DNA of 64,000 nucleotides, taken from the NCBI GenBank assembly GCA_964390635.1, contig CAYMIG010000005.1:148320-212319 (forward strand), read 5' to 3'. This document shows positions 1 through 64,000 of the stretch, in pieces. The notes below the pieces were generated by a model. It searched no databases, was not told the DNA's origin, and worked only from the letters and a program-made list of their open reading frames with translations. How positions within the stretch are numbered: position 1 is the stretch's first letter; every line of letters starts with the position of its first letter. A program made the translations under genes and the position numbers. The DNA is from an uncultured Vampirovibrionales bacterium (GTDB lineage Bacteria > Cyanobacteriota > Vampirovibrionia > Vampirovibrionales > Vampirovibrionaceae).

Positions 1-8736: not shown

Positions 8737-9951
8737 CTAGGCCTGGAACTGCCGGAAGCTGGTGCCCAGGCGGGAAGAGCTGCGCAGGGCTTGCATGGTC
8801 AGCTGCGGGTTATAGCTGGAGAGATCGGCGGCGCGTTTGGCGGCCTGCTCTTTTTCAAAGGTGGACTTGTTCCAGAAGGCGTTGAACCACACCGGGAACC
8901 AGCCGATGGCGCCGATGACGATGGCAAATCCCAGCACGGCCACCGGCAGCAGGCGGCTCTTGCCGTAGCGGGAGACCACTTCGCGGAACTCGCCTTGCAG
9001 TTTTTCGGCGGCCTGGATGATGGCCTTGTCGCCGGTGGCTTTGGCGGCTTCCAGGCTTTGCTTGTGGATGGCCTCGCCGGCGTTGATATGGCCAATCAGG
9101 CGCTCGGAGAGCTCTTTCACCGTGTCGGCCTGGTGGTTTTGGTGGGCTTTCAGCAACTGGGGCACCAGTTCCTTAATTTGGGCAATCTCTTTCTGGATGG
9201 CTTCCTCGGCGGGGGTGCTGCCGGCGCGATCCCGCAGGGTTTTCACCGCGTTCAGCAGGCCCTTGCCGTTGCCTTCCCGCAGCAATTGCTGCACGGCATC
9301 GGCGTTGTCCAGGGCGTAATTTTTCATGCCGGAGAAGGTGTGCACGGCGTTCTTTTGCAGATCCACCAACTCGATGCCGGCCACCCGCTGCATCACCTTG
9401 TTCATCACCCGCAGCAGGGGCTTGAGCATGAACAGGAAGATGGTAATGGCGGTCATATCCCGGCGCAGCACGTCGCCCACTTCGCGGAAGTCGTTGCCGT
9501 TTTTCTTGCCGCGCTCATAGGCCCGGAACAGGCGGGGACCCACGGTAAACGGGTACAGCAGCAGGATCATGGCCCCGATGGGCGGCTCGGACACCAGAAA
9601 CTTCAGCTTGCCCAGGGCCACTTCCGGGAACTCGTGGTAATCGAAGGTGGCCAGCATCTTGGCAAAGCCGCCCACGTTTTTCACCACGGTGGCCATCAGC
9701 TTGTCCACGGCGCTGCCGTTGGCGTGGCCTTCCACAAACTTTTTCACCGAGGCATCGATTTTATCCGGGGCGTTAAACAGCTTGTCGGCCAGCTCGGCAA
9801 AGAACCGGGTGGCGGAGCTCGTCTGCACGGTGGCCTGGCTGGCCACGGCGGCGGTCTGGGTGCTGGCGCTGCCAAAGTGCACGGCGCCGGCCAGGGGGGC
9901 GGTTTTGGGCAGCGGGGCGGTGTGCCCGGCAAAATTCACGGAGCGCATCAT
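8737..9951 (-). CDS. hypothetical membrane protein, paralog family member A
   Basis: 404 aa; hydrophobic segments (IGAMILLLYPFTVGPRLFRAY; MTAITIFLFMLKPLL) and C-terminal TM (LLPVAVLGFAIVIGAIGWFPVWFNAFW); ends …SFRQFQA; 4-nt overlap with upstream gene. Confidence 0.6.
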   Translation of the reverse strand: MMRSVNFAGHTAPLPKTAPLAGAVHFGSASTQTAAVASQATVQTSSATRFFAELADKLFNAPDKIDASVKKFVEGHANGSAVDKLMATVVKNVGGFAKMLATFDYHEFPEVALGKLKFLVSEPPIGAMILLLYPFTVGPRLFRAYERGKKNGNDFREVGDVLRRDMTAITIFLFMLKPLLRVMNKVMQRVAGIELVDLQKNAVHTFSGMKNYALDNADAVQQLLREGNGKGLLNAVKTLRDRAGSTPAEEAIQKEIAQIKELVPQLLKAHQNHQADTVKELSERLIGHINAGEAIHKQSLEAAKATGDKAIIQAAEKLQGEFREVVSRYGKSRLLPVAVLGFAIVIGAIGWFPVWFNAFWNKSTFEKEQAAKRAADLSSYNPQLTMQALRSSSRLGTSFRQFQA

Positions 9952-11327
9952 GCCTGGCCTCCTTTCCGGGCGCCATAGCCCTGGAAGGTCTGGAAACTCT
10001 GCGGACGCAACAACGGCGCCTGCGTCAAGGGCAAAGCGCCGTAGCTGGAAGCGGATTGTGGCGGTTGTTGCTGGTGTCCGGCGGCGGTGCCAGCGCCATG
10101 GGCGGTGTTCGGGGCGGAGCCGGTATCTTTCAGCAGGCGGGTGGCATTGTAGGAATCGTGGTTTTGGGCCCAGAACGCCAGCTTGATGAGGTAGGCGCCG
10201 GCCAGCGCGGTGGTGCCCACGGCGATGAGGAACTTCTTGGCCGCGATCTTCTTGAACACGCCTTCGGCCACCTCGGCCAGCTTTTGGCCCACGCCACGCT
10301 CGGCCCAGACGGACTCGGCCAGGTCGCTCCAGCGTCGGATGTTCTTGAGCACGTGGCCAATGGGCTCGTGGGCGGCCTTGGAGGCATCGTCAAAGGCCAC
10401 GTGGATGTAGCCGGAGCGGTGCAAGGGGCGTTCCACGGCTTCGGTAAAACCGTTGCGGGCGTATTCGTAAGGCTTGAGTCGGTAATTCCGGTTGAAGCCG
10501 GTCAGCACTTCCTCGAACTGCTCGGCCAGCTGGCCCAGCAGCTTGTTCTTTTCCCGTCCGCTGGCGGTGTTGAATGTGGCATCCACGTAGCGGGCCGCCC
10601 AGTCGTCGATGTACTGGCGGTAGTTCTGCACGGCGTCGGTGCGCAGGTGCTCCGGCAGCATGTGCTTGGCATAGTCGGGATCCTGGAACATGCTGGCAAT
10701 GTATTTTTGCACGGCTTCCTGGTACTTGTTGGCGCCGATTTCGCCCACTTCCTGGCCCAACCCGGACTGGTTCAGGTGGGCCTGGAAACCGTGGGTCATT
10801 TCCTTCAGGTTGTGGTAGCCCAGCTCGGTGGCGGACTTGCCGAACATGCGGCGGGACACCGCGAAGATGATGGCCGGGATGGTCAGTACCCCGGGGCCGG
10901 TGGCAAACTCCCGCTTGGTCTCTTCGTTGAAGTTGACCCAGTTCAGGCCGCGGATGTTCTTGTGCAGCCAGATTCTGGCCTGATCCTTGAAGGGCAGGTT
11001 TTGCACCTCTTTATCGCCTGCGGTTTCGTACTTGATGCGACCGGTGGTCAGGGAGGTGCCCACCCGGGGCAGCCACATGGCGATGGCGTCCTGGGCCAGG
11101 AAGGCCCACACAAACACTTCGGTAATCTTTTGGAAGGTGGGAATGAGCTTTTCGGTGGCGCTTTGCAGGGCCTGGTTGCCGGCCCGCATGGCCACGTTGC
11201 CCAGGCCGCCGGAAAACCGGGGCGCCTGCGGATGCACCGGGAGGCTGGCGGCCACCGGGATACGGGGGGCGGCGCCTGCAAACTGGCGGGGGCGATGTGA
11301 CGCTGTTACATCCACTTGCGGAATCAT
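9948..11327 (-). CDS. hypothetical membrane protein, paralog family member B
   Basis: 459 aa; hydrophobic segments (VFVWAFLAQDAIAMWLP; GVLTIPAIIFAVSRRMFGK) and C-terminal TM (FLIAVGTTALAGAYLIKLAFWAQN); tail …LLRPQSFQTFQGYGARKGGQA. Confidence 0.6.
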   Translation of the reverse strand: MIPQVDVTASHRPRQFAGAAPRIPVAASLPVHPQAPRFSGGLGNVAMRAGNQALQSATEKLIPTFQKITEVFVWAFLAQDAIAMWLPRVGTSLTTGRIKYETAGDKEVQNLPFKDQARIWLHKNIRGLNWVNFNEETKREFATGPGVLTIPAIIFAVSRRMFGKSATELGYHNLKEMTHGFQAHLNQSGLGQEVGEIGANKYQEAVQKYIASMFQDPDYAKHMLPEHLRTDAVQNYRQYIDDWAARYVDATFNTASGREKNKLLGQLAEQFEEVLTGFNRNYRLKPYEYARNGFTEAVERPLHRSGYIHVAFDDASKAAHEPIGHVLKNIRRWSDLAESVWAERGVGQKLAEVAEGVFKKIAAKKFLIAVGTTALAGAYLIKLAFWAQNHDSYNATRLLKDTGSAPNTAHGAGTAAGHQQQPPQSASSYGALPLTQAPLLRPQSFQTFQGYGARKGGQA

Positions 11328-11678
11328 TCGGGTCTCAGTCTACTTTCGTCCGTCGGGCGTGAACCATTCGCTAGTTGGGGCTTTTCTATTAAAGCCGTGC
11401 ACTATAAAAGAACATCAACCGGTTCTGGTGCTAGCTTGTGAACAATTATTAAGGCCGGATTTGGGGCCCGCTCCCCAGGCGGGTTTGGGTCGCATGGGGC
11501 CAGGCAATGCCGCGTTCTGTTAGGTCGTTCGACACGGAAAAAATCGCTATATTATAGAAGCCAAATGGGTGGGCCCCGGCTTGTAAAGAATTCTCAATAA
11601 AATGACACCGGTTTTTTTGGAGGGGTTTAATTACTATGGATAGCTTCTCTTTATAGAGTAGGTTGGCTTTTTTCCTTT

Positions 11679-13112
11679 ATGCAACCCACGTTCCTCCCTC
11701 TACAGCAGCCTGTAATATCGCGCCGCGTGCAATTTGGCGGGCCTCTTGAAGCGCTCTCCAACGTCATTGGCGTGATTGACAGCAATCGCATCATTGAGTT
11801 GACCTCGACCGACATCATCGGCATGTGTTTCCCGAGGACGGCGATTGAGGCCAAAAAGCGCGGCCCGGATGCCGCCCGCGAAACCGCCATCCGCGAACTG
11901 AGCGGCCTGGTGGGCAACATGTTCCTGGTGGGCTGGTTCAGCAAGCTTTTCCTGAAGATGCTGGGCAACCGGGTGAACCGCTACAACCCGCATGGCATCC
12001 CCGCGTCGGCCTGGATGAACATCGAGAACATGCAGGCCTTTGGCAAGATTTACGAAGCCATCCTGCGCGATCCGGGAACCAAAAACGCCCAGCAGGCCCG
12101 GGCTAAATTCGTGCGCGCGGTGCTCTCAGGCCTGGAGTCCGCCGACAAGCACCTGGGCGCCAACGCCCTGCTGGATGCGGCCAAGGTGCTGGATGGCGAG
12201 GTGCGCGACAAGTACCTGCAAGAGATCCAGAAAAATGCCGCCGAGGGCCGCTTGCCCAAAGAAGTGCTGGAACGGCTGGCCGGCTTCTTCGATCTGCGGG
12301 ATTCCCGGGCCGCCGCCGATGTGGCGGGCACCGTCAACTTTAACCAGAAAGCCCGCGAGCTGGTTGCCGCCGCCGAAAAACACCACCAGCGCCAGGGGCT
12401 GGCCGGGGCCTTCGATGCGGCCCAGGCATTCGTCAAGACCCGCCTGCGCCTCAGCCTGGACGAGCTGCGCAGCGCTGAGGACGAATTTGCCCGGCTGGTG
12501 GATCGCGAGGCCCTGGGCGGCTACCTCAGCAAAGAAGTCAACCTGGTGCACAACGGCGAGGTGCTGACTGGCGGCAAGAGCCGCGATGCCATTCTGCGGC
12601 AGCTCAAGCACTTCCTGGAGCAGTACGTGGATCGTGCCGCCGAAGGCGCCGCCGGCAAGGGCTGGCAGGATGCGGTGCTCGAAAAACTGCTGGGCCAAAG
12701 CAAAAATACCGGCTTCCTGGCCCGGTTTGTCCCGCAAATTGACGACGGCCTGATGCAGGCTGCCCGCAAGTCCAAGTGGGCCTACACCTGGGTGCCGGTG
12801 CTGATGGCCATTTGCAGCTCCATTTCGGTGGCCTTCTACAACAACTGGCTGACCCGCAAGAAGATGGGCGGCAAGAACATTTCTCCCTACGAACTGGGCC
12901 TGGCCCAGAAGATGGGCAAGGCGGATGCCCTGATGGGTTCCCAGTCCGCCGTTCCAGCTGGCAAGCCGCAGGCCCAGACGGTGCCGGGCGTCTTTGTGAT
13001 GCCCACGGCGACCAATCCCGCTGCCCACGGCACGGGCCTGCGCCGTCCGCAGGGCGCGTTTGCCCAGTTCCAGAACGGACGTACCATGCATGCCGGAGGG
13101 CCTACCGCATGA
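11679..13112 (+). CDS. hypothetical membrane protein, paralog family member C
   Basis: 477 aa; LVGNMFLVGWFSKLFLKMLGNR mid segment, C-terminal TM (WAYTWVPVLMAICSSISVAFYNNWLTRKK), tail …LRRPQGAFAQFQNG…; start codon context weak, true start may lie downstream. Confidence 0.55.
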   Translation: MQPTFLPLQQPVISRRVQFGGPLEALSNVIGVIDSNRIIELTSTDIIGMCFPRTAIEAKKRGPDAARETAIRELSGLVGNMFLVGWFSKLFLKMLGNRVNRYNPHGIPASAWMNIENMQAFGKIYEAILRDPGTKNAQQARAKFVRAVLSGLESADKHLGANALLDAAKVLDGEVRDKYLQEIQKNAAEGRLPKEVLERLAGFFDLRDSRAAADVAGTVNFNQKARELVAAAEKHHQRQGLAGAFDAAQAFVKTRLRLSLDELRSAEDEFARLVDREALGGYLSKEVNLVHNGEVLTGGKSRDAILRQLKHFLEQYVDRAAEGAAGKGWQDAVLEKLLGQSKNTGFLARFVPQIDDGLMQAARKSKWAYTWVPVLMAICSSISVAFYNNWLTRKKMGGKNISPYELGLAQKMGKADALMGSQSAVPAGKPQAQTVPGVFVMPTATNPAAHGTGLRRPQGAFAQFQNGRTMHAGGPTA

Positions 13113-13906
13113 TGCCCAGCCTGTCCCATTCGCCATTCCAGCCCACCGCCCGTTTGGCGGCCCGTCCCGTGGCCCCCAAGTTTGGCGGCGCGGCCAGCAT
13201 GGCCTTCGATATGGTCGGCAAGGCCGCTTCCGAGATGGCCGGCAAAGCCGGGGCCGAAGCCCTGGGCAAAGCCAGCATGGCCAACTTCAAGGTGAGCGGC
13301 CTGATGCGTTTCCTGGACTTCCAGGAGCTGGCCTCGGCCACCATCAACCAGATCAAGGTCATCTACGGCTTGTGCATCATGTCCCGCATCCTGGCGGCCT
13401 CCACCCGCAGTAAAAACGAGGTGCGCGAGGTGGCCACCCGCGATTCCATGGGCTTCACCTTCTGGTTCTTCGCCACCCCGATGATCCAGCGCCTGTTCCT
13501 GCGCTTCTTGTCGCCCAAAGACCTGCGGCCCGGTCTTATTGTGGAAAAGGCCAAGCCGGCGGCCACCGGCGGCGGCTTGATGAACACGCTCAAGCGGCTT
13601 TCCTGGGAAATCAGCCCGCTGGCCCGCTGGGAGATTCCCAGCGCCCACCAGGTGAAGGATCGCATGGCCCACGCCTTGCAGGCGCTGGAAAAACAAGGCA
13701 TCAGCCACAGCGACGAAGCCTTCATCAAGATGGAAAAGCACTTCAAAAACCTCATCAAGTGGCGCAGCCTGGCTACCGGCCTGGGGTGGGCCATCACCAT
13801 CGCCCTGCTCGGCGTGGGCATCAACCTGTACAACATCTACATGACCCGTCGCAACCTGGAGCGCAGCATGAAAACCGGCGCGCCCATGCCCACCGCCGGC
13901 CACTAG
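13109..13906 (+). CDS. hypothetical membrane protein, paralog family member D (short)
   Basis: 265 aa from ATG overlapping stop of C (ATGA); FTFWFFATPMIQRLFLRFLSPK mid segment and C-terminal TM (LATGLGWAITIALLGVGINLYNIYMTRRN) resembling C. Confidence 0.55.
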   Translation: MMPSLSHSPFQPTARLAARPVAPKFGGAASMAFDMVGKAASEMAGKAGAEALGKASMANFKVSGLMRFLDFQELASATINQIKVIYGLCIMSRILAASTRSKNEVREVATRDSMGFTFWFFATPMIQRLFLRFLSPKDLRPGLIVEKAKPAATGGGLMNTLKRLSWEISPLARWEIPSAHQVKDRMAHALQALEKQGISHSDEAFIKMEKHFKNLIKWRSLATGLGWAITIALLGVGINLYNIYMTRRNLERSMKTGAPMPTAGH

Positions 13907-13932
13907 CCCGCCAGCATGGCCTGCCCAGGGGG

Positions 13933-14877
13933 TTAACCGCCCGTACTGGACTTGGAGCCGCCCTTTTCCGCCAGCTTTTTCTGTCGGCGTCCGGAAAAAA
14001 ACAGCTCGCTCAGCCGCTTGCCGAAGTGGGGCTTTTGCAATATCTCCCCTTCCGTGGTGACCTGGTAGAGGCGGGCCAGCGTTTTGCGCAGTTCCTCGGC
14101 ATTGGGCACTTTTTCCAGCTTGCCGTCCTCCACCATCGAAATGCTGCCGGTTTCCTCGGAAATCACAATGCAGCGGCTGTCGGAAATCTCGGTCAGGCCG
14201 ATGGCCGCCCGGTGACGGGTGCCGTACTGCCAGCTTAGCTTGGGATCCTCGGTCAAGGGTAGCAGCACGCCGGCGGCCACAATGCGGTTTTCCGGGCTGA
14301 TGACCACCGCCCCGTCGTGCAGGGGGGTGTTGGGGTGGAAGATGGTCAGCAGCAGCTCTGTGCTGAGCTTGGCATCCAGGGCGGTGCCCACCTCCAGGTA
14401 GTCGCCCCCGTGGGTGGAGACCGTCTCCAGCACGATGAGCGCCCCGCGCTTTTGCTTGCTCAAAAAGTGCACCGCCTCCCCGATCTCATGAATCAGGTAC
14501 TCGGCCTTCTGCTCTTCGGAGCCCGCTGCCAGGGTGCCCAGGCCAAACAGCTCGCCCTGCCCCAGAAACAGCAGCATGCGCCGCAGCTCCGGCTGGAAAA
14601 TGACGATAAGCCCGATAAACAGGATCTGGATACTGGCCGCGAACACATCCTTCAGCATGGGCAGCTGGAACACCGAGGCCAGCGCCCACAGGCCCACAAA
14701 CATCAGCAGCATCACAAACAGCCCCTTGAGCAGCTGTTCGGCGTGGCTTTTGCGAATAAAGCGCACGTAGACGAAGTAGATGATGAACGTCAAAATGGCA
14801 ATCTGCACCGTCACCTTCAGCAAGGCAATCAGGTGCTCGTTTTGCAGCCATTCTTCCATGTTCCAGCCGGTCGGCAT
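13933..14877 (-). CDS. cdaA: diadenylate cyclase CdaA (c-di-AMP synthase), membrane-anchored
   Basis: 314 aa; 3 N-terminal TM helices, DAC domain motifs (…HDGAVVI…, …TRHRAAIGLTE…). Confidence 0.8.
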   Translation of the reverse strand: MPTGWNMEEWLQNEHLIALLKVTVQIAILTFIIYFVYVRFIRKSHAEQLLKGLFVMLLMFVGLWALASVFQLPMLKDVFAASIQILFIGLIVIFQPELRRMLLFLGQGELFGLGTLAAGSEEQKAEYLIHEIGEAVHFLSKQKRGALIVLETVSTHGGDYLEVGTALDAKLSTELLLTIFHPNTPLHDGAVVISPENRIVAAGVLLPLTEDPKLSWQYGTRHRAAIGLTEISDSRCIVISEETGSISMVEDGKLEKVPNAEELRKTLARLYQVTTEGEILQKPHFGKRLSELFFSGRRQKKLAEKGGSKSSTGG

Positions 14878-15095
14878 GGTCTTGATGCTACTCCCGTCTC
14901 AATCAGCCTGTTTCGGGGCTTGCCGGATCGCGCCGTCCTCGGACCTCACAACCCAGCCGAACACACCCGCAAGCGGGATCCTTATTATATTCTAACCCAC
15001 ATGCCGCCGGTCGGCCATCGGCAAACGGGCCGATTTTTCGGGATTGGCGGCGGGGCACCCTGGCCAGATCCAGCCAGAAGCCCCGGGTTTTGCGG

Positions 15096-16490
15096 TTAAG
15101 ACATGGGCAGCATGGCGGCTTCGTTTTGCCGGCGCAGGTGGGCGGGAATCAAATCCTGCTGGATGACCGTTTCATAGGTTTCCCGTTGCACCAGCACATG
15201 GCTTTGCCCGTTTTCCACCAGCACCACGGCGGGCCGGGGGAAGCGGTTGTAGTTGGAAGCCATGGTGTAGTTGTAGGCGCCGGTGCCGTAAACCACCATC
15301 ACGTCCCCGGTTTCCACCTGGGGCACCGGCAGCGAGGGAATCAGCCAGTCGCCCGACTCGCAGTACTTGCCTACCACGGTGACGGTTTCCGCCGCCGGCT
15401 GGTTCAGCTTGTTGGCGATTTCCGCGGTGTAGGCGGCCTGGTACAGGGCCGGGCGGATGTTATCGCCCATGCCCCCATCCACCGCCACGTACTTGCGCAC
15501 GCCCGGAATCTCCTTCAGGCTGCCCACCGTGTACAGGGTCAGCCCGGCGGTGGCCACCATGCTGCGGCCCGGCTCCATCAGCAGGCGGGGCAGGGGATAA
15601 TCCAGTTTTTTGGCGTAGGCCACCAGCTTGGCGGTAATGCGACGGACGGCATCCGGCACGGCGGGGGGATCGTCCTGGCCGGTATACATCACGCCCAGCC
15701 CGCCGCCCAGATCCATGTCGTCCAGCACCAGCCCGTCGTATTGCTCCCGGATGTTGTAGTAGATGTTCATCATGATTTCCACCAGGTCTTCGTAGGGCTT
15801 CACCTCGAAGATCTGGGAGCCGATGTGCGAGTGCAGCCCGCGCAGGCGGATGGATTCCTGGTAGGGGCCGGTAATCAGGTCGATGGCCCGGGACAACTGG
15901 CTCAGATCGAAGCCGAACTTGCTGTCGGACTGGCCGGTCTTGATGTAGTCGTGGGTGTGGCACTCAATGCCCGGGGTAATGCGCAGCAGCACGTCAATCT
16001 GCTTGCCGTGGGCGCTGCCTACTTCGTGAATCAGTTCCAGGTCGCGGAAGTTGTCCGCCGAAATGCGGCCCACGCCCGCGCTGACGGCCAGTTCCACCTC
16101 TTGCGGCGACTTGTTGTTGCCGTTAAAAAGCACCCGCTCCATGGGGAAACCGGCCTGCAGGGCGGTATAAATCTCCCCGCCGGAGACCACGTCCAGGCCC
16201 ATGCCTTCCTGCTCCATCAGCTTCACCAGGCCCATGCTCATGTTGGCCTTGCAAGCATACAGCGGCAGGCTATCGGCGGGGTACTCGGCCCGCAGGGCTT
16301 CCCGGTAGGCCCGGGCGGCGGCGCGCAGGGTGGCTTCATCCAGCACGTAGAGCGGGGTGCCATGGGTGCGGGCCAGTTCCACCAGGTTGACGCCGCCCAC
16401 GGTGGGCTGGTTATCGGCGTCTACGGCATAGCTGATCGGTTTCAAAGCGGTGTTGGGCGCGTTCAGATCGGTTGACGACATCGGACTCAT
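15096..16490 (-). CDS. lysA: diaminopimelate decarboxylase
   Basis: 464 aa; PLP-dependent fold III decarboxylase motifs (YACKAN, GGGLG, EPGR, CESGD). Confidence 0.9.
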   Translation of the reverse strand: MSPMSSTDLNAPNTALKPISYAVDADNQPTVGGVNLVELARTHGTPLYVLDEATLRAAARAYREALRAEYPADSLPLYACKANMSMGLVKLMEQEGMGLDVVSGGEIYTALQAGFPMERVLFNGNNKSPQEVELAVSAGVGRISADNFRDLELIHEVGSAHGKQIDVLLRITPGIECHTHDYIKTGQSDSKFGFDLSQLSRAIDLITGPYQESIRLRGLHSHIGSQIFEVKPYEDLVEIMMNIYYNIREQYDGLVLDDMDLGGGLGVMYTGQDDPPAVPDAVRRITAKLVAYAKKLDYPLPRLLMEPGRSMVATAGLTLYTVGSLKEIPGVRKYVAVDGGMGDNIRPALYQAAYTAEIANKLNQPAAETVTVVGKYCESGDWLIPSLPVPQVETGDVMVVYGTGAYNYTMASNYNRFPRPAVVLVENGQSHVLVQRETYETVIQQDLIPAHLRRQNEAAMLPMS

Positions 16491-16610
16491 TCCTTGCTTT
16501 CAGGGATTGGCCTTATTATGCGCAAGATGCCCGGCGTTGTAAAATGCGGGCCGGGCTTCCCTAACAGCTGCTTAACACTCGGGTGTGGGGCAAGGGCGGC
16601 GTGGGACGTC

Positions 16611-17480
16611 CTAAACCGGCTCCAGGGAGGCCGGGGCGTCCAGGTGGGTGCCTACCCAGGCCACCACCTCCCGGGCAATGTCCTGGTTGCCCGCCTCAAA
16701 CAGCACGTCGTGGTAATAGTCGGGATAGTCATGGCACACCTTGGGGGTGCTTTCCGGGATGCGCTTGAAGCCCTGGCGCATGGCCTCCGGGCAGCACACC
16801 ACGTCCATGCCCGGAATGACCATCAGGGTGGGGATGCGCAACTGGGCGGTGGCCTTGAGGGCCTGACCGGTCAGGGTGCGCACATCCAGCAGAAAGCCGG
16901 CGGCCAGCACCAGCGGGTCGTTTTGGTATTGCGGATCTTGCAGGATGGCTTCGTTGCGGGTCACTGCGTCAATGCCGTAGGGCAGGGTGGTTTCAAAGTG
17001 GCGGCCCTTCAGGGCACAGCCCACCACGTTTTTCAGCAGGTAGTTCAGTGAAAAGCTTTTGGGATGCGCCTTGTAGGCCGGGGCTAGCAGCACCAGGCGC
17101 TTGAAGCGTTCCGGGTGCCGGGCCGCCATCAGGGTGGACAGCACCCCGCCCAGGCTGATGCCCACCAGGGTGAGGTCGCTGTGTCCGGCGGGGCGGATGA
17201 CGTTCTGGTAAAAGGCTTCCAGGTCGGCATGAATGGGATGGAAGTGGGGCATGGGCTTGGAAACCGGGTTCAGCCCGAAGCTGCGCAGATCGGCGCCGTA
17301 AATGGTGTCGAAGTCGGGCAGCATGGCCTCCAGAAACTCGATGGCCCCCTTTACCGAGCCGCCCAGCCCCGGCACAAACCATACCGCCCGTCCGGTGGGC
17401 TCGCCGCCCCCGGTCTTGACGAACTGCCCGTAGCGCAGGGGGCTGCCGTCCCCGCCGCGGTATTCCTTTACCGTAAACAT
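16611..17480 (-). CDS. alpha/beta-fold hydrolase
   Basis: 289 aa; GxSxG nucleophile elbow (GISLGG), HGxxG-like N-terminal region. Confidence 0.75.
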   Translation of the reverse strand: MFTVKEYRGGDGSPLRYGQFVKTGGGEPTGRAVWFVPGLGGSVKGAIEFLEAMLPDFDTIYGADLRSFGLNPVSKPMPHFHPIHADLEAFYQNVIRPAGHSDLTLVGISLGGVLSTLMAARHPERFKRLVLLAPAYKAHPKSFSLNYLLKNVVGCALKGRHFETTLPYGIDAVTRNEAILQDPQYQNDPLVLAAGFLLDVRTLTGQALKATAQLRIPTLMVIPGMDVVCCPEAMRQGFKRIPESTPKVCHDYPDYYHDVLFEAGNQDIAREVVAWVGTHLDAPASLEPV

Positions 17481-17562
17481 GCCATCAATGCGTCCTTTTC
17501 GCAGCTGCCTTTCTTATCATAGGCACATGCCGGGGCATGCCGCAAGGCCGGCCCGGACACTT

Positions 17563-19566
17563 TCACCCTGCCCGATCGGCCATAAACGCCTGGCGCAGGG
17601 TAAAGATTTTCAGCCGGCTTTCTTTGCCGCGCACCTGCACGTCGCCCAGCTCCACCAGATCCGGGGCGCCGGCCATGGCCCGGGCGGTGTCCTCGCTGAT
17701 GATGAGCCGGGTCTGGAACTCCTTGGCCTGCTCCTGCAAGCGCACGCAGGTATTCACCGTATCGCCCACGGCGGTGTATTGCATGTTGGTGGCCGGGCCC
17801 AGCCAACCCACCACCGCCGGGCCGCTGTTGATGGAAATACCGATGTCCAGGTCGATGCCCTTGCTTTCCTTAAAGCGCCGGGCCAGCTCTCGCCCGGTGG
17901 CCAGGATGTCCCGGGCCGCATTCAGGGCCATGGCGCGGTGCTGCTCGCTGGGCAGGGGAGCCCCGAAAATAATCAGGATGCCGTCGGCCATGTACTTGTC
18001 CACCGTGCCGTAGTGGGCAAACACCACCTTGACCATCTCGGTGTAAAACTCGTTGAGCAGGTCAAACACCTCGGTGGGCTGCAACTGCTCCGATAAGGCC
18101 GTAAAGTTGCGCACGTCCACGAACATGGAAGTGACCTCCCGCTTCTGTCCGCCGGGCGTCAGCACGTCGGCCATCTTCTGGATTTCCAGGAACACGTCCG
18201 GGTCCACCAGCTGCATCAGGTTTTTTTCCATGGTGGCCAGCTGGCGCTCCTTGAAGAGGATGCGGAAGGTGCTGCCCGCCACGAAGGCCAGCACGATGAA
18301 CAGCTCCGGGGTCATCACGTCCAGCCACAGGCTTTTTTGGCTGAAGAACCAGTAGGCCAGCGAGAGATAAATAACCATGGTGCCCAGCGTGTACAGCAGG
18401 GTTTGCCCCAGGTGCTGGAAGCGCAGGCGCAGCAAAAGGGCCCCGGCCACCAGCACCAGCAGGATGAGGGCGTTCATCAGGCCGGGGGCCTTGCGTACCG
18501 ATTGCCCGTTCAGCAGGTTGTCGATGGCGGTGGCATGGATATCCGGCCCCAGGTGGCGCAGGGCCACCGGGGTGGGGCTGTAGTCGCGGTAAAACGTGGA
18601 GGAGGAACCGATGAGGGCGATTTTGCCTTTCAGCTCGGGCAGGTGGGCGTCTTTTTCCAGCACCCGCCACAGCGGGACGGCCAGGTGGCTGAGGCTGTAT
18701 TCGCCCTTGGGCACCGGCAGCAAGCGGTAATAGCGCATGTAAAAGGCGTCCCGCCCGCTCAGCGGAATCTGGATGCCCGTGGCGGGATCCCTTTCCGGGT
18801 AGAGCTTCAGCCGGGGGGCGGGCATGTCGTGGCGATCCACGTCCATGACCCAGGTGTCGCCCGGATGCGCGATGTTCAGGTATTCGTAAGCCGCCGCCAG
18901 CGACAGGGCCGGAAAAATGCCCGTCTGTCGGGCGCTGGCCTGCACCTTGTACACCGGCTTCAGCATGCGCACCGAGCCGTCGGCCTCCTGGCGGTTGCTG
19001 ACCACGCCCAGGTTCAGCCGGTAGTAATGGGGAATGTCCGTGTTCAGGTCGTTGCGCTCCCGGCCCCCGGTCTCGTTCATCACCAGCCCGGAAATTAGGT
19101 TGGAGAACTTTTTCATTTCCGTAAACACCGCCGCGTCCTCGGTCTCGTTGATGTTCAGGAAATGGCCGTCCAGTACCATCAGGGCGGGCTGCTGGGCGTT
19201 GAGGCGCTCGAAGATTTCCACGTAGGTCTTGCGGGGCCAGGGTACCGAGCCGAAGCGGGGTTTTAGCCGCTCGATGGACTCGTCGTCGATGAGCACCAGC
19301 ACCACCGGGCTGTCGGTGGCGGGCCGGGCCGACCAGCGCATAAAGTGATCGTAGAAGTAGGTTTCGGTCTGCTGGCCCAGTCGCCACAGCCCAACCACTG
19401 CCGCCAGGGCCAGCAGGGTGGGCAAAAGCCAGTTCAGCAGGTTTTTCAGCACGGGGTTTGCTTGTCCCTTATGCACGCTGTTTCTATCATAGCGGGGATT
19501 GCCCAGGGTGGCCATGTCAGGCAAGCCACGTCCCTCCAAATGCATGAGGGCCCCGGCATGCAGCAT
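17563..19566 (-). CDS. CHASE2-sensor class III adenylate/guanylate cyclase
   Basis: 667 aa; N-terminal TM, periplasmic CHASE2-like region, 3 TM helices, C-terminal cyclase domain (FVDVRNFTALSE…ADGILIIFGAP…TAVGDTVNTCVRLQ). Confidence 0.8.
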   Translation of the reverse strand: MLHAGALMHLEGRGLPDMATLGNPRYDRNSVHKGQANPVLKNLLNWLLPTLLALAAVVGLWRLGQQTETYFYDHFMRWSARPATDSPVVLVLIDDESIERLKPRFGSVPWPRKTYVEIFERLNAQQPALMVLDGHFLNINETEDAAVFTEMKKFSNLISGLVMNETGGRERNDLNTDIPHYYRLNLGVVSNRQEADGSVRMLKPVYKVQASARQTGIFPALSLAAAYEYLNIAHPGDTWVMDVDRHDMPAPRLKLYPERDPATGIQIPLSGRDAFYMRYYRLLPVPKGEYSLSHLAVPLWRVLEKDAHLPELKGKIALIGSSSTFYRDYSPTPVALRHLGPDIHATAIDNLLNGQSVRKAPGLMNALILLVLVAGALLLRLRFQHLGQTLLYTLGTMVIYLSLAYWFFSQKSLWLDVMTPELFIVLAFVAGSTFRILFKERQLATMEKNLMQLVDPDVFLEIQKMADVLTPGGQKREVTSMFVDVRNFTALSEQLQPTEVFDLLNEFYTEMVKVVFAHYGTVDKYMADGILIIFGAPLPSEQHRAMALNAARDILATGRELARRFKESKGIDLDIGISINSGPAVVGWLGPATNMQYTAVGDTVNTCVRLQEQAKEFQTRLIISEDTARAMAGAPDLVELGDVQVRGKESRLKIFTLRQAFMADRAG

Positions 19567-19699
19567 CGCCCCGCCCGGGCAGGGATTCAGGAATTCCGGG
19601 CATGGCAGGCAATTCTTCCCATGTAATTGTTTTTATTTAAATAGCATTCTTATGATTCGGTTTTGGGAAGTGTTTATCTAGGGAAAGAGGAGAATCCTG

Positions 19700-20005
19700 A
19701 TGGGAGATCTGAGTTTTAATCCGGCAGGGCGTCCAGAACTACTCAGCTTTGGCAACGTGGGCCGGAATACCAACACGGGTGCCCCCGCTTCCGGGTACGT
19801 GCCGCTAGCGGCGGGTACGCTGGGCTCGGGTGACAGCCTGGAGTTGACCAGCCTGGTGGTTCCGCAAACCGGCACCACCCCGGAAAACACCGATGTGCGC
19901 CTGGTGGTGAACAACGCGGTGGCCAACGATCCGCAGGGCCTGACCCTGAATCCCAGCGTGCGGGCCCTGTTGCTGGCGGCACCTGAGCAATTTCCGGCGG
20001 CCTAA
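19700..20005 (+). CDS. small Gly/Asn/Thr-rich hypothetical protein (MGDLSFN… N-terminus)
   Basis: 101 aa; AGAGGAG Shine-Dalgarno 8 nt upstream of ATG; sits in AT-rich islet; N-terminus resembles that of the 26822 acidic protein. Confidence 0.45.
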   Translation: MGDLSFNPAGRPELLSFGNVGRNTNTGAPASGYVPLAAGTLGSGDSLELTSLVVPQTGTTPENTDVRLVVNNAVANDPQGLTLNPSVRALLLAAPEQFPAA

Positions 20006-20060
20006 TCCGTCAAGCCTAAGGCAACCTTAAAACACGCCCGTCGTGGCGGTGATACTTGTC

Positions 20061-20094
20061 GTGGAGTCTGTCTGTTTTGCGTGGAGACTGTCTG
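20061..20094. repeat. direct repeat GTGGAG(T/A)CTGTCTG x2, 20 bp centre-to-centre, candidate regulator binding site
   Basis: gtggagtctgtctg at 20061-20074 and gtggagactgtctg at 20081-20094, in intergenic DNA upstream of small-gene tandem. Confidence 0.5.
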
Positions 20095-20263
20095 AAAACG
20101 TACTGAGTGCGGGCATGATTTTTAAACTGTAAAGATAATTAAACAAACAAACGATCGGGTAACATCAAAACGCACATTCCTGTTTTTATGCAATCAAGAG
20201 AGTCAAGGGCAGTAATTGGCACTCTTGTTCAGAGAGAAAAGCAGTAACAGGAGAAGAGAGGCA

Positions 20264-20524
20264 ATGGTTGATTTCAACAGAATTAATTTAAACGGGGTCA
20301 ATATAACCCCCAACGTGGCAGGAATTCGTTCTGCGGCGGCGGCGTCCACCTCGGGCGGCGGCAACGTGAACCGCACCGATTCCTTTGAGCGGTCCAACCT
20401 GTTTGCCGGCGAAGGGCTGAGCCATACCGTGGATTTTGGCGCCATTGCCAACATGTCGATGGCCGATGCCGCCAAGGCGTTGCCCGGGTCTTTCCAGGGC
20501 CTCAAGTTCCTGGCCAGCATCTAA
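20264..20524 (+). CDS. small Gly/Asn-rich hypothetical protein, tandem paralog 1 (MVDFNRINLNGV…FLASI)
   Basis: 86 aa from ATG at 20264 (GGAGAAGAGAGG upstream); conserved N- and C-terminal blocks shared with the 20756 ORF. Confidence 0.6.
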   Translation: MVDFNRINLNGVNITPNVAGIRSAAAASTSGGGNVNRTDSFERSNLFAGEGLSHTVDFGAIANMSMADAAKALPGSFQGLKFLASI

Positions 20525-20755
20525 CCCCAAGCACGCAACCGACTGGGTTGAACGCGGACAAGGCAAATTCCAAGTTTTTATTCCTGAACTGCTTTTAAAC
20601 AAAAGCGATCGTGTTTTGCGGTCGCTTTTGTTGCTTAGTGTAACGATCGCGGCGCCGGGGGCTGTCGGACAGGCATGTGCATGCTTTAGATTGTTTTTAT
20701 ATATATAGAGAGAGAAGCTAGATTTCGGTGCGTGCATCGAAAGGAGAGAAGCGCA

Positions 20756-21025
20756 ATGGTTGATTTTCGCAATGTCAACTTGAACGGGGTCGGTGGCATC
20801 AACCCGGCCAGTAGCGCGCCAGGCTTAGGGCAGGCAGGGTCTGCACCCGGTTTCAACCCCCTGAACCAGGGGGGCGTCGATGCCTTTACCCCCAGCAACG
20901 CCTTGTTTGCCGGCGGCGGGGGGCATGGCGTGGACTTCAACGCCATCGCCAACATGTCCCTGGAGGATTGTGCCAAGGCCCTTCCCAATTCCTTTGCGGG
21001 ATTGCAGTTTCTGGCCAACCTCTAA
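20756..21025 (+). CDS. small Gly/Asn-rich hypothetical protein, tandem paralog 2 (MVDFRNVNLNGV…FLANL)
   Basis: 89 aa from ATG at 20756 (GGAGAGAAG upstream); C-terminal VDFNAIANMSLEDCAKALPNSFAGLQFLANL vs VDFGAIANMSMADAAKALPGSFQGLKFLASI in paralog 1. Confidence 0.6.
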   Translation: MVDFRNVNLNGVGGINPASSAPGLGQAGSAPGFNPLNQGGVDAFTPSNALFAGGGGHGVDFNAIANMSLEDCAKALPNSFAGLQFLANL

Positions 21026-21045
21026 ACCAGCTTTCAACGCATCAG

Positions 21046-21078
21046 GCACCCGCCCCACCGGCGGGTGCTTTGTTTTTT
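21046..21078 (+). terminator. intrinsic terminator after small-gene tandem
   Basis: gcacccgcc-ccacc-ggcgggtgc stem-loop followed by tttgttttt. Confidence 0.6.
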
Positions 21079-21278
21079 CAGGGCAACATTTTTAAGAAAA
21101 TATTAAAAAATGTAACTCGGGGCCGGCCAGTGCCTATAATACTTACTATGGTTAGGAGTTGTACTCCTGGCTTACACACCCTAATTTCTCTAACTGAATT
21201 CTTTCACAAGAAGAAACCGCAGAAGCTGAACACTCCTGCGGCTTTTATTTTTTGTGGTTTTTTTGCCGGCGGGTGGGC

Positions 21279-23198
21279 CTACTTCAGGTCTTTGTCGCTG
21301 AAGGGCTTCACCGTCTCGGTCTTTTTGGCGTCCGGCACCAGGGTGCCGCTGGCCACCTGGTTCACCAGGTGATAGAGGTCTTTCACCCCAAAGCCGGTGG
21401 CCCATTCCCAGTTGCCGCGGGCCGGGTCTTTTTCGTCGTACTCGGCGCCGGCCATGTCGTAGTGCACCCAGGGCGTCTTGGGATTGGCCAGGAACTCCCG
21501 GATGAAGGCCGCCCCCTGGGCCGAGTGCTGCAGCATGTAATCCCGATCCTGGGCCAGCGGGCCCAGCACGCCGTAGTACTTGGCGTCGTCCCGGCCCACG
21601 GAGTTGTACACATCGGCAAAGGATTCCCCGCCTTCCTTGGCGGCATCCCGGGTGACCCAGCGGTGGTGGGCCTGGGTCAGCGGAAGCACTTCCGTGGTGC
21701 GGCCCAGGTTTTCGGCCTCAATGCCGTTGGCGGCTTTCAGCAGGTCGCGGTTGTTGCCGCTGATGGCCACCGCGTTCTGGGCCCCCACGCCGCGCACCTT
21801 GCCGCCGGTGAGGGTGGCGATATCGGCCACCACATCCGGCTTGTACACGTCCATGCCGTAGTGGATGGCATCCCCCAGCACCAGGCGCCCTTCGGCGTCG
21901 GTGTTGGAGATGGCGACCCGCTTGCCGTTGCGGGCGACCACCACCCGGTTTTCCAGGGTGGCATTGTGGCCAATGCGGTTTTCGGTGAGGGGCACCAGGC
22001 CCACCACGCGCACGCCTTGCAGTTTCAGGTCGTTGATGGCTTTCAGGGCACCGATGACCGCCGCCCCGCCCGCCATATCGCCGCGCATATTGTGGATGTA
22101 CTCGCTCGATTTGAGGTTGGTGCCGCCGGTATCGAACACAATGCCCTTGCCCACCAGCAGCACGGTCTTGCCGGTGGCCGGGTTCCAGCCGGGCGGGGTG
22201 TAGACCATCTCCACCATGCGCGGATCGGCGTCCGGGAAGCCGGGCGCGTTGCCATCACCCACCGAGAGCATCATGTGCATGCCCTGGTTGCGCAGCCATT
22301 GCTTGTCGCGTACCTGTACCCGCAGGGTGGTACCGTTGTCCATGGCCTGGGCGGCATCGGCAATCAGGCGGGTGCGTTCCGGGTTGGCCGGGCTGTCCAC
22401 CAGATGGCGGGTCAGGTTGGTAGCCTCGCCCAGGGCCTTGCCTTCGGCCAGGGCACGGGCAGCGGCGCCGGCTTGCAGGCCGCGCAGCCCTTTCTTGTTC
22501 AGCACCACCTGGTTCACGGTCTTGGCGGGGACGCCGGCCCGGAACTGGTTGTAGTTGTACCCGTTCAGCACGGCCATTTCCGCCAGATCCCGAATGAGAT
22601 CCTCTTTTTTCACCCCGTCGGGCAGGCGCTCGGGCAGTTCCACGCTGACCGCGGTGAAGCCGGCGGGCACTTTATCCAGCTGCTTTTTAAAGGCGGCCCG
22701 GATGGCGGCGGCGTTTCGGGTGGCCGCTTTCTTGCGGGCGGTTTTTTTCTCTTCGGCGGTGGCTGCCGGGGGGAAGCTGGGCTTGCTGGCCTTGAACACC
22801 CCGAACAGGTTGCCGTTGGGGTCAATCCCGGTTTCGGGGCTGATGGCGTTGGCCAGGGCCTGGGCCGAGGAGGCCAACGCCTGGCGCACCACATCCAGCG
22901 GGCCGGGCATGGCGCCATACACCATGGTGGGGGTGGTGCTCCACTGGGTCAAAATCTCGCTGGCTTGCTGCAGGCCGCGTTCCAGCAGGCTGGGCAGCTC
23001 GTCCTTGGAGGTCAGCACAATGCGGGCGGTCTTTTCGCCGGCGGCATCATGCAGCCGGGTGGGGCTGAAGGCATCGCTGGTCAGCTGTACGGCCACCGGA
23101 TGCTGCACGTTGGCGGGTGCGGCGCCGAACTTCGGAAACGGCAGCACCTGGCCGAACCGGACGGCGGGAAAATGTGAACGGATGGAATCCAGTACCAT
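21279..23198 (-). CDS. pepA: leucyl aminopeptidase (M17 family) with extended N-terminal region
   Basis: 639 aa; M17 catalytic motifs (VGKGIVFDTGG, NTDAEGRLVL). Confidence 0.85.
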   Translation of the reverse strand: MVLDSIRSHFPAVRFGQVLPFPKFGAAPANVQHPVAVQLTSDAFSPTRLHDAAGEKTARIVLTSKDELPSLLERGLQQASEILTQWSTTPTMVYGAMPGPLDVVRQALASSAQALANAISPETGIDPNGNLFGVFKASKPSFPPAATAEEKKTARKKAATRNAAAIRAAFKKQLDKVPAGFTAVSVELPERLPDGVKKEDLIRDLAEMAVLNGYNYNQFRAGVPAKTVNQVVLNKKGLRGLQAGAAARALAEGKALGEATNLTRHLVDSPANPERTRLIADAAQAMDNGTTLRVQVRDKQWLRNQGMHMMLSVGDGNAPGFPDADPRMVEMVYTPPGWNPATGKTVLLVGKGIVFDTGGTNLKSSEYIHNMRGDMAGGAAVIGALKAINDLKLQGVRVVGLVPLTENRIGHNATLENRVVVARNGKRVAISNTDAEGRLVLGDAIHYGMDVYKPDVVADIATLTGGKVRGVGAQNAVAISGNNRDLLKAANGIEAENLGRTTEVLPLTQAHHRWVTRDAAKEGGESFADVYNSVGRDDAKYYGVLGPLAQDRDYMLQHSAQGAAFIREFLANPKTPWVHYDMAGAEYDEKDPARGNWEWATGFGVKDLYHLVNQVASGTLVPDAKKTETVKPFSDKDLK

Positions 23199-23350
23199 CG
23201 GACGGGTCCCCTTCTCTTCTACGGATATATGAAACGTTCCCTTGACGTTACTACAAACAAAACAGTCAAGGAACCAAATTGCCCCGTCTGCTCAACGCGC
23301 TGATACTTAACCCGCACAACTTCGGCTAGAGTGGTGTTAATGCCTTCATT

Positions 23351-24013
23351 ATGCAAGCCATTCGCCCTAACCCTTTTTCGTCTTTACCGATCCACCGTCC
23401 TGCTTTTCAGGGCTGGTTCGGTGGGCTGGCCCGCCGCATGAGAAGTCAAACGGGTGATTCAGATACACTTGACCTACAGATCAAGGTGGGTCATCCTATT
23501 CCGTGCCCTCCGCCCGATGACATTGCCGCAAGAATCAATCTGGGTGAAACTGTCGAGGTGCATCCCAGTGAACTCGCTGCTGAAGTCAAGTTGGGGGATA
23601 CCACGGATGAGCGTATTGAAGCGAACCGGTTCATTGATCAGTGGATGCCGGAAATCGAAAAGACCCAGCGCTTTACCCGGTTTTCCCGTCAGCAGGTTAT
23701 CCAGGCCGTGGGCGAATATACCGGCTTGCGCATTCTGGATGTAGGTAACGTGACTGACTTGGAGCTGTCCTGGGTATTGAAACGGTTAGCCCTCAACCCG
23801 GAAACCGTGCCGCTCGAAACGAACACGGTAGTCATTGGGCATGGCCTTGGTCAAGGACGGCATTGGAGTTTTGTGGGTAGTGGGCAAAAGGTGGCAGATT
23901 ATATTGCCCAGCATGTGCCGCAAGGTGAAAAAGTTTGGGCGGTGGTTTGCGATGCGGATCGTGAACGATATTTCCATTTGGCCGAGGGAAAATTGGTGAC
24001 TTCAGGCACTTAG
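23351..24013 (+). CDS. hypothetical protein
   Basis: 220 aa ORF with coding-like GC3 bias, no recognisable motifs. Confidence 0.5.
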   Translation: MQAIRPNPFSSLPIHRPAFQGWFGGLARRMRSQTGDSDTLDLQIKVGHPIPCPPPDDIAARINLGETVEVHPSELAAEVKLGDTTDERIEANRFIDQWMPEIEKTQRFTRFSRQQVIQAVGEYTGLRILDVGNVTDLELSWVLKRLALNPETVPLETNTVVIGHGLGQGRHWSFVGSGQKVADYIAQHVPQGEKVWAVVCDADRERYFHLAEGKLVTSGT

Positions 24014-24026
24014 GGGGAATGCTGCT

Positions 24027-24422
24027 TCAGCCTTTGCCCATGGCCAGGGATTGCCCCCGGAATTCGGCCACGGTGTCCCCGCTTTGGTTGGTGACCCGCA
24101 CGTCGTAAAGCCCGCTGCGGCCTTTTAAATAGCGTTCCTCGGCCTCGGCGGTCAGTACGTCTCCGCATTGGGCAGGCATCAGGTAGGAAATGGCGCACTG
24201 CATGCCCACGGTTTTCACCCCGCGGGAGTTGCAGGCATAGGCAAAGGCGGTATCGGCCAGCAGAAACACGCTGCCCCCGTGCGCGCCGCCGTGAAAGTTC
24301 AGGTGACGCGCATCAATCGTCATGCGCACGCGGGCATAGCCGGGGCGCAGCTCCTCCACCGTCAGCCCGTTGTGCTCGGCGGCCTGATCCGGGGCGTAGC
24401 CGGCCAGCAAAGGCTCCGTCAT
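24027..24422 (-). CDS. hotdog-fold acyl-CoA thioesterase (PaaI/4HBT-like)
   Basis: 131 aa; …HLNFHGGAHGGSVFLLADTAFAYACN… typical PaaI-family motif; 4 bp downstream of ubiD. Confidence 0.75.
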   Translation of the reverse strand: MTEPLLAGYAPDQAAEHNGLTVEELRPGYARVRMTIDARHLNFHGGAHGGSVFLLADTAFAYACNSRGVKTVGMQCAISYLMPAQCGDVLTAEAEERYLKGRSGLYDVRVTNQSGDTVAEFRGQSLAMGKG

Positions 24423-24425
24423 GGC

Positions 24426-25925
24426 CTACACCGGGGCCGGGGTCTGGGCAAAGTACTCTTCCCAGCGGGCGCTGACTTTTTGGCGGGTGGCTTCGTCCAT
24501 TGCAATCTCGTCCGGCCACTCCCGGTCAAAGCCCTCGGTCTTCCACTTGCGGGTGGCGTCAATGCCCACCTTGCTGCCGTAGGCCCACAGGGGGGTGGCA
24601 TGGTCCAGAATGTCCATGGGCCCGTCGGCAAACATCATGTCGCGCCTGGGGTCGGTGTTGTTGAACACGTGCCAGGCCACCTGGGCCACGTCCTGCACGT
24701 CCACGTGGGCGTCCACCACAATCACGTACTTGCTGAACATCATCTGGCCAAAGCCCCACACGCTGCTCATCACTTTTTTGGCATGCCCCGGGTAGCGCTT
24801 GTCGATGCTCAGGATGACGCAGTTGTGGAAAACCCCTTCCCAGGGAAGGTTCATGTCCACAATTTCCGGGATGAACAGCTTGAGCAGCGGCAAAAAGATG
24901 CGCTCGGTGGCCTTGCCCAGGTAACAGTCCTCCTGGGGCGGTTTGCCCACGATGGTGGTTTGGTAGATGGGGTTTTTGCGGTGGGTGACGGCGGTGACGT
25001 GCAGCACCGGGAAATCGTCCGCCAGCGAATAGTAGCCGGTATGATCGCCAAAGGGCCCTTCCCGGCGCAACTCATCCAGGGGCACGTAGCCTTCAATCAC
25101 GATTTCCGCATCAGCCGGCACTTCAATGTCGACGGTCTTGCATTTCACCATCTGTACCGGCTTGTTGTGCAGGAAGCCGGCAAAAATCATCTCATCAATG
25201 CCCGGGGGCAGGGGGGCGGTGGCGCTGTAGGTAATGTGCGGGGCGCAGCCCAGGGCGGCGGCCACCTCAATGCGGTCTTTGCCCATGCGGCGGGCATTTT
25301 CGTAAATGCGGGCCCCGTCATGATGCTTGTGCCAGTGCATGCCGGTGGTGGTGTTGTCGTACTTCTGCAGGCGGTACATGCCGGCGTTGCGCTCGCCGGT
25401 CATGGGATCCTTGCTGAAAAAGACCGGAAAGGTGATGAAGGGGCCGGCATCCATGGGCCAGCAGGTGATGATGGGCAATTTATCCAGCATGGGTTGCGCG
25501 GGATCGGTAATGACCACTTCCTGGCAGGGGGCCTCCCCCTTGAAGGTGCGGGGCAGGAAGTTGTTGAGATCCGCCAGTTTGGGCAGCATCATCAGCTTGT
25601 CCCACAGGCTGCCGGGAATGTCCGGCTTGATGAAAAAGCGGATGCGTTCCTGAATCTCCTCGTAGGTCTCGGTGCCCAGGGCCAGCATCATGCGGTGGTG
25701 GGAGCCCATGGCGTTGATGAGCACCGGCATGTCGTACCGGCGGCCCGTTTCATCCTGCACGTGGGTAAACAGCAGGGCCTTGTTGCGGGCCTCCGGTAGT
25801 TTGCTGACGCGGTCGGTGATTTCGGCGATTTCAAGGTGGGTGGAGACGGGGGCGGTAATTTCCACCAGTTCTGTTTCCCGGCGCAGGAGATCGAGGTAAC
25901 CGCGGAGATCGCTGAAGGCGGGCAT
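24426..25925 (-). CDS. ubiD: UbiD-family (prenyl-FMN dependent) decarboxylase
   Basis: ~500 aa from ATG at 25925 (MPAFSDLRGYLDLL…); UbiD family similarity throughout. Confidence 0.85.
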   Translation of the reverse strand: MPAFSDLRGYLDLLRRETELVEITAPVSTHLEIAEITDRVSKLPEARNKALLFTHVQDETGRRYDMPVLINAMGSHHRMMLALGTETYEEIQERIRFFIKPDIPGSLWDKLMMLPKLADLNNFLPRTFKGEAPCQEVVITDPAQPMLDKLPIITCWPMDAGPFITFPVFFSKDPMTGERNAGMYRLQKYDNTTTGMHWHKHHDGARIYENARRMGKDRIEVAAALGCAPHITYSATAPLPPGIDEMIFAGFLHNKPVQMVKCKTVDIEVPADAEIVIEGYVPLDELRREGPFGDHTGYYSLADDFPVLHVTAVTHRKNPIYQTTIVGKPPQEDCYLGKATERIFLPLLKLFIPEIVDMNLPWEGVFHNCVILSIDKRYPGHAKKVMSSVWGFGQMMFSKYVIVVDAHVDVQDVAQVAWHVFNNTDPRRDMMFADGPMDILDHATPLWAYGSKVGIDATRKWKTEGFDREWPDEIAMDEATRQKVSARWEEYFAQTPAPV

Positions 25926-26054
25926 GGGCGTGATCCTAATAGCCAACGTTGCCCCGAGCATACCAGAAACCGCCCCCCAATTTCAAAAGGGCTTCAGGCC
26001 GGGGCATTGTTTTGGTACAATCAAGGCGTTCCAGCCACTGTAAGAGGTTTTCCC

Positions 26055-26651
26055 ATGACCGTCGAAGTCCCGACACCGCCTGCCGATACCGAGGCCACCG
26101 TGAAAGCGGAGCCGCCCAACGGGCTGCGCAGCCTCATTCTGGCGGGGGTGCTGGTGCTGATTGCCCTCTTGTTCATCGGCCTGCCCGGGGGGCCCAGGGG
26201 CGGCGACCAGGGCCCTTTGCCGGTGAGCGCCAACCCCAACGTGGTGACGGTCTTTTTCAGCCGCTACCAGGGCAGCGAAGTGATTACCGAGGAAGTGATC
26301 CGGCCCATCCCCCCCGAGGCCCGGGACGATCGCCTGCGCTACGCCATGCAGCAACTGCTGGCCGGGCCCACCCCGTCGGAAAAACGGTTCGGCTTCCATA
26401 CCGAGATTCCCCAGGGCACCCGCCTGCTGGGAATTACGCAAAAGGACGGCCAGGTGCAAATTAACCTCTCCTCCGAATTCGCCCAGGGCGGGGGATCCAC
26501 CGCCATGATCCAGCGGGTGGCCCAGGTGCGGGATACGGCCTATTCCGTGGACAACCGGGCCGCGACCATCCTGGTGGAGGGGCAGGAACTCTCCACCCTG
26601 GGGGGCGAAGGGCTGGAAGTGCCCCAGTCCATGCAGCGCCAACCCCAGTAG
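26055..26651 (+). CDS. GerMN-domain membrane-anchored protein
   Basis: ~198 aa from ATG 26055 (TAAGAGG upstream); TM anchor then GerMN-like region (VTVFFSRYQG…LRYAMQQLLAGPTPSEKRFGFHTEIPQGTRLLGI…INLSSEF). Confidence 0.65.
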   Translation: MTVEVPTPPADTEATVKAEPPNGLRSLILAGVLVLIALLFIGLPGGPRGGDQGPLPVSANPNVVTVFFSRYQGSEVITEEVIRPIPPEARDDRLRYAMQQLLAGPTPSEKRFGFHTEIPQGTRLLGITQKDGQVQINLSSEFAQGGGSTAMIQRVAQVRDTAYSVDNRAATILVEGQELSTLGGEGLEVPQSMQRQPQ

Positions 26652-26821
26652 CGCCGCTTTTTTGCTGCCGGCCTTCTCTGGCCGAGCGGGGGTTTTGGCG
26701 GGCGCAGGCAATTTTACAGTACTGATTGTTTTTATTAGTTTAATTGGAGTACTTGTCCGGGTGAAGTGGGAGGTTTTGACCCTTGGCTTTGCCATGGACG
26801 GGAAAAGGATGGAGTGTAGAG

Positions 26822-29026
26822 ATGGGAGATTTCACGTTTAACAGCCAGGCGGCCATCCGGGCGGGCAACAATGGCAATGTGCCCATGGGGCAACCGTTTG
26901 CCCAGCCTTTCGGCGCGGATGACGATTATATCGACCTGACCGGCGCCACCAACGTGGAAGGCGACGTGATCAACGTGGAAGGGGATTTGATTATCGTGCA
27001 GAACGGCGGCGGGGGCTATCCGGCTGCGGGTGGGTACGGTGGCTATGCCGGGGGCGGGTATGCCTACCCGGCTGCCGGGGGAGGATACGGATTTCCCGCA
27101 TACGGCGGCGGCGGTGGCGGCGGCTTTATGATGCCCCAGCCCTCCAGCCATATGATGGGCGTACTGAACGACATTTATGCCATGATGGCCCCGGTTCTGG
27201 CCGGTTTGACCGAATACATGGCCCAGTTGCAGCAGGTGATTGCCGCGCAGAAAGCGGGCCAAACCAGTGGTAGTGGCAATCCCGGCGACAGCGGCGGCGA
27301 TCATGGCGATGCCGGGGATCATGGGGATCACGGCGATCATGGCGATGCCGGGGATCATGGGGATCACGGCGATCATGGCTCCCAGCCCACCTACCATACC
27401 AGCGGGGCCGACAACGAGACGGCCATCCAGGTGCTGGAAGAGCTACGCCGGCGCACCCGCAGCGATGCCGGCGGCAACTGGAGCGATGCGGAACTGCGGG
27501 ATGCCGTGCGTGACATTGCCCGCGAGCTGGATATTGACGAGGATGAGGTGGACGGGATCATCGACACCATCCGTGACAACCACGAGGCCCTCTCCGCCCT
27601 GGACGGCCATCCGGGCGACCTGAACGCGGATGAGATTGATAGCATCGTGGAACTGCTGGATCGGGGCTTCTCGCTGGAGCAGATCATTGAGGAAGGCAAG
27701 CATCTGGATGAAGGCCAGAGCACGACCCTGCTGGAGAACAACCGGCCCTTGCACTACGAGCACCAGGAGGAGAAGGACACCGTCGTTGATGCCCTGGAGT
27801 TTGCCATCAGCCGTCGCAACGTCGAGGATTTTGCCGGCGATGACGGCAAGTACAGCGCCGATGAGCTGAACGAGCTGGCCGACGAGCTGGAGTCGCAAGG
27901 CAAGCAAGAGGCCGCCGATAAGCTGCGCTACATTGCCGACCACCGCGACGAGTTCACCATGCTGGACGGCCATGACGGCGACCTGAACCGCGATGAGCTG
28001 CGCAACATCCTGGAGCTGGTGGATCAGGGTTTCACCCTCAGCTACATCGCCAAAGAGGGCCAACTGCTGAAGGAAGCCGGCGGCAACCGCAGCACCAACC
28101 TGGCCGCCATCGGCGAGGTGGGCTTCCCCGGTGCCGAGGGTAGCGGTCGCTCCGAGCATACCGACGAGGCGGATGATGCCGATCACGCCGACGAGGTGGA
28201 TGATGCCGACGACGTCGATCATGGCGACGACGTGGAGGAGACCGAAGAAACGGAAGAGACCGAAGAACCGGAAGATTCCGATCATGCCGACGAGGCCGAT
28301 GACAGCGAGGCCGAGGTGGCCGATCGGGCCATGGCCTTCCTGCTGGATCACGTGGATGACATCCCCTCGGATGGCTCCTACAATGACCAGGATCTGCGCC
28401 GGGCGGCCAACCAGGCGCGCCGGGACGGCATGGATGCGGAGGCCGAGTTTATCGAGCAGCTGGCCGATGAAAAAGACGCCCTGACCTACGTGACCGATGG
28501 TGAATCTGGCTTGACCGGAGACCTGAAGGACTTCGAGCTTCAGGATCTGCGCCGCCTGCTGGCCGATGGCTGGACCCTGGATCAGCTGGTGGAGGCTGGG
28601 GAGCAGGGCATTGCCCTGGGCGACGTGGAAACATCCGCCTTCCATACCGATCCCGAGCGCCAGGATCTGGAGGAACAGGCCATCCAATACCTGATCGACA
28701 ACGTGGACACCTATCCGTCGGATGGCTCCTACAACGGCGACGATTTCGACAAGGCCATCGAGGATGCGCCCCCGGAACTGATTCCGGTGCTGCGGCAAAT
28801 GAAGGAGCAGCGCGGCAACCTGACCTATATGGACGGCCAGTCGGGCGACCTGAACGAAAACGAGCTGCGGCAATTGCTGGAGCTGGTGCAGCATGGCTAC
28901 AAGCTGGACTTCTTGTCCGCCGCCGGTGAGCGTAACTATTGGGACGGCGTTGGTACCGGGTGGTTTGTCGGCGATTTGGGCGAAAAGCTGCTGGGTTACG
29001 GCGGCCACCAAACCGAGGCGTCCTGA
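26822..29026 (+). CDS. large highly acidic repeat protein (Gly/Tyr-rich block, (DHG)n, (ETE)n, four ~45-aa DGxxGDLNxDEL repeats), N-terminus MGDFTFN…
   Basis: 734 aa from ATG 26822 (GGAG 7 nt upstream); very high Asp/Glu content; internal repeats visible by eye. Confidence 0.7.
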   Translation: MGDFTFNSQAAIRAGNNGNVPMGQPFAQPFGADDDYIDLTGATNVEGDVINVEGDLIIVQNGGGGYPAAGGYGGYAGGGYAYPAAGGGYGFPAYGGGGGGGFMMPQPSSHMMGVLNDIYAMMAPVLAGLTEYMAQLQQVIAAQKAGQTSGSGNPGDSGGDHGDAGDHGDHGDHGDAGDHGDHGDHGSQPTYHTSGADNETAIQVLEELRRRTRSDAGGNWSDAELRDAVRDIARELDIDEDEVDGIIDTIRDNHEALSALDGHPGDLNADEIDSIVELLDRGFSLEQIIEEGKHLDEGQSTTLLENNRPLHYEHQEEKDTVVDALEFAISRRNVEDFAGDDGKYSADELNELADELESQGKQEAADKLRYIADHRDEFTMLDGHDGDLNRDELRNILELVDQGFTLSYIAKEGQLLKEAGGNRSTNLAAIGEVGFPGAEGSGRSEHTDEADDADHADEVDDADDVDHGDDVEETEETEETEEPEDSDHADEADDSEAEVADRAMAFLLDHVDDIPSDGSYNDQDLRRAANQARRDGMDAEAEFIEQLADEKDALTYVTDGESGLTGDLKDFELQDLRRLLADGWTLDQLVEAGEQGIALGDVETSAFHTDPERQDLEEQAIQYLIDNVDTYPSDGSYNGDDFDKAIEDAPPELIPVLRQMKEQRGNLTYMDGQSGDLNENELRQLLELVQHGYKLDFLSAAGERNYWDGVGTGWFVGDLGEKLLGYGGHQTEAS
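27296..27379 (+). repeat. 36-bp in-frame tandem repeat (2.3 copies) encoding GDHGDAGDHGDH
   Basis: ggcgatcatggcgatgccggggatcatggggatcac repeated exactly twice plus 12-nt partial third copy. Confidence 0.8.
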
Positions 29027-29250
29027 AGAGTAAGCCCTGCGGGCGCTGAAGAGTAAGGCAAATCAAAAAAACTGCCGGGATCGTTGATTCCGGCAGTTTT
29101 TTAATGGTTGTCAGCCCTTTTTTTTGGCTGTAGCATTATTATCGGCAGGTTTTCGCAAAACTTGAGCCCTGTTTCCCCAAATCCGAAGCGTCTTAAGATT
29201 TCGGGCCCGATTCCCCAAAGTGCCGTCCCGTCTTGTAAAGGAAGCCGCCC

Positions 29251-30237
29251 ATGAGCACCGCCACCATCCTGGCCGAAGGCAAAACCAAGATTCTGCGACC
29301 CGGTGACCGTCCCGACGAGGTGCGGGTGGAGTACAAAAACGCCGCCACCGCCTTTAATGCCCAAAAAGTGGCCGAAGTGCCCGGCAAGGGTGAACTGAAC
29401 GCCCAGATTTCCACCATCCTGTTTCAACTGCTGGAAGAGGCGGGCATTCCCACCTGCTTTCGGGGCCCGGGCAGCCATCCGGCTGAGCTGATTTACCAAA
29501 GGCTGGCCATGATCCCCCTGGAGGTGGTGGTGCGCAATTATGCTTACGGCAGCATCGTCAAGCGGTTCGGCTTTCAGGAGGGCATGCCCTTCCAAAAGCC
29601 CCTGGTGGAGTACTTCTACAAGTCCAGCGATGATCCCCAAATCGCCGGGGATCTGATTGCCGAAATGGGCCTGGTGCCGTCCACCACCTCGCTGGAGGCG
29701 GTAAAGCGCATGGCCTTGCAAATCAACGAGGTGTTCCTAGGCTTTTTCGAGCCCCGGGGCATCCGGGTGGCGGACTTCAAGCTGGAATTCGGCCTGGATG
29801 AAGGTGGCCACCTGAAGCTGGGCGATGAGCTGAGCCCGGACAACTTCCGGCTGCGGGACGCCCACACCGGGGCGGTGCTGGATAAGGACGTGTTCCGCCT
29901 GGATCTGGGCGATCTGGGCGAGGCCTACCGCAGCTTGCTGGCCCGCATGCGCCAGCCCGTGGCCAGCGTGCGCGGCGCCCACCGGACGGCGTACGAGGCC
30001 GAGGTGACCGTCACCAGCCGCAAGAATATTTTGAACCCCGAGAGCAAGGCCATTATGGAGGGCCTGCAAACCCTGGGCTACCAGTCGGTAGGCCAGTTGC
30101 ACGCCGGCAAGCGTTTTGTCATCCGCATCGAGGCGGAAACCATGGTGGAGGCCGAGCGCCAGGTGGCCCGCATTGCCGAAAACGTGCTCAGCAACCCGGT
30201 GATCGAAGATTTCCACTACACCATAAGGCTGGCCTAG
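29251..30237 (+). CDS. purC: SAICAR synthetase fused to PurS (PurC-PurS fusion)
   Basis: 328 aa single ORF; N-terminal ~240 aa PurC (…GKTKIL…LEVVVRNYAYGS…), C-terminal ~80 aa PurS (…EVTVTSRKNILNPESKAIMEGLQTLGY…LSNPVIEDFHYTI). Confidence 0.85.
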   Translation: MSTATILAEGKTKILRPGDRPDEVRVEYKNAATAFNAQKVAEVPGKGELNAQISTILFQLLEEAGIPTCFRGPGSHPAELIYQRLAMIPLEVVVRNYAYGSIVKRFGFQEGMPFQKPLVEYFYKSSDDPQIAGDLIAEMGLVPSTTSLEAVKRMALQINEVFLGFFEPRGIRVADFKLEFGLDEGGHLKLGDELSPDNFRLRDAHTGAVLDKDVFRLDLGDLGEAYRSLLARMRQPVASVRGAHRTAYEAEVTVTSRKNILNPESKAIMEGLQTLGYQSVGQLHAGKRFVIRIEAETMVEAERQVARIAENVLSNPVIEDFHYTIRLA

Positions 30238-30915
30238 ATGAAATTCGGCATCGTCGTATTCCCCGGTTCCAACTGCGAGCGTGACCTGCACGACGCCATC
30301 CGGCTCTACCTGAAGGAAGAAGCCGTGTACCTCTGGCATAACGACCCGGATTTGCAAGGCGTGGACTGCGTGCTGCTACCTGGCGGCTTCAGCTATGGCG
30401 ATTACCTGCGCTCGGGGGCGATTGCCCGCTTCTCCCCGGTTATGGAAAGCGTGCGGGCCTTTGCCGAGAAAGGTGGCCCGGTGCTGGGCATCTGCAACGG
30501 CTTCCAAATCCTGACCGAATCGCACCTGTTGCCCGGGGCCCTGGTGAAAAACGCCTCCCTGCAATTTCAGTGCGATCACGTGGCCCTGACCGTGGAGAAC
30601 AACCGCACCCCCTTTACCACGGCCTACGCCCCGGGCCAGCGCCTGCGGCTGCCCATTGCCCATGCCGAAGGCAACTATTATGCCGAACCGGAGGTGGTTA
30701 AACGCCTGGAAGACAACCACCAGGTGGTGTTCCGCTACGTGCAGGATGTGAACGGCTCGGTCAACCGCATTGCGGGCATCTGCAACGAGCGGGGCAACGT
30801 GGTGGGCATGATGCCCCACCCCGAACGCAACCTGTGGCAGGGCGAGAACTGGAACGCCGACGGCTGCGCGGTGTTCGATTCCATCCTGCGTTCGGCCCTG
30901 TCCGTGGCCCGCTAG
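30238..30915 (+). CDS. purQ: FGAM synthase glutamine amidotransferase subunit PurQ
   Basis: 225 aa; [16 protein letters not shown]…[10 protein letters not shown]…GICNGFQIL…. Confidence 0.9.
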
Positions 30916-31130
30916 GCCGCGTTCTCTGCTATAGTGGAAACAGCGATCGGGAGTCAGTCGTGGATCGACGTCAACGCATCTTTCTCTATGGGGTCATCCT
31001 GGGCCTGGCGGTCTTTTTCTTCATTTTCCACTTCATGAACGCCGCCTTCCGGGCCACCCATGGCGTGGAAGTGCATACCCCAGGCTCCCATTCCTCCCCA
31101 GGCCGTCCCTAGCCTTTTAACCGCAAGGCC

Positions 31131-32648
31131 TCAGGCCGGCGAGCCGGTGGTCAGGGTGAGGGCCGTTTCCACTCGTTGCAGCACGGTCTCTTTGCCCAAA
31201 ATGTACAGGGTCTTGGACAGATCCGCCCCGTGCACCCGGCCAGTCACCGCCGCCCGGATGGTCCACATTACGGTTTTGGTCTTGATGGGCTTCAGGCCGT
31301 CGGTAAAGGCCTTCAGCGCCGGGGCCACGCTTTCCGGCGACGAGAAATCCGCTTGTTGCACGAACTCCCGGAACCGGTGCAGCACGGTGGCGGGTTCTTC
31401 ACCGGTCAGTACCTCGCCCACCAGCTGGGCATCCAGAATCACGTTTTGCCCAAAGAAGTAACTGATGGCTTCCGGCAGCTCGCTGAGCACGGTGATAGGC
31501 TCCCGCACCGCCTCCAGCATCATCAGCAACTTGTCCTGGGGGTACAGGCCCAGATCGAAGTGGTGCAGGTAGGGCCGGGCCCGCTCCAGTAGCTCATCCA
31601 GCGGCAGCGCGCGGATGTACTTGCCGTTGATGAAGTTCAGCTTGTCCTTTTCAAAGATGGCGGCGCTGGGGTTGATGCGATCCAGGCTGAATTGCTCGGC
31701 AAAGTGGCTGAGGGGGGCCACCTCCTCGCCATCCGGGGGCGACCAGCCCAGCAAGGCAATGAAATTGCAGAAGGCTTCCGGCAGGTAGCCTTGGCGAATG
31801 TAGTCTGACACCGCCACGGCCCCGTGCCGCTTCGACAGTTTGCTGCGATCGGGGGCCAGGATCATGCTGACATGGGCAAACTCCGGGGCCGGCACCCCCA
31901 GGGCCTCGTACAGCAGGATTTGCCGGGGGGTGTTGGAGATGTGGTCTTCGCCCCGAATGACATGGGAAATGCGCATCAGGTGGTCATCCACCACCACCGC
32001 AAAGTTGTAGCTGGCGGTGCCGTCCGATTTCAGGATCACGAAATCGCTCATCAGCGCGCTGTCAAAGGACACCTCGCCCCGCACGTGATCCTGGAAGGTT
32101 ACTATGCCCCGATCTGGGGGAATGCGGAAGCGGATGGAGGCCGGGCGCTCGGTGCCGTCGGCCAGCTTCTGGGCGGCTAGCGCGGTGTGGGCGGCTTCGT
32201 CGCGGCAAGGATCCACAAAGGCCTCCTCGCCGGTCACCTGCTCCTTCAGGGCGTCCAGCTCGGCCTGGGTGTGGTAGCAGGGGTAGGCTTTGCCTTCGGC
32301 CAGCAGCTTGTGGGCCCAGTCCCGGTATAGGGACAGCCGTTCCGACTGGGAGTATGGGGCGCAAGGCCCGCCAATGTCCGGCCCTTCGTCCCAGTGCAGG
32401 TTGAGGGCCTTCAGGCTTTCGTAGATGTTGTGGGTGAATTCCGGCTTGGAGCGCTCCAGGTCGGTGTCTTCAATGCGCAGGATGAACTTTCCGCCATGCC
32501 GGCGGGCAAAGAGGTAGTTGAACAGGGCGGTACGGGCGGTGCCTACATGCAAAAAGCCGGTAGGGCTGGGGGCAATGCGGACGCGGACTTCGCTCACGAC
32601 GGGCCTCGATTCTCTGCGAACCGAACCAGCATAAGGCAAAGGCGCCAA
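31131..32648 (-). CDS. gltX: glutamyl-tRNA synthetase
   Basis: class I aaRS motifs (APSPTGFLHVG, KLSKR); true start probably internal GTG near 32597 (VSEVRVRIAPSPTG). Confidence 0.85.
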   Translation of the reverse strand: MAPLPYAGSVRRESRPVVSEVRVRIAPSPTGFLHVGTARTALFNYLFARRHGGKFILRIEDTDLERSKPEFTHNIYESLKALNLHWDEGPDIGGPCAPYSQSERLSLYRDWAHKLLAEGKAYPCYHTQAELDALKEQVTGEEAFVDPCRDEAAHTALAAQKLADGTERPASIRFRIPPDRGIVTFQDHVRGEVSFDSALMSDFVILKSDGTASYNFAVVVDDHLMRISHVIRGEDHISNTPRQILLYEALGVPAPEFAHVSMILAPDRSKLSKRHGAVAVSDYIRQGYLPEAFCNFIALLGWSPPDGEEVAPLSHFAEQFSLDRINPSAAIFEKDKLNFINGKYIRALPLDELLERARPYLHHFDLGLYPQDKLLMMLEAVREPITVLSELPEAISYFFGQNVILDAQLVGEVLTGEEPATVLHRFREFVQQADFSSPESVAPALKAFTDGLKPIKTKTVMWTIRAAVTGRVHGADLSKTLYILGKETVLQRVETALTLTTGSPA

Positions 32649-32711
32649 CCATTCAAGCCGCCACCCGGCCTTCGGGCGGGAAACGATGAGGGGGCCAAAA
32701 CCCTACCCGGC

Positions 32712-33674
32712 TTAGGTATTGGGCTTGACCACTTCCAGCTTGACGTTGCCCACGCCGGACAGGCCGATGGCGCTGGCCGCCCCTCTGGAGAGGTCGATAA
32801 TGCGGCCATGGGCGTATGGGCCCCGATCGGTGATTTTCACGATGCAGCTCTTGCGGGTGCGCTGGTTGGTGACTTTCACCAAGGTGCCGAAGGGCAGGGT
32901 GCGGTGGGCCGCAGTCAGGGCGTACTGGTTAAAGCGCGCCCCACTGGCGGTGCGGCGGCCATGGAAGATGCCGCCGTACCACGATGCCATGCCGGTCTGA
33001 ACTTGTCCGGTGGGCTGGTACTCGGCCAGCGGAAACAGATCGGGTAGATCTTTGGTGGTCAGCTCGGAGCCACCCAGGCTTTCCCGGATGCGGTTGGCCC
33101 ATACCAATGCCAGCTGGTCACGGGGAATGCCGGCGGCCATGGCATTGGTAGCGTCCACGGTGGTTAGCACCTCATCGCCCATTCGAATCACCACCAGGCT
33201 GCCTTTTTTGGCGGGTTTAATTTCTTCGGGGCCGTTGCCGTTTTGCAGGTAGCGCACCAGCCGCTCGCTCATGATCTGGGCGCGGGAGTAGGGCTCAATG
33301 CCCGCCACTTCCTTGCGAAAGCGCACCGCCTCCATGTCGTTGATGAACACGCTGGCCTCATCGCCGTCGGTTGCAGCCTGGATGCGCACGGGACGCTCCT
33401 CGCTCATGAAGAAGTTGTAGATCTCGGTATCATCGGGGGCATTGCCGGGCCCGTCCACGGGAGGCGCCTTCAGCGGGTTGGCCGGGATGGCGTCGCCCTG
33501 GGACGGCTGGTTCTGTTCCTCTCCCTTTTCAATGATGGAAGCCATCTGGGTGACTGGCTCTGCCTGGCTGGCCGTCATTTCGGCGAGTGCGTCGGGGAAT
33601 AGCCAGGTGATGATGGATCCGGTACCTAACAGGATGGCGGAAACCGCCATAATTGATAGGTGTTTAAAGGTCAT
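32712..33674 (-). CDS. RlpA-like (double-psi beta-barrel) lytic transglycosylase-related protein with N-terminal anchor
   Basis: start taken at ATG 33674 (MTFKHLSIMAVSAILLG…); C-terminal DPBB motif (ASWYGG…GRRTASGARF…TAAHRTLPFGTLVKVTN…). Confidence 0.7.
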   Translation of the reverse strand: MTFKHLSIMAVSAILLGTGSIITWLFPDALAEMTASQAEPVTQMASIIEKGEEQNQPSQGDAIPANPLKAPPVDGPGNAPDDTEIYNFFMSEERPVRIQAATDGDEASVFINDMEAVRFRKEVAGIEPYSRAQIMSERLVRYLQNGNGPEEIKPAKKGSLVVIRMGDEVLTTVDATNAMAAGIPRDQLALVWANRIRESLGGSELTTKDLPDLFPLAEYQPTGQVQTGMASWYGGIFHGRRTASGARFNQYALTAAHRTLPFGTLVKVTNQRTRKSCIVKITDRGPYAHGRIIDLSRGAASAIGLSGVGNVKLEVVKPNT

Positions 33675-34053
33675 ACTGGGGTTCTCCTGTTCCTCTTCCA
33701 CAGTTTTTGAAGGGGCCAGAGGCAAAAACGGCCTAGCGAAAACGCTTTGCAGAAAAATTCTGCTGGCTCCTCCCGGAGTGATCCAAAAGTTACTATGACC
33801 TCCGCGTTACCCGCAACCTCTCAGGAGCTTGCTTTTACATTTCCCTTATCTTTTACACATCAAAACTTTACATTGGGAGTTTCAAAAATATATTTAAAAA
33901 ATATCGTTTTCCTATCCCTTGTTCAGGCCGGAAGACGAAAAAGTATATCTAATCGACAAATGTTAAAAATTTGGGGTATGCTGCCCCCAGAAATCAGCCC
34001 TGATTTACTATTTGCATTCAAATTTTAATATAAATTTAAAAAGAAAGCGGATT

Positions 34054-34995
34054 ATGGCGGACGAATGCCAGCATGGCCTTAGCCATCACCACCATCACCA
34101 TCATCATGCCGGGGTGGCCGAGGGCATGGCACCGGCCTATGCCCAAAAACTGCAATGGGTGCTGGGGCTGGCCTTGCTGTACCTGGTAGCCCAGGTGGCA
34201 GGCAGTTTTCTCACGGGCAGCCTGGCCCTGTTGGCCGAGGCGGGCCACAAACTGGCCGATGCCGGCTCTATTGCCCTGGCCCTGTTTGCGGCCTGGTTTT
34301 CCCGGCTGTCCACGTCCCCGCAAAAAACTTTTGGCTATTACCGGCTGGAGATCCTGGCGGCCTTATTGAACGGCTGCGCCTTGTTTGTGGTGGCCCTGAC
34401 CATTCTGTTTGAGGCGGTGGAGCGCATGCAGGGAGGGCATCACCACATTGAGGGCCAGGCCATGCTGTGGGTAGCTTGCACGGGGCTGCTTATCAACTTG
34501 TTGGCGGCCTGGATCCTGTTTCCGGCCCGGGACAGCAACCTGAACGTCAAGGTGGCGCTCTTTCACGTGATGGCCGATATCCTGGGCTCCGCCGGAACCA
34601 TTTTTACCGCGGTGGGCATCCTGCTGTTTCAGGCTACCTGGCTGGATACCCTGACCAGCGTGGTTATTGCCTCCCTGGTGTTGTTTAATGCGGGGCGGGT
34701 GGTGAAGGAAGCCGCCCACATCCTGCTGGAGGCAGCCCCGGGGCGCCTGGACGTGGGCGGGGTGAAGCGCTACCTGCAAGGCAAGCCCGGGGTGACCGAC
34801 GTGCATGATCTGCATATCTGGACCATTACCACCGGCAAGGAGGCCTTGCTGGCCCATGTGCGGGTGACCCAGGAGGCCTTCAACTATGCCACCGCCCAGC
34901 ACCTGGAAAAAGACCTGCGGGAACGCTTCGACCTTTGTCACATTACCGTGCAGCTGGAACCGCCCGGCTTCGAGGAGGATGAGATCCTCTTTTAA
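34054..34995 (+). CDS. cation diffusion facilitator (CzcD/ZitB-like) metal efflux transporter with His-rich N-terminus
   Basis: MADECQHGLSHHHHHHHHAG…; six TM helices, HxxxD motifs, C-terminal cytoplasmic domain. Confidence 0.8.
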   Translation: MADECQHGLSHHHHHHHHAGVAEGMAPAYAQKLQWVLGLALLYLVAQVAGSFLTGSLALLAEAGHKLADAGSIALALFAAWFSRLSTSPQKTFGYYRLEILAALLNGCALFVVALTILFEAVERMQGGHHHIEGQAMLWVACTGLLINLLAAWILFPARDSNLNVKVALFHVMADILGSAGTIFTAVGILLFQATWLDTLTSVVIASLVLFNAGRVVKEAAHILLEAAPGRLDVGGVKRYLQGKPGVTDVHDLHIWTITTGKEALLAHVRVTQEAFNYATAQHLEKDLRERFDLCHITVQLEPPGFEEDEILF

Positions 34996-35075
34996 GGTAA
35001 GGCGCCTTTTGTGCATTTCAGGTCACAAAAAAGCCCGGTGAAACCGCCGGGCTTTTTGGTTTAAAGCGTGCTTGC

Positions 35076-35618
35076 TTAATAGTTTTTGGGCGGGATGACC
35101 AGCTTCTGGTCAATCTGGATGGCATCCGGGCTGGGCAGGTTGTTGGCCCGCTGTATTTTGTCCACGTACTGCGGCGCGCTGGAGCCGTAAACCTTGTAGG
35201 CAATGCCGCCCAGCGTATCCCCGCTTTGCACGGTATAGGTGGTCTCTCCGCCCCGGGGGCCAGCCGTCCGGGGGGCGCTGGCGGGGGCCTTGCTTTCGGC
35301 AGAGGCGGGTTCCGCGGGCTCGGCCTGATCGGCCACGGGGGTGGTCACCTCGCTGGTGTTGGTGGTGATGTGCGGTCGGTTGATAATCAGCATAAAGACC
35401 GCCGTGGTCACCAGGATGCCCAGCAACAGCCCCGCCACGAAGCTGAGCACCGGGGAGCGCTCCTCGCGCTGGAACAGGCGGGAGTTGGACCACAGCATAT
35501 CCAGCTCGTGCGGCAGCTCGTGATCGGCGCGCACGTAGACGCCGGGGGTTCTTTCTTGCAAATCTGCGGGCATCGGTCTCTCTTCTCCGAAGTCGGGGTC
35601 AAACTCTCTACGCAACAT
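35076..35618 (-). CDS. LysM-domain membrane-anchored protein
   Basis: 180 aa; TM anchor, Pro/Ala-rich linker, C-terminal LysM (YTVQSGDTLGGIAYKVYG…). Confidence 0.65.
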   Translation of the reverse strand: MLRREFDPDFGEERPMPADLQERTPGVYVRADHELPHELDMLWSNSRLFQREERSPVLSFVAGLLLGILVTTAVFMLIINRPHITTNTSEVTTPVADQAEPAEPASAESKAPASAPRTAGPRGGETTYTVQSGDTLGGIAYKVYGSSAPQYVDKIQRANNLPSPDAIQIDQKLVIPPKNY

Positions 35619-35865
35619 CTTATGGAACCTGTCGGTTGATTACAATGCAGTGTAAATTTTGTCGTTGTAAAAATTGATGACGGGGCCGGCCAAACACCTG
35701 TGCCCGCAACACGCCGGCGACCGGGAAACCCTGAAGCTGAACCGTTTTCTGGCCTTGTCGCCAACAGCACCTTGTTATTGTACTATACTTATTCCACCAA
35801 ACGGTTTGTGTTAAGCAGCTTGTCTGTGATCTCCCCCCGTTTTTATCGTACCGACAGGAACCGCG

Positions 35866-38532
35866 ATGTTATCCAAAGCCTACGAACCCCAGGACGTGGA
35901 AGCCCGCATCTACGCATTCTGGGAAAACAACCATCTCTTCAAGCCGGAGGTGCACCCGGACGCCCCCCAAAAGTTCAGCCTGGTCATTCCGCCCCCCAAC
36001 GTGACCGGGGTACTGCACATGGGCCACGCTTTGGACAATACCATCCAGGATATCCTCATCCGCTGGCACCGGATGCGGGGACATAGAACCCTGTGGATGC
36101 CCGGTATGGACCATGCCGGCATTGCCACCCAGAACGTGGTGGAGCGCAACCTGCGGGCCGAAGGCAAGGGCAAGGACGATCTGGGTCGCGATGCCTTCGT
36201 GGACCTGGTGTGGGAATGGGCCAACGCCCGTAAGGTCGACATTGCCGGACAGTTCAAGCGGCTGGGCATTTCCCCGGACTGGGATCGCACCCGCTTTACC
36301 CTGGATGAAGGCTTGTCTCGGGCAGTGCGGCACGCCTTCGTACATCTTTACGACAAGGGATTGATTTACCAGGGCACCTACATTGTTAACTGGTGTCCCC
36401 GTTGTGTGTCGGCAATTTCCGATATCGAAACCGATTATGTGGACGAGGAAAGCTTCCTGTGGGAGATTGCCTACCCCCTCAGCGATGGCAGCGGCGCCTC
36501 CCTGGTGGTGGCCACCACCCGCCCGGAAACCATGTTTGGCGATGTGGCGGTGGCCGTCAACCCGGAAGACCCCCGCTACCAGAAGTTTATTGGTAAAACG
36601 GTGCGCCTGCCGCTGACCAGCCGGGACATCCCGGTGATTGCCGACCCATACGTGGACACGGCCTTTGGCACCGGGGCCCTCAAAATTACCCCGGCCCACG
36701 ACCCCAACGACTTCAAGATTGGCATGCAGCATGGGCTGGAGCCGGTGTGGGTCATCGATGAACGGGGCCGCATTACCCCGGATGACTTTATTCCCGCCGA
36801 AATTCGGGGTCTGGATCGCTTTGAAGCCCGGAACCACGCAGAAGCCATGCTGCAAGCACAAGGCTTCCTGCTGCGCAAGCTGGAGCACGGCCACCGGGTG
36901 GGCCATTGCCAGCGCTGCCAGACCACCATCGAACCCTTGCTTTCCAAGCAGTGGTTTGTAAAAACCGGCCCCCTGGCCGAAAAATGCTTGCAAGCCCTGG
37001 AGGCGGGAGAGATTCGCTTCATCCCGGAACGCTGGACCAAGGATTACACCCGCTGGCTGACCGATATCCAGGACTGGTGCATCTCTCGCCAGCTGTGGTG
37101 GGGGCACCAGATTCCGGCCTGGCACTGCCAGCAGTGCCATCAGGTCACCGTGGCGGTTGATACCCCCCATGCCTGCACGCATTGCGGATCGGCCAGCCTG
37201 GAGCAGGACGGTGACGTGCTGGATACCTGGTTTTCTTCCGGCTTGTGGCCTTTTTCCACCATGGGCTGGCCGGATACCGAGGCCCCCGACTACCGGCAGT
37301 TTTACCCCACCGACGTGCTGGTCACCGGATTCGACATCATTTTCTTCTGGGTGGCCCGCATGACCATGTTCGGCCACGAGCTGACCGGGCGTTCCCCCTT
37401 CCACACCGTCTACATCCACGGCCTCATCCGGGATGAGAAGGGCCAGAAGATGAGCAAGTCCAAGGGCAACGTGCTGGATCCGGTGGTGATGATTGATGAG
37501 GTCGGCTGCGACGGCTTCCGCTTTGGCCTGACCAGCCTGATCACATATGGCGGCCAGGATATCAAGCTGTCGAAGGACAAGATCGACCAGGGCCGCCTGT
37601 TTGCCAACAAGCTGTGGAATGCCTCGCGCTTCGTGCTGATGAACATCGACCCCGAAGGCGGGGAGCGGGTGGACGATCAGCCCGTCGACCGCACCGCCCT
37701 CTCCCTGATGGATGAGTGGATTCTCAGCCGCTACAACACCGCCGTGCAGGAGGCCAACCGCCTGCTGGGCGAGTATAAGTTCGGCGAGCTGGCCGATACG
37801 CTGTATGAGTTCGTGTGGAACGGCTTTTGTGACTGGTATGTGGAGTATGCCAAGAAGCAACTGAAAGAGCCCGAGCACCGGGCCAACACCCAGCGCATCC
37901 TACTGCACGTGCTGGACGGCATTTTGCGCTTGCTGCACCCCATTATGCCCTATGTCACCGAGGAAATTTACCAGAAGCTGCCCCACCGCCGGCACCCGTC
38001 CATCATGATTGCGCCCTTTCCGCAGGCGGACGGTTCCCTCATCGATGTGGGCATCAACCAGCGCATCGATTACCTGCTGGAGACCGTGCGGGCGGTGCGT
38101 AACATCCGCCAGCAATACAATGTGCCGCACACCCAGGCGGTGCGGGTCACCATCATCACCGCCGAGGCCGCCGAGCGCCAGGCCATCGAAACCGGGCGCC
38201 CCATCCTCGATCACTTCGTCAAAATCGGGGAGCTGGCCATACAAGACCAGGTGAACGGACGCACCGAGCAGGCCGCCATCAACGTGGTGGGCCACAGCCG
38301 GGTGGTGGTGCACCTGGAAGGGGTCATCGACTTGGAGCAGGAGCTGGATCGGGTGCGGAAAAAGATGCAGGCCCTGCTGAAAGAGCAGGAGCAGCTCTAC
38401 AAGATGATGTCCAACTTCGACTTCCTGGAGCGGGCCCCCGCCGACGTGGTGGAGAAAAACAAGGCCCGCCTGCAAGAGGTGAACAAGCAGGTGAAAGCCC
38501 TGGAAGACCAGTTGGAAGGCCTGGCCCGCTAG
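35866..38532 (+). CDS. valS: valyl-tRNA synthetase
   Basis: 888 aa; HIGH (PPNVTGVLHMGH) and KMSKS motifs, C-terminal coiled coil. Confidence 0.95.
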   Translation: MLSKAYEPQDVEARIYAFWENNHLFKPEVHPDAPQKFSLVIPPPNVTGVLHMGHALDNTIQDILIRWHRMRGHRTLWMPGMDHAGIATQNVVERNLRAEGKGKDDLGRDAFVDLVWEWANARKVDIAGQFKRLGISPDWDRTRFTLDEGLSRAVRHAFVHLYDKGLIYQGTYIVNWCPRCVSAISDIETDYVDEESFLWEIAYPLSDGSGASLVVATTRPETMFGDVAVAVNPEDPRYQKFIGKTVRLPLTSRDIPVIADPYVDTAFGTGALKITPAHDPNDFKIGMQHGLEPVWVIDERGRITPDDFIPAEIRGLDRFEARNHAEAMLQAQGFLLRKLEHGHRVGHCQRCQTTIEPLLSKQWFVKTGPLAEKCLQALEAGEIRFIPERWTKDYTRWLTDIQDWCISRQLWWGHQIPAWHCQQCHQVTVAVDTPHACTHCGSASLEQDGDVLDTWFSSGLWPFSTMGWPDTEAPDYRQFYPTDVLVTGFDIIFFWVARMTMFGHELTGRSPFHTVYIHGLIRDEKGQKMSKSKGNVLDPVVMIDEVGCDGFRFGLTSLITYGGQDIKLSKDKIDQGRLFANKLWNASRFVLMNIDPEGGERVDDQPVDRTALSLMDEWILSRYNTAVQEANRLLGEYKFGELADTLYEFVWNGFCDWYVEYAKKQLKEPEHRANTQRILLHVLDGILRLLHPIMPYVTEEIYQKLPHRRHPSIMIAPFPQADGSLIDVGINQRIDYLLETVRAVRNIRQQYNVPHTQAVRVTIITAEAAERQAIETGRPILDHFVKIGELAIQDQVNGRTEQAAINVVGHSRVVVHLEGVIDLEQELDRVRKKMQALLKEQEQLYKMMSNFDFLERAPADVVEKNKARLQEVNKQVKALEDQLEGLAR

Positions 38533-38535
38533 GGC

Positions 38536-39723
38536 TTAGGTTGCCAGCCCCCCGGGTTTTTCGATGGGCAGCACCACCTGGAACCGGCTGCCCTGGTTGG
38601 GGGTGCTTTCCACGGTGATGGTGCCCCCGTGCTTGTCCACAATCTGCTTGGAAAGGTAAAGCCCCAGCCCGGTGCCGCTGACCATCACCTCGGGGGGCTT
38701 GTTTTCGTCAAACAGGAAGTTCAGCACCTGCGGCTTGATGCCCACCCCGTCATCCTGCACGGTAATGGCCACCTGATCCTCCCACCAGTCGGTGGTGACC
38801 GCAATGCGGCCATTCTCCGGGGTATGGGTCAGGGCGTTCTGGATGAGGTTGTTGATGACGCGGTGGATTTCCAGGGGATCCACCCACACCGGGGGCAGCA
38901 GTTCGTCCAGTTCCAGGTCGATGCGCACGTTCTTGCTTTGGGCGGTGTACATAATCAGGTTGGCCACTTCGGCCCGGATCAGCTCGTTCAGGTTGATTTC
39001 CTCGCGGCGCAGGGCCACCCGCCCGGACTGGTACAGGTAGGACTTCAGCATGTTCTCAATCAGGCTGGCCATGTAGCGGTTGGACTCCACCATGGCATCC
39101 AGCACCTCGGCCTGCTCGGGGGTGGGGTTGCCAAAGTAGCCCTTCTTCAGCAACTCCAGCACCTGGAATTCCGCCGCCACCGGGGTCTTCAAATCGTGCA
39201 CCAGGCCCATAATCTCATCCCGGCTGGTGTTGGGTCGCTGGGCGGGGTCGGGCTCGTTCCCGCCTCCCGGGGCAGCGGCGTGCTGGGTTTTTTCCTTCAC
39301 GAACTTGTCGGTGGTCTGGTTCAGCCGGTTGTTCAGCCCCTTGAAGAGAATCTTTTGCAGGGGGGACATGAACTGCAAATCCGGTTTGATGGTTTCCTCA
39401 AACAAAATGTCCACGGTCACCTCGTTCATGGCGATGACGCTGGCGTTGCGCGTGGCATCCTTGCTGAGCAGGTACATTTCCCCGAACACTTCACCCGGGC
39501 CCAGTTCCTGGATGGGCACCAGCGTGCCGGGGCCTTCTTTGCGGCACACCAGCACCTTGCCGGAGCGAACCACGTAGCTCCGATCACCGCGGGTGCCCTG
39601 CTCAATAATCAGATCGCCCTTGCCGTAATGCTTGATCGGCATGCCTGCTCTTTCCGATTGCTTGCGAAAATCCCTGAAGCGGTGACCACTAGAAAAAGCG
39701 CTATCGAAATCATCTATCGGCAC
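38536..39723 (-). CDS. cyclic-nucleotide-binding domain histidine kinase
   Basis: N-terminal cNMP-binding fold (…GEVFGEMYLL…), H-box (GLVHDLKTPVAA), HATPase_c (…DDGVGI…GTGLGLYLSKQIV…); alternative start ATG at 39642. Confidence 0.75.
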   Translation of the reverse strand: MPIDDFDSAFSSGHRFRDFRKQSERAGMPIKHYGKGDLIIEQGTRGDRSYVVRSGKVLVCRKEGPGTLVPIQELGPGEVFGEMYLLSKDATRNASVIAMNEVTVDILFEETIKPDLQFMSPLQKILFKGLNNRLNQTTDKFVKEKTQHAAAPGGGNEPDPAQRPNTSRDEIMGLVHDLKTPVAAEFQVLELLKKGYFGNPTPEQAEVLDAMVESNRYMASLIENMLKSYLYQSGRVALRREEINLNELIRAEVANLIMYTAQSKNVRIDLELDELLPPVWVDPLEIHRVINNLIQNALTHTPENGRIAVTTDWWEDQVAITVQDDGVGIKPQVLNFLFDENKPPEVMVSGTGLGLYLSKQIVDKHGGTITVESTPNQGSRFQVVLPIEKPGGLAT

Positions 39724-39790
39724 TGGGCCGTAAAACTAAAGCCAGCGGCAACATAACTTAAAACTCCCCCATGCCCGCTGGGGCCCCTGA

Positions 39791-39823
39791 AACGGCAAAA
39801 GGCCCGCCTGGGAAAGGCGGGCC
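39791..39823 (-). terminator. intrinsic terminator downstream of small minus-strand ORF
   Basis: ggcccgcc-tgggaaa-ggcgggcc hairpin; T-run on minus strand. Confidence 0.5.
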
Positions 39824-39844
39824 TTGGCAAGAATGTGGAATGTC

Positions 39845-40078
39845 CTACAGGTTAAAGAACTTGATGAGGTCAAAGCCGCGAATGGCAGGTTTTTTCGGTT
39901 TGGGGGAACTGGCCGTGCGGGTGGTCAGCACCACCTGGTCGCCGTCGCCCTTTTTCCCTGGCCGGTTTTCGGGACGGCTGAAGTATTCCTGGCAACGCAG
40001 ATCGGCCAATCGGGAAATGCGCTGGGTGGGGGTTTCGCCGAATTTGGGGTGATGGGCAGCGCCGAATTGTACGTTCAT
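39845..40078 (-). CDS. small basic hypothetical protein (77 aa), divergent from feoA
   Basis: AAGGA Shine-Dalgarno 9 nt upstream of ATG at 40078; followed by hairpin terminator. Confidence 0.4.
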   Translation of the reverse strand: MNVQFGAAHHPKFGETPTQRISRLADLRCQEYFSRPENRPGKKGDGDQVVLTTRTASSPKPKKPAIRGFDLIKFFNL

Positions 40079-40276
40079 GCAGACGTATCCTTCTCTCTGG
40101 TTGGGTTGTTACAGGGTTTGAGGTGATGAGGGAATTAACAACACCCAATATAAAAGCGTCTTATGAAATTTTTGTGATACCTGGCCGGGCTTTTGTTGCA
40201 GGTTTGCAATCTTTTACAATTGTCGGAGGGTTTCGCGCCCCCGAAAAAGCAATCATTGTGTTCTTCCCGTTTTTTT

Positions 40277-40295
40277 GACAATAATTCTCAATAAC
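40277..40295. promoter_or_regulatory. candidate Fur-box-like AT-rich operator upstream of feoA
   Basis: GACAATAATTCTCAATAAC, about 13/19 match to GATAATGATAATCATTATC, 32 bp upstream of feoA start. Confidence 0.3.
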
Positions 40296-40326
40296 CGTCC
40301 CGAAATTGGAAGCGGCGTTGCAGCGG

Positions 40327-40560
40327 ATGAGTACCCTCCTCACTCTCGATCAAGCCCAGGTTGGCGACCGCCTGCGGGTGGCGCATATCCACGACCCGGA
40401 AACCGCCACCATGGCTATGCGGCTGGGAATTTCCAGCGGCGAGGTGCTGGAGCTGGCCTCCAAGGTGCCTGGTGGCCCCCTGGTGGTGCGTCGCGGCAAA
40501 ATTGAGATTGCCCTGGGCCGGGCGTTGTGCCAGGCTATCGAGGTGGAAAAGCAGGCATGA
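40327..40560 (+). CDS. feoA: ferrous iron transport protein FeoA
   Basis: 77 aa SH3-like FeoA (…LDQAQVGDRLRVAHI…LGISSGEVLEL…GGPLVV…IALGR…); ATGA overlap with feoB. Confidence 0.8.
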   Translation: MSTLLTLDQAQVGDRLRVAHIHDPETATMAMRLGISSGEVLELASKVPGGPLVVRRGKIEIALGRALCQAIEVEKQA

Positions 40561-42416
40561 GCATTCAAGTACCCCTGGATCCCGAAACCGTTCCCCCGGC
40601 CCCCCGGCCCGTGGCCGCCAGCCTCCAGCGCAAAGTGGTGCTGGCCGGCAATCCCAACGTGGGCAAGTCGCTGTTTTTCAATGCCTATACCGGCATGTAC
40701 GTGAACGTGTCCAACTTTCCGGGCACCACCATCGATGTGCCCAAGGGCAACCTGGATGAACGCACCCTGCTGATGGATACTCCCGGCGTGTACGGCCTGT
40801 CCGCCATGAGCGAGGAGGAAGTGGTGGCCGAGCAGGCCATCCTGGGTGCCGACGCGGTGATTAACGTCATCAGCGCCCTCAGCCTGGAGCGGGATCTGTT
40901 CCTCACCCAGCAGCTCATCGATTATGGCAAGCCCCTGGTGGTGGCGGTGAACCAGATGGACGAGGCTCAGGCCCGGCACCTGGAAATCGATTTGAATTCG
41001 CTTGAAAAACTGCTGGGCGTGCCGGTTTATCCTACCGTGGCGGTGGAAAACCGGGGCCTGTCCGAGGTGAAAAACGCCATTGCCAAGGCTCGCCAGGGAA
41101 ATGCCACCCACGATTGCCCCGGGCCCGAGGAGCTCAAGCTTCTGGAAGCCGATCTGGGCAAGCGCATGCAGATTTACGGCCTGCGCCGGGCGCATGTCAA
41201 CGCCATTGCCCGCCAGGTGGTCACCGATTGCACGCAGCCCGGCACCGTGCGGGAGTTGCTGTCGCAAAAAATCGGCCAGGCCCTGCTGAACCCGGTGGTG
41301 GCCTTTATCAGCATGCTGGCCATCCTGGCCGCCCTGTACCAGGTGATTGGCATCTGGGTGGCCGGCGATCTGGTCGACTTCACCGAGGGCAAAATCATGC
41401 TGGGGCAAGACAGCGGCACCTGGCCGGGCATTGTACCGGTCATGCAGGGCGTCATCCGGCAGGTGTTTGCCGAGGGCGGCTTTATGTACACCGTGCTGGG
41501 CGGGGAGTTCGGGGTGTTGACCATGAGCGTGCAGTACATCTTCGGGGTGCTGTTTCCCCTGGTGCTGGGATTTTACGTCTATATCTCCATCCTGGAGGAC
41601 TGTGGGTATCTGCCGCGCATTGCGGTCATTTCCGATGGCCTGCTCAACCGCATCGGCCTGAACGGGCGGGCGGTCATCCCGCTCATCCTGGGCCTGGGCT
41701 GCGTGACCATGGCCACGGTATCCACCCGGGTGCTGACCTCCAACCGGGAACGCACCATCGCCTCCACCATTTTGGCCATTACCATTCCCTGCTCCGCCCA
41801 GCTGGGGGTGCTTATCGCGCTGATGGCCAAGGCGGGCGGCCTGAGAGCCTGGGCCGTATACTGCGCTGCCCTGTTTGCCATTCTGATTGTCCTGGGAACC
41901 GCGCTCAACAAGCTGTTGCCGGGGCGCTCCACCAGCCTGATCCTCGATCTGCCCCCCATGCGCATGCCCAGCCTCAAGAACATCGCCCGCAAAACCTGGG
42001 TGCGCACCGTGGTTTTCCTCAAAGAAGCCGCCCCCCTGTTTATGCTGGGCTCCCTGCTGGTGGCGGTGCTGCAGGCCACCGGCTTGCTGGTGGCCATTCA
42101 AACCGCGCTGGGGCCGGCCATCAAGGCGGTGCTGCACCTGCCCGCCGAAACGGCCCAGGTCTTCATTATGGGCCTGGTGCGGCGCGATTTCGGGGCGGCG
42201 GGCCTGTACTTCATGACCGATCGCATCACCCCCGAGCAGCTGTTGACCTGCCTGATGGTGATTACCCTGTTTGTGCCCTGCTTTGCCTCCGCCATGGTCA
42301 TCTGGAAAGAGCGGGGGGTAAAAGAGGGCGTGGCCGTGCTGCTGGGTTCCTGGGGGCTGGCCTTCGGGGTGGGGGCGCTGCTGGCCCGCCTGCTGGAAGC
42401 GGTTCCCCTGCTTTAG
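40557..42416 (+). CDS. feoB: ferrous iron transporter FeoB
   Basis: 619 aa; N-terminal G-domain (GNPNVGKSLFFN, DTPG, NQMD) and polytopic membrane domain. Confidence 0.9.
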   Translation: MSIQVPLDPETVPPAPRPVAASLQRKVVLAGNPNVGKSLFFNAYTGMYVNVSNFPGTTIDVPKGNLDERTLLMDTPGVYGLSAMSEEEVVAEQAILGADAVINVISALSLERDLFLTQQLIDYGKPLVVAVNQMDEAQARHLEIDLNSLEKLLGVPVYPTVAVENRGLSEVKNAIAKARQGNATHDCPGPEELKLLEADLGKRMQIYGLRRAHVNAIARQVVTDCTQPGTVRELLSQKIGQALLNPVVAFISMLAILAALYQVIGIWVAGDLVDFTEGKIMLGQDSGTWPGIVPVMQGVIRQVFAEGGFMYTVLGGEFGVLTMSVQYIFGVLFPLVLGFYVYISILEDCGYLPRIAVISDGLLNRIGLNGRAVIPLILGLGCVTMATVSTRVLTSNRERTIASTILAITIPCSAQLGVLIALMAKAGGLRAWAVYCAALFAILIVLGTALNKLLPGRSTSLILDLPPMRMPSLKNIARKTWVRTVVFLKEAAPLFMLGSLLVAVLQATGLLVAIQTALGPAIKAVLHLPAETAQVFIMGLVRRDFGAAGLYFMTDRITPEQLLTCLMVITLFVPCFASAMVIWKERGVKEGVAVLLGSWGLAFGVGALLARLLEAVPLL

Positions 42417-42502
42417 GGTAAAACCCCCCAGCCGGATGAGGCGGCCCGCCCGGTCAGGCCCTACTCTGAAAGTAGCCAGTTTACGAGAGAGAAGGGGTCT
42501 GC

Positions 42503-42985
42503 ATGAATTTTGATACCGCGGCCAAGATTGGGCTGGGTTTGCTGAAGCACCACGACGAAATCGGCAAGTTGCTGGGTGGCGCCGGTAAGCTGCTGGGCGG
42601 GGAGGGGGCCGGCAAGCTGGCCGACCGCTTTGCCGGGGCCCTGGCCAAAAAGCTGGACAAGCTGGAAGCCGATCCGCCGCCGGGGGGCGTGAATACCTTG
42701 CAGGCCCTGCGCAATTTCGCCTACTTCGATGCCGACCGCAACGGGCGGCTCACGCGGGATGAACTCACCGCCGGCCTGCAAAAGCTGGAGTCGGCTGGGC
42801 TTGCTTCCCCGCAAAACCAGCAGTTGCATTCCCTGGGCAGCCAGTTGCTGGCCAAATACGACCAGGCCGCCGCGCTGGACGGCGACAACCAGACGGTCAG
42901 CTACCTCGATCTGGGTACCCTGGCCGCCAAGGACGGGCGGGCCATGTTCCTGTCCGATGCCGACTGGGGTAAGCTCTCCGGCTAG
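42503..42985 (+). CDS. small EF-hand calcium-binding protein
   Basis: 160 aa; canonical 12-residue EF loop DADRNGRLTRDE; GKLLGG repeats at N-terminus. Confidence 0.65.
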   Translation: MNFDTAAKIGLGLLKHHDEIGKLLGGAGKLLGGEGAGKLADRFAGALAKKLDKLEADPPPGGVNTLQALRNFAYFDADRNGRLTRDELTAGLQKLESAGLASPQNQQLHSLGSQLLAKYDQAAALDGDNQTVSYLDLGTLAAKDGRAMFLSDADWGKLSG

Positions 42986-42991
42986 TGCCGG

Positions 42992-43753
42992 TTAGTCGGC
43001 CAGCACCTTGGCCACGGCCAGGGTAATCAGCTCTGGTGCGCCGGGCAAGTTGGCCTTGGCCATGGCACGGGCGGCTTCCGCCAGGGTGGCCCCGGTGGTG
43101 GTCAGATCGTCCAGGATAATCACGCGTTGCCAGTGCCTCCAGGCATTTTCTGGCACGGCCATGCCATGGGCCACATTGCGGTAGCGGGCTCGGCGGCCTT
43201 CCAGGCTGTGCTGGGGTGCGGTTTCCCGCACCCAGGCGAGGCTTTGCGGGGCGTATTCGTAGCCAAAATGCCGGGCAAAGCGCCGGGCAACAGGGGCCAG
43301 GTGTGGGGTCTTGCCCGCGTGCGGGGGCACCGGTACCACGGCGGTATTTTCAGGGTGCAGCCCGCCCAAGGGGACTTGCTTCCAGTAGTCGATGAGGATG
43401 TCGGCCAGCAGGGGCACGTCCTGGTGGCGCTCGTAGAACTTGTAGCCATAGATCAGCCGCTTCAGGGGCGGGGTGAAGTGGCTGGCCGCAAAGCCGGCAT
43501 AATCGGGCAGCGCGATCAGGGGTTCGGGCGGGCGCAGGCCCAGCTGTCCTGCGCAGGGCGGGCAAAACAGGCGTTCTCCGCCGTGGGGGAGGGCTTGGGC
43601 ACATTGGGCGCAGGCGGGGCTTTTGAGGGCGCCCTGCAATTTTTCCAGCAAACTGGCCAGCATGGTAATACCGCCTTGCGAAACTTGCCCCATGATAAAA
43701 GGCCCGCCCGGCCCGCGCGAGGGGATGTGAAAAAAGGTCAACTGCATTTTCAA
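42992..43753 (-). CDS. comF: ComF-family phosphoribosyltransferase-domain protein
   Basis: N-terminal Cys4 zinc finger (CAQCAQ…CPPCAG), C-terminal PRTase motif VIILDDLTTTGATL. Confidence 0.7.
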   Translation of the reverse strand: MKMQLTFFHIPSRGPGGPFIMGQVSQGGITMLASLLEKLQGALKSPACAQCAQALPHGGERLFCPPCAGQLGLRPPEPLIALPDYAGFAASHFTPPLKRLIYGYKFYERHQDVPLLADILIDYWKQVPLGGLHPENTAVVPVPPHAGKTPHLAPVARRFARHFGYEYAPQSLAWVRETAPQHSLEGRRARYRNVAHGMAVPENAWRHWQRVIILDDLTTTGATLAEAARAMAKANLPGAPELITLAVAKVLAD

Positions 43754-43790
43754 AAAAGCTCAGTAACATACCAATATCAGTGCAGCCGCA

Positions 43791-44288
43791 ATGCCGGGAG
43801 AGCCGCCAGTGGAAAGCTTCTTGCAATGGGTCGAATGGATGGATCGCTTTCTGCGGGTGGGCCTGTTTTGTAACCACAGCCGCACGCCGGCCTCCGAGGG
43901 CAAGTGCCACTGCCCCGACTGCGGGCGGGGGGTGGTGATGCAATGGGTGGTACTGCGGTGTGTCGGCTGCAACGTGCGCCGGGACAGCCGTTATATGCTG
44001 CGGCGCCTGGTTCCCGCCGATCGGTGCTGTACCCACTGCGGAGAGTCCGGTTACCGACTGGATTACCTTGATTCTCCCGCGTTCTACCAGCTGCAAAAGG
44101 CCAGCCTGCTGGTGCAGGAGGAAAGCGAATTCCTGCGCCGGCGTTTTGACTGGGTTGGGGCCACCGTCAGCCCCGCCGCCCCACCCCTGGCCGAAAAGCT
44201 TTTGCAATCGTTCAGCGATACCCTCTCCCGCGCCCGCCCCTGGTGGCCGGAGCCTGTGTGCCTGCCGGTACCGGTGCGCGGCCTGTAA
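43791..44288 (+). CDS. Cys-rich zinc-ribbon hypothetical protein
   Basis: 165 aa; CxxC-type pairs (CHCPDCG, CVGCN, CCTHCG). Confidence 0.5.
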   Translation: MPGEPPVESFLQWVEWMDRFLRVGLFCNHSRTPASEGKCHCPDCGRGVVMQWVVLRCVGCNVRRDSRYMLRRLVPADRCCTHCGESGYRLDYLDSPAFYQLQKASLLVQEESEFLRRRFDWVGATVSPAAPPLAEKLLQSFSDTLSRARPWWPEPVCLPVPVRGL

Positions 44289-44402
44289 GGCCAGCCCTGA
44301 AACCGACGACGACGACTTCCTCCCTCCTACCGATTTTCCGCTGCCGCGCCCGTCTCTGGCGCGGCCTTTCTGTTTTGCACCCCTGTGAAGCCGATTCCGG
44401 CG

Positions 44403-44732
44403 CTAGCCGAACGTTTTGAACGACAGGTCGATGTTTTTGTCGATGACCTTTTGCACAGCCTCGATTTCGGTCTGCACCGCCTGCTGCTGGCTGTCCACCC
44501 GGCGCAGCTGCAATTCCAGCGATTTGTCCAGGCTTTGCAGGCCGTTGATGCGCAGCTGAATCTGCACCGCGGTGGGCGAGTCGGGTTCCAGCGTGCTCAG
44601 GATGGTAAAGAGCTGGTTGGTGACGTTGGCCAGCTGCATGCGCGATTGGTTGATCTGTTGCCCGGTCAGCTCCAGATCGCTCTTTCTCGCGGTTAAGGTC
44701 AGAAACCTTGCCTGACTGGCTGCAAGTCCCAC
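44403..44732 (-). CDS. hypothetical coiled-coil protein
   Basis: 109 aa, heptad-like Leu/Gln pattern, no recognisable family. Confidence 0.45.
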   Translation of the reverse strand: MGLAASQARFLTLTARKSDLELTGQQINQSRMQLANVTNQLFTILSTLEPDSPTAVQIQLRINGLQSLDKSLELQLRRVDSQQQAVQTEIEAVQKVIDKNIDLSFKTFG

Positions 44733-44962
44733 GGGTGCGTGCCTCTCGTTTGGTTACGCGTAAGGATACCGAGCGGTGTATCGGAAAAAACAAAGCTGAA
44801 CTTTAGCTTTGTAACGGATTATGACGGCCCCGGGGCCCGGCTGGGAGAGGGCGATCCGAGGGGGTGGGACGATGCGTCCGGGTTGGACGCCATGCCGGGT
44901 GGCGGGCGGGCCGGATCCGCCCGCCGGGGACTGTGGCGCTTATGCTATGATGACTGCTTGTC

Positions 44963-46546
44963 ATGAGTCTTGCCGCAGAAGTTCAAAAGCGTCGCACGTT
45001 CGCCATCATCTCCCACCCGGACGCCGGGAAGACGACCCTGACCGAAAAGCTCCTGCTTTACGGCGGGGCGGTCAACCTGGCCGGATCGGTGGCGGCCAAA
45101 AAGCAGCAGCGCCAGGCCACTTCCGACTGGATGGCCCTGGAGCGCCAGCGGGGTATTTCCATTACCTCCACTGTGCTGAACTTCGAGTACGAGGGCTTTC
45201 ACGTTAACCTGCTGGATACCCCCGGCCACCAGGACTTCAGCGAGGATACGTATCGTACCCTGATGGCCGCCGACAGCGTCATTATGCTGCTGGATAACGC
45301 AAAAGGGGTGGAAACCCAGACCAAGAAGCTGTTTAAAGTCTGCGCTCGGCGAAAAATCCCGGTGGTTACTTTTATCAACAAGCTGGATCGCCCCGGACGC
45401 GAGCCCCTGGAGCTGCTGGACGAGGTGGAGCAGCTTTTCGGCATCAAGACCTGCGCCTTCAACTGGCCGGTGGGCATGGGCGATACCTTCAAGGGGGTGT
45501 ACGACCGGCGGGGGCGTCAGCTGCACCTGTTTGAGCGCACCGAGCACGGCAAGTACAAGGCCCCGGTGTCCGTTGCCGATATTCATGACGATGCGGTCAA
45601 AGACCAGCTGCCGGCGGATGTCTACCGGCAACTGGTGGAGGAGCTGGAAATCCTAGATATGGCCGGGGAGGAGTTCTCCGAGGAACTCTTCCTGCAAGGG
45701 GGCATGACCCCGGTGTTCTTTGGTTCGGCGGCCACCAACTTCGGGGTGCAGCTGTTTCTGGATTACTTCCTTAGGCTGGCCCCGCCCCCGGGGGCCCGCA
45801 AAACCGACAATGGCCCGCTGGCCCCGGATCATCCCCACTTTTCCGGCTTCATCTTCAAAATCCAGGCCAACATGGACCCCAACCACCGGGATCGCATTGC
45901 CTTTATGCGGGTGTGCTCCGGCCAGTTTGCGCGGGACATGCAGGTAAAGCATCCCCGCAGCGGCAAGATGATCCGGCTTTCCCACTCCCACCGCCTGTTT
46001 GGCCAGGATCGGGAAATCGTGAACGAGGCCTTTGCCGGCGATATCGTGGGCCTCAGCAGCAACGATCAGTTTGCCATCGGCGATACGCTGTGCCTGGGCC
46101 AGTCCTTCGAGTTCGAGCCCATTCCCTCCTTTGCCCCGGAATGTTTTGCCCTGCTCAGCAACCCCAACCCCTCCAAGTACAAGCAGTTCCAGAAAGGCAT
46201 CGACCAGTTGCGCCAGGAGGGGGCCATCCAGGTGATGTACTTTGCCGATGCCGCCCAGCGCAACCCGGTGCTGGCCGCCGTGGGGCAGCTGCAGTTTGAG
46301 GTGGTGCAGTACCGCTTGCAAAGCGAGTACGGGGTGGAAACCCGCATCGAGCCTTTGGGAGAATATACGCATGCCCGCTGGCTGGTGGGCGATCCCGACG
46401 CGCTGGATCGCGTGGAATGGATTGTGAACGCCCGCAAGGCGGTGGATGCCGATGGCCGCCCGGTGGCGCTGATTAAGGGGGAATGGGCGCTGAACTACAT
46501 GATGGAGCGCAACCCGGACATCCGCTTTTCGGACGTGCCGGCTTAG
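44963..46546 (+). CDS. prfC: peptide chain release factor 3
   Basis: 527 aa; translational GTPase motifs (AIISHPDAGKTT, DTPGH, NKLD). Confidence 0.9.
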   Translation: MSLAAEVQKRRTFAIISHPDAGKTTLTEKLLLYGGAVNLAGSVAAKKQQRQATSDWMALERQRGISITSTVLNFEYEGFHVNLLDTPGHQDFSEDTYRTLMAADSVIMLLDNAKGVETQTKKLFKVCARRKIPVVTFINKLDRPGREPLELLDEVEQLFGIKTCAFNWPVGMGDTFKGVYDRRGRQLHLFERTEHGKYKAPVSVADIHDDAVKDQLPADVYRQLVEELEILDMAGEEFSEELFLQGGMTPVFFGSAATNFGVQLFLDYFLRLAPPPGARKTDNGPLAPDHPHFSGFIFKIQANMDPNHRDRIAFMRVCSGQFARDMQVKHPRSGKMIRLSHSHRLFGQDREIVNEAFAGDIVGLSSNDQFAIGDTLCLGQSFEFEPIPSFAPECFALLSNPNPSKYKQFQKGIDQLRQEGAIQVMYFADAAQRNPVLAAVGQLQFEVVQYRLQSEYGVETRIEPLGEYTHARWLVGDPDALDRVEWIVNARKAVDADGRPVALIKGEWALNYMMERNPDIRFSDVPA

Positions 46547-46597
46547 CGTTTCCCCGGTACAATAGTGCCAGGATATTGTTGAGCGTCGGGTGGCATC

Positions 46598-47239
46598 ATG
46601 GCAGAAGGCAGTGACAACAAGAAAAAGTGGCTGATGTTTGGCTGCGGGGGTTGCCTGGTGGTACTGCTTATCGTCGTGGGCCTGTTGGTTGCGGCGGGAA
46701 GCTGGTTCCAGAAGATGGGCAGCGAATCGACCCAGGGCATCTTTGGGGAAAAATACCAGCCCAAAGGCTATACCGCCGTGCCGGTGCCGGTAGGCATTGC
46801 CGGGGGCAGCAGCGTGGCCATGGTCAGTGGCCAATCCATGATTCTCACCATCAAGACCCCCATCGATGCCGACTCGGCCAAGATCATCAGCAGCGGCAAC
46901 GAGGGCGTGCTGAAGGGATACATGGAAAGCGTGGTGGCCCCGCAACTGAACGCCGCCAACCAGCAGGGTTCCAACGGCAAAATTGCCCTGGAACGCATGG
47001 AAATGGTGAAGCTGCCCGGCGGCAAGAGCATCCCGGCCAGCATCGGCACCCTTACTCAGCAGGCCAACGGCCAGACGGTGGGCCTGGTGGTCATGCTGGT
47101 GCCCCAGCCCGATAACCAGGTGATTTACATGATGGGCATGGGCATGAAACGCGAGGACATCGCCAAGCAGCAGGCCGGCTTGCTGGCCGAGATGACCGCC
47201 ATTGTCACCGACAGCGACATCGACGACCGCATGCCCTGA
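46598..47239 (+). CDS. hypothetical N-terminally anchored protein (CGGC motif), tandem paralog 1
   Basis: 213 aa; MAEGSDNKKKWLMFGCGGCLVVLLIVVGLLVAAG…; ends …DSDIDDRMP. Confidence 0.6.
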   Translation: MAEGSDNKKKWLMFGCGGCLVVLLIVVGLLVAAGSWFQKMGSESTQGIFGEKYQPKGYTAVPVPVGIAGGSSVAMVSGQSMILTIKTPIDADSAKIISSGNEGVLKGYMESVVAPQLNAANQQGSNGKIALERMEMVKLPGGKSIPASIGTLTQQANGQTVGLVVMLVPQPDNQVIYMMGMGMKREDIAKQQAGLLAEMTAIVTDSDIDDRMP

Positions 47240-47338
47240 GGCTGTTGTCCCCCAAAGCGCCACAACCCGCCCGGGTACGGGTTTTTTGCGGAGGCCCCCC
47301 GTTGGCCCGTCCTTGGGTATAATGGAAGGGTATTACGG

Positions 47339-48037
47339 TTGGCAGGCGGGAGAGCGCTGATGGCGGAGAACGATACCAAGAAGTGGATTTTTATTGGCTG
47401 CGGGGGCTGTCTGGGCATCCTGGTGCTGGTGGGCATCCTGCTGGCCATCGGCGGGGCGCAGCTGTTCGGCAAGTTGCAGGAAGGTTCCAATAAATCGGCC
47501 CAGGCTGTTTTTGGGGAAAGTTACAAAGTGCCTTCCCAGTACACCCCCCTGGGCATGACCGTGGGCGAAGGGGCGCAGGCCCAAAGCTTTATCACCCTGC
47601 TGGACATGAAAAACCAGCGGGCTGTGATTGCCATGAAGATGCCCGTGGATGAGGCCGCCAGCCAGGCGCTGACCAGCAACGATCCCAACACCATCAAGCA
47701 GGCCATGGATAAAATGGCCGTCGAGATGCAGGAGTCCAGCAGCAAGAGCCAGAGCGGCAGCCGCATGGAAGAGATGCAGGTGGATGACGTGCATGTCATG
47801 CAGATTGCCAACGGCAAGATGGTGCCGGTGGCCTACCTGCGCGGCAAGGAGGATGGCAAGGAAACCCCCGGGGCGATGGTGGCCGTGGTGCAGAACGATC
47901 ATACCCAGGTGGTGCTGATGGGCATGGCCCAGGCCGCCGGCACGGATGCCGAAGCCTTCAAGAAGGCCCAGCAGGATATTGAGGACGAGCTGCTGAACGT
48001 AATGCAGGCCAGCGAAATCGACGATCGCATCCCCTAG
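47339..48037 (+). CDS. hypothetical N-terminally anchored protein (CGGC motif), tandem paralog 2
   Basis: 232 aa; MAENDTKKWIFIGCGGCLGILVLVGILLAIGG…; ends …ASEIDDRIP; colinear similarity to preceding gene. Confidence 0.6.
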   Translation: MAGGRALMAENDTKKWIFIGCGGCLGILVLVGILLAIGGAQLFGKLQEGSNKSAQAVFGESYKVPSQYTPLGMTVGEGAQAQSFITLLDMKNQRAVIAMKMPVDEAASQALTSNDPNTIKQAMDKMAVEMQESSSKSQSGSRMEEMQVDDVHVMQIANGKMVPVAYLRGKEDGKETPGAMVAVVQNDHTQVVLMGMAQAAGTDAEAFKKAQQDIEDELLNVMQASEIDDRIP

Positions 48038-48046
48038 GTCAGCGGG

Positions 48047-50935
48047 CTAGTCGAAATAACGCTTCAGGAACCGTCCCGTATAGGAGGCTTCGCAAGCGGC
48101 CACCTGGCGGGGCGTGCCCTGGGCCACCACGTAGCCGCCCCGATCCCCGCCCTCGGGCCCCATGTCGATAATATGGTCGGCCACCTTGATGAAATCCAGG
48201 TTGTGCTCGATGACCACCACGGTGTTGCCTTGCTCTACCAGGCGGTTCAGGATGTGGATGAGCTTTTCCATGTCCGCCCAGTGCAGGCCGGTGGTGGGTT
48301 CATCCAGCAGGTAGAGGGTGCGTCCGGTGCTGCGCTTGCAGAATTCGGTGGCCAGTTTTACCCGCTGGGCCTCCCCGCCGGATAGCGTGGTGGCGGGCTG
48401 CCCCAGCTTGATGTAATGCAGGCCCACGTCCTTTAGCACGCCCAGCATGGTCTGGATTTTGGGGATGCGCTCAAACACCTCCCAGGCTTCGGCCACGGTC
48501 ATGTCCAGCACGTCGGCGATGGTATGCCCCTGGTAGGTCACTTCCAGGGTTTCCGGGTTGTAGCGTTTGCCGTGGCACACTTCACAGGTAATATGCACGT
48601 CCGGCAGGAAGTTCATTTCCTTCACGATGATGCCGTCGCCCTTACAGGCCTCGCAGCGCCCCCCGGCCACGTTGAAGCTGAAACGGCCCGGCTTGTAGCC
48701 TCGAATTTTCGCTTCCTCGGTGTTGTGGAACACGTTGCGGATGGAATCGAAAATACCGGTATAAGTCGCCGGGTTGCTGCGCGACGATCGCCCGATGGGG
48801 GACTGGTCGATGGGGATCATCTTGTCAATGTGCTCCAGGCCGCTGATGGCCTCGTAGCCTTCCGGGCGCACCAGGTGCGAGCCAAAATGATAATGCACGG
48901 CCTCGTATAAAATATCGAACACCAGGGTCGACTTGCCCGAGCCGGACAGCCCGGTCACGCAAATCAGCTTTTCCAGCGGGAAGTCCACCGTCACGTTCTT
49001 CAGGTTGTGAAAGTGGGCGTTGTGGATGGTGAGCGCCAGGCCGTTGCCGGGCCTGCATTGGGCGGGAATTTTAATGGCCCGCTTGCCGGAGAGATACTGG
49101 CCGGTCAGGGAATCCTTGGCTTTCAGCAGGGCGGCGGGCGGCCCCTGCGCCACGATGCGCCCCCCGTGCACCCCGGCCTCGGGGCCAATGTCCACCACCC
49201 AGTCGGCGGTGCGGATGGTTTCCTCGTCGTGCTCCACCACAATCAGTGAGTTGCCCTGGTCCCGCAGGCGGCACAGGGTTTGGATCAGCTGGTGGTTGTT
49301 GTACTGGTGCAGGCCAATGCTGGGTTCATCCAGAATATACAGGATGCCCGACATGGTGGAGCCTAGCTGCGAGGCCAGCCGGATGCGCTGGGCCTCCCCG
49401 CCGCTCAGGGTGGCCGCCGGACGGGCCAGCGTCAGGTAATCCAGGCCCACTTCCACCAGGAAGCGCAGCCGCTGTTCCACTTCCAGCAGGGGTTGGCGGG
49501 CCACGGCCATCTGGAATTCCGAGAGCCGCGGGGCCAGCCCCTGAATGAACCGCATGGCCTCGGTAATGGGCATGCGGCAGATTTCATCAATGTTTTTGCC
49601 CTCGGGTTTGGGGCCCAGGCTCACCGCCAGGCTGAAGGGCTTCAGGCGGGCCCCCTGACAAGCCGGGCAGCGGTGCTCGCGCATGAAAGTGCGGATGTAA
49701 TGCTGTACGCTATCGGAGCCATGCCGCATGCGGCGCTTCATAATGTTGACCACCCCGTCAAAGCCAGAGACGAAGTCGAACCAGTCCGATTCGTCCTCGT
49801 CCTCGCCGCCCGCGTCGAAGTCGTAGCCCTCCTTCACCAGGGCGTCGGCATGCGCGTCCGGCGTGAATTCGCCGTACAGCAGGAAGTTCCGGGCCTCCGG
49901 GGCCAGGCTTTCAAAGGGCACCTCCACCGGGATGCGGTGTTTTTTGCCCAGTTTCCTGATGAAGGTGGGGTAGTAGCGCCCGGTGAGTTTTTCCAGGGGG
50001 GCAATGGCCCCTTCCAGCAGGGTTTTTTGCGGCTCGGGCACCAGCAGGTCGGCGGCCAGCTCATGCACCACGCCCAGCCCCTCGCACACTGGGCAGGCCC
50101 CGTAGGGCGAGTTGAAGCTGAACAGGCGGGGAGACATCTCCTCCACGGTATCGTTGTCCGAGGCCAGGTGGCGGCTGAAAACCTGCTCGGCGGGCCGGGC
50201 TTCGGGGTCCATGTTCTGCACGATGACATAGCCGTCCGACTTTTTCAGGGCCGCCTCCAGGGCTTCCATGAGCCGCTGGCTAATGGGTTCTTCGTGCTTC
50301 AGCACGATGCGGTCAATGACCAGCTCAATATTGTGCAGCTTGTTGCGTTCCAGGCGGTAGTCTTCCGGCAGTTCCTCCAGCAGGTGCATGTGGCCGTCAA
50401 TGCGCACCCGCACGTAGCCTTCCTTTCGCCATTGCCGGAACTGGGCGTTGTATTCCCCCTTGCGGCCCCGCACCACCGGGGAGAGCACTTGCAGCTTGCT
50501 GCCTTCCGGCATGCCCCACACGGTGTCGTGGATACTTTGCAGGGAGTGGGTGGTGAGCGGTTCGCCGGTTTCCGGGGAGTGCGGGATGCCGACTTTGGCG
50601 AACAGCAGTCGCAGGTAGTCGTAGATTTCCGTAACCGTGCCCACCGTGGAGCGAGGACTGCGCGAGGTTGACTTCTGGTCGATGGCAATGGCCGGCGACA
50701 GCCCCTCAATGCTTTCCACGTCCGGTTTCTCGAACTGGCCGATGAATTGCCGGGCGTAGGAGTTGAGGCTTTCCACGTAGCGGCGCTGGCCTTCGGCAAA
50801 GAGGGTGTCGAAGGCCAGCGAGGATTTGCCGGAGCCGGAAACGCCGGTGAACACTACCAGCTTGTCCCGGGGCAGGGTCAGGCTGACATCGCACAGGTTG
50901 TGCTCGTTGGCGCGGTGAATGCGGATTTCGTCCAT
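48047..50935 (-). CDS. uvrA: excinuclease ABC subunit A
   Basis: 962 aa; two ABC ATPase modules (GVSGSGKSSL…, GLSGSGKSTL…), zinc fingers, LSGGE signatures. Confidence 0.95.
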   Translation of the reverse strand: MDEIRIHRANEHNLCDVSLTLPRDKLVVFTGVSGSGKSSLAFDTLFAEGQRRYVESLNSYARQFIGQFEKPDVESIEGLSPAIAIDQKSTSRSPRSTVGTVTEIYDYLRLLFAKVGIPHSPETGEPLTTHSLQSIHDTVWGMPEGSKLQVLSPVVRGRKGEYNAQFRQWRKEGYVRVRIDGHMHLLEELPEDYRLERNKLHNIELVIDRIVLKHEEPISQRLMEALEAALKKSDGYVIVQNMDPEARPAEQVFSRHLASDNDTVEEMSPRLFSFNSPYGACPVCEGLGVVHELAADLLVPEPQKTLLEGAIAPLEKLTGRYYPTFIRKLGKKHRIPVEVPFESLAPEARNFLLYGEFTPDAHADALVKEGYDFDAGGEDEDESDWFDFVSGFDGVVNIMKRRMRHGSDSVQHYIRTFMREHRCPACQGARLKPFSLAVSLGPKPEGKNIDEICRMPITEAMRFIQGLAPRLSEFQMAVARQPLLEVEQRLRFLVEVGLDYLTLARPAATLSGGEAQRIRLASQLGSTMSGILYILDEPSIGLHQYNNHQLIQTLCRLRDQGNSLIVVEHDEETIRTADWVVDIGPEAGVHGGRIVAQGPPAALLKAKDSLTGQYLSGKRAIKIPAQCRPGNGLALTIHNAHFHNLKNVTVDFPLEKLICVTGLSGSGKSTLVFDILYEAVHYHFGSHLVRPEGYEAISGLEHIDKMIPIDQSPIGRSSRSNPATYTGIFDSIRNVFHNTEEAKIRGYKPGRFSFNVAGGRCEACKGDGIIVKEMNFLPDVHITCEVCHGKRYNPETLEVTYQGHTIADVLDMTVAEAWEVFERIPKIQTMLGVLKDVGLHYIKLGQPATTLSGGEAQRVKLATEFCKRSTGRTLYLLDEPTTGLHWADMEKLIHILNRLVEQGNTVVVIEHNLDFIKVADHIIDMGPEGGDRGGYVVAQGTPRQVAACEASYTGRFLKRYFD

Positions 50936-51106
50936 AACCTGATTATTCTTTAAACATAGGGCGCATGGCAGCCCTCTCCTGGCAGGGACGGCCCTCTGTG
51001 AACTTTTGTTCTGCCGGCGATATCAGTGGTATATCAAAAGCGCCCGCACATTCAAGTTCTGGCCCCCGCGCCCGATAACGTCCGTGGAGGAAACCGGGAC
51101 CGACCG

Positions 51107-51976
51107 ATGGAATTTTTCAAGCTGGAACCTGCCGAAACCGATGACGGGACGCTGCAAGCGCCCCTGTCTGGCGAATCGCCGCCGGAATCCCGCACCCAGC
51201 CCCGCCAGCCCCTGTTCAAGCAGGATCCCCTGCCCGGGGTGGAGCTGGGCAACCATGTCTCGCTGAGCGCTTATATTTCCAGGCATCTGGAAGGCGGGCG
51301 CCAGGCCGCCCCGGAGGGCTCCCCCACCCTGCCCGGCCCGCTGCCCCCGCCTGCCGGCAGCGAGACCCGGGAGTATAAGCCCGAAGGGCAGTTTCTGAAC
51401 ACCCTGGACGTGGATATGACCGCCGGGTTGGAGCAGTATATGCCCACCCCGCTGTTTCGGTTGCGGGTGATGAAAAAGCGGCTGGACGGCGAGATTGCCG
51501 ATCTCCGCCAGCGGGTCAACAAGATGGAGCGCTTGAACGATCAACCCCGGGAACTGCGGGAGAACATCGAGGTCATCCGCCGGCGCATTGCCACCCTGGA
51601 AGCCCACCAGCGCCAGGTAAGCCGGCAGCTGGAAGCCTTGCTGGCCATGGGGCCCCTGTTTTTCGAGATTTCCCAGGTCTATGAGCGTTGGCAGGCCTGG
51701 CTGGGCCGTGGCTTCGACCGGGCGCAGGCCGGGGTGGCCAACCTGCTGTTTGGCCCGGCCCGCCAGGAGTTGGTGCAGCTGGGCGAGGAACTGGGCGCGC
51801 TGACCGAGGTGCTGGATGAGCGGTTCCGGGATGCCACCGTGACCCAGTCCGAGATCAGCCACCTCATCAACCGCTACGATGCCACGCTTCGCCAGATGGA
51901 GGCGGCTTCCCTGCGCATGCGGAGCGAGGGCTTCTGGCAACGGCTATGGCAACCCCTGCGCGGTCTGGTAAAATAA
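51107..51976 (+). CDS. hypothetical protein (Pro-rich N-terminus, helical C-terminal half)
   Basis: start chosen at ATG 51107 (GGAGGA upstream); six-frame ORF extends to 51026. Confidence 0.5.
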   Translation: MEFFKLEPAETDDGTLQAPLSGESPPESRTQPRQPLFKQDPLPGVELGNHVSLSAYISRHLEGGRQAAPEGSPTLPGPLPPPAGSETREYKPEGQFLNTLDVDMTAGLEQYMPTPLFRLRVMKKRLDGEIADLRQRVNKMERLNDQPRELRENIEVIRRRIATLEAHQRQVSRQLEALLAMGPLFFEISQVYERWQAWLGRGFDRAQAGVANLLFGPARQELVQLGEELGALTEVLDERFRDATVTQSEISHLINRYDATLRQMEAASLRMRSEGFWQRLWQPLRGLVK

Positions 51977-52009
51977 GAGGCAATCATTGTCCGGAACCCA
52001 GACCGCCCT

Positions 52010-53389
52010 ATGAGCAGATACGGCCGCCGTCGCCGGCAGCGCAAGATTTATTTCGACAGGTTCTATCTCAATCCCGGCTTCCAGTACCTCAGCACCATCG
52101 TGAGCGCCATCCTGCTTTCGGGGCTGGTGTTTTCGGGGTTCCTGCTGTTCCGGTTCACCGATGAGGAGGATCTCATCTCCCGGGGCAAGATGCAGATGCG
52201 GGAACAAAAGGTGGCCGATGCCCTGAAAACCTTCCAGACCCTGGTCAACAGCCATCCGGGCAGCTACGAGGGCCACCTGCTGCTGGGGCAGGCATATCTG
52301 GCCACCGATGAGCGCCGCAAGGCGGAGCAGGAGTTCCAAATTGCCGCCTCCCTGAAAAACCACACCCAGGGCGACAGCTCGGCGGAAATCGCGCTGAGTA
52401 AGGTGGCCATGGCCCGGGGCGATTTTGAAAAGGCGGAGCAAATGCTGCTGGCCACCTGGAAACGCACCCGCCGCCAGGACAAAGACGTGAAGCAAGCCCT
52501 GTACGAGCTGTACGAGCAGTGGGGCAACCACCTGAACAGTGCCGAGCACAAAGACTACGGGGCCATCATTGGCAAGTACGAGTTTGCCCTGCACTACGTG
52601 AAAGACCTGGAGGCCGAGCAAGCCATCCAGGAAAAGATGATCGAGGCCATCCAGGTGTACAGCGACCAGTTGCTGACCCAGAAGAATTATGAGGAGGCCA
52701 TCAAGCACCTCAAGCTTTCCCTGCGCATGAAGTATCTGCCGGATACCCTCTTGCGCATTGCCGACAGCTACACCCGCATGGGCGATCTGGACCAGGCCAT
52801 CGACTGGTACCGCAAGGCCTATTCCACCAGCCCGGACAGCGTGGGCCTGCGCTATACCCAGGCCCTGGTGCAGAAGGCCCAGCAGCTGCTGGCCGAGAAA
52901 AAGCCGGAAGATGCCCAGAAGTACTTCGACGAGGCCGACCAGGTGAGCAAGCAGTCCAAGCTGCCCCTGCACGCCCTGTACCCGGTGAACGTGGCCAGCG
53001 TGAAGATTTCCTACGACATCGACGAGGACACCGGCGAGTTTGAGCCCAAGGTGGAGGTGAAGTTCGTCAACGACGCCCCCCGCACCCTGAATTACCTGGT
53101 GGGCAAGGCGGAGTTCGTCTCCGGGGATGAGACCCTATCTGAAACCACCGAGGTAATTGCCGATCCGGATCATCCCCTGCCGCTCAAGGGCGATAAAAAA
53201 AGCAGCCGTTCGGTGACGTTCAAGCCGGAATCCGGGCTGAGCCTGCATGCGCTCTCCGGCAACAAGTTCACGGTGAAGATTTCCATCGCCTACCAGGACG
53301 GGGAAGGGCAGCAGTGGAAGGTGAAAACCATCCAGGAAGCCATCCTCAAGCACGGCGGCGGCCAAAGCGAGGCCACCAAGCCGGTTTAA
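52010..53389 (+). CDS. TPR-repeat protein with N-terminal membrane anchor
   Basis: 459 aa; Arg-rich N-terminus, TM (IVSAILLSGLVFSGFLLF), TPR-like repeats. Confidence 0.7.
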   Translation: MSRYGRRRRQRKIYFDRFYLNPGFQYLSTIVSAILLSGLVFSGFLLFRFTDEEDLISRGKMQMREQKVADALKTFQTLVNSHPGSYEGHLLLGQAYLATDERRKAEQEFQIAASLKNHTQGDSSAEIALSKVAMARGDFEKAEQMLLATWKRTRRQDKDVKQALYELYEQWGNHLNSAEHKDYGAIIGKYEFALHYVKDLEAEQAIQEKMIEAIQVYSDQLLTQKNYEEAIKHLKLSLRMKYLPDTLLRIADSYTRMGDLDQAIDWYRKAYSTSPDSVGLRYTQALVQKAQQLLAEKKPEDAQKYFDEADQVSKQSKLPLHALYPVNVASVKISYDIDEDTGEFEPKVEVKFVNDAPRTLNYLVGKAEFVSGDETLSETTEVIADPDHPLPLKGDKKSSRSVTFKPESGLSLHALSGNKFTVKISIAYQDGEGQQWKVKTIQEAILKHGGGQSEATKPV

Positions 53390-54966
53390 TGCCTGGCCCC
53401 GGAAGCCTTCTCCTGGCTGGGTGGGGCCGTACCCGGGCCACCGTTTGTGGCGGGCTTGAGCAGCCAGCCTTGCACGGTCTGCCCTGACCAGCCCAGCCAC
53501 AACGGGGTGGCGGTGAGCAGCAGCCAGTTAAAGACCGGCAGGTTTTGCAGCGGGCTGAAGGCGGCAATCTGGAACAGGGCCAGCCACAGCCCGGCCTCCC
53601 GCAGGCGGGAGGCTTCCGGCAGTAGCAGCAGTAGGGGGTAGAACATCAGCAGGTACCAGGGGTGGAACTTGGCGCTGATCACGCAAATCATCACCAGCAT
53701 GACCAGGCCGGTTTCGGCCACCACGTCCACCCGTTGGGGGTTGGGCAAGCGCAGGAAGCGCCAGCAGCGCCAGCCAAAAAAGCCGGTGAAGGCGGCCCAG
53801 AATACCGGCTTGAGGGTGGCCAGCCAGCGGCCCTCCAGGGCGTCGGCATCCCAGCCGGTAAACCACTTGAGGGGGTAGTAATACAGGCTACCCAGCCCGG
53901 CAATCAGCGAATGTTGGGGCTTTCCGGCATTGTCCAGCATGTCCTTCCAGGGCCAGGGCTCCCCGCTGTTCAGGTAAGACAGGCTCAGCCACCAGATGAG
54001 CAGCCCGGATACCACCAGCCCTCCCAGCAGCGCCTTGTATTGGCGGGTTTTTACCAGGTACAGGCCGATAAACGGCAGGGCCAACAGCGAGGCGTACTTG
54101 GTGAGAATGGACAGCGTGAGCAGCGGCAGGCTAAGCCAGGCCCGGCGCGGAAACCACAGGGTGGCCAGGCTGCCCAGCAGTAGCAGGACGAGCAGCAGGT
54201 CGTTGTGTCCATTGGCCAGCCCATGCAGCAATACCAGGGGGCTGGCGCCGAACCAGAATGCGTCCAGCCAGGGCCGCTTGCGCTCCAGTTTCCCGGACAG
54301 CAGGAAAATAAGCCACAGGCAGCCCCCAAAGGCCAGCCAATTCAAAGTTTTAAAGATGAGGAAAGCCCACAAAAAGTGTCCCCCCGACAGCCAGGTCAGC
54401 CATGCGGCCAGTCGGGCGAAGAAAAAGCCGTAGGGACAGGGGTTATATACCCAGTGTTCGTGGAACATGGGCTGGCTGCGCCAGCCGTCAATTTCCGCCA
54501 CGGTGGTGGTGTAGGGGTTTACGGCATACAGGCTCTGTTGGGCGCCCCGGTTGATGTAGCCGTACAGATCGCTGGAGTGGAAGGGCACCACCGCCACCAG
54601 GGTCAGTCCCAGCAGCAGGCAGCCGGTCAGAATCAGGGAGGCATCCTGCATGGCCGGGGCCTGCGATTGTCCGGCAATCAGGCGAAGGCCTTTTAGAAAC
54701 AGGGCGGTGCACAGGCCGATGGCGATGAGCAGGGCTCCCTTGGCCAGGATGGCCGCCGCCGGGTCGGGCAGCCCGGGGATGCCCCAGAAGGCGGCGTCCC
54801 AGGCTTGCGGCAGCCAGCGGGAGACCGTGGCATCGTCGGCCCCGGCGTATAGCAGACACAAAAAAGTGGGGGCCAGCATCAGCCAGTACAACAGGCCGCT
54901 TTGCAGGATCAGGCGGTGGAGGGCCTGGCCAAACGCGCTCAATTCCGTCTTCAGGGGCGCTGCCAT
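53386..54966 (-). CDS. polytopic membrane protein, DUF2029/GT87-like putative glycosyltransferase
   Basis: 526 aa with >10 predicted TM helices and hydrophobic-aromatic pattern typical of lipid-linked sugar transferases; family assignment by resemblance only. Confidence 0.5.
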   Translation of the reverse strand: MAAPLKTELSAFGQALHRLILQSGLLYWLMLAPTFLCLLYAGADDATVSRWLPQAWDAAFWGIPGLPDPAAAILAKGALLIAIGLCTALFLKGLRLIAGQSQAPAMQDASLILTGCLLLGLTLVAVVPFHSSDLYGYINRGAQQSLYAVNPYTTTVAEIDGWRSQPMFHEHWVYNPCPYGFFFARLAAWLTWLSGGHFLWAFLIFKTLNWLAFGGCLWLIFLLSGKLERKRPWLDAFWFGASPLVLLHGLANGHNDLLLVLLLLGSLATLWFPRRAWLSLPLLTLSILTKYASLLALPFIGLYLVKTRQYKALLGGLVVSGLLIWWLSLSYLNSGEPWPWKDMLDNAGKPQHSLIAGLGSLYYYPLKWFTGWDADALEGRWLATLKPVFWAAFTGFFGWRCWRFLRLPNPQRVDVVAETGLVMLVMICVISAKFHPWYLLMFYPLLLLLPEASRLREAGLWLALFQIAAFSPLQNLPVFNWLLLTATPLWLGWSGQTVQGWLLKPATNGGPGTAPPSQEKASGARH

Positions 54967-56207
54967 CGGGACGCCCCTTCAATCCAAACGGCCATGGCCT
55001 GGGTTGTGGCAGCCAGAAGCCGGTTTTCCGGCGGTTCTTCGCTGCCTGGCGCGGACTGCCAGAGTACCAGATCCGCCTGCTTCCCGGCTTCCAGGGTGCC
55101 AATGGCATGCTCCCACCCCATCACCCGGGCGCCGTCGTAGGTCATGGCCTTCAGGGCGGTGCGGGCGTCCCAGCCGTGCAGTTGCATGGCCAGCCGGGCC
55201 TCGGCGCGCAGGTCCAGATCCTCGGTGCTCAGTTTGCCGTCGGTGCCCAAGCCCAGGGGAATGCCGCTTTCCCTCCAGTCGGGGTAATCCAGGGTTTTCC
55301 CGTGCAGGGCCAGGTTGCTGCGGGGACAATGGGCCACCCGCCCACCGGCCTCCGCCAGGGCTTCCCGGTCCAGGCGGTTGGTATGCACGGCATGGGCCAC
55401 AGTCATGCCCGCCGTCAGCAGCTTGAATCGCTCCAGGTAGGCCATGGGGGTTTCGGCGGGAATGCTGGGCCCGAAGTGACGCCCCAGCACCCGTTCATGA
55501 AATGGCTGGATCTCGCTGGGCAAGCCCCGCAGGTAATCCACTTCCGCCTGGAACTCGGCCACGTGGGTATGCACCCGGGGGGTGCCCAGGGCATCCAGCA
55601 TGGCCTGCCAGGCTTCCGGGGACACATTGTAGGGGCTGTGCGGCGAAATCCCCACCGCCAGGCGTGGATGCCCCCGGTAGCGCTCCGCCAGCGCCCGGTA
55701 GCGGGCCAGGGGTTCTTCTATGGACACGTCCGGGGCGGGGTGGACAAATTCAACGGCCACCTGGGCCCGCATGCCCGCCACTTCCAGGCATTCCAGGCTT
55801 TCCGGGCCGGAGGCCACATCGTTGATGCAGGTGGTGCCGAAGCCCAGCAACTCTTGAATGCCGGCTTCGCAACGCTGGCGGCGCGATTGCGGGGTGCTTG
55901 CCGCCTGCTTGTTACGCTGGATGACCGCCAGCAGCCATTCGGTAAAAGGTTGCCCGGGCGTCCTGGGCAGGGGCTGCGGTTCCGTTTGCTCCAAGTGGGT
56001 GTGTACATTGACCAGCCCCGGGGTCAGCAGGCTGCCCGGCTCAGGAGCGGGAGCCGAAGCGCTTTCCCCCAGCTCCGCCAGCGCTCCCACGGCCATCAGG
56101 CGTCCGCCTTCCACGCGCACGAAGCCCCGGTGCACCGGCGGCCCCGCGACGGGCAGCACCCATTCGGCGGTCAGAATTTGCGAGGGGGGGAGGGCAGCTT
56201 CCTTCAT
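54951..56207 (-). CDS. metal-dependent amidohydrolase (chlorohydrolase/deaminase family)
   Basis: 418 aa; N-terminal HxH metal motif (VNVHTHLE) and amidohydrolase fold signature. Confidence 0.7.
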   Translation of the reverse strand: MKEAALPPSQILTAEWVLPVAGPPVHRGFVRVEGGRLMAVGALAELGESASAPAPEPGSLLTPGLVNVHTHLEQTEPQPLPRTPGQPFTEWLLAVIQRNKQAASTPQSRRQRCEAGIQELLGFGTTCINDVASGPESLECLEVAGMRAQVAVEFVHPAPDVSIEEPLARYRALAERYRGHPRLAVGISPHSPYNVSPEAWQAMLDALGTPRVHTHVAEFQAEVDYLRGLPSEIQPFHERVLGRHFGPSIPAETPMAYLERFKLLTAGMTVAHAVHTNRLDREALAEAGGRVAHCPRSNLALHGKTLDYPDWRESGIPLGLGTDGKLSTEDLDLRAEARLAMQLHGWDARTALKAMTYDGARVMGWEHAIGTLEAGKQADLVLWQSAPGSEEPPENRLLAATTQAMAVWIEGASRWQRP

Positions 56208-56265
56208 GGCGATTTTATTCTAAAATAAAGGAACCCATGATTCCTTGTGATGGAAAGGCACCCCT

Positions 56266-56382
56266 ATGCGGGACAACCCCGAAAAAGTCATGCTGTTTAT
56301 CTTCCCGGTCGTCACGTTTGGCCTGTTCGTAGTTGCCATTGCCCTGTGGTGGCTGGTTCAAACCTACGTCGTTCCCCACTAG
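56266..56382 (+). CDS. candidate 38-aa single-TM small protein (MRDNPEKVMLFIFPVVTFGLFVVAIALWWLVQTYVVPH)
   Basis: ATG with GGAAAGG upstream, stop TAG just before acyltransferase gene; below six-frame track length cut-off. Confidence 0.3.
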   Translation: MRDNPEKVMLFIFPVVTFGLFVVAIALWWLVQTYVVPH

Positions 56383-56391
56383 CGGCCTGGA

Positions 56392-57660
56392 TTGCCTTTT
56401 GTGAGCAAGCGTACCTTTCTGTCCCCCCAAATCAATCCGCTGGTGGTGGGGCTGGTGCGGGCCCTGATGCCGCTGCTCAGGAAAACGCTGTTCGGGGGGC
56501 TTGAGATTTGTATTGAGGAGCGCAGCCTGGAAACGCTGCGCCGCTATAAGGGTCAGCGCATGCTGCTGTTGCCCAACCACCCCACCGGGGAAGAGCCCCA
56601 GGTGCTGTTTGAGGTGGCTACCCAGCTGGATGAGGTGTTCAACTTTGTGGCCGCCCGCGAGGTGTTCGACTGGGAGCATGGCTTTCGGGGCTGGCTGCTG
56701 CGGCGGGTGGGGGTGTATTCCGTCATCCGGGGCGCGGCGGATCGGGAGTCGTTCATGACCTCCAAGAAGATCCTGATGGAGGGTCGCAATCGCCTGGTCA
56801 TCTTTATCGAGGGGGAGATTTCCCGGGGCAACGACACCCTGATTCCATTCGAGCCGGGGGTGATCCAGCTGGGCTACTGGGCGCAGGAATCCCTGGCCAA
56901 GGAGGCCCGCAAAAAAGGGGACGACAAGGAGTATCCCCCCGTGTACGTGGCCCCGGTGGCCATCCGCTACTACTTTAAGCCCGGGGTGGAGGTGGCCATC
57001 GAGCAGGGGCTCCAGAACCTGGAAAAGGCCGTGGGTGTGACCCCCCAGGCCGACTGGGATCCCTACCGGCGCATCCGGGCCATCGGGGAGCAGGTGTTAC
57101 GGGTGCTGGAGCGGGAGAACCACATGGTGCCGGTGCCGGAAACCTCCCTGACCGAGCGGGTGGAGGCCATCAAAAACCGCATGCTCAAAAAAATGGAGCT
57201 GTTCCTCGACCTCAAGCCCGATCCCAGCCTCAGCACCCTGGATCGACTGCGGGAAATCCGCAACACCATGGACAAGCTCATTCACACCTACGACGACCCC
57301 GAGGAGATGACCCCCTACGAGCGCCGTATTGCCGAGCACATGCGCCTGGCCTTGCAGGAGTTCTACGAGGATCTGGACCGGGTGGTTTACTTTGTGACCT
57401 ACGACGAGGCCTATTTGCGGGACAACCGAACCAACGAGCGGCTGATCGAGGCCATCCGCCGGCTGGAGAAGGAGGTCTTCGGCCTGGCCAGGCTGACCTA
57501 TCCCCGGGTGGCCGCCGTGGAGGTGGGCGAGGTGATTAGCCTGAAGGATAGCTTTGCCGATTACGAGGCGGATAAAAAAGGCCACGTCAAGCTTTTGGCC
57601 CAACGCCTGGAGCAGGACATGGCCGCCATGCTGGCCGCCATGCAACCGCCCCGCCGGTAA
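56392..57660 (+). CDS. lysophospholipid/glycerol-3-phosphate acyltransferase (PlsC-like) family protein
   Basis: 422 aa; acyltransferase blocks (LLLPNHPTGEEP, …FVAAREVF…, VIFIEGEISRG); start codon appears to be TTG. Confidence 0.7.
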   Translation: MPFVSKRTFLSPQINPLVVGLVRALMPLLRKTLFGGLEICIEERSLETLRRYKGQRMLLLPNHPTGEEPQVLFEVATQLDEVFNFVAAREVFDWEHGFRGWLLRRVGVYSVIRGAADRESFMTSKKILMEGRNRLVIFIEGEISRGNDTLIPFEPGVIQLGYWAQESLAKEARKKGDDKEYPPVYVAPVAIRYYFKPGVEVAIEQGLQNLEKAVGVTPQADWDPYRRIRAIGEQVLRVLERENHMVPVPETSLTERVEAIKNRMLKKMELFLDLKPDPSLSTLDRLREIRNTMDKLIHTYDDPEEMTPYERRIAEHMRLALQEFYEDLDRVVYFVTYDEAYLRDNRTNERLIEAIRRLEKEVFGLARLTYPRVAAVEVGEVISLKDSFADYEADKKGHVKLLAQRLEQDMAAMLAAMQPPRR

Positions 57661-57801
57661 CAGCCCCGGCGCCATTACCCGTTTGGCCATGGCCCTTGGG
57701 CCATGGTCAATGGGCCAATGCAAGGCCCCCGGCAGGGCCCTATAGTAAAAGCGTGAGAAGTCTCCCTCGACGACTCACCGGAAACAAAAGGAGAGCCTGC
57801 C

Positions 57802-58020
57802 ATGCTGCACCTTGCCACCCCCCACGCACGCATCCCCCGCACCCCGATCCGGGAAAGGATAGATTGGATGGTTGTTGTCGGAACCATCGCCGGGTTGTTG
57901 ATGCTGCTGCTGGCGCAGGCCTGGCTGGGCGCGGCTTCAAGACCGTCCGAACCCACACCCGGTGCCTACACTGCTGACTTGGGGCCAAACCCTGGAGTCA
58001 CCTGGAGTACGCCGCCCTAA
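57802..58020 (+). CDS. candidate small membrane protein (72 aa)
   Basis: AAGGAG Shine-Dalgarno 7 nt upstream of ATG; one TM segment (MVVVGTIAGLLMLLLAQAWLGAA). Confidence 0.3.
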   Translation: MLHLATPHARIPRTPIRERIDWMVVVGTIAGLLMLLLAQAWLGAASRPSEPTPGAYTADLGPNPGVTWSTPP

Positions 58021-58073
58021 GAATCCCTTCTCCTTACGGCTGGCAGGCTCTCCGTCTTTTTGGTTCACCAGCC

Positions 58074-58145
58074 GGCGCCCTGCCCGGTACTCCAGCGGGC
58101 AGGGCGCAAAAAGAGAAAATGCCCGCTGCTTTGGCGGGCATTTTG
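58074..58145 (-). terminator. 12-bp perfect palindrome followed by AAAATGCCCGC/GCGGGCATTTT hairpin, terminator for minus-strand gene ending at 58172
   Basis: GGCGCCCTGCCCG-gtactccag-CGGGCAGGGCGCC, then ATGCCCGC-tgctttg-GCGGGCAT; minus-strand T-run follows the second hairpin. Confidence 0.5.
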
Positions 58146-58171
58146 GCAAGCGGAAAGGCTGCAGTGGGCGG

Positions 58172-58537
58172 CTAGAACCCGTTGACCTGCTGGGTGGAGG
58201 CTTCCACGCTTTGCATGGCCCGGGCGTAGGAATCTTCCTTCAGCTGGCCCTGGCCGTCGAACTCGATTTTGATGATGCCCTGCTGTTCGGCCTTGGCCAT
58301 CAGGGCGTCCCGGTACCGGTTTGAATCCGAGATGTCCAGGCTGTTGTACTTGGTGGTTTCCGTCTTGGACAGCACCAGCCAATCCGGGTAGTTGTGGGCG
58401 TACAGGTAATGGCCTTCCTGATCCATGCGGTCGCGGACGGCCTGCTTGGTGTGGAAGTCGGGCTGGCTTTCCTGGCGTCCGTTTTTCTGCACGAATTTGA
58501 CGATGCGCGCACCAAAATGCACGTTGCTGATGGACAT
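58172..58537 (-). CDS. hypothetical protein (~121 aa)
   Basis: start chosen at ATG 58537 (GGAG upstream); longer six-frame versions would contain the rpsI terminator hairpin. Confidence 0.45.
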   Translation of the reverse strand: MSISNVHFGARIVKFVQKNGRQESQPDFHTKQAVRDRMDQEGHYLYAHNYPDWLVLSKTETTKYNSLDISDSNRYRDALMAKAEQQGIIKIEFDGQGQLKEDSYARAMQSVEASTQQVNGF

Positions 58538-58706
58538 GGCGGGGAATCTCCAAGTTAAGGTGGGGAACAAAAGCAAGGGATGAACCGGTTGGGTGATGGG
58601 GGATGGGGTTTCTTTCATAATTAAGGCCGAAAAAGGGTGTTTGTTGCCAGTTATCCCGGGTGCAGCCAGGGGATATGCAGCCTTGATACGCAGGATAGCG
58701 CCAAGC

Positions 58707-58735
58707 AAAATGCCCGCCAACGCAGCGGGCATTTC
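58707..58735 (-). terminator. intrinsic terminator of rplM-rpsI operon
   Basis: AAAATGCCCGC-caacgca-GCGGGCAT, T-run on minus strand (complement of caaaa). Confidence 0.55.
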
Positions 58736-58762
58736 GAATGGAGTCCTTGCACAAAAGTTGAA

Positions 58763-59173
58763 TTAGCGTTTGGAGAACTGGAAGCGCTTGCGGGCTTTCT
58801 TGCGGCCGTACTTTTTGCGCTCCTTCACCCGGGAATCGCGGGTCAGGAAGCCTTCCTTGCGCATGACTTCCTCGTAGCTCTCGTTGATGTCGGCCAGCGC
58901 GCGGGCCACGCCCAGACGCATCGCCTGGGCCTGCCCGACCACCCCGCCGCCCACGGCGTTTACCAGCACGTTGAAGCGGTCTTCAACGCCGGCGGCCACC
59001 AGGGGCTGTTTCACGGGAATGTGCAGGGCCTTGCGGTTGCCCAGGTACTGCTCAACCGATTTGCCGTTCACGATGACCTGGCCGTTACCGGGCACCAGGC
59101 GCACGCGCACCACGGCTTCCTTGCGGCGACCGGTGCCGCGGGTTCCAACTTGGGGATACTTGGTGGCAGCCAT
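58763..59173 (-). CDS. rpsI: 30S ribosomal protein S9
   Basis: 136 aa, …GGGVVGQAQAMRLGVARAL…KKYGRKKARKRFQFSKR. Confidence 0.9.
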   Translation of the reverse strand: MAATKYPQVGTRGTGRRKEAVVRVRLVPGNGQVIVNGKSVEQYLGNRKALHIPVKQPLVAAGVEDRFNVLVNAVGGGVVGQAQAMRLGVARALADINESYEEVMRKEGFLTRDSRVKERKKYGRKKARKRFQFSKR

Positions 59174-59616
59174 TATTCAGCCTCCTTTTCCAGTTTCAAC
59201 GCGACAGGCTGCTGGGCGGCGTGCGGATGCTCGGTGCCGGCATAGACAAACAGCTTGGTAAACTGCTTGCGGCCCAGGGTGTTGTGGGGCAGCATGCCTT
59301 TCACGGCGATTTCCAGGGCACGGCCCGGGTGGTTGTTTTGCATATCGCGGAAATTGGTGGTTTTCAGCCCGCCCGGGTAACCGCTGTGGCGCCGGTAGAG
59401 CTTTTCGGTGAATTTCTTGCCGGTCACGCGGAGCTTGTCCGCGTTGATCACCACCACGAAATCGCCGGTGTCGATGTGGGGAGTGAACTGCGGTTTGTGC
59501 TTGCCACGCAGGAGGTTGGCGATCTTGCTGGCCAGCCGGCCGAGGGTCAGATCCTCGGCGTCGATCAGCCACCAGGTGCGCTCCACCTCAAGAGGCTTTG
59601 CGGAATAGGTTTTCAT
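59173..59616 (-). CDS. rplM: 50S ribosomal protein L13
   Basis: 147 aa, [30 protein letters not shown]…. Confidence 0.9.
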
Positions 59617-60475
59617 TGTGCTTGGACTCCATTAGTGTGATTAGGGTTTGAACGTTGGGATTCGCGTGGAAAAAGCCGTGGGGTTCGCCGTAGCGGATGG
59701 CCATCAGGCTGAGGCCCTCCGGCTTGGCGGTGGGGGCGGCGGCCTGGCGGTTGCGCTGGGCCAGCACCTCCAGGATGTTTTCCGGTGTGTGGCCGGCCTT
59801 GCCAATGGCAATCAGCTGGCCGGTGAGGTTCCGAACCATTTTATACAGAAAACGGTTGGCCACAATGTCGAAAATCACTCGCTCCCCGTCCCGGTGCACC
59901 CGGCTGTGGTAGACGGTGCACACGTTGTCGGTAACGTCGGTGTCGGGGCATTTGAAGCTGGCAAAGTCGTGGGTGCCTTCCAGCAGGCGGGCGGCGGCGT
60001 CCATGCGGGCGGCGTCCAGGGGGCGCTGCACGTGGGCGGCATCCGCACCGGCCCAGACCGAGCGGGTTTCGTGGTTGTAGATAATATAGCGGTACCACTT
60101 GGCCAGGGCTTCCCGGCGGCTGTTGAAGGCCAGGCCGGTATCAATGCGGGCATCCTGCACCGAAACCGTGGCGGGCAGCACCGCGTTCAGGGCCTTTACC
60201 AGATGGGGCACGTTCACCAGGGCGTTTGGGGCGATATCGAAATGCGCCACCTGGCCCTTGGCGTGCACGCCGGTATCGGTGCGGCTGGCAAAGCTCACTG
60301 CCGAGGTCGCCAGTCCCAGCTGGGCCAGGGCCTCTTCCAGGGTGCGCTGCACGGTGGGCAATTCCGGCTGGAACTGGCTGCCGCAGAAGGCGCTGCCGCA
60401 ATACTCAACCAGAAGAGCCACGCGAATGGGCTCTTCCGGCAAGTGAGTGTTTGGTTTTGCGGTTGCGTCCGACAT
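59588..60475 (-). CDS. truA: tRNA pseudouridine(38-40) synthase
   Basis: 295 aa; TruA motifs (…[12 protein letters not shown]…, …SRTDTGVHA…). Confidence 0.85.
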
Positions 60476-60499
60476 TCCTATCTTTCCAAGAGGTTGGGC

Positions 60500-61015
60500 C
60501 TAGTCCACCAGCTGGACAAGCGCCATGGGAGCGGCGTCACCACGGCGCGGGGGCGCCTGGATGACCCGTACGTAACCGCCCTTGCGATCCTTGAAGCGGG
60601 GGCCTACTTCGGTGAAGATGCGGCGCAGCACGGTCTGGGGGATTTCCCGGGTCTTGCCGTTGCGCTCTTCGGTGACGAAGCGGAACTTGGTTTTCTTGCC
60701 GCTTTTCAGCAGGGGCTTGCGGCCCAGGGCGCGATCCACCTTGGCAGCCTTTTGCTGACGCTCGGCGATTTCCTGGCCGGCCTCATCGGCAATGTAGCTG
60801 TGGTAAATCAGCTTGCGAACCTGACGCATGGCGTGGACATCACCGCGTTTGGCCAGCGAGATGATGCGGTCGGCTTCTTTTTTCAGGGCTTTGGCCCGCA
60901 CCAGCGTGGTCATAATCTCGTCATGGGTGAACAGGCTGGTGGCCAGGCTGCGGATCAGGGCGTTGCGCTGGTCGGCGGGTCTGCCCAGATGGTCAACTTT
61001 ACAGCGGTGTCTCAT
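60500..61015 (-). CDS. rplQ: 50S ribosomal protein L17
   Basis: 171 aa, MRHRCKVDHLGRPADQRNALIRSL…. Confidence 0.9.
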   Translation of the reverse strand: MRHRCKVDHLGRPADQRNALIRSLATSLFTHDEIMTTLVRAKALKKEADRIISLAKRGDVHAMRQVRKLIYHSYIADEAGQEIAERQQKAAKVDRALGRKPLLKSGKKTKFRFVTEERNGKTREIPQTVLRRIFTEVGPRFKDRKGGYVRVIQAPPRRGDAAPMALVQLVD

Positions 61016-61044
61016 GGTGGGTGTCCTTCAGTTCTCGAAAAAAG

Positions 61045-62019
61045 TTACTCGACCGGCAGTTCCACGCCTTCCGGGTTCGGCTTGAGGTTCAGGCCGAAGG
61101 CTTTCAGGCGTTCAATCACCTCGTCCGAGGACTTCTTGCCGAAGTTCTTGATGTTCAGCAGGTCGTGCTCGGATTTCTGCAGCAGTTCGGAAATGCTGTT
61201 GATGTTGGCCCGCTTCAGGCAGTTGAAGGCCCGAACGGAGAGCTCGAGGTCTTCAATGGTGATGTTGGGGGCCGCCACTTCGTCTTTGGGTTCGGCTTCG
61301 CTGCTCTGGGCCTGGGTGACCAGGGTGGGCAGGCCGGACAGCGAGGCCACCGGCAGGAAGTGCTCGATGAGCAGGTTGGCGGCCTGGCTCAGAGCGGTGC
61401 TGACATCCACGCTGCCGTTGGACCAGATTTCCAGCGTCAGCTTGTCGTAGTCGGTGCGCTGGCCCACGCGGGTGTCTTCCACGCTGTAGGACACCCGGCG
61501 GATGGGCATGTACACCGCATCCAGGGTCAGGGTATCCACCGCCTTGTTGCTGGTGCTGATGTCAGCCGGCACGTAGCCCTTGCCCACTTCGGCGGTCATC
61601 ACCATGTGCAGGCTGGCGCCTTCGCCCAGGGTGCAGATGTGCCAATCGGGGTTGACCACTTTCACGTCGGCGGGCACTTCAATATCGCCGGCCAGCACCG
61701 GGCCGGGGCGATCCACGTCCAGGCGCAGGTATTGCGGGTCATCGCTGTTGCACTTCAGCACCACGCCCTTCAGGTTCAGCATCACGTCCAGCACGTCTTC
61801 GGTGACACCCGGGATGGTGGTGAACTCATGGGTGATGCCGTCGATGCGCACCGAGGTGATGGCGCAGCCTTTCAGGCTGGAGAGCAGCACGCGACGCAGC
61901 GAGTTGCCCAGCGTGGTTCCGTAGCCCCGCTCCAGCGGCTCGATGACGAACTTGCCGTAAATGGAACCGTCGGAATCGGTGGTGGTGTTGACACATTTGA
62001 TGTTGAGCTGCTGTTCCAT
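61045..62019 (-). CDS. rpoA: DNA-directed RNA polymerase subunit alpha
   Basis: 324 aa; N-terminal dimerisation domain and C-terminal domain (…IEDLELSVRAFNCLKRANI…). Confidence 0.95.
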   Translation of the reverse strand: MEQQLNIKCVNTTTDSDGSIYGKFVIEPLERGYGTTLGNSLRRVLLSSLKGCAITSVRIDGITHEFTTIPGVTEDVLDVMLNLKGVVLKCNSDDPQYLRLDVDRPGPVLAGDIEVPADVKVVNPDWHICTLGEGASLHMVMTAEVGKGYVPADISTSNKAVDTLTLDAVYMPIRRVSYSVEDTRVGQRTDYDKLTLEIWSNGSVDVSTALSQAANLLIEHFLPVASLSGLPTLVTQAQSSEAEPKDEVAAPNITIEDLELSVRAFNCLKRANINSISELLQKSEHDLLNIKNFGKKSSDEVIERLKAFGLNLKPNPEGVELPVE

Positions 62020-62058
62020 GGAATTGGGAAACCTCCGAAAATTGAAATCTGATGGGGT

Positions 62059-62670
62059 CTAGCGCGAGTAGTATTCGATGATGAGCTGCTCCTGAACGGT
62101 CTGGTCCAGATCTTCCCGCTCGGGGCGCTGCTTGTATTTCGCGACCTGGGCGTCGGCATCCACTTCCAGCCAGTGGGGCACCAGGGGCTGGTGGTGCGGG
62201 TTGGCGTCCACCAGGGCTTTCAGGATGGCCTTGCTCTTTTCGCGCACGGTAATAATGTCGCCCGGCTTCATCTGGTAGGAGGCGATGTCCACCTTGCGGC
62301 CATTCACCAGGATGTGCCCATGGCAAATCAGCTGGCGGGCTTGCGGACGGGTGGTGGCCAGCCCGGAGCGGTACAGGATGTTGTCCAGCCGGCTTTCCAG
62401 CAACTGCAGCAGCACGGTACCGGTGACGCCTTTTTTCTGCACTGCCTTTTCGTAGGTGCGGCGGAACTGCTTTTCCAGCAGGCCGTAGGTGCGGCGCAGT
62501 TTCTGCTTTTCAGCCAACTGGATGCCGTATTCCGACACTTTCTTGCGCGCGGCGCCGTGTTGGCCAGGGCCCGCGGAACGCTTCAGTTTGGCGCCGACTT
62601 TGGGGTTGATATCCAGAACGGCACCGGCTCTGCGGCTTTGCTTAAACGTCGATTCCCGATAACGTGCCAA
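62059..62670 (-). CDS. rpsD: 30S ribosomal protein S4
   Basis: 203 aa, MARYRESTFKQSRRAGAVLD…. Confidence 0.9.
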   Translation of the reverse strand: MARYRESTFKQSRRAGAVLDINPKVGAKLKRSAGPGQHGAARKKVSEYGIQLAEKQKLRRTYGLLEKQFRRTYEKAVQKKGVTGTVLLQLLESRLDNILYRSGLATTRPQARQLICHGHILVNGRKVDIASYQMKPGDIITVREKSKAILKALVDANPHHQPLVPHWLEVDADAQVAKYKQRPEREDLDQTVQEQLIIEYYSR

Positions 62671-62704
62671 GGTGGAACTCCTTCTGTGTTAGAACTTGCT
62701 AAAT

Positions 62705-63094
62705 CTATACGCGACGGCGCTTGGGGGGACGGCAGCCGTTGTGGGGAATGGGCGTGCAGTCCTTGATGAGGGTGATTTCCAGGCCAGCTACTTGCAGGGC
62801 GCGAATGGCGGTTTCTCGACCGGCGCCCGGGCCGCTGACATACACTTCAACCGAGCGCATGCCGTTTTCCATCGATTTTTTGGCCACGGATTCGGCGGCG
62901 GATTGCGCGGCGAACGGGGTGCCTTTGCGGGCGCCCTTGAAGCCTTCCGAACCGGCGCTGCCCCAGGCCACCACGTTGCCCTGGGGATCGGTGGAGGTGA
63001 CGATGGTGTTGTTGAACGTGGACTGAATGTGGACCACGCCCTGCAGGATGTTTTTCTTCTCTTTGCGTTTGGGTTTGGAGGATTTCTCAGCCAT
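62705..63094 (-). CDS. rpsK: 30S ribosomal protein S11
   Basis: 129 aa, …[30 protein letters not shown]…. Confidence 0.9.
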
Positions 63095-63157
63095 GTTGTT
63101 CGTTTATCTCCTGAAGCTTTTCTGGACTTGTGCGTGAATGGGCTTATGTGGAATAGC

Positions 63158-63526
63158 CTAGGCTTTCTTTTTCATCGGGGCGGAGCGCTTGCCGCGACGG
63201 GTGCGGGCGTTGGTTTTGGTGCGCTGGCCGCGAACCGGCAGCCCGCGTTTGTGGCGCTGGCCACGGTAGCAGTTAATCTCGATGAGGCGCTTGATGTTCA
63301 AGCCTTCAGCCCGGCGCAGGTCGCCTTCCACCTGGTAGTTGCGCTCAATCTCGTCCCGCAGGGCGTTGATTTCGCCTTCGGTCAGATCATCGGTGCGCTT
63401 GTCGGGATCGATCCGGGTGGCTTCCAGGATCTTGCGGCTGGCCGACAGGCCGATGCCATAGATGTAGGGCAGCGCAAACAGTAATTTCTTGTTGCGGGGG
63501 AGGTCAACTCCGACGATTCTAGCCAT
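63158..63526 (-). CDS. rpsM: 30S ribosomal protein S13
   Basis: 122 aa, [26 protein letters not shown]…. Confidence 0.9.
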
Positions 63527-63789
63527 TCACGACTCCTGTTTTCTGTTTAAACGTTCAGTATCAGGGGAAATGAGGGATAATTCCACATATAGACTGAATA
63601 AAGTAATGTAAAAATACACCGGGATCAAGGGGGAGGTCTAAAATGACCGGCCATGACATAAAGTTTTGTAATGGCCGTCAGGGTTTGTGTGACGGTGAGC
63701 TGTGCGAAAGCCGACCCAAAACCAACCTGCCGGCCACCGGGGGGCTGGAGGACTGAAACGGCTCTGCGTACCCTGCGATTGGTAAACGC

Positions 63790-63903
63790 TTACCCTTGGC
63801 GTTGCTTGTGCTTGGGGTTTTCGCAAATGATGGCAACCCGGCCACGACGGCGAATCACCTTGCATTTGTCGCAGATTTTCTTAACGGACGTGCGAACTTT
63901 CAT
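63790..63903 (-). CDS. rpmJ: 50S ribosomal protein L36
   Basis: 37 aa [37 protein letters not shown] read by hand from minus strand; below track cut-off. Confidence 0.8.
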
Positions 63904-63937
63904 GAGGTCTAACCTTTTTTGTGTATCGCGATAACTA

Positions 63938-64000
63938 CTATTTCAGCCGGTAGGTAATCCGGCCCCGGGTCAGATCGTACGGGGAAAGTTCGATCTTCAC
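63938..64000 (-). CDS. infA: translation initiation factor IF-1, 3' end (gene runs off window)
   Basis: C-terminal …[20 protein letters not shown] read from minus strand, matches IF-1 C-terminus. Confidence 0.7.

Follow-up and report, generated by a model that had tools for sequence, protein, structure and literature searches.

The question raised by this locus is what is encoded between two minus-strand genes, one for a nucleotide cyclase with a CHASE2 sensor domain (gene start at 19566) and one for an M17 aminopeptidase (gene stop at 21279), in the 64,000-nucleotide stretch of DNA that was analyzed as a whole (the window). A preliminary description, made from the sequence, had called the interval an AT-rich islet with three small plus-strand ORFs. 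The AT-rich character was found in the spacers (GC of 0.46-0.48 vs 0.61-0.67 in the flanks) but not in the ORFs themselves, which have 58-62% GC. The ORFs were recovered on the plus strand at the coordinates first proposed, and gene calls made independently in public assemblies share their starts (101, 86 and 89 aa). The proposal that each ORF has its own SD-like site also held, as a purine-rich SD sequence was found upstream of ORF1, ORF2 and ORF3. These features are as follows.

19687-19692, plus strand: SD of ORF1, GAGGAG.
19700-20005, plus strand: ORF1, 101 aa, pI 4.3, with abundant Gly, Ala, Leu, Pro, Asn and Thr.
20249-20253, plus strand: SD of ORF2, AGGAG.
20264-20524, plus strand: ORF2, 86 aa, pI 6.5, paralog A of the VDFN family.
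20741-20746, plus strand: SD of ORF3, AAGGAG.
20756-21025, plus strand: ORF3, 89 aa, pI 4.35, paralog B of the VDFN family.

ORF1-3 are real genes under constraint. They lie in the same order in two other related genomes (L001 and L004), and in the three syntenic loci the small-protein genes have the cyclase, lysA, cdaA and aminopeptidase genes as neighbors. pN was below pS for ORF1-3 in every comparison: ORF1 gave a pN of 0.40-0.48 against a pS of 0.63-0.68, while dN/dS was 0.22-0.50 for ORF2 and 0.24-0.29 for ORF3, estimates that come from three closely related genomes, with dS saturated at about 1 and 51-68% of synonymous sites differing. The ORF2/3 ratio resembled that of the neighboring cyclase gene, which indicates a comparable degree of purifying selection. 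If the ORFs were instead chance open frames, conservation of the islet would be purely that of regulatory DNA or non-coding RNA. The intergenic blocks are indeed conserved at least as much as the ORFs, and ORF1 evolves fast, its orthologs being only 34-45% identical. However, besides the pN/pS results, the frames are open in all three genomes with length changes that stay in-frame, GC3 exceeds GC2 as in other genes of the same genome, each SD site lies at the right distance, and the C-terminal motif of ORF2/3 persists in P0007, which is the fourth member of the family and a more distant one. We therefore consider chance frames extremely improbable.

ORF2 and ORF3 had been described as clear paralogs with shared termini, and this was confirmed by an identity of 52% across the full length (E 2e-22) and by the conservation of both the N-terminal MVDFxxxNLNG and the C-terminal VDFNAIANMS...GLxFLA sequences. 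They are old tandem paralogs; both are found in all three genomes carrying the locus. Each ~9-kDa product has the motif VDFNxI twice. One copy lies at the very N-terminus and the other where a predicted C-terminal helical module of ~30 aa starts, and a variable Gly/Ala/Ser/Asn linker connects them. In the family alignment, conservation was highest in the C-terminal 30 aa and the middle was variable; P0007 lacks the N-terminal motif. An AF2 model, built from only seven sequences and with a pLDDT of 57, showed residues 1-55 with low confidence and no regular structure, followed by helices at 61-65, 69-75 and 80-88; it is not a helical hairpin, and Foldseek returned only matches of E >= 9. The model suggests that the products are mostly disordered with a ~30-residue C-terminal three-helix module, and because of its low confidence we use the word disordered as a suggestion.

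The family proved to be narrow. Homologs with conserved termini, whose absence the preliminary description would have counted against a family, are kept in the related genomes, and the whole family consists of seven proteins among 5.8 billion clusters. An exhaustive profile scan of 1.8e9 representatives yielded no members beyond the seven, and scans with the family alignment added none from IMG/VR, JGI metagenomes or the species genomes of GTDB. When species genomes were scanned with the cyclase, an unrelated archaeal match was the sole result. The host lineage is absent from the GTDB species set that was covered, as no relative turned up in two targeted scans; comparison of RpoA with PDB chains suggests at most that its affinity may be cyanobacterial or Firmicutes-like. 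The ORF2/3 family had no match in Pfam (checked to E <= 10 with all seven members), NCBIfam, PDB, PHROG or PADLOC, and a phage or defense-system origin was set aside on the PHROG and PADLOC results. In these searches the small-protein genes were found only in a single lineage of bacteria that is poorly sampled.

Tandem paralogs that are small and keep their N-terminus would also be expected of RiPP or bacteriocin precursors, for example in Nif11/NHLP-type arrays, and a precursor-peptide or secreted function had been suggested for the locus. Precursors pair a conserved leader with a variable core, and ORF2/3 show the inverse: the C-terminus is best conserved and both ends are kept around a variable middle. 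In addition, no modifying enzyme, C39 peptidase or other protease, ABC exporter or other transporter was adjacent to the genes in the three genomes, Nif11, NHLP and other leader families did not match, and there is no conserved double-glycine site. We accordingly consider the precursor reading extremely improbable. Classical (Sec/Tat) secretion fared no better, because the products contain no hydrophobic segment: the largest 15-aa Kyte-Doolittle hydropathy was 0.86-1.14, at the C-terminus, and there is no hydrophobic h-region or transmembrane segment.

ORF1 matched no known family in profile and database searches. Its orthologs keep two blocks, GFNP near the N-terminus and GTTPxNTDV..IV.NAP.QDP. 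Comparison with ORF2/3 by hhalign gave a probability of 2.5% (E 0.019), and HMM-versus-shuffle comparison gave p of about 0.01-0.02 in one direction and no significance in the other; a place for ORF1 as a third paralog is unproven.

We next consider the 3' ends of the genes, for which the following features were found.

20048-20095, plus strand: intergenic block 3' of ORF1, GGTGATACTTGTC followed by repeated (GAG)WCTGTCTGA units, invariant in three genomes.
20598-20632, plus strand: predicted intrinsic terminator of ORF2, 14-nt arms and a 7-nt loop, then TTTTGTTGCTT.
21044-21080, plus strand: predicted intrinsic terminator of ORF3, 11 pairs of which 8 are GC, with a T-run.

The strong terminator reported after ORF3 was thus found again, with its 11-pair hairpin at 21044-21070 and the T-run behind it. 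At the site equivalent to the ORF2 terminator, L001 and L004 also have a hairpin followed by a T-run, and the stem sequences differ. The block 3' of ORF1, for which RNA structure support was weak (-6 kcal/mol), may be a transcript 3' end, an operator or an RNA element. Judged from these sequences, the genes are independent units with terminators of their own. Our best explanation, which we hold with roughly even confidence, is that the islet consists of three separately transcribed small-protein genes and one sRNA-like gene.

What links these units became apparent upstream of the coding regions. An invariant 10-base box, TTGTTTTTAT, lies 56-87 nt 5' of ORF1, ORF2, ORF3 and the gene for a 734-aa acidic protein about 7 kb downstream of the islet.

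19608-19636, plus strand: ORF1 upstream box, GGCAATT-N12-TTGTTTTTAT, ending 64 nt 5' of the ATG, identical in L001 and L004.
20122-20189, plus strand: ORF2 upstream region, conserved and AT-rich, with TGTAAA..TAAT/AATAAACAA and (G/T)ACATCAAAA.
20180-20189, plus strand: ORF2 box, CTGTTTTTAT, at the end of the preceding region and 75 nt 5' of the ATG.
20691-20700, plus strand: ORF3 box, TTGTTTTTAT, 56 nt 5' of the ATG.
26707-26735, plus strand: acidic gene box, GGCAATT-N12-TTGTTTTTAT, 87 nt 5' of the ATG, also present in the L004 ortholog.
26822-29026, plus strand: 734-aa acidic protein gene, pI 4.05, with HGD repeats, a stretch rich in Gly and Tyr, and about four acidic repeats of ~100 aa.

Five boxes were observed in the 64 kb, against 0.24 expected, and four of the five lie on the coding strand upstream of ORF1-3 and the acidic gene. 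The fifth site, TGTTTTTAT at 79-87, lies in the 5' portion of the coding sequence of nrdJ, a minus-strand gene, and was taken as chance. Within 18 kb, L004 has exactly four boxes, which are those of the four orthologs, and the box was identical in 11 of 11 instances from the three genomes. Similarity extends beyond the box for some of these genes: the composite GGCAATTYT-N10-TTGTTTTTAT is common to ORF1 and the acidic gene in both comparable genomes, and a 19-nt block of ORF3, ATTGTTTTTATATATATAG, is 89% identical to that of ORF1. The ORF1 box lies within a 133-bp divergent region that is common to the CHASE2-cyclase gene. When metagenomes were scanned with the 29-nt composite box, the result was 120 chance matches in AT-rich genomes and no relatives.

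These findings change the basis of a link that had been drawn between ORF1 and the acidic protein from their N-termini. The likeness itself is present (MGDLSFN vs MGDFTFN, with atgggagat in the DNA), but it is not conserved in the orthologs, where ORF1 starts MVGELGFNP in L001 and MGNGSAGFNP in L004 and the acidic protein of L004 starts MDNSPLGG...TNFNAG. By hhalign, the ORF2/3 family showed no relation to the N-terminal region of the acidic protein, so that homology was rejected, and likewise for ORF1. The link between the two genes is real, but it rests mainly on the shared upstream DNA block and not on a conserved N-terminal peptide. Since the box is kept in all three genomes despite saturated synonymous sites, we interpret the link as a probable shared promoter or operator.

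The N-terminal resemblance may in part reflect another kind of selection. Over their first 12 codons, ORF1 and ORF2 have a GC3 of 0.25-0.42, compared with ~0.8 for the remaining codons, and the first 9-10 codons of ORF2 are near-invariant as DNA in the three genomes and made of rare AT-rich codons. Such AT-rich, rare-codon 5' ends point to selection for efficient translation initiation, which would account for part of the resemblance. They also suggest that some of the conserved N-terminal sequence is kept for its effect on the RNA or on translation.

We infer that the box is a promoter or operator and that the four genes are co-expressed, although it could alternatively be a 5'-UTR element or a binding site instead of a promoter element. 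Read as a sigma-70 extended -10 (TGT+TTTTAT), it agrees with the hexamer at four of six positions but is a poor match, with T instead of the expected A at -11, and a consensus scan made no call. When the upstream sequences were checked by eye, sigma-28, sigma-54, NtcA/CRP and ECF-type readings did not fit. The four genes would then form one promoter/operator class, a small regulon under one lineage-specific sigma or transcription factor, with a membership drawn from the 64 kb and short syntenic contigs. We predict, with a confidence that is about evenly balanced, a regulon specific to this lineage whose small proteins bind partners or self-assemble. The products would work as modules for one or the other through the conserved motifs at their termini, and not as enzymes or peptide precursors, a mode of action that we infer from sequence. 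Because both paralogs are retained, a heteromer or a division of labor is suggested.

Some small proteins that are intrinsically disordered, for example the CP12-type adaptors, act through short motifs at their termini. Lineage-restricted disordered orphan families of this sort resemble ORF2/3 in size, in end motifs with a variable low-complexity linker, in narrow taxonomic range and in having independent, apparently strong expression signals, but there is no homology between them and ORF2/3. Taken alone, the small-protein set is an orphan family in a barely sampled lineage, which is useful and not startling. Its newness lies in the absence of any matching known family or system, and no new mechanism is claimed. 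The value of the locus is that an invariant 10-nt box ties four lineage-specific genes together, which should make the regulon easy to delimit in a scan of the full genome.

An alternative is suggested by fliN/sctQ-like, fliO, fliP, fliQ and fliR genes at 532-4573 in the window. The small proteins, and perhaps the acidic protein too, might be substrates or regulators of this flagellar-type type III export apparatus, for instance an anti-sigma factor resembling FlgM, or small secreted subunits of a filament or of a harpin-like kind, with the N-terminal M-(V/G)-D-F / FN motif as part of the export signal. A Phe-Asn motif within the first 7-22 residues is indeed found in all ORF1, ORF2, ORF3 and acidic protein orthologs. 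FlgM is a protein of about 85-100 aa with no signal peptide and a disordered N-terminal half, whose function is carried by short C-terminal helices. The ORF2/3 products are comparable in size, lack a Sec signal and come from an organism with a flagellar export gate, and by the low-confidence AF2 model they may combine a disordered N-terminus with C-terminal helices. They differ from FlgM in showing no sequence or profile similarity (zero FlgM chains by profile against PDB, and no match of the seven members to FlgM (PF04316) or any other Pfam model at E <= 10), and in that their N-terminal 12-mer is strongly conserved and two paralogs have been retained. The genes are neither within nor beside the flagellar cluster, which lies 15 kb off with unrelated genes between, and their neighbors are those named above. 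Nor did the inspected upstream sequences contain a sigma-28-type promoter, TAAA-N15-GCCGATAA; they have TTGTTTTTAT instead.

Hrp pilins and small harpins of plant-pathogen type III secretion systems (HrpE, HrpA, Hpa1) offer a second comparison, as these are small acidic proteins, rich in Gly, that lack a Sec signal and have few or no cysteines, and in which an N-terminal signal and a variable middle precede a C-terminal assembly domain. The ORF2/3 proteins share this composition and the tripartite layout with a conserved C-terminus. However, the family gave no Pfam or PDB match to T3SS needle or pilin models (SctF PF09392, Hrp pilins) or to any PDB chain down to E <= 10, the genes lie outside any T3SS cluster, and the export genes score best as flagellar, with FliP above the NCBIfam cutoff and FliO present; secretion of the ORF products is hypothetical. 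Type III export signals normally lack conservation at the sequence level, unlike the near-invariant N-terminus found here, and P0007 has no N-terminal motif at all. Altogether, we regard a role in flagellar-type export as unlikely. Still less likely is a stronger form of it, in which the four TTGTTTTTAT-box genes would be dedicated cargo or building blocks of the apparatus, a sigma factor specific to the lineage would recognize the box and switch the genes on, and the M-x-D-F / F-N motif at the N-terminus would be a sequence-specific export tag. If this were true, the box genes would represent a new, sequence-defined class of type III substrates; export of the products through the flagellar-type apparatus would make the conserved N-terminal motif an unusual export tag, defined by its sequence.

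A further reading concerns the C-terminal motif, namely that ORF2/3 are degenerate EF-hand-derived modules that act together with the acidic protein and its EF-hand-like repeats in a structure or process related to calcium. The exit of an EF loop follows the pattern G-x-IDFxEFxxMM, to which G-x-VDFNAIANM of ORF2/3 is similar. The only non-family match of the exhaustive profile search was a eukaryote-like protein with a sub-threshold EF-hand_7 score (23.3 bits vs a cutoff of 30), the repeats of which contain EVDFNGI and GHGLDFETVANMS. The acidic repeats also gave weak EF-hand-like signals (myosin light chain, E 0.32; EF-hand_6, E 0.033), and EF-hand proteins recur among the Foldseek matches of the acidic protein, which are themselves weak (best E 1.7); a search with its C-terminal repeats gave zero homologs and also missed its own source protein. 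Every one of these EF-hand signals is below significance. Moreover, no Pfam EF-hand model matched any of the seven family members at E <= 10, inspection of the alignment showed loop positions 1, 3, 5 and 12 of ORF2/3 without acidic ligands, and the hhalign result separates ORF2/3 from the N-terminal region of the acidic protein. We consider an EF-hand origin very unlikely and retain the regulon of partner-binding or self-assembling proteins as the preferred reading.

The islet also contains a candidate non-coding gene between ORF3 and the aminopeptidase gene.

21085-21140, plus strand: promoter-like region of the sRNA-like gene, TTAAGAAAATATTAA...ATGTAAC-N18-TATAAT, with blocks invariant in three genomes.
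21147-21262, plus strand: conserved sRNA-like transcript with inferred ends, a 5' hairpin formed by GGUUAGGAG/CUCCUGGC, and a terminator.

The element had no Rfam match at gathering thresholds and only chance-level matches under relaxed settings, so that this neighboring conserved gene is likewise unclassified. When duplex energies with the sRNA-like transcript were ranked, the four box genes were placed 2, 4, 5 and 8 of 58. A regulatory role of the sRNA on the four 5' UTRs was nonetheless rejected and the ranking treated as a composition effect, as shuffled seeds equaled it in 29 of 500 cases and the duplexes were fragmented. The putative transcript has a z of -3.1 and contains a 33-nt invariant single-stranded stretch, ACACACCCUAAUUUCUCUAACUGAAUUCUUUCA.

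The three small plus-strand genes ORF1, ORF2 and ORF3 were found exactly where the preliminary description had placed them, in a 1.7-kb islet between the start of a cyclase gene and the stop of an aminopeptidase gene, and their start codons agree with the gene calls in public assemblies. The features considered here are:

532-4573, minus strand: isolated operon of fliN/sctQ-like, fliO, fliP, fliQ and fliR genes, 15 kb from the islet
17563-19566, minus strand: CHASE2 (sensor domain)-adenylate/guanylate cyclase gene
19700-20005, plus strand: ORF1, 101 aa
20264-20524, plus strand: ORF2, 86 aa
20598-20632: terminator after ORF2, with a 14-bp stem
20756-21025, plus strand: ORF3, 89 aa
21044-21070: strong terminator after ORF3, followed by a T-run
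21085-21262, plus strand: conserved sRNA-like gene with its upstream element, directly 3' of the ORF3 terminator (10962-11098 in L004, a contig from a related genome)
21279-23198, minus strand: M17 aminopeptidase gene

The terminator after ORF3 had been predicted, as had a ribosome-binding site for each ORF, and a purine-rich site indeed precedes all three. The islet had also been called AT-rich, which holds for the spacers (GC 0.46-0.48) but not for the ORFs, which are 58-62% GC (flanks, 61-67%).

The main new result is an invariant 10-base box shared by the upstream regions of ORF1, ORF2, ORF3 and the gene of a 734-aa acidic protein ~7 kb downstream (26822-29026), which suggests a regulatory link among the four genes. 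The sequence TGTTTTTAT is present at five sites in the 64-kb window versus 0.24 expected, a count reached in 0 of 100 shuffles, and only one additional site appeared when one mismatch to TTGTTTTTAT was allowed. On the plus strand, each of the four genes has one site, 56-87 nt before its start codon; the fifth site, probably a chance occurrence, falls within the 5' coding sequence of nrdJ, a minus-strand gene. Comparison was made with L001 (Logan SRR21707651) and L004 (ENA ERZ19026152), the independent loci, L002 and L003 being from the window's own organism. L001 has the box at the equivalent places of all three of the genes present, and L004 has four sites in 18 kb, every one at the four orthologs. 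The box is invariant in 11 of 11 instances, whereas the same genomes differ at over half of the synonymous sites. At ORF1 and the acidic protein gene, GGCAATT(C/T)T precedes TTGTTTTTAT at a distance of exactly 10 nt in both comparable genomes. As DNA, the box resembles TGn plus a weak -10 hexamer (TTTTAT) in which the usual A at -11 is missing; no -35 element was recognisable, a consensus promoter scan does not call the box, and by eye it fits none of the sigma-28, sigma-54, ECF, CRP and NtcA consensus sequences. We conclude from the sequences that the box marks a common putative promoter or operator class. The best supported reading is a small lineage-specific regulon, the genes of which are predicted to be transcribed separately; we have good confidence in this anatomy.

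The minus-strand nrdJ gene (start at 112; window 1-531; L126 9235-10481) encodes a class II (B12-dependent) ribonucleotide reductase; its ~420-nt non-coding leader (113-531) matched no Rfam family, cobalamin riboswitch included.

The order cyclase, ORF1, ORF2, ORF3 is shared by L001 and L004, and the aminopeptidase follows in L004, the contig reaching further. All three reading frames are open in the three genomes. For ORF2 and ORF3, pN was 0.19-0.37 versus pS of 0.51-0.67, and dN/dS (0.22-0.50) was in the range of the adjacent cyclase (0.26-0.33); ORF1 is less constrained (dN/dS 0.31-0.52, 34-45% identity), pN being nonetheless below pS, and all these ratios are rough because synonymous sites are near saturation. 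Because of these comparative data, the possibility that the ORFs are spurious may be considered excluded. The alignment of ORF2 with ORF3 covers both proteins in full (E 2e-22), as expected of the paralogs they had been taken for, and each genome has both genes. The window's ORF2 is 73% identical to its L001 ortholog, 53-54% to that of L004, which is about the paralog identity, and 52% to ORF3 of its own genome. Since ORF2 is more similar to its orthologs than to same-genome ORF3, the duplication is older than the split, at least that of the window genome and L001, with both copies retained.

The family formed by ORF2 and ORF3 has a nearly invariant N-terminal part, MVDFN(R)INLNG(V), a variable middle of Gly/Ala/Ser/Asn/Pro, and a conserved C-terminal block, (S/H)xVDFNAIANMSLxDAxxAxPxSFxGLQFLA(N/S)(L/I/V). 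The termini are kept in L001 and L004, so the proposed family with conserved termini does exist in related genomes; a feature overlooked earlier is that each protein carries VDFNxI twice, once at residue 2 and again near residue 59. None of the seven members matched Pfam, even at E <= 10, nor was there an NCBIfam, PHROG or PADLOC match, and a PDB sequence search gave nothing below E 0.5. AlphaFold2, run with the seven-sequence alignment, gave a low-confidence model (pLDDT 57) without regular structure in residues 1-55 and with three short helices (61-65, 69-75 and 80-88), for which Foldseek found no match. The family is new only in that it matches nothing known. ORF2 and ORF3 would be small paralogous proteins, probably largely disordered, that might bind a partner or one another via the conserved motifs at their ends; our confidence in this mode of action is low.

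Other roles were weighed. The suggestion that the ORFs are peptide precursors was not borne out and is disfavoured because of the conservation pattern along the ORF2/3 proteins and the gene neighbourhood, where no gene resembles peptide-modifying enzymes or exporters. Secretion had also been suggested, but a hydrophobic stretch fit for a signal peptide or membrane segment was absent. Overall, the preliminary description was confirmed as an observation, and its interpretation was supported in part, for the conserved termini and for a link to the acidic protein gene, but not for precursor peptides or signal-peptide secretion. The most attractive rival is export through a flagellar-type apparatus, in which the proteins would be FlgM-like or pilin/harpin-like; they bear a general resemblance to these and apparatus genes are in the same genome, but the membership tests with a clear outcome were negative. 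Neither flhB nor flhA is beside the fliN-fliR operon. FliP is above the flagellar NCBIfam cutoff, FliO is present, and FliP, FliQ and FliR score best as flagellar, the C-ring protein (482-514 aa) scoring best against SctQ/SepQ_C models of the injectisome (non-flagellar T3SS). Between operon and islet are genes for ribosomal protein S20, a heptosyltransferase, a TPR protein, four unknown proteins, cdaA, lysA and a hydrolase. Four consecutive genes at 8737-13906 (404, 459, 477 and 265 aa) matched no Pfam or NCBIfam family, and their order is kept in all three related genomes.

The blocks conserved in ORF1 are its own (GFNP close to the start, GTTPxNTDV..IV.NAP.QDP later in the protein), and its relation to ORF2/3 would be at most marginal (hhalign probability 2.5%; shuffle test p ~0.01-0.02 in one direction, not significant in the other). 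The reported likeness of ORF1 (MGDLSFN) to the acidic protein (MGDFTFN) is present in this genome, with nine identical starting bases, and exceeds chance among ~60 genes, but it is not kept in orthologs: ORF1 starts MVGELGFNP in L001 and MGNGSAGFNP in L004, the acidic protein of L004 starts MDNSPLGGQQVRNPFGVTNFNAG, and only a Phe-Asn pair persists, within the first 7-22 residues. By profile comparison, neither ORF1 nor ORF2/3 was homologous to the N-terminal 160 residues of the acidic protein. GC3 of the first 12 codons is 0.25 in ORF1 and 0.42 in ORF2 (remainder, ~0.8), codons 2-13 of ORF2 rank second in AT content among 58 genes, and the 5' codons of ORF2, with rare TTA, AGA, ATT and AAT, are nearly identical DNA across the three genomes. 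Because these codons are AT-rich, rare and conserved as DNA, the N-terminal conservation likely comes in part from an RNA or translation-initiation constraint, which favours Phe, Asn, Ile and Asp codons.

The acidic protein has a pI of 4.05 and contains a Gly/Tyr-rich low-complexity stretch, (H/A)GD repeats and about four acidic ~100-aa repeats with DGSYN...DL and LDGHxGDLNxxEL motifs. The repeats give EF-hand-like signals, all sub-threshold, and an EF-hand-derived role of ORF2/3 alongside this protein is a weak lead. The C-terminal 237 aa of the acidic protein, which span the last two repeats, gave no hits in a search for homologs, and at 90% identity the whole protein forms a cluster of its own.

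The spacers also contain blocks that are invariant in the three genomes although synonymous sites are saturated. An invariant GGTGATACTTGTC follows ORF1, then repeated CTGTCTGA / (GAG)WCTGTCTGA units (20048-20095); the ORF1-ORF2 spacer contains the invariant blocks TAAATAAACAA and ACATCAAAA (20122-20179), and the region upstream of ORF2 is AT-rich and conserved. The sRNA-like gene (~115 nt), which matches no Rfam family, is preceded by an AT-rich element with a conserved TATAAT putative promoter and consists of a 5' hairpin, a 33-nt invariant single-stranded stretch (ACACACCCUAAUUUCUCUAACUGAAUUCUUUCA) and a terminator that doubles as that of the convergent aminopeptidase gene. Predicted pairing of this pyrimidine-rich stretch with the purine-rich 5' UTRs of the four box genes ranked 2, 4, 5 and 8 of 58. 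However, shuffled seeds did as well in 29 of 500 trials, and we therefore do not claim that the sRNA regulates these genes. The strongest predicted pairing of the 58 (-25.2 kcal/mol) was with the 5' UTR of the plus-strand gene 42503-42985, whose 160-aa product weakly matches EF-hand_6. A 220-aa plus-strand ORF at 23351-24013 (GC3 0.54 versus ~0.83 in neighbours; no family match) belongs to the window organism and is missing at that position in L004, where a 249-aa minus-strand gene instead separates the sRNA from the aminopeptidase.

When 5.8 billion clusters were searched by word index, first with ORF3 alone and then with the seven-sequence profile, only seven ORF2/3 proteins were found: two paralogs in each of three genomes and a 91-aa protein on a 1-kb JGI contig. 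Beyond the family, only two repeat-protein artefacts came out of an HMM scan run exhaustively over 1.84 billion representatives, and no relative turned up when GTDB species genomes, JGI metagenome contigs and viral contigs were scanned. No close genome was found by a cyclase-based scan of species genomes, nor any close relative of the organism by two targeted scans of 185,579 GTDB species genomes; therefore, the host lineage is missing from the species collection. Because the shared box is clean and the lineage narrow and unsampled, the locus is a tractable small puzzle, not a surprise. The organism's ValRS is a singleton cluster at 90% identity. Its RpoA scored best against a chain of PDB entry 8SYI, a cyanobacterial RNA polymerase, only slightly ahead of a Bacillus enzyme, and this similarity and the gene order rpsM-rpsK-rpsD-rpoA-rplQ-truA-rplM-rpsI suggest a cyanobacteria- or Firmicutes-like (Terrabacteria) lineage.

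Follow-up and report, generated by a model that had tools for sequence, protein, structure and literature searches.

Within the window, the 64,000-nucleotide stretch of DNA analysed here, the list of open reading frames (ORFs) places a complete ORF with an ATG at 26822 and a stop codon ending at 29026 (Table 1), confirming the coordinates given by an earlier, sequence-only reading of this DNA. That reading's description of a 734-aa, extremely acidic product was also borne out: the protein has a computed pI of 4.05 and a net charge of −125, and it comprises 99 Asp, 71 Glu, 95 Gly (12.9%) and 45 Lys plus Arg residues, with no Cys. A TTG start at 26783 would give a longer version of the ORF. GC content at the three codon positions (0.72/0.39/0.76) is like that of other genes in the window, and an AT-rich stretch (26716–26760) precedes the RBS-like AAGGATGGAG. 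Given this coding-type pattern, the RBS and the same MGD start in homologs, the ORF is a real gene. Its immediate neighbours are the housekeeping genes purC-purS, purQ and gltX, with the envelope-related GerMN upstream and an RlpA-type DPBB gene downstream. Some 22 kb from the gene, beyond housekeeping genes, is a type III export gate. It looks flagellar, having FliO, a FliP score above the flagellar equivalog cutoff and a gene order typical of a flagellar operon; genes for an injectisome needle or translocon are not visible. The organism is diderm, as indicated by a heptosyltransferase in the window and by KpsF, which adjoins the gene for the family member P0002.

Table 1. Features of the window at and around the 734-aa gene (aa, residues of the encoded protein).
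Feature	Position	Strand	Evidence or remark
fliN/sctQ-like, fliO, fliP, fliQ, fliR (type III export gate)	532-4573		gene matches in window
RBS-like AAGGATGGAG	26805..26814	+	7 nt upstream of ATG; read directly from sequence
CDS, complete, 734 aa + stop	26822..29026	+	ORF list; coding-type GC123; homologs
Motif MGDFTFN	26822..26842	+	common to P0005 (MGDLAFG), P0006 (MGDFAFG), ORF at 19700 (MGDLSFN)
Predicted disordered N-terminal region, aa 1-108	26822..27145	+	AlphaFold pLDDT; alignment with N-modules of P0005, P0006, P0008
Gly/Tyr block, aa 62-101	27005-27124	+	within disordered N-terminal region
Long amphipathic Met/Leu/Gln-rich helix, aa 110-146	27149..27259	+	DSSP helix 110-146, pLDDT 48-76; alignment
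Disordered Gly/Asp/His linker, aa 148-195	27263..27406	+	contains (G-D-H/A)10; AlphaFold
Repeat R1, A-type, aa 195-296	27404..27709	+	72.0 bits, E 2e-24; folded, pLDDT about 77-88
Repeat R2, B-type, aa 316-416	27767..28069	+	71.9 bits; pLDDT 85-98
Poly-acidic linker, aa 447-496	28160..28309	+	30/50 residues Asp or Glu; core ETEETEETEE
Repeat R3, A-type, aa 497-596	28310..28609	+	77.9 bits; neighbour-joining tree and identities
Repeat R4, B-type, aa 610-705	28649..28936	+	87.9 bits; signature DTYPSDGSYN
Gly/Trp-containing C-terminal tail, aa 706-734	28937..29023	+	not conserved in family

The sequence-only reading had described four repeats of ~45 aa. With a profile made exclusively from repeats of other proteins, 16 in all, four copies were found (aa 197–294, 320–415, 500–595 and 614–704), each scoring 72–88 bits with E-values of 2e-24 to 2e-29, whereas 1000 shuffled versions of the protein gave at most 14 bits. 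The four repeats are far beyond chance, and their number stands. The unit, however, is ~95–100 aa long, and each copy carries, upstream, an additional Asp/Gly loop (DIPSDGSYNxDD) overlooked in that reading, so that the protein holds eight loops rather than four. We conclude that the repeat unit is an undescribed ~95-aa domain. The units are ordered A-B / acidic linker / A-B; the first loop of R1 is degenerate (SDAGGNWSDAEL), and R3 clusters with the first repeats of P0005, P0006 and P0013 in a neighbour-joining tree and by identities.

The region preceding the repeats is of a different kind. AlphaFold pLDDT falls below 50 across aa 1–115, where a strand-like segment 'GDVINVEGDLIIVQNG' is found, and the sole ordered element of this N-module is the long amphipathic helix, which has an equivalent in P0005, P0006, P0008 and P0002. 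The Gly/Tyr, (DHG)n and (ETE)n blocks reported earlier are all present, at aa 62–101, ~158–186 and 447–496, respectively. The DNA of the (DHG)n block is a perfect 36-bp tandem repeat (×2.4, 27295–27379), a recent duplication, and in homologs Pro/Thr- or Glu/Thr-rich linkers stand where this protein has its (DHG)n and Gly/Tyr blocks. Because neither block is conserved and the DHG array was recently duplicated, these, including the (DHG)n block proposed as a likely metal site, are lineage-specific low-complexity linkers rather than part of the functional core. NCBIfam matches to HxsA4 and collagen-like Scl models fell below cutoff (33.7 bits versus 55, 23.6 versus 325 and 18.4 versus 400) and all sit on the low-complexity (GDH)n stretch (aa 128–196); this identity was dropped as purely compositional. 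We likewise rejected a collagen-like triple helix for (GDH)10, which is too short, contains no Pro and is missing from homologs. The reported match between MGDFTFN and the start of the ORF at 19700 is real, with 5/7 residues identical, but it stops after residue 7. A profile of the N-module detected only its four training sequences and neither the 19700 ORF nor the proteins of L025, a related contig with a cluster of similarly built Gly/Met-rich proteins that have differing C-terminal domains, so the resemblance amounts to a 7-residue motif plus composition.

We modelled R4 as a unit on its own, which gave an AlphaFold pLDDT of 94.4 and a pTM of 0.86, with six helices (residues 2–17, 30–39, 42–53, 55–61, 70–81 and 86–95) and beta bridges at 27–28 and 68–69; R1 and R2 take the same fold in a 445-aa AlphaFold model. 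The unit is predicted to be built like an EF-hand pair, in which two helix-loop-helix motifs have their loops joined by a short antiparallel beta bridge, and in each unit a C-terminal helical hairpin follows as an extra element. In a canonical EF-hand, oxygen ligands occupy positions 1, 3, 5, 9 and 12 of a 12-residue loop, and position 6 is Gly (PMC9132961). Across 20 repeats, the consensus of loop 1 is x-I-P-S-D-G-S-Y-N-x-D-D, with Asp5 and Gly6 each in 19/20, an aromatic residue at 8 and Asp/Glu12 in 20/20, and Asn9 in 16/20. That of loop 2 is L-D-G-x-x-G-D-L-N-x-x-E, with Gly6 in 20/20, Leu8 and Glu12 each in 19/20, and Asn9 in 14/20. Position-12 residues of the 734-aa protein include D524, E572, D641 and E681. 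EF positions 6, 8, 9 and 12 conform in both loops, as does position 5 in loop 1. Positions 1 and 3, however, provide no ligand residues in either: in loop 1 the former is variable and the latter is Pro in 16/20, and in loop 2 they are Leu and Gly. Judged by these consensuses, both are degenerate rather than canonical EF-hand loops. In L025, a 437-aa paralog that gives a full-length match to the domain profile (E 1.3e-8) carries a canonical EF loop, DTDQNGVLDDNE, where the 734-aa protein has DIPSDGSYNxDD, and P0007 has an extra repeat with DIDEDG and weak EF-hand Pfam matches.

Database searches gave no significant assignment. The top Foldseek matches in the PDB were mostly EF-hand proteins (S100A13, sarcoplasmic Ca-binding protein, centrin, NCS-1, calcyphosine, calbindin D28K and secretagogin), none of them significant (best E 0.57 and 0.08, TM about 0.4). 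Pfam returned no significant family for the whole protein; the best EF-hand match was EF-hand_6 (E 0.033, 14.4 bits versus a cutoff of 25), and neither it nor HTH_7, both sub-threshold, was accepted as its identity. EF-hand models matched 1/20 repeat units (E 0.07), hhalign against classical EF pairs gave a probability of 3.6%, and repeat-profile searches of PDB sequences (alignments A1 and A2) returned no EF-hand protein and nothing significant. NCBIfam and PDB sequence searches with the whole protein yielded only sub-threshold or compositional matches, and a PDB sequence profile match to CorA (E 0.068) was rejected as a chance match to a 'GHxGD' stretch. No dockerin model appeared at E up to 10 with the whole protein or at E up to 1 with the 20 repeat units. 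Thus a profile match to a well-characterised domain, which the sequence-only reading had named as evidence that would count against it, was looked for and none was found. Its phrase 'EF-hand/dockerin-like but not canonical' was fair in view of the predicted fold, the Foldseek matches, the loop positions and the paralog's loop, but nothing was significant and no dockerin model was matched at all.

The family is tiny, with about 12 representatives among 1.84 billion proteins and one to four repeats per member; its sole named member is a Candidatus Melainabacteria hypothetical protein. A scan of reference genomes (species representatives) with the 734-aa protein gave no match, and the window's purC-purS had only distant relatives there (best 38%, to an NC10 MAG). 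This places the window's genome outside those representatives; its probable melainabacterial lineage is read from the family. A word-index homolog search with the full-length protein was saturated by low-complexity words, searches of that type with the A1 profile or with aa 497–734 did not recover even the 734-aa protein itself, and a Logan contig found via a neighbouring gene was 100% identical and added no variation. Genomic contexts of the more distant members are not conserved. The locus is syntenic in one relative. In L002, purC-purS, purQ, gltX and the DPBB gene immediately follow the tandem genes P0005-P0006, in the order seen in the window. L024, which comes from the same metagenome, has a third paralog, P0008, at its end, preceded by a CHASE2 cyclase, small ORFs, an M17 peptidase, UbiD and GerMN, an arrangement that the window shares. 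The slot of the 734-aa gene thus holds two tandem two-repeat genes in this relative, and probably three, since we infer that the two scaffolds, 1943 and 7603 of ERZ19026152, adjoin. Tandem genes at the same slot suggest that the 734-aa gene is a fusion, most probably of two adjacent two-repeat paralogs, the downstream of which would have lost its N-module. Each half of the protein aligns colinearly with one whole A-B pair, the first half (R1R2) shares 25% identity with the second but 29–32% with other family proteins, and R3 follows the acidic linker in the way that the A repeat of P0005 directly follows an equivalent linker. The direction of change may have been fusion in the window or fission in the relative. 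We also considered the 'NRSTNLAAIGEVGFPG' segment after R2, which matches the end of P0002, as a relic C-terminus; it was rejected as fusion-specific evidence because similar 'STLL...PG[FY]' segments trail every repeat, internal ones included.

Some relatives bear on where the domain acts. In P0009 and P0013 it is fused to LysM, a peptidoglycan-binding module, detected above the Pfam threshold. In P0019 and P0023, distant single-domain homologs, a Lys/Arg-rich N-terminus leads into a hydrophobic helix and then the domain, an arrangement that suggests an N-in, domain-out topology. These fusions and anchors in relatives suggest that the domain works outside the cytoplasm. The 'secreted or surface' location proposed earlier is therefore plausible from the LysM fusions, the N-in anchored homologs and the export gate, but neither the 734-aa protein nor the core family members have a signal peptide, lipobox or transmembrane (TM) segment. 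Type III substrates carry disordered N-terminal signals, and a link between the export gate and this protein is circumstantial.

Together, we favour, with a probability of about 0.5, a lineage-restricted modular polyanion with four EF-like domains that binds cations, most likely acts outside the cytoplasm and is probably the product of a gene fusion. Its anatomy is well supported, with ~190 N-terminal residues, disordered save for one long amphipathic helix, ahead of the four six-helix EF-like domains. On this reading, divalent cations, above all Ca2+, would be bound by the eight Asp/Asn/Glu-bearing loops of these domains and by the poly-Asp/Glu and Asp/His linkers. The protein could then serve as a high-capacity cation buffer, probably of low to moderate affinity, or as a Ca2+-dependent scaffold. 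Its site of action would most likely be the periplasm, the cell envelope or the exterior, and export would rely on the disordered N-module rather than on a Sec/Tat signal peptide, with flagellar-type type III secretion as one candidate route.

Because the core family has no signal peptide or TM segment, a cytoplasmic location has to be weighed, in which the acidic loops and linkers would buffer or sense Ca2+ inside the cell, where cyanobacterial CSE and CcbP and actinobacterial CabD and calerythrin act. EF-hand proteins are known from the bacterial cytoplasm (table in PMC9132961; CSE in PMC7065334), and the genes adjacent to the 734-aa gene are housekeeping ones. This is nonetheless unlikely in view of the LysM fusions and of the two anchored homologs that appear to put the domain outside, and a charge of −125 with long disordered Gly-rich regions would be unusual for a cytoplasmic sensor.

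It is similarly doubtful that the repeats are a helical interaction or scaffold module that binds no metal, in which the Asp/Gly/Asn loops only form tight turns, as in pseudo-EF-hands whose Ca2+ binding has been lost, the repeats contact proteins or polymers, and the acidic linkers act as entropic spacers. The loops could be purely structural, since positions 1 and 3 lack ligand residues; every EF-hand sequence test failed, Foldseek TM-scores were below 0.5, and the C-terminal half of the unit weakly matches small helical binding modules (HTH_7, UBA_7 and STI1 DP). Against this, the Ca2+-ligand positions Asp5, Asn9 and Asp/Glu12 are near-invariant, loop 2 has extra Asp at 2 and 7, the corresponding loop of a paralog is fully canonical, and extreme acidity would favour cation association regardless.

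We consider it distinctly unlikely that the protein is a harpin-like type III secretion substrate acting on another cell or on a cell surface, with the EF-like repeats as cargo. Harpins are defined as glycine-rich, cysteine-free and acidic (PMC12854069), and the protein fits this composition (Gly 95/734, Cys 0, pI 4.05); its N-terminus is disordered by AlphaFold pLDDT, a type III export gate is in the window, and the L025 cluster joins Gly/Met-rich proteins to different C-terminal domains. However, the gate is flagellar in type, with no needle or translocon genes visible, no harpin family was matched in Pfam or NCBIfam, the N-module profile misses the L025 proteins and the 19700 ORF, and harpins are defined by activity on plants. 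A related and equally speculative idea is that the N-module (MGD start, Gly-rich tract and Met/Leu-rich helix) might be a portable export or assembly module for signal-peptide-less proteins with interchangeable C-terminal cargo (EF-like repeats, LysM or a canonical EF-hand) in Melainabacteria-type bacteria, possibly via flagellar-type type III secretion; if so, it would represent a harpin-like substrate class in the non-photosynthetic sister group of Cyanobacteria. That the ORF is nonfunctional, a spurious or decaying product of low-complexity repeats, was already disfavoured and is highly improbable: low-complexity or predicted disordered sequence makes up ~40% of the protein, an ORF of 522 aa overlaps the gene in antisense and no terminator-like site was found, but to the coding-type GC pattern and RBS are added four intact copies of a domain that is conserved in ~12 divergent proteins from independent assemblies, a high-confidence fold prediction for that unit and a syntenic position in a relative.

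If the cation-binding polyanion reading holds, these repeats would be a new, very rare branch of EF-hand-like cation-binding domains with no counterpart in Pfam, NCBIfam or the PDB, and would come from a lineage, probably Melainabacteria, about whose cell envelope hardly anything is known. Should the loops bind metal, their Pro3 or 11-residue D-G-x-x-G-D-L-N-x-x-E geometry would widen the range of helix-loop-helix metal sites; should they not, this would be one more orphan helical repeat from an uncultured lineage. The family is a clean example of domain-number evolution, from one to four units, with tandem paralogs and a fused gene at one syntenic locus, and it raises the question of how these bacteria move LysM- and EF-like proteins that have no signal peptide out of the cytoplasm.

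Among known systems, EF-hand pair domains (calmodulin lobes, S100 and sarcoplasmic Ca-binding proteins; bacterial EfhP, CasA, CabD and CSE) resemble the predicted unit in their paired helix-loop-helix motifs and antiparallel beta bridge, and in the Gly6, hydrophobic 8, Asn9 and acidic 12 of both loops. They differ in that loop 1 here has Pro3 and loop 2 is effectively the 11-residue form, in having four helices rather than six (an inserted helix and the C-terminal hairpin making up the difference), and in that the units here form part of a 734-aa polyanion that has long disordered stretches. Type I dockerins ('F-hand') share a duplicated Asp/Asn/Gly-rich loop followed by a helix in a small domain, with position 12 often Asp, and have an extracellular context; they are, however, ~70 aa with three helices as against ~95 aa with six, and no cohesin partner or cellulosome context is present here. 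Harpins (HrpN, HrpZ and Hpa1) are secreted by a non-flagellar type III system, are heat-stable and elicit the plant hypersensitive response. They are alike in having no signal peptide, Met/Leu-rich amphipathic helices beside Gly runs, and type III genes in the genome, but they show no sequence homology to this protein and have no folded EF-like repeats; moreover, the type III genes here look flagellar and the source organism is not a known plant pathogen. The high-capacity acidic Ca2+ binders calsequestrin, CcbP and RTX type I substrates are likewise extremely acidic (pI about 4), contain little or no Cys and offer many carboxylate sites of low affinity, whereas the folds and motifs are unrelated, with neither GGxGxDxUx nonapeptides nor thioredoxin-like domains in the present protein, and the N-terminal rather than C-terminal position of its conserved element argues against a type I C-terminal signal. 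Finally, although it has a beta-gamma-crystallin fold and no homology to the 734-aa protein, protein S of Myxococcus xanthus is a multi-domain Ca2+-binding protein without a signal peptide that works on the cell surface, in Ca2+-dependent spore-coat assembly.

The 734-aa ORF begins at an ATG at 26822 and stops at 29026 on the (+) strand, as the sequence-only reading had placed it. Its description as extremely acidic also held: we found a pI of 4.05 and a net charge of −125, a composition count giving 99 Asp, 71 Glu and 45 Lys+Arg residues, along with 95 Gly and no Cys, and the reported Gly/Tyr, (DHG)n and (ETE)n blocks were all recovered. The gene looks real, as its codon-position GC (0.72/0.39/0.76) is like that of other genes in the window, a candidate ribosome-binding site lies upstream, and its MGD start motif also opens homologs. 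This GC pattern and the homologs favour the (+) strand over a 522-aa antisense ‘shadow’ ORF spanning most of the gene, which is probably an artefact of GC-rich, Asp/Glu-codon-rich sequence.

Features of the 734-aa protein, its gene and the window (aa, residues of the protein; other positions are nucleotides of the window unless stated)
Feature	Position	Strand	Remark
Repeats R1-R4 (independent profile)	aa 197-294, 320-415, 500-595, 614-704
Gly/Tyr block	aa 62-101
(ETE)n acidic stretch	aa 447-496		30/50 residues acidic
DHG block (DNA)	27295-27379		perfect 36-bp x2.4 tandem repeat
Candidate ribosome-binding site AAGGATGGAG	7 nt 5' of ATG		AT-rich stretch ahead of site
Antisense ‘shadow’ ORF	27443-29011	−	522 aa
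R4 model helices	2-17, 30-39, 42-53, 55-61, 70-81, 86-95		six
R4 model beta bridges	27-28, 68-69		2 residues each; join both conserved loops
Three small conserved ORFs	19700-20005, 20264-20524, 20756-21025	+	no family match
Their orthologs (scaffold 1943 positions)	2780-3136, 3370-3624, 3922-4221		between CHASE2 cyclase and M17 peptidase
Type III export gate, flagellar type	532-4573	−	fliN/sctQ-like, fliO, fliP, fliQ, fliR
purC-purS fusion	29251-30237	+	328 aa
Three adjacent proteins	8737-9951, 9948-11327, 11679-13112	−, −, +	404-477 aa
220-aa ORF	23351-24013	+	no family match
Second-messenger genes	13933-14877, 17563-19566, 38536-39723	−

Comparison with P0002, the first homolog found, set the repeat unit at about 95-100 aa, replacing the ~45 aa proposed earlier. 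Each unit carries two loops: the DGxxGDLNxDEL-type loop noticed before (L-D-G-H-P-G-D-L-N-x-x-E-L) is indeed present in every unit, but it is preceded by an additional loop with the consensus D-I-P-S-D-G-S-Y-N-x-D-D. The count of four repeats was upheld by an independent profile of 16 repeats, all from proteins other than the 734-aa protein, which matched four copies at 72-88 bits (E 2e-24 to 2e-29), against a maximum of 14 bits among 1000 shuffled controls. Searched exhaustively with HMMER against 1.84 billion representative proteins, the repeat profile gave 23 matches with E <= 1e-3, of which 13 had E <= 1e-10. About a dozen proteins are convincing family members, with one repeat (P0013, P0019 and P0023), two (most members), three (P0007) or four (the 734-aa protein). 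Their 90%-identity clusters are all singletons, and P0010 alone is named in any source, as ‘hypothetical protein [Candidatus Melainabacteria bacterium]’. Neither the 734-aa protein, the repeat profile nor single units had a significant match among Pfam, NCBIfam or PDB sequences. As a family, the repeat domain is EF-hand-like, new and very rare, and comes from an uncultured lineage.

AlphaFold2, run on R4 with a 20-repeat alignment, gave a confident model (pLDDT 94.4, pTM 0.86) whose predicted geometry resembles that of a paired EF-hand to which one inserted helix and a hairpin at the C-terminus have been added. A canonical EF loop has ligands at positions 1, 3, 5, 9 and 12, and Gly at 6 (PMC9132961). 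We fixed the EF register of both loops by the beta bridges of the model and counted residues over the 20 repeats.

Residues at EF-loop positions in the 20 repeats
EF position	Loop 1	Loop 2
1	variable	Leu
2	no conserved Asp	Asp 19/20
3	Pro 16/20	Gly 19/20
5	Asp 19/20	variable
6	Gly 19/20	Gly 20/20
7	no conserved Asp	Asp 17/20
8	aromatic 20/20	Leu 19/20
9	Asn 16/20	Asn 14/20
12	Asp/Glu 20/20	Glu 19/20

Top Foldseek matches of the single-domain model in the PDB were mostly EF-hand proteins (S100A13, a CDPK calcium-binding domain, sarcoplasmic Ca-binding protein, S100Z, centrin and NCS-1), and a two-domain model matched calcyphosine, calbindin D28K and secretagogin; all of these PDB matches fell short of significance (best E 0.57 and 0.08, TM about 0.4). 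In an hhalign comparison with a few hand-entered classical EF pairs, loop 2 aligned with a calmodulin loop, but at 3.6% probability. The strongest evidence for EF-hand descent lies within the family, on the contig L025. There, a 437-aa protein adjoining P0007 matches the domain profile over its full length (E 1.3e-8), with a canonical loop, D-T-D-Q-N-G-V-L-D-D-N-E, aligned to D-I-P-S-D-G-S-Y-N-x-D-D, and the extra repeat of P0007 contains D-I-D-E-D-G and has weak EF-hand Pfam matches. The domain is EF-hand-pair-like and probably derived from EF-hands, a putative rather than a formal member of that superfamily.

Gene order points to how the four-repeat gene arose. On scaffold 7603 of metagenome ERZ19026152, P0005 (440 aa) and P0006 (413 aa) stand in tandem, followed immediately by purC-purS, purQ, gltX and a DPBB gene in the same order as in the window, and on scaffold 1943 of that metagenome the window's upstream order (CHASE2 cyclase, three small ORFs, M17 peptidase, UbiD and a GerMN fragment) leads to P0008 at the extreme end. 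These matching orders suggest that a relative has two, probably three, tandem two-repeat genes in place of the window's one four-repeat gene. Both halves of the 734-aa protein align colinearly with a whole pair of A-type and B-type repeats; R3 clusters with A-type repeats, R4 carries the B-type ‘DTYPSDGSYN’ signature, and an acidic linker lies ahead of R3, as ahead of repeat A in P0005. Identity of the first half (with R1R2) is 25% to the second half but 29-32% to other family proteins. We infer that two old paralogs were fused and the second N-module lost, the alternative being a fission in the relative instead of a fusion in the window.

Downstream of the gene, purC and purS form a single gene (SAICAR synthetase plus PurS) followed by purQ; this fusion is also found on scaffold 7603, and has a full-length match in an NC10 MAG at 38% identity. 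The three adjacent 404-477-aa proteins have no Pfam or NCBIfam match and may be a paralogous family, given that each carries a hydrophobic stretch close to its C-terminal end and terminates in a similar [SA]F.[QT]FQ-type motif. The 220-aa ORF, with a third-position GC of 0.54 versus about 0.8 in its neighbours, could be a recent acquisition or may be no real gene. Second-messenger genes are dense in the window, and encode a diadenylate cyclase (DAC domain), a CHASE2-adenylate/guanylate cyclase and a cNMP-binding histidine kinase.

An AlphaFold2 model of aa 1-445 predicted a disordered aa 1-108 (pLDDT <50), a single long helix at aa 110-146 (48-76), a disordered DHG linker at aa 148-195, and folded R1 (about 77-88) and R2 (85-98). 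The plan of this N-module is common to P0005, P0006 and P0008: an MGD-type start, a ‘GDTTIIII.GDDVN.GG’ segment, a Gly-rich tract and an amphipathic helix, ‘FLxxLNxxxxQxxAGLQxFxxQI’. Linkers vary among homologs, being Pro/Thr-rich or Glu/Thr-rich, so the Gly/Tyr and DHG blocks are specific to the 734-aa protein. The DHG block, a perfect tandem repeat in DNA, is a recent expansion. The repeat also makes assembly error-prone, and the number of copies given for the window calls for some caution; a contig from an independent assembly of the same organism (Logan SRR12997673), identical (100%) to window 27350-33237, breaks exactly within it.

A match had also been proposed between the start MGDFTFN and the 101-aa ORF at 19700. 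It holds for the motif (5/7 identical, pairwise E 0.063), but nothing is shared beyond MGD[LF][ST]FN, which six-frame translation of the window placed at only these two ORF starts. The ORF's ortholog on scaffold 1943 (E 3e-8) starts with MGNGSAGFN. An N-terminal signal common to both proteins is possible. The other two small conserved ORFs are paralogous (MVDF[NR]..NLNG ... VDF[GN]AIANMS[ML].D.AKALP.SF.GL.FLA).

Several observations together argue for an extracytoplasmic role of the domain family. LysM scored over the Pfam threshold in P0009, P0013 and a similarly built L025 neighbour; in the distant homologs P0019 and P0023 the domain follows a Lys/Arg-rich N-terminus and then a hydrophobic helix, an arrangement that by the positive-inside rule would put it outside; and the 734-aa gene has envelope-related neighbours (GerMN and an RlpA-type DPBB protein). 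The cell is diderm, given a heptosyltransferase and KpsF beside P0002, and Melainabacteria are diderm with LPS (PMC4040986). Counting against this role, all core family members lack a signal peptide; a crude hydropathy scan of the 734-aa protein found neither signal peptide nor TM segment, its top 19-residue Kyte-Doolittle mean (1.4) falling within an amphipathic stretch. Beside P0007 (L025 3215-5998, (+)) is a series of Gly/Gln/Met-rich proteins that lack signal peptides, with Met-rich helices (e.g. QMLPQLMGTLTMMMGAMTMIFGMMTQMLL) and, as C-terminal domains, one copy of the repeat domain with a canonical EF loop, LysM or (GGA)n repeats.

Type III substrates use disordered N-terminal signals, which, with the export gate in the window, makes type III a candidate export route. 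FliP scored 232.5 bits against an equivalog cutoff of 217.45, the FliN/SctQ-like protein (514 aa) has an acidic C-terminal tail, and FliQ (169 aa in total) has a C-terminal extension of ~80 aa; the operon continues past the window's 5' end. Ancestral flagella have been inferred for Melainabacteria (PMC4040986). The link to the 734-aa protein is circumstantial, as the gate is 22 kb from the gene and distant members show no conserved context.

The earlier observation was confirmed, and its interpretation partly supported. We propose that eight degenerate EF-type loops and polyanionic linkers would bind cations, the protein acting as a high-capacity binder of divalent cations (Ca2+) or a Ca2+-dependent scaffold at the cell envelope or exterior, with a probability of about 0.5. 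Harpins are Gly-rich, acidic and Cys-free (PMC12854069), as is the 734-aa protein, a resemblance only.
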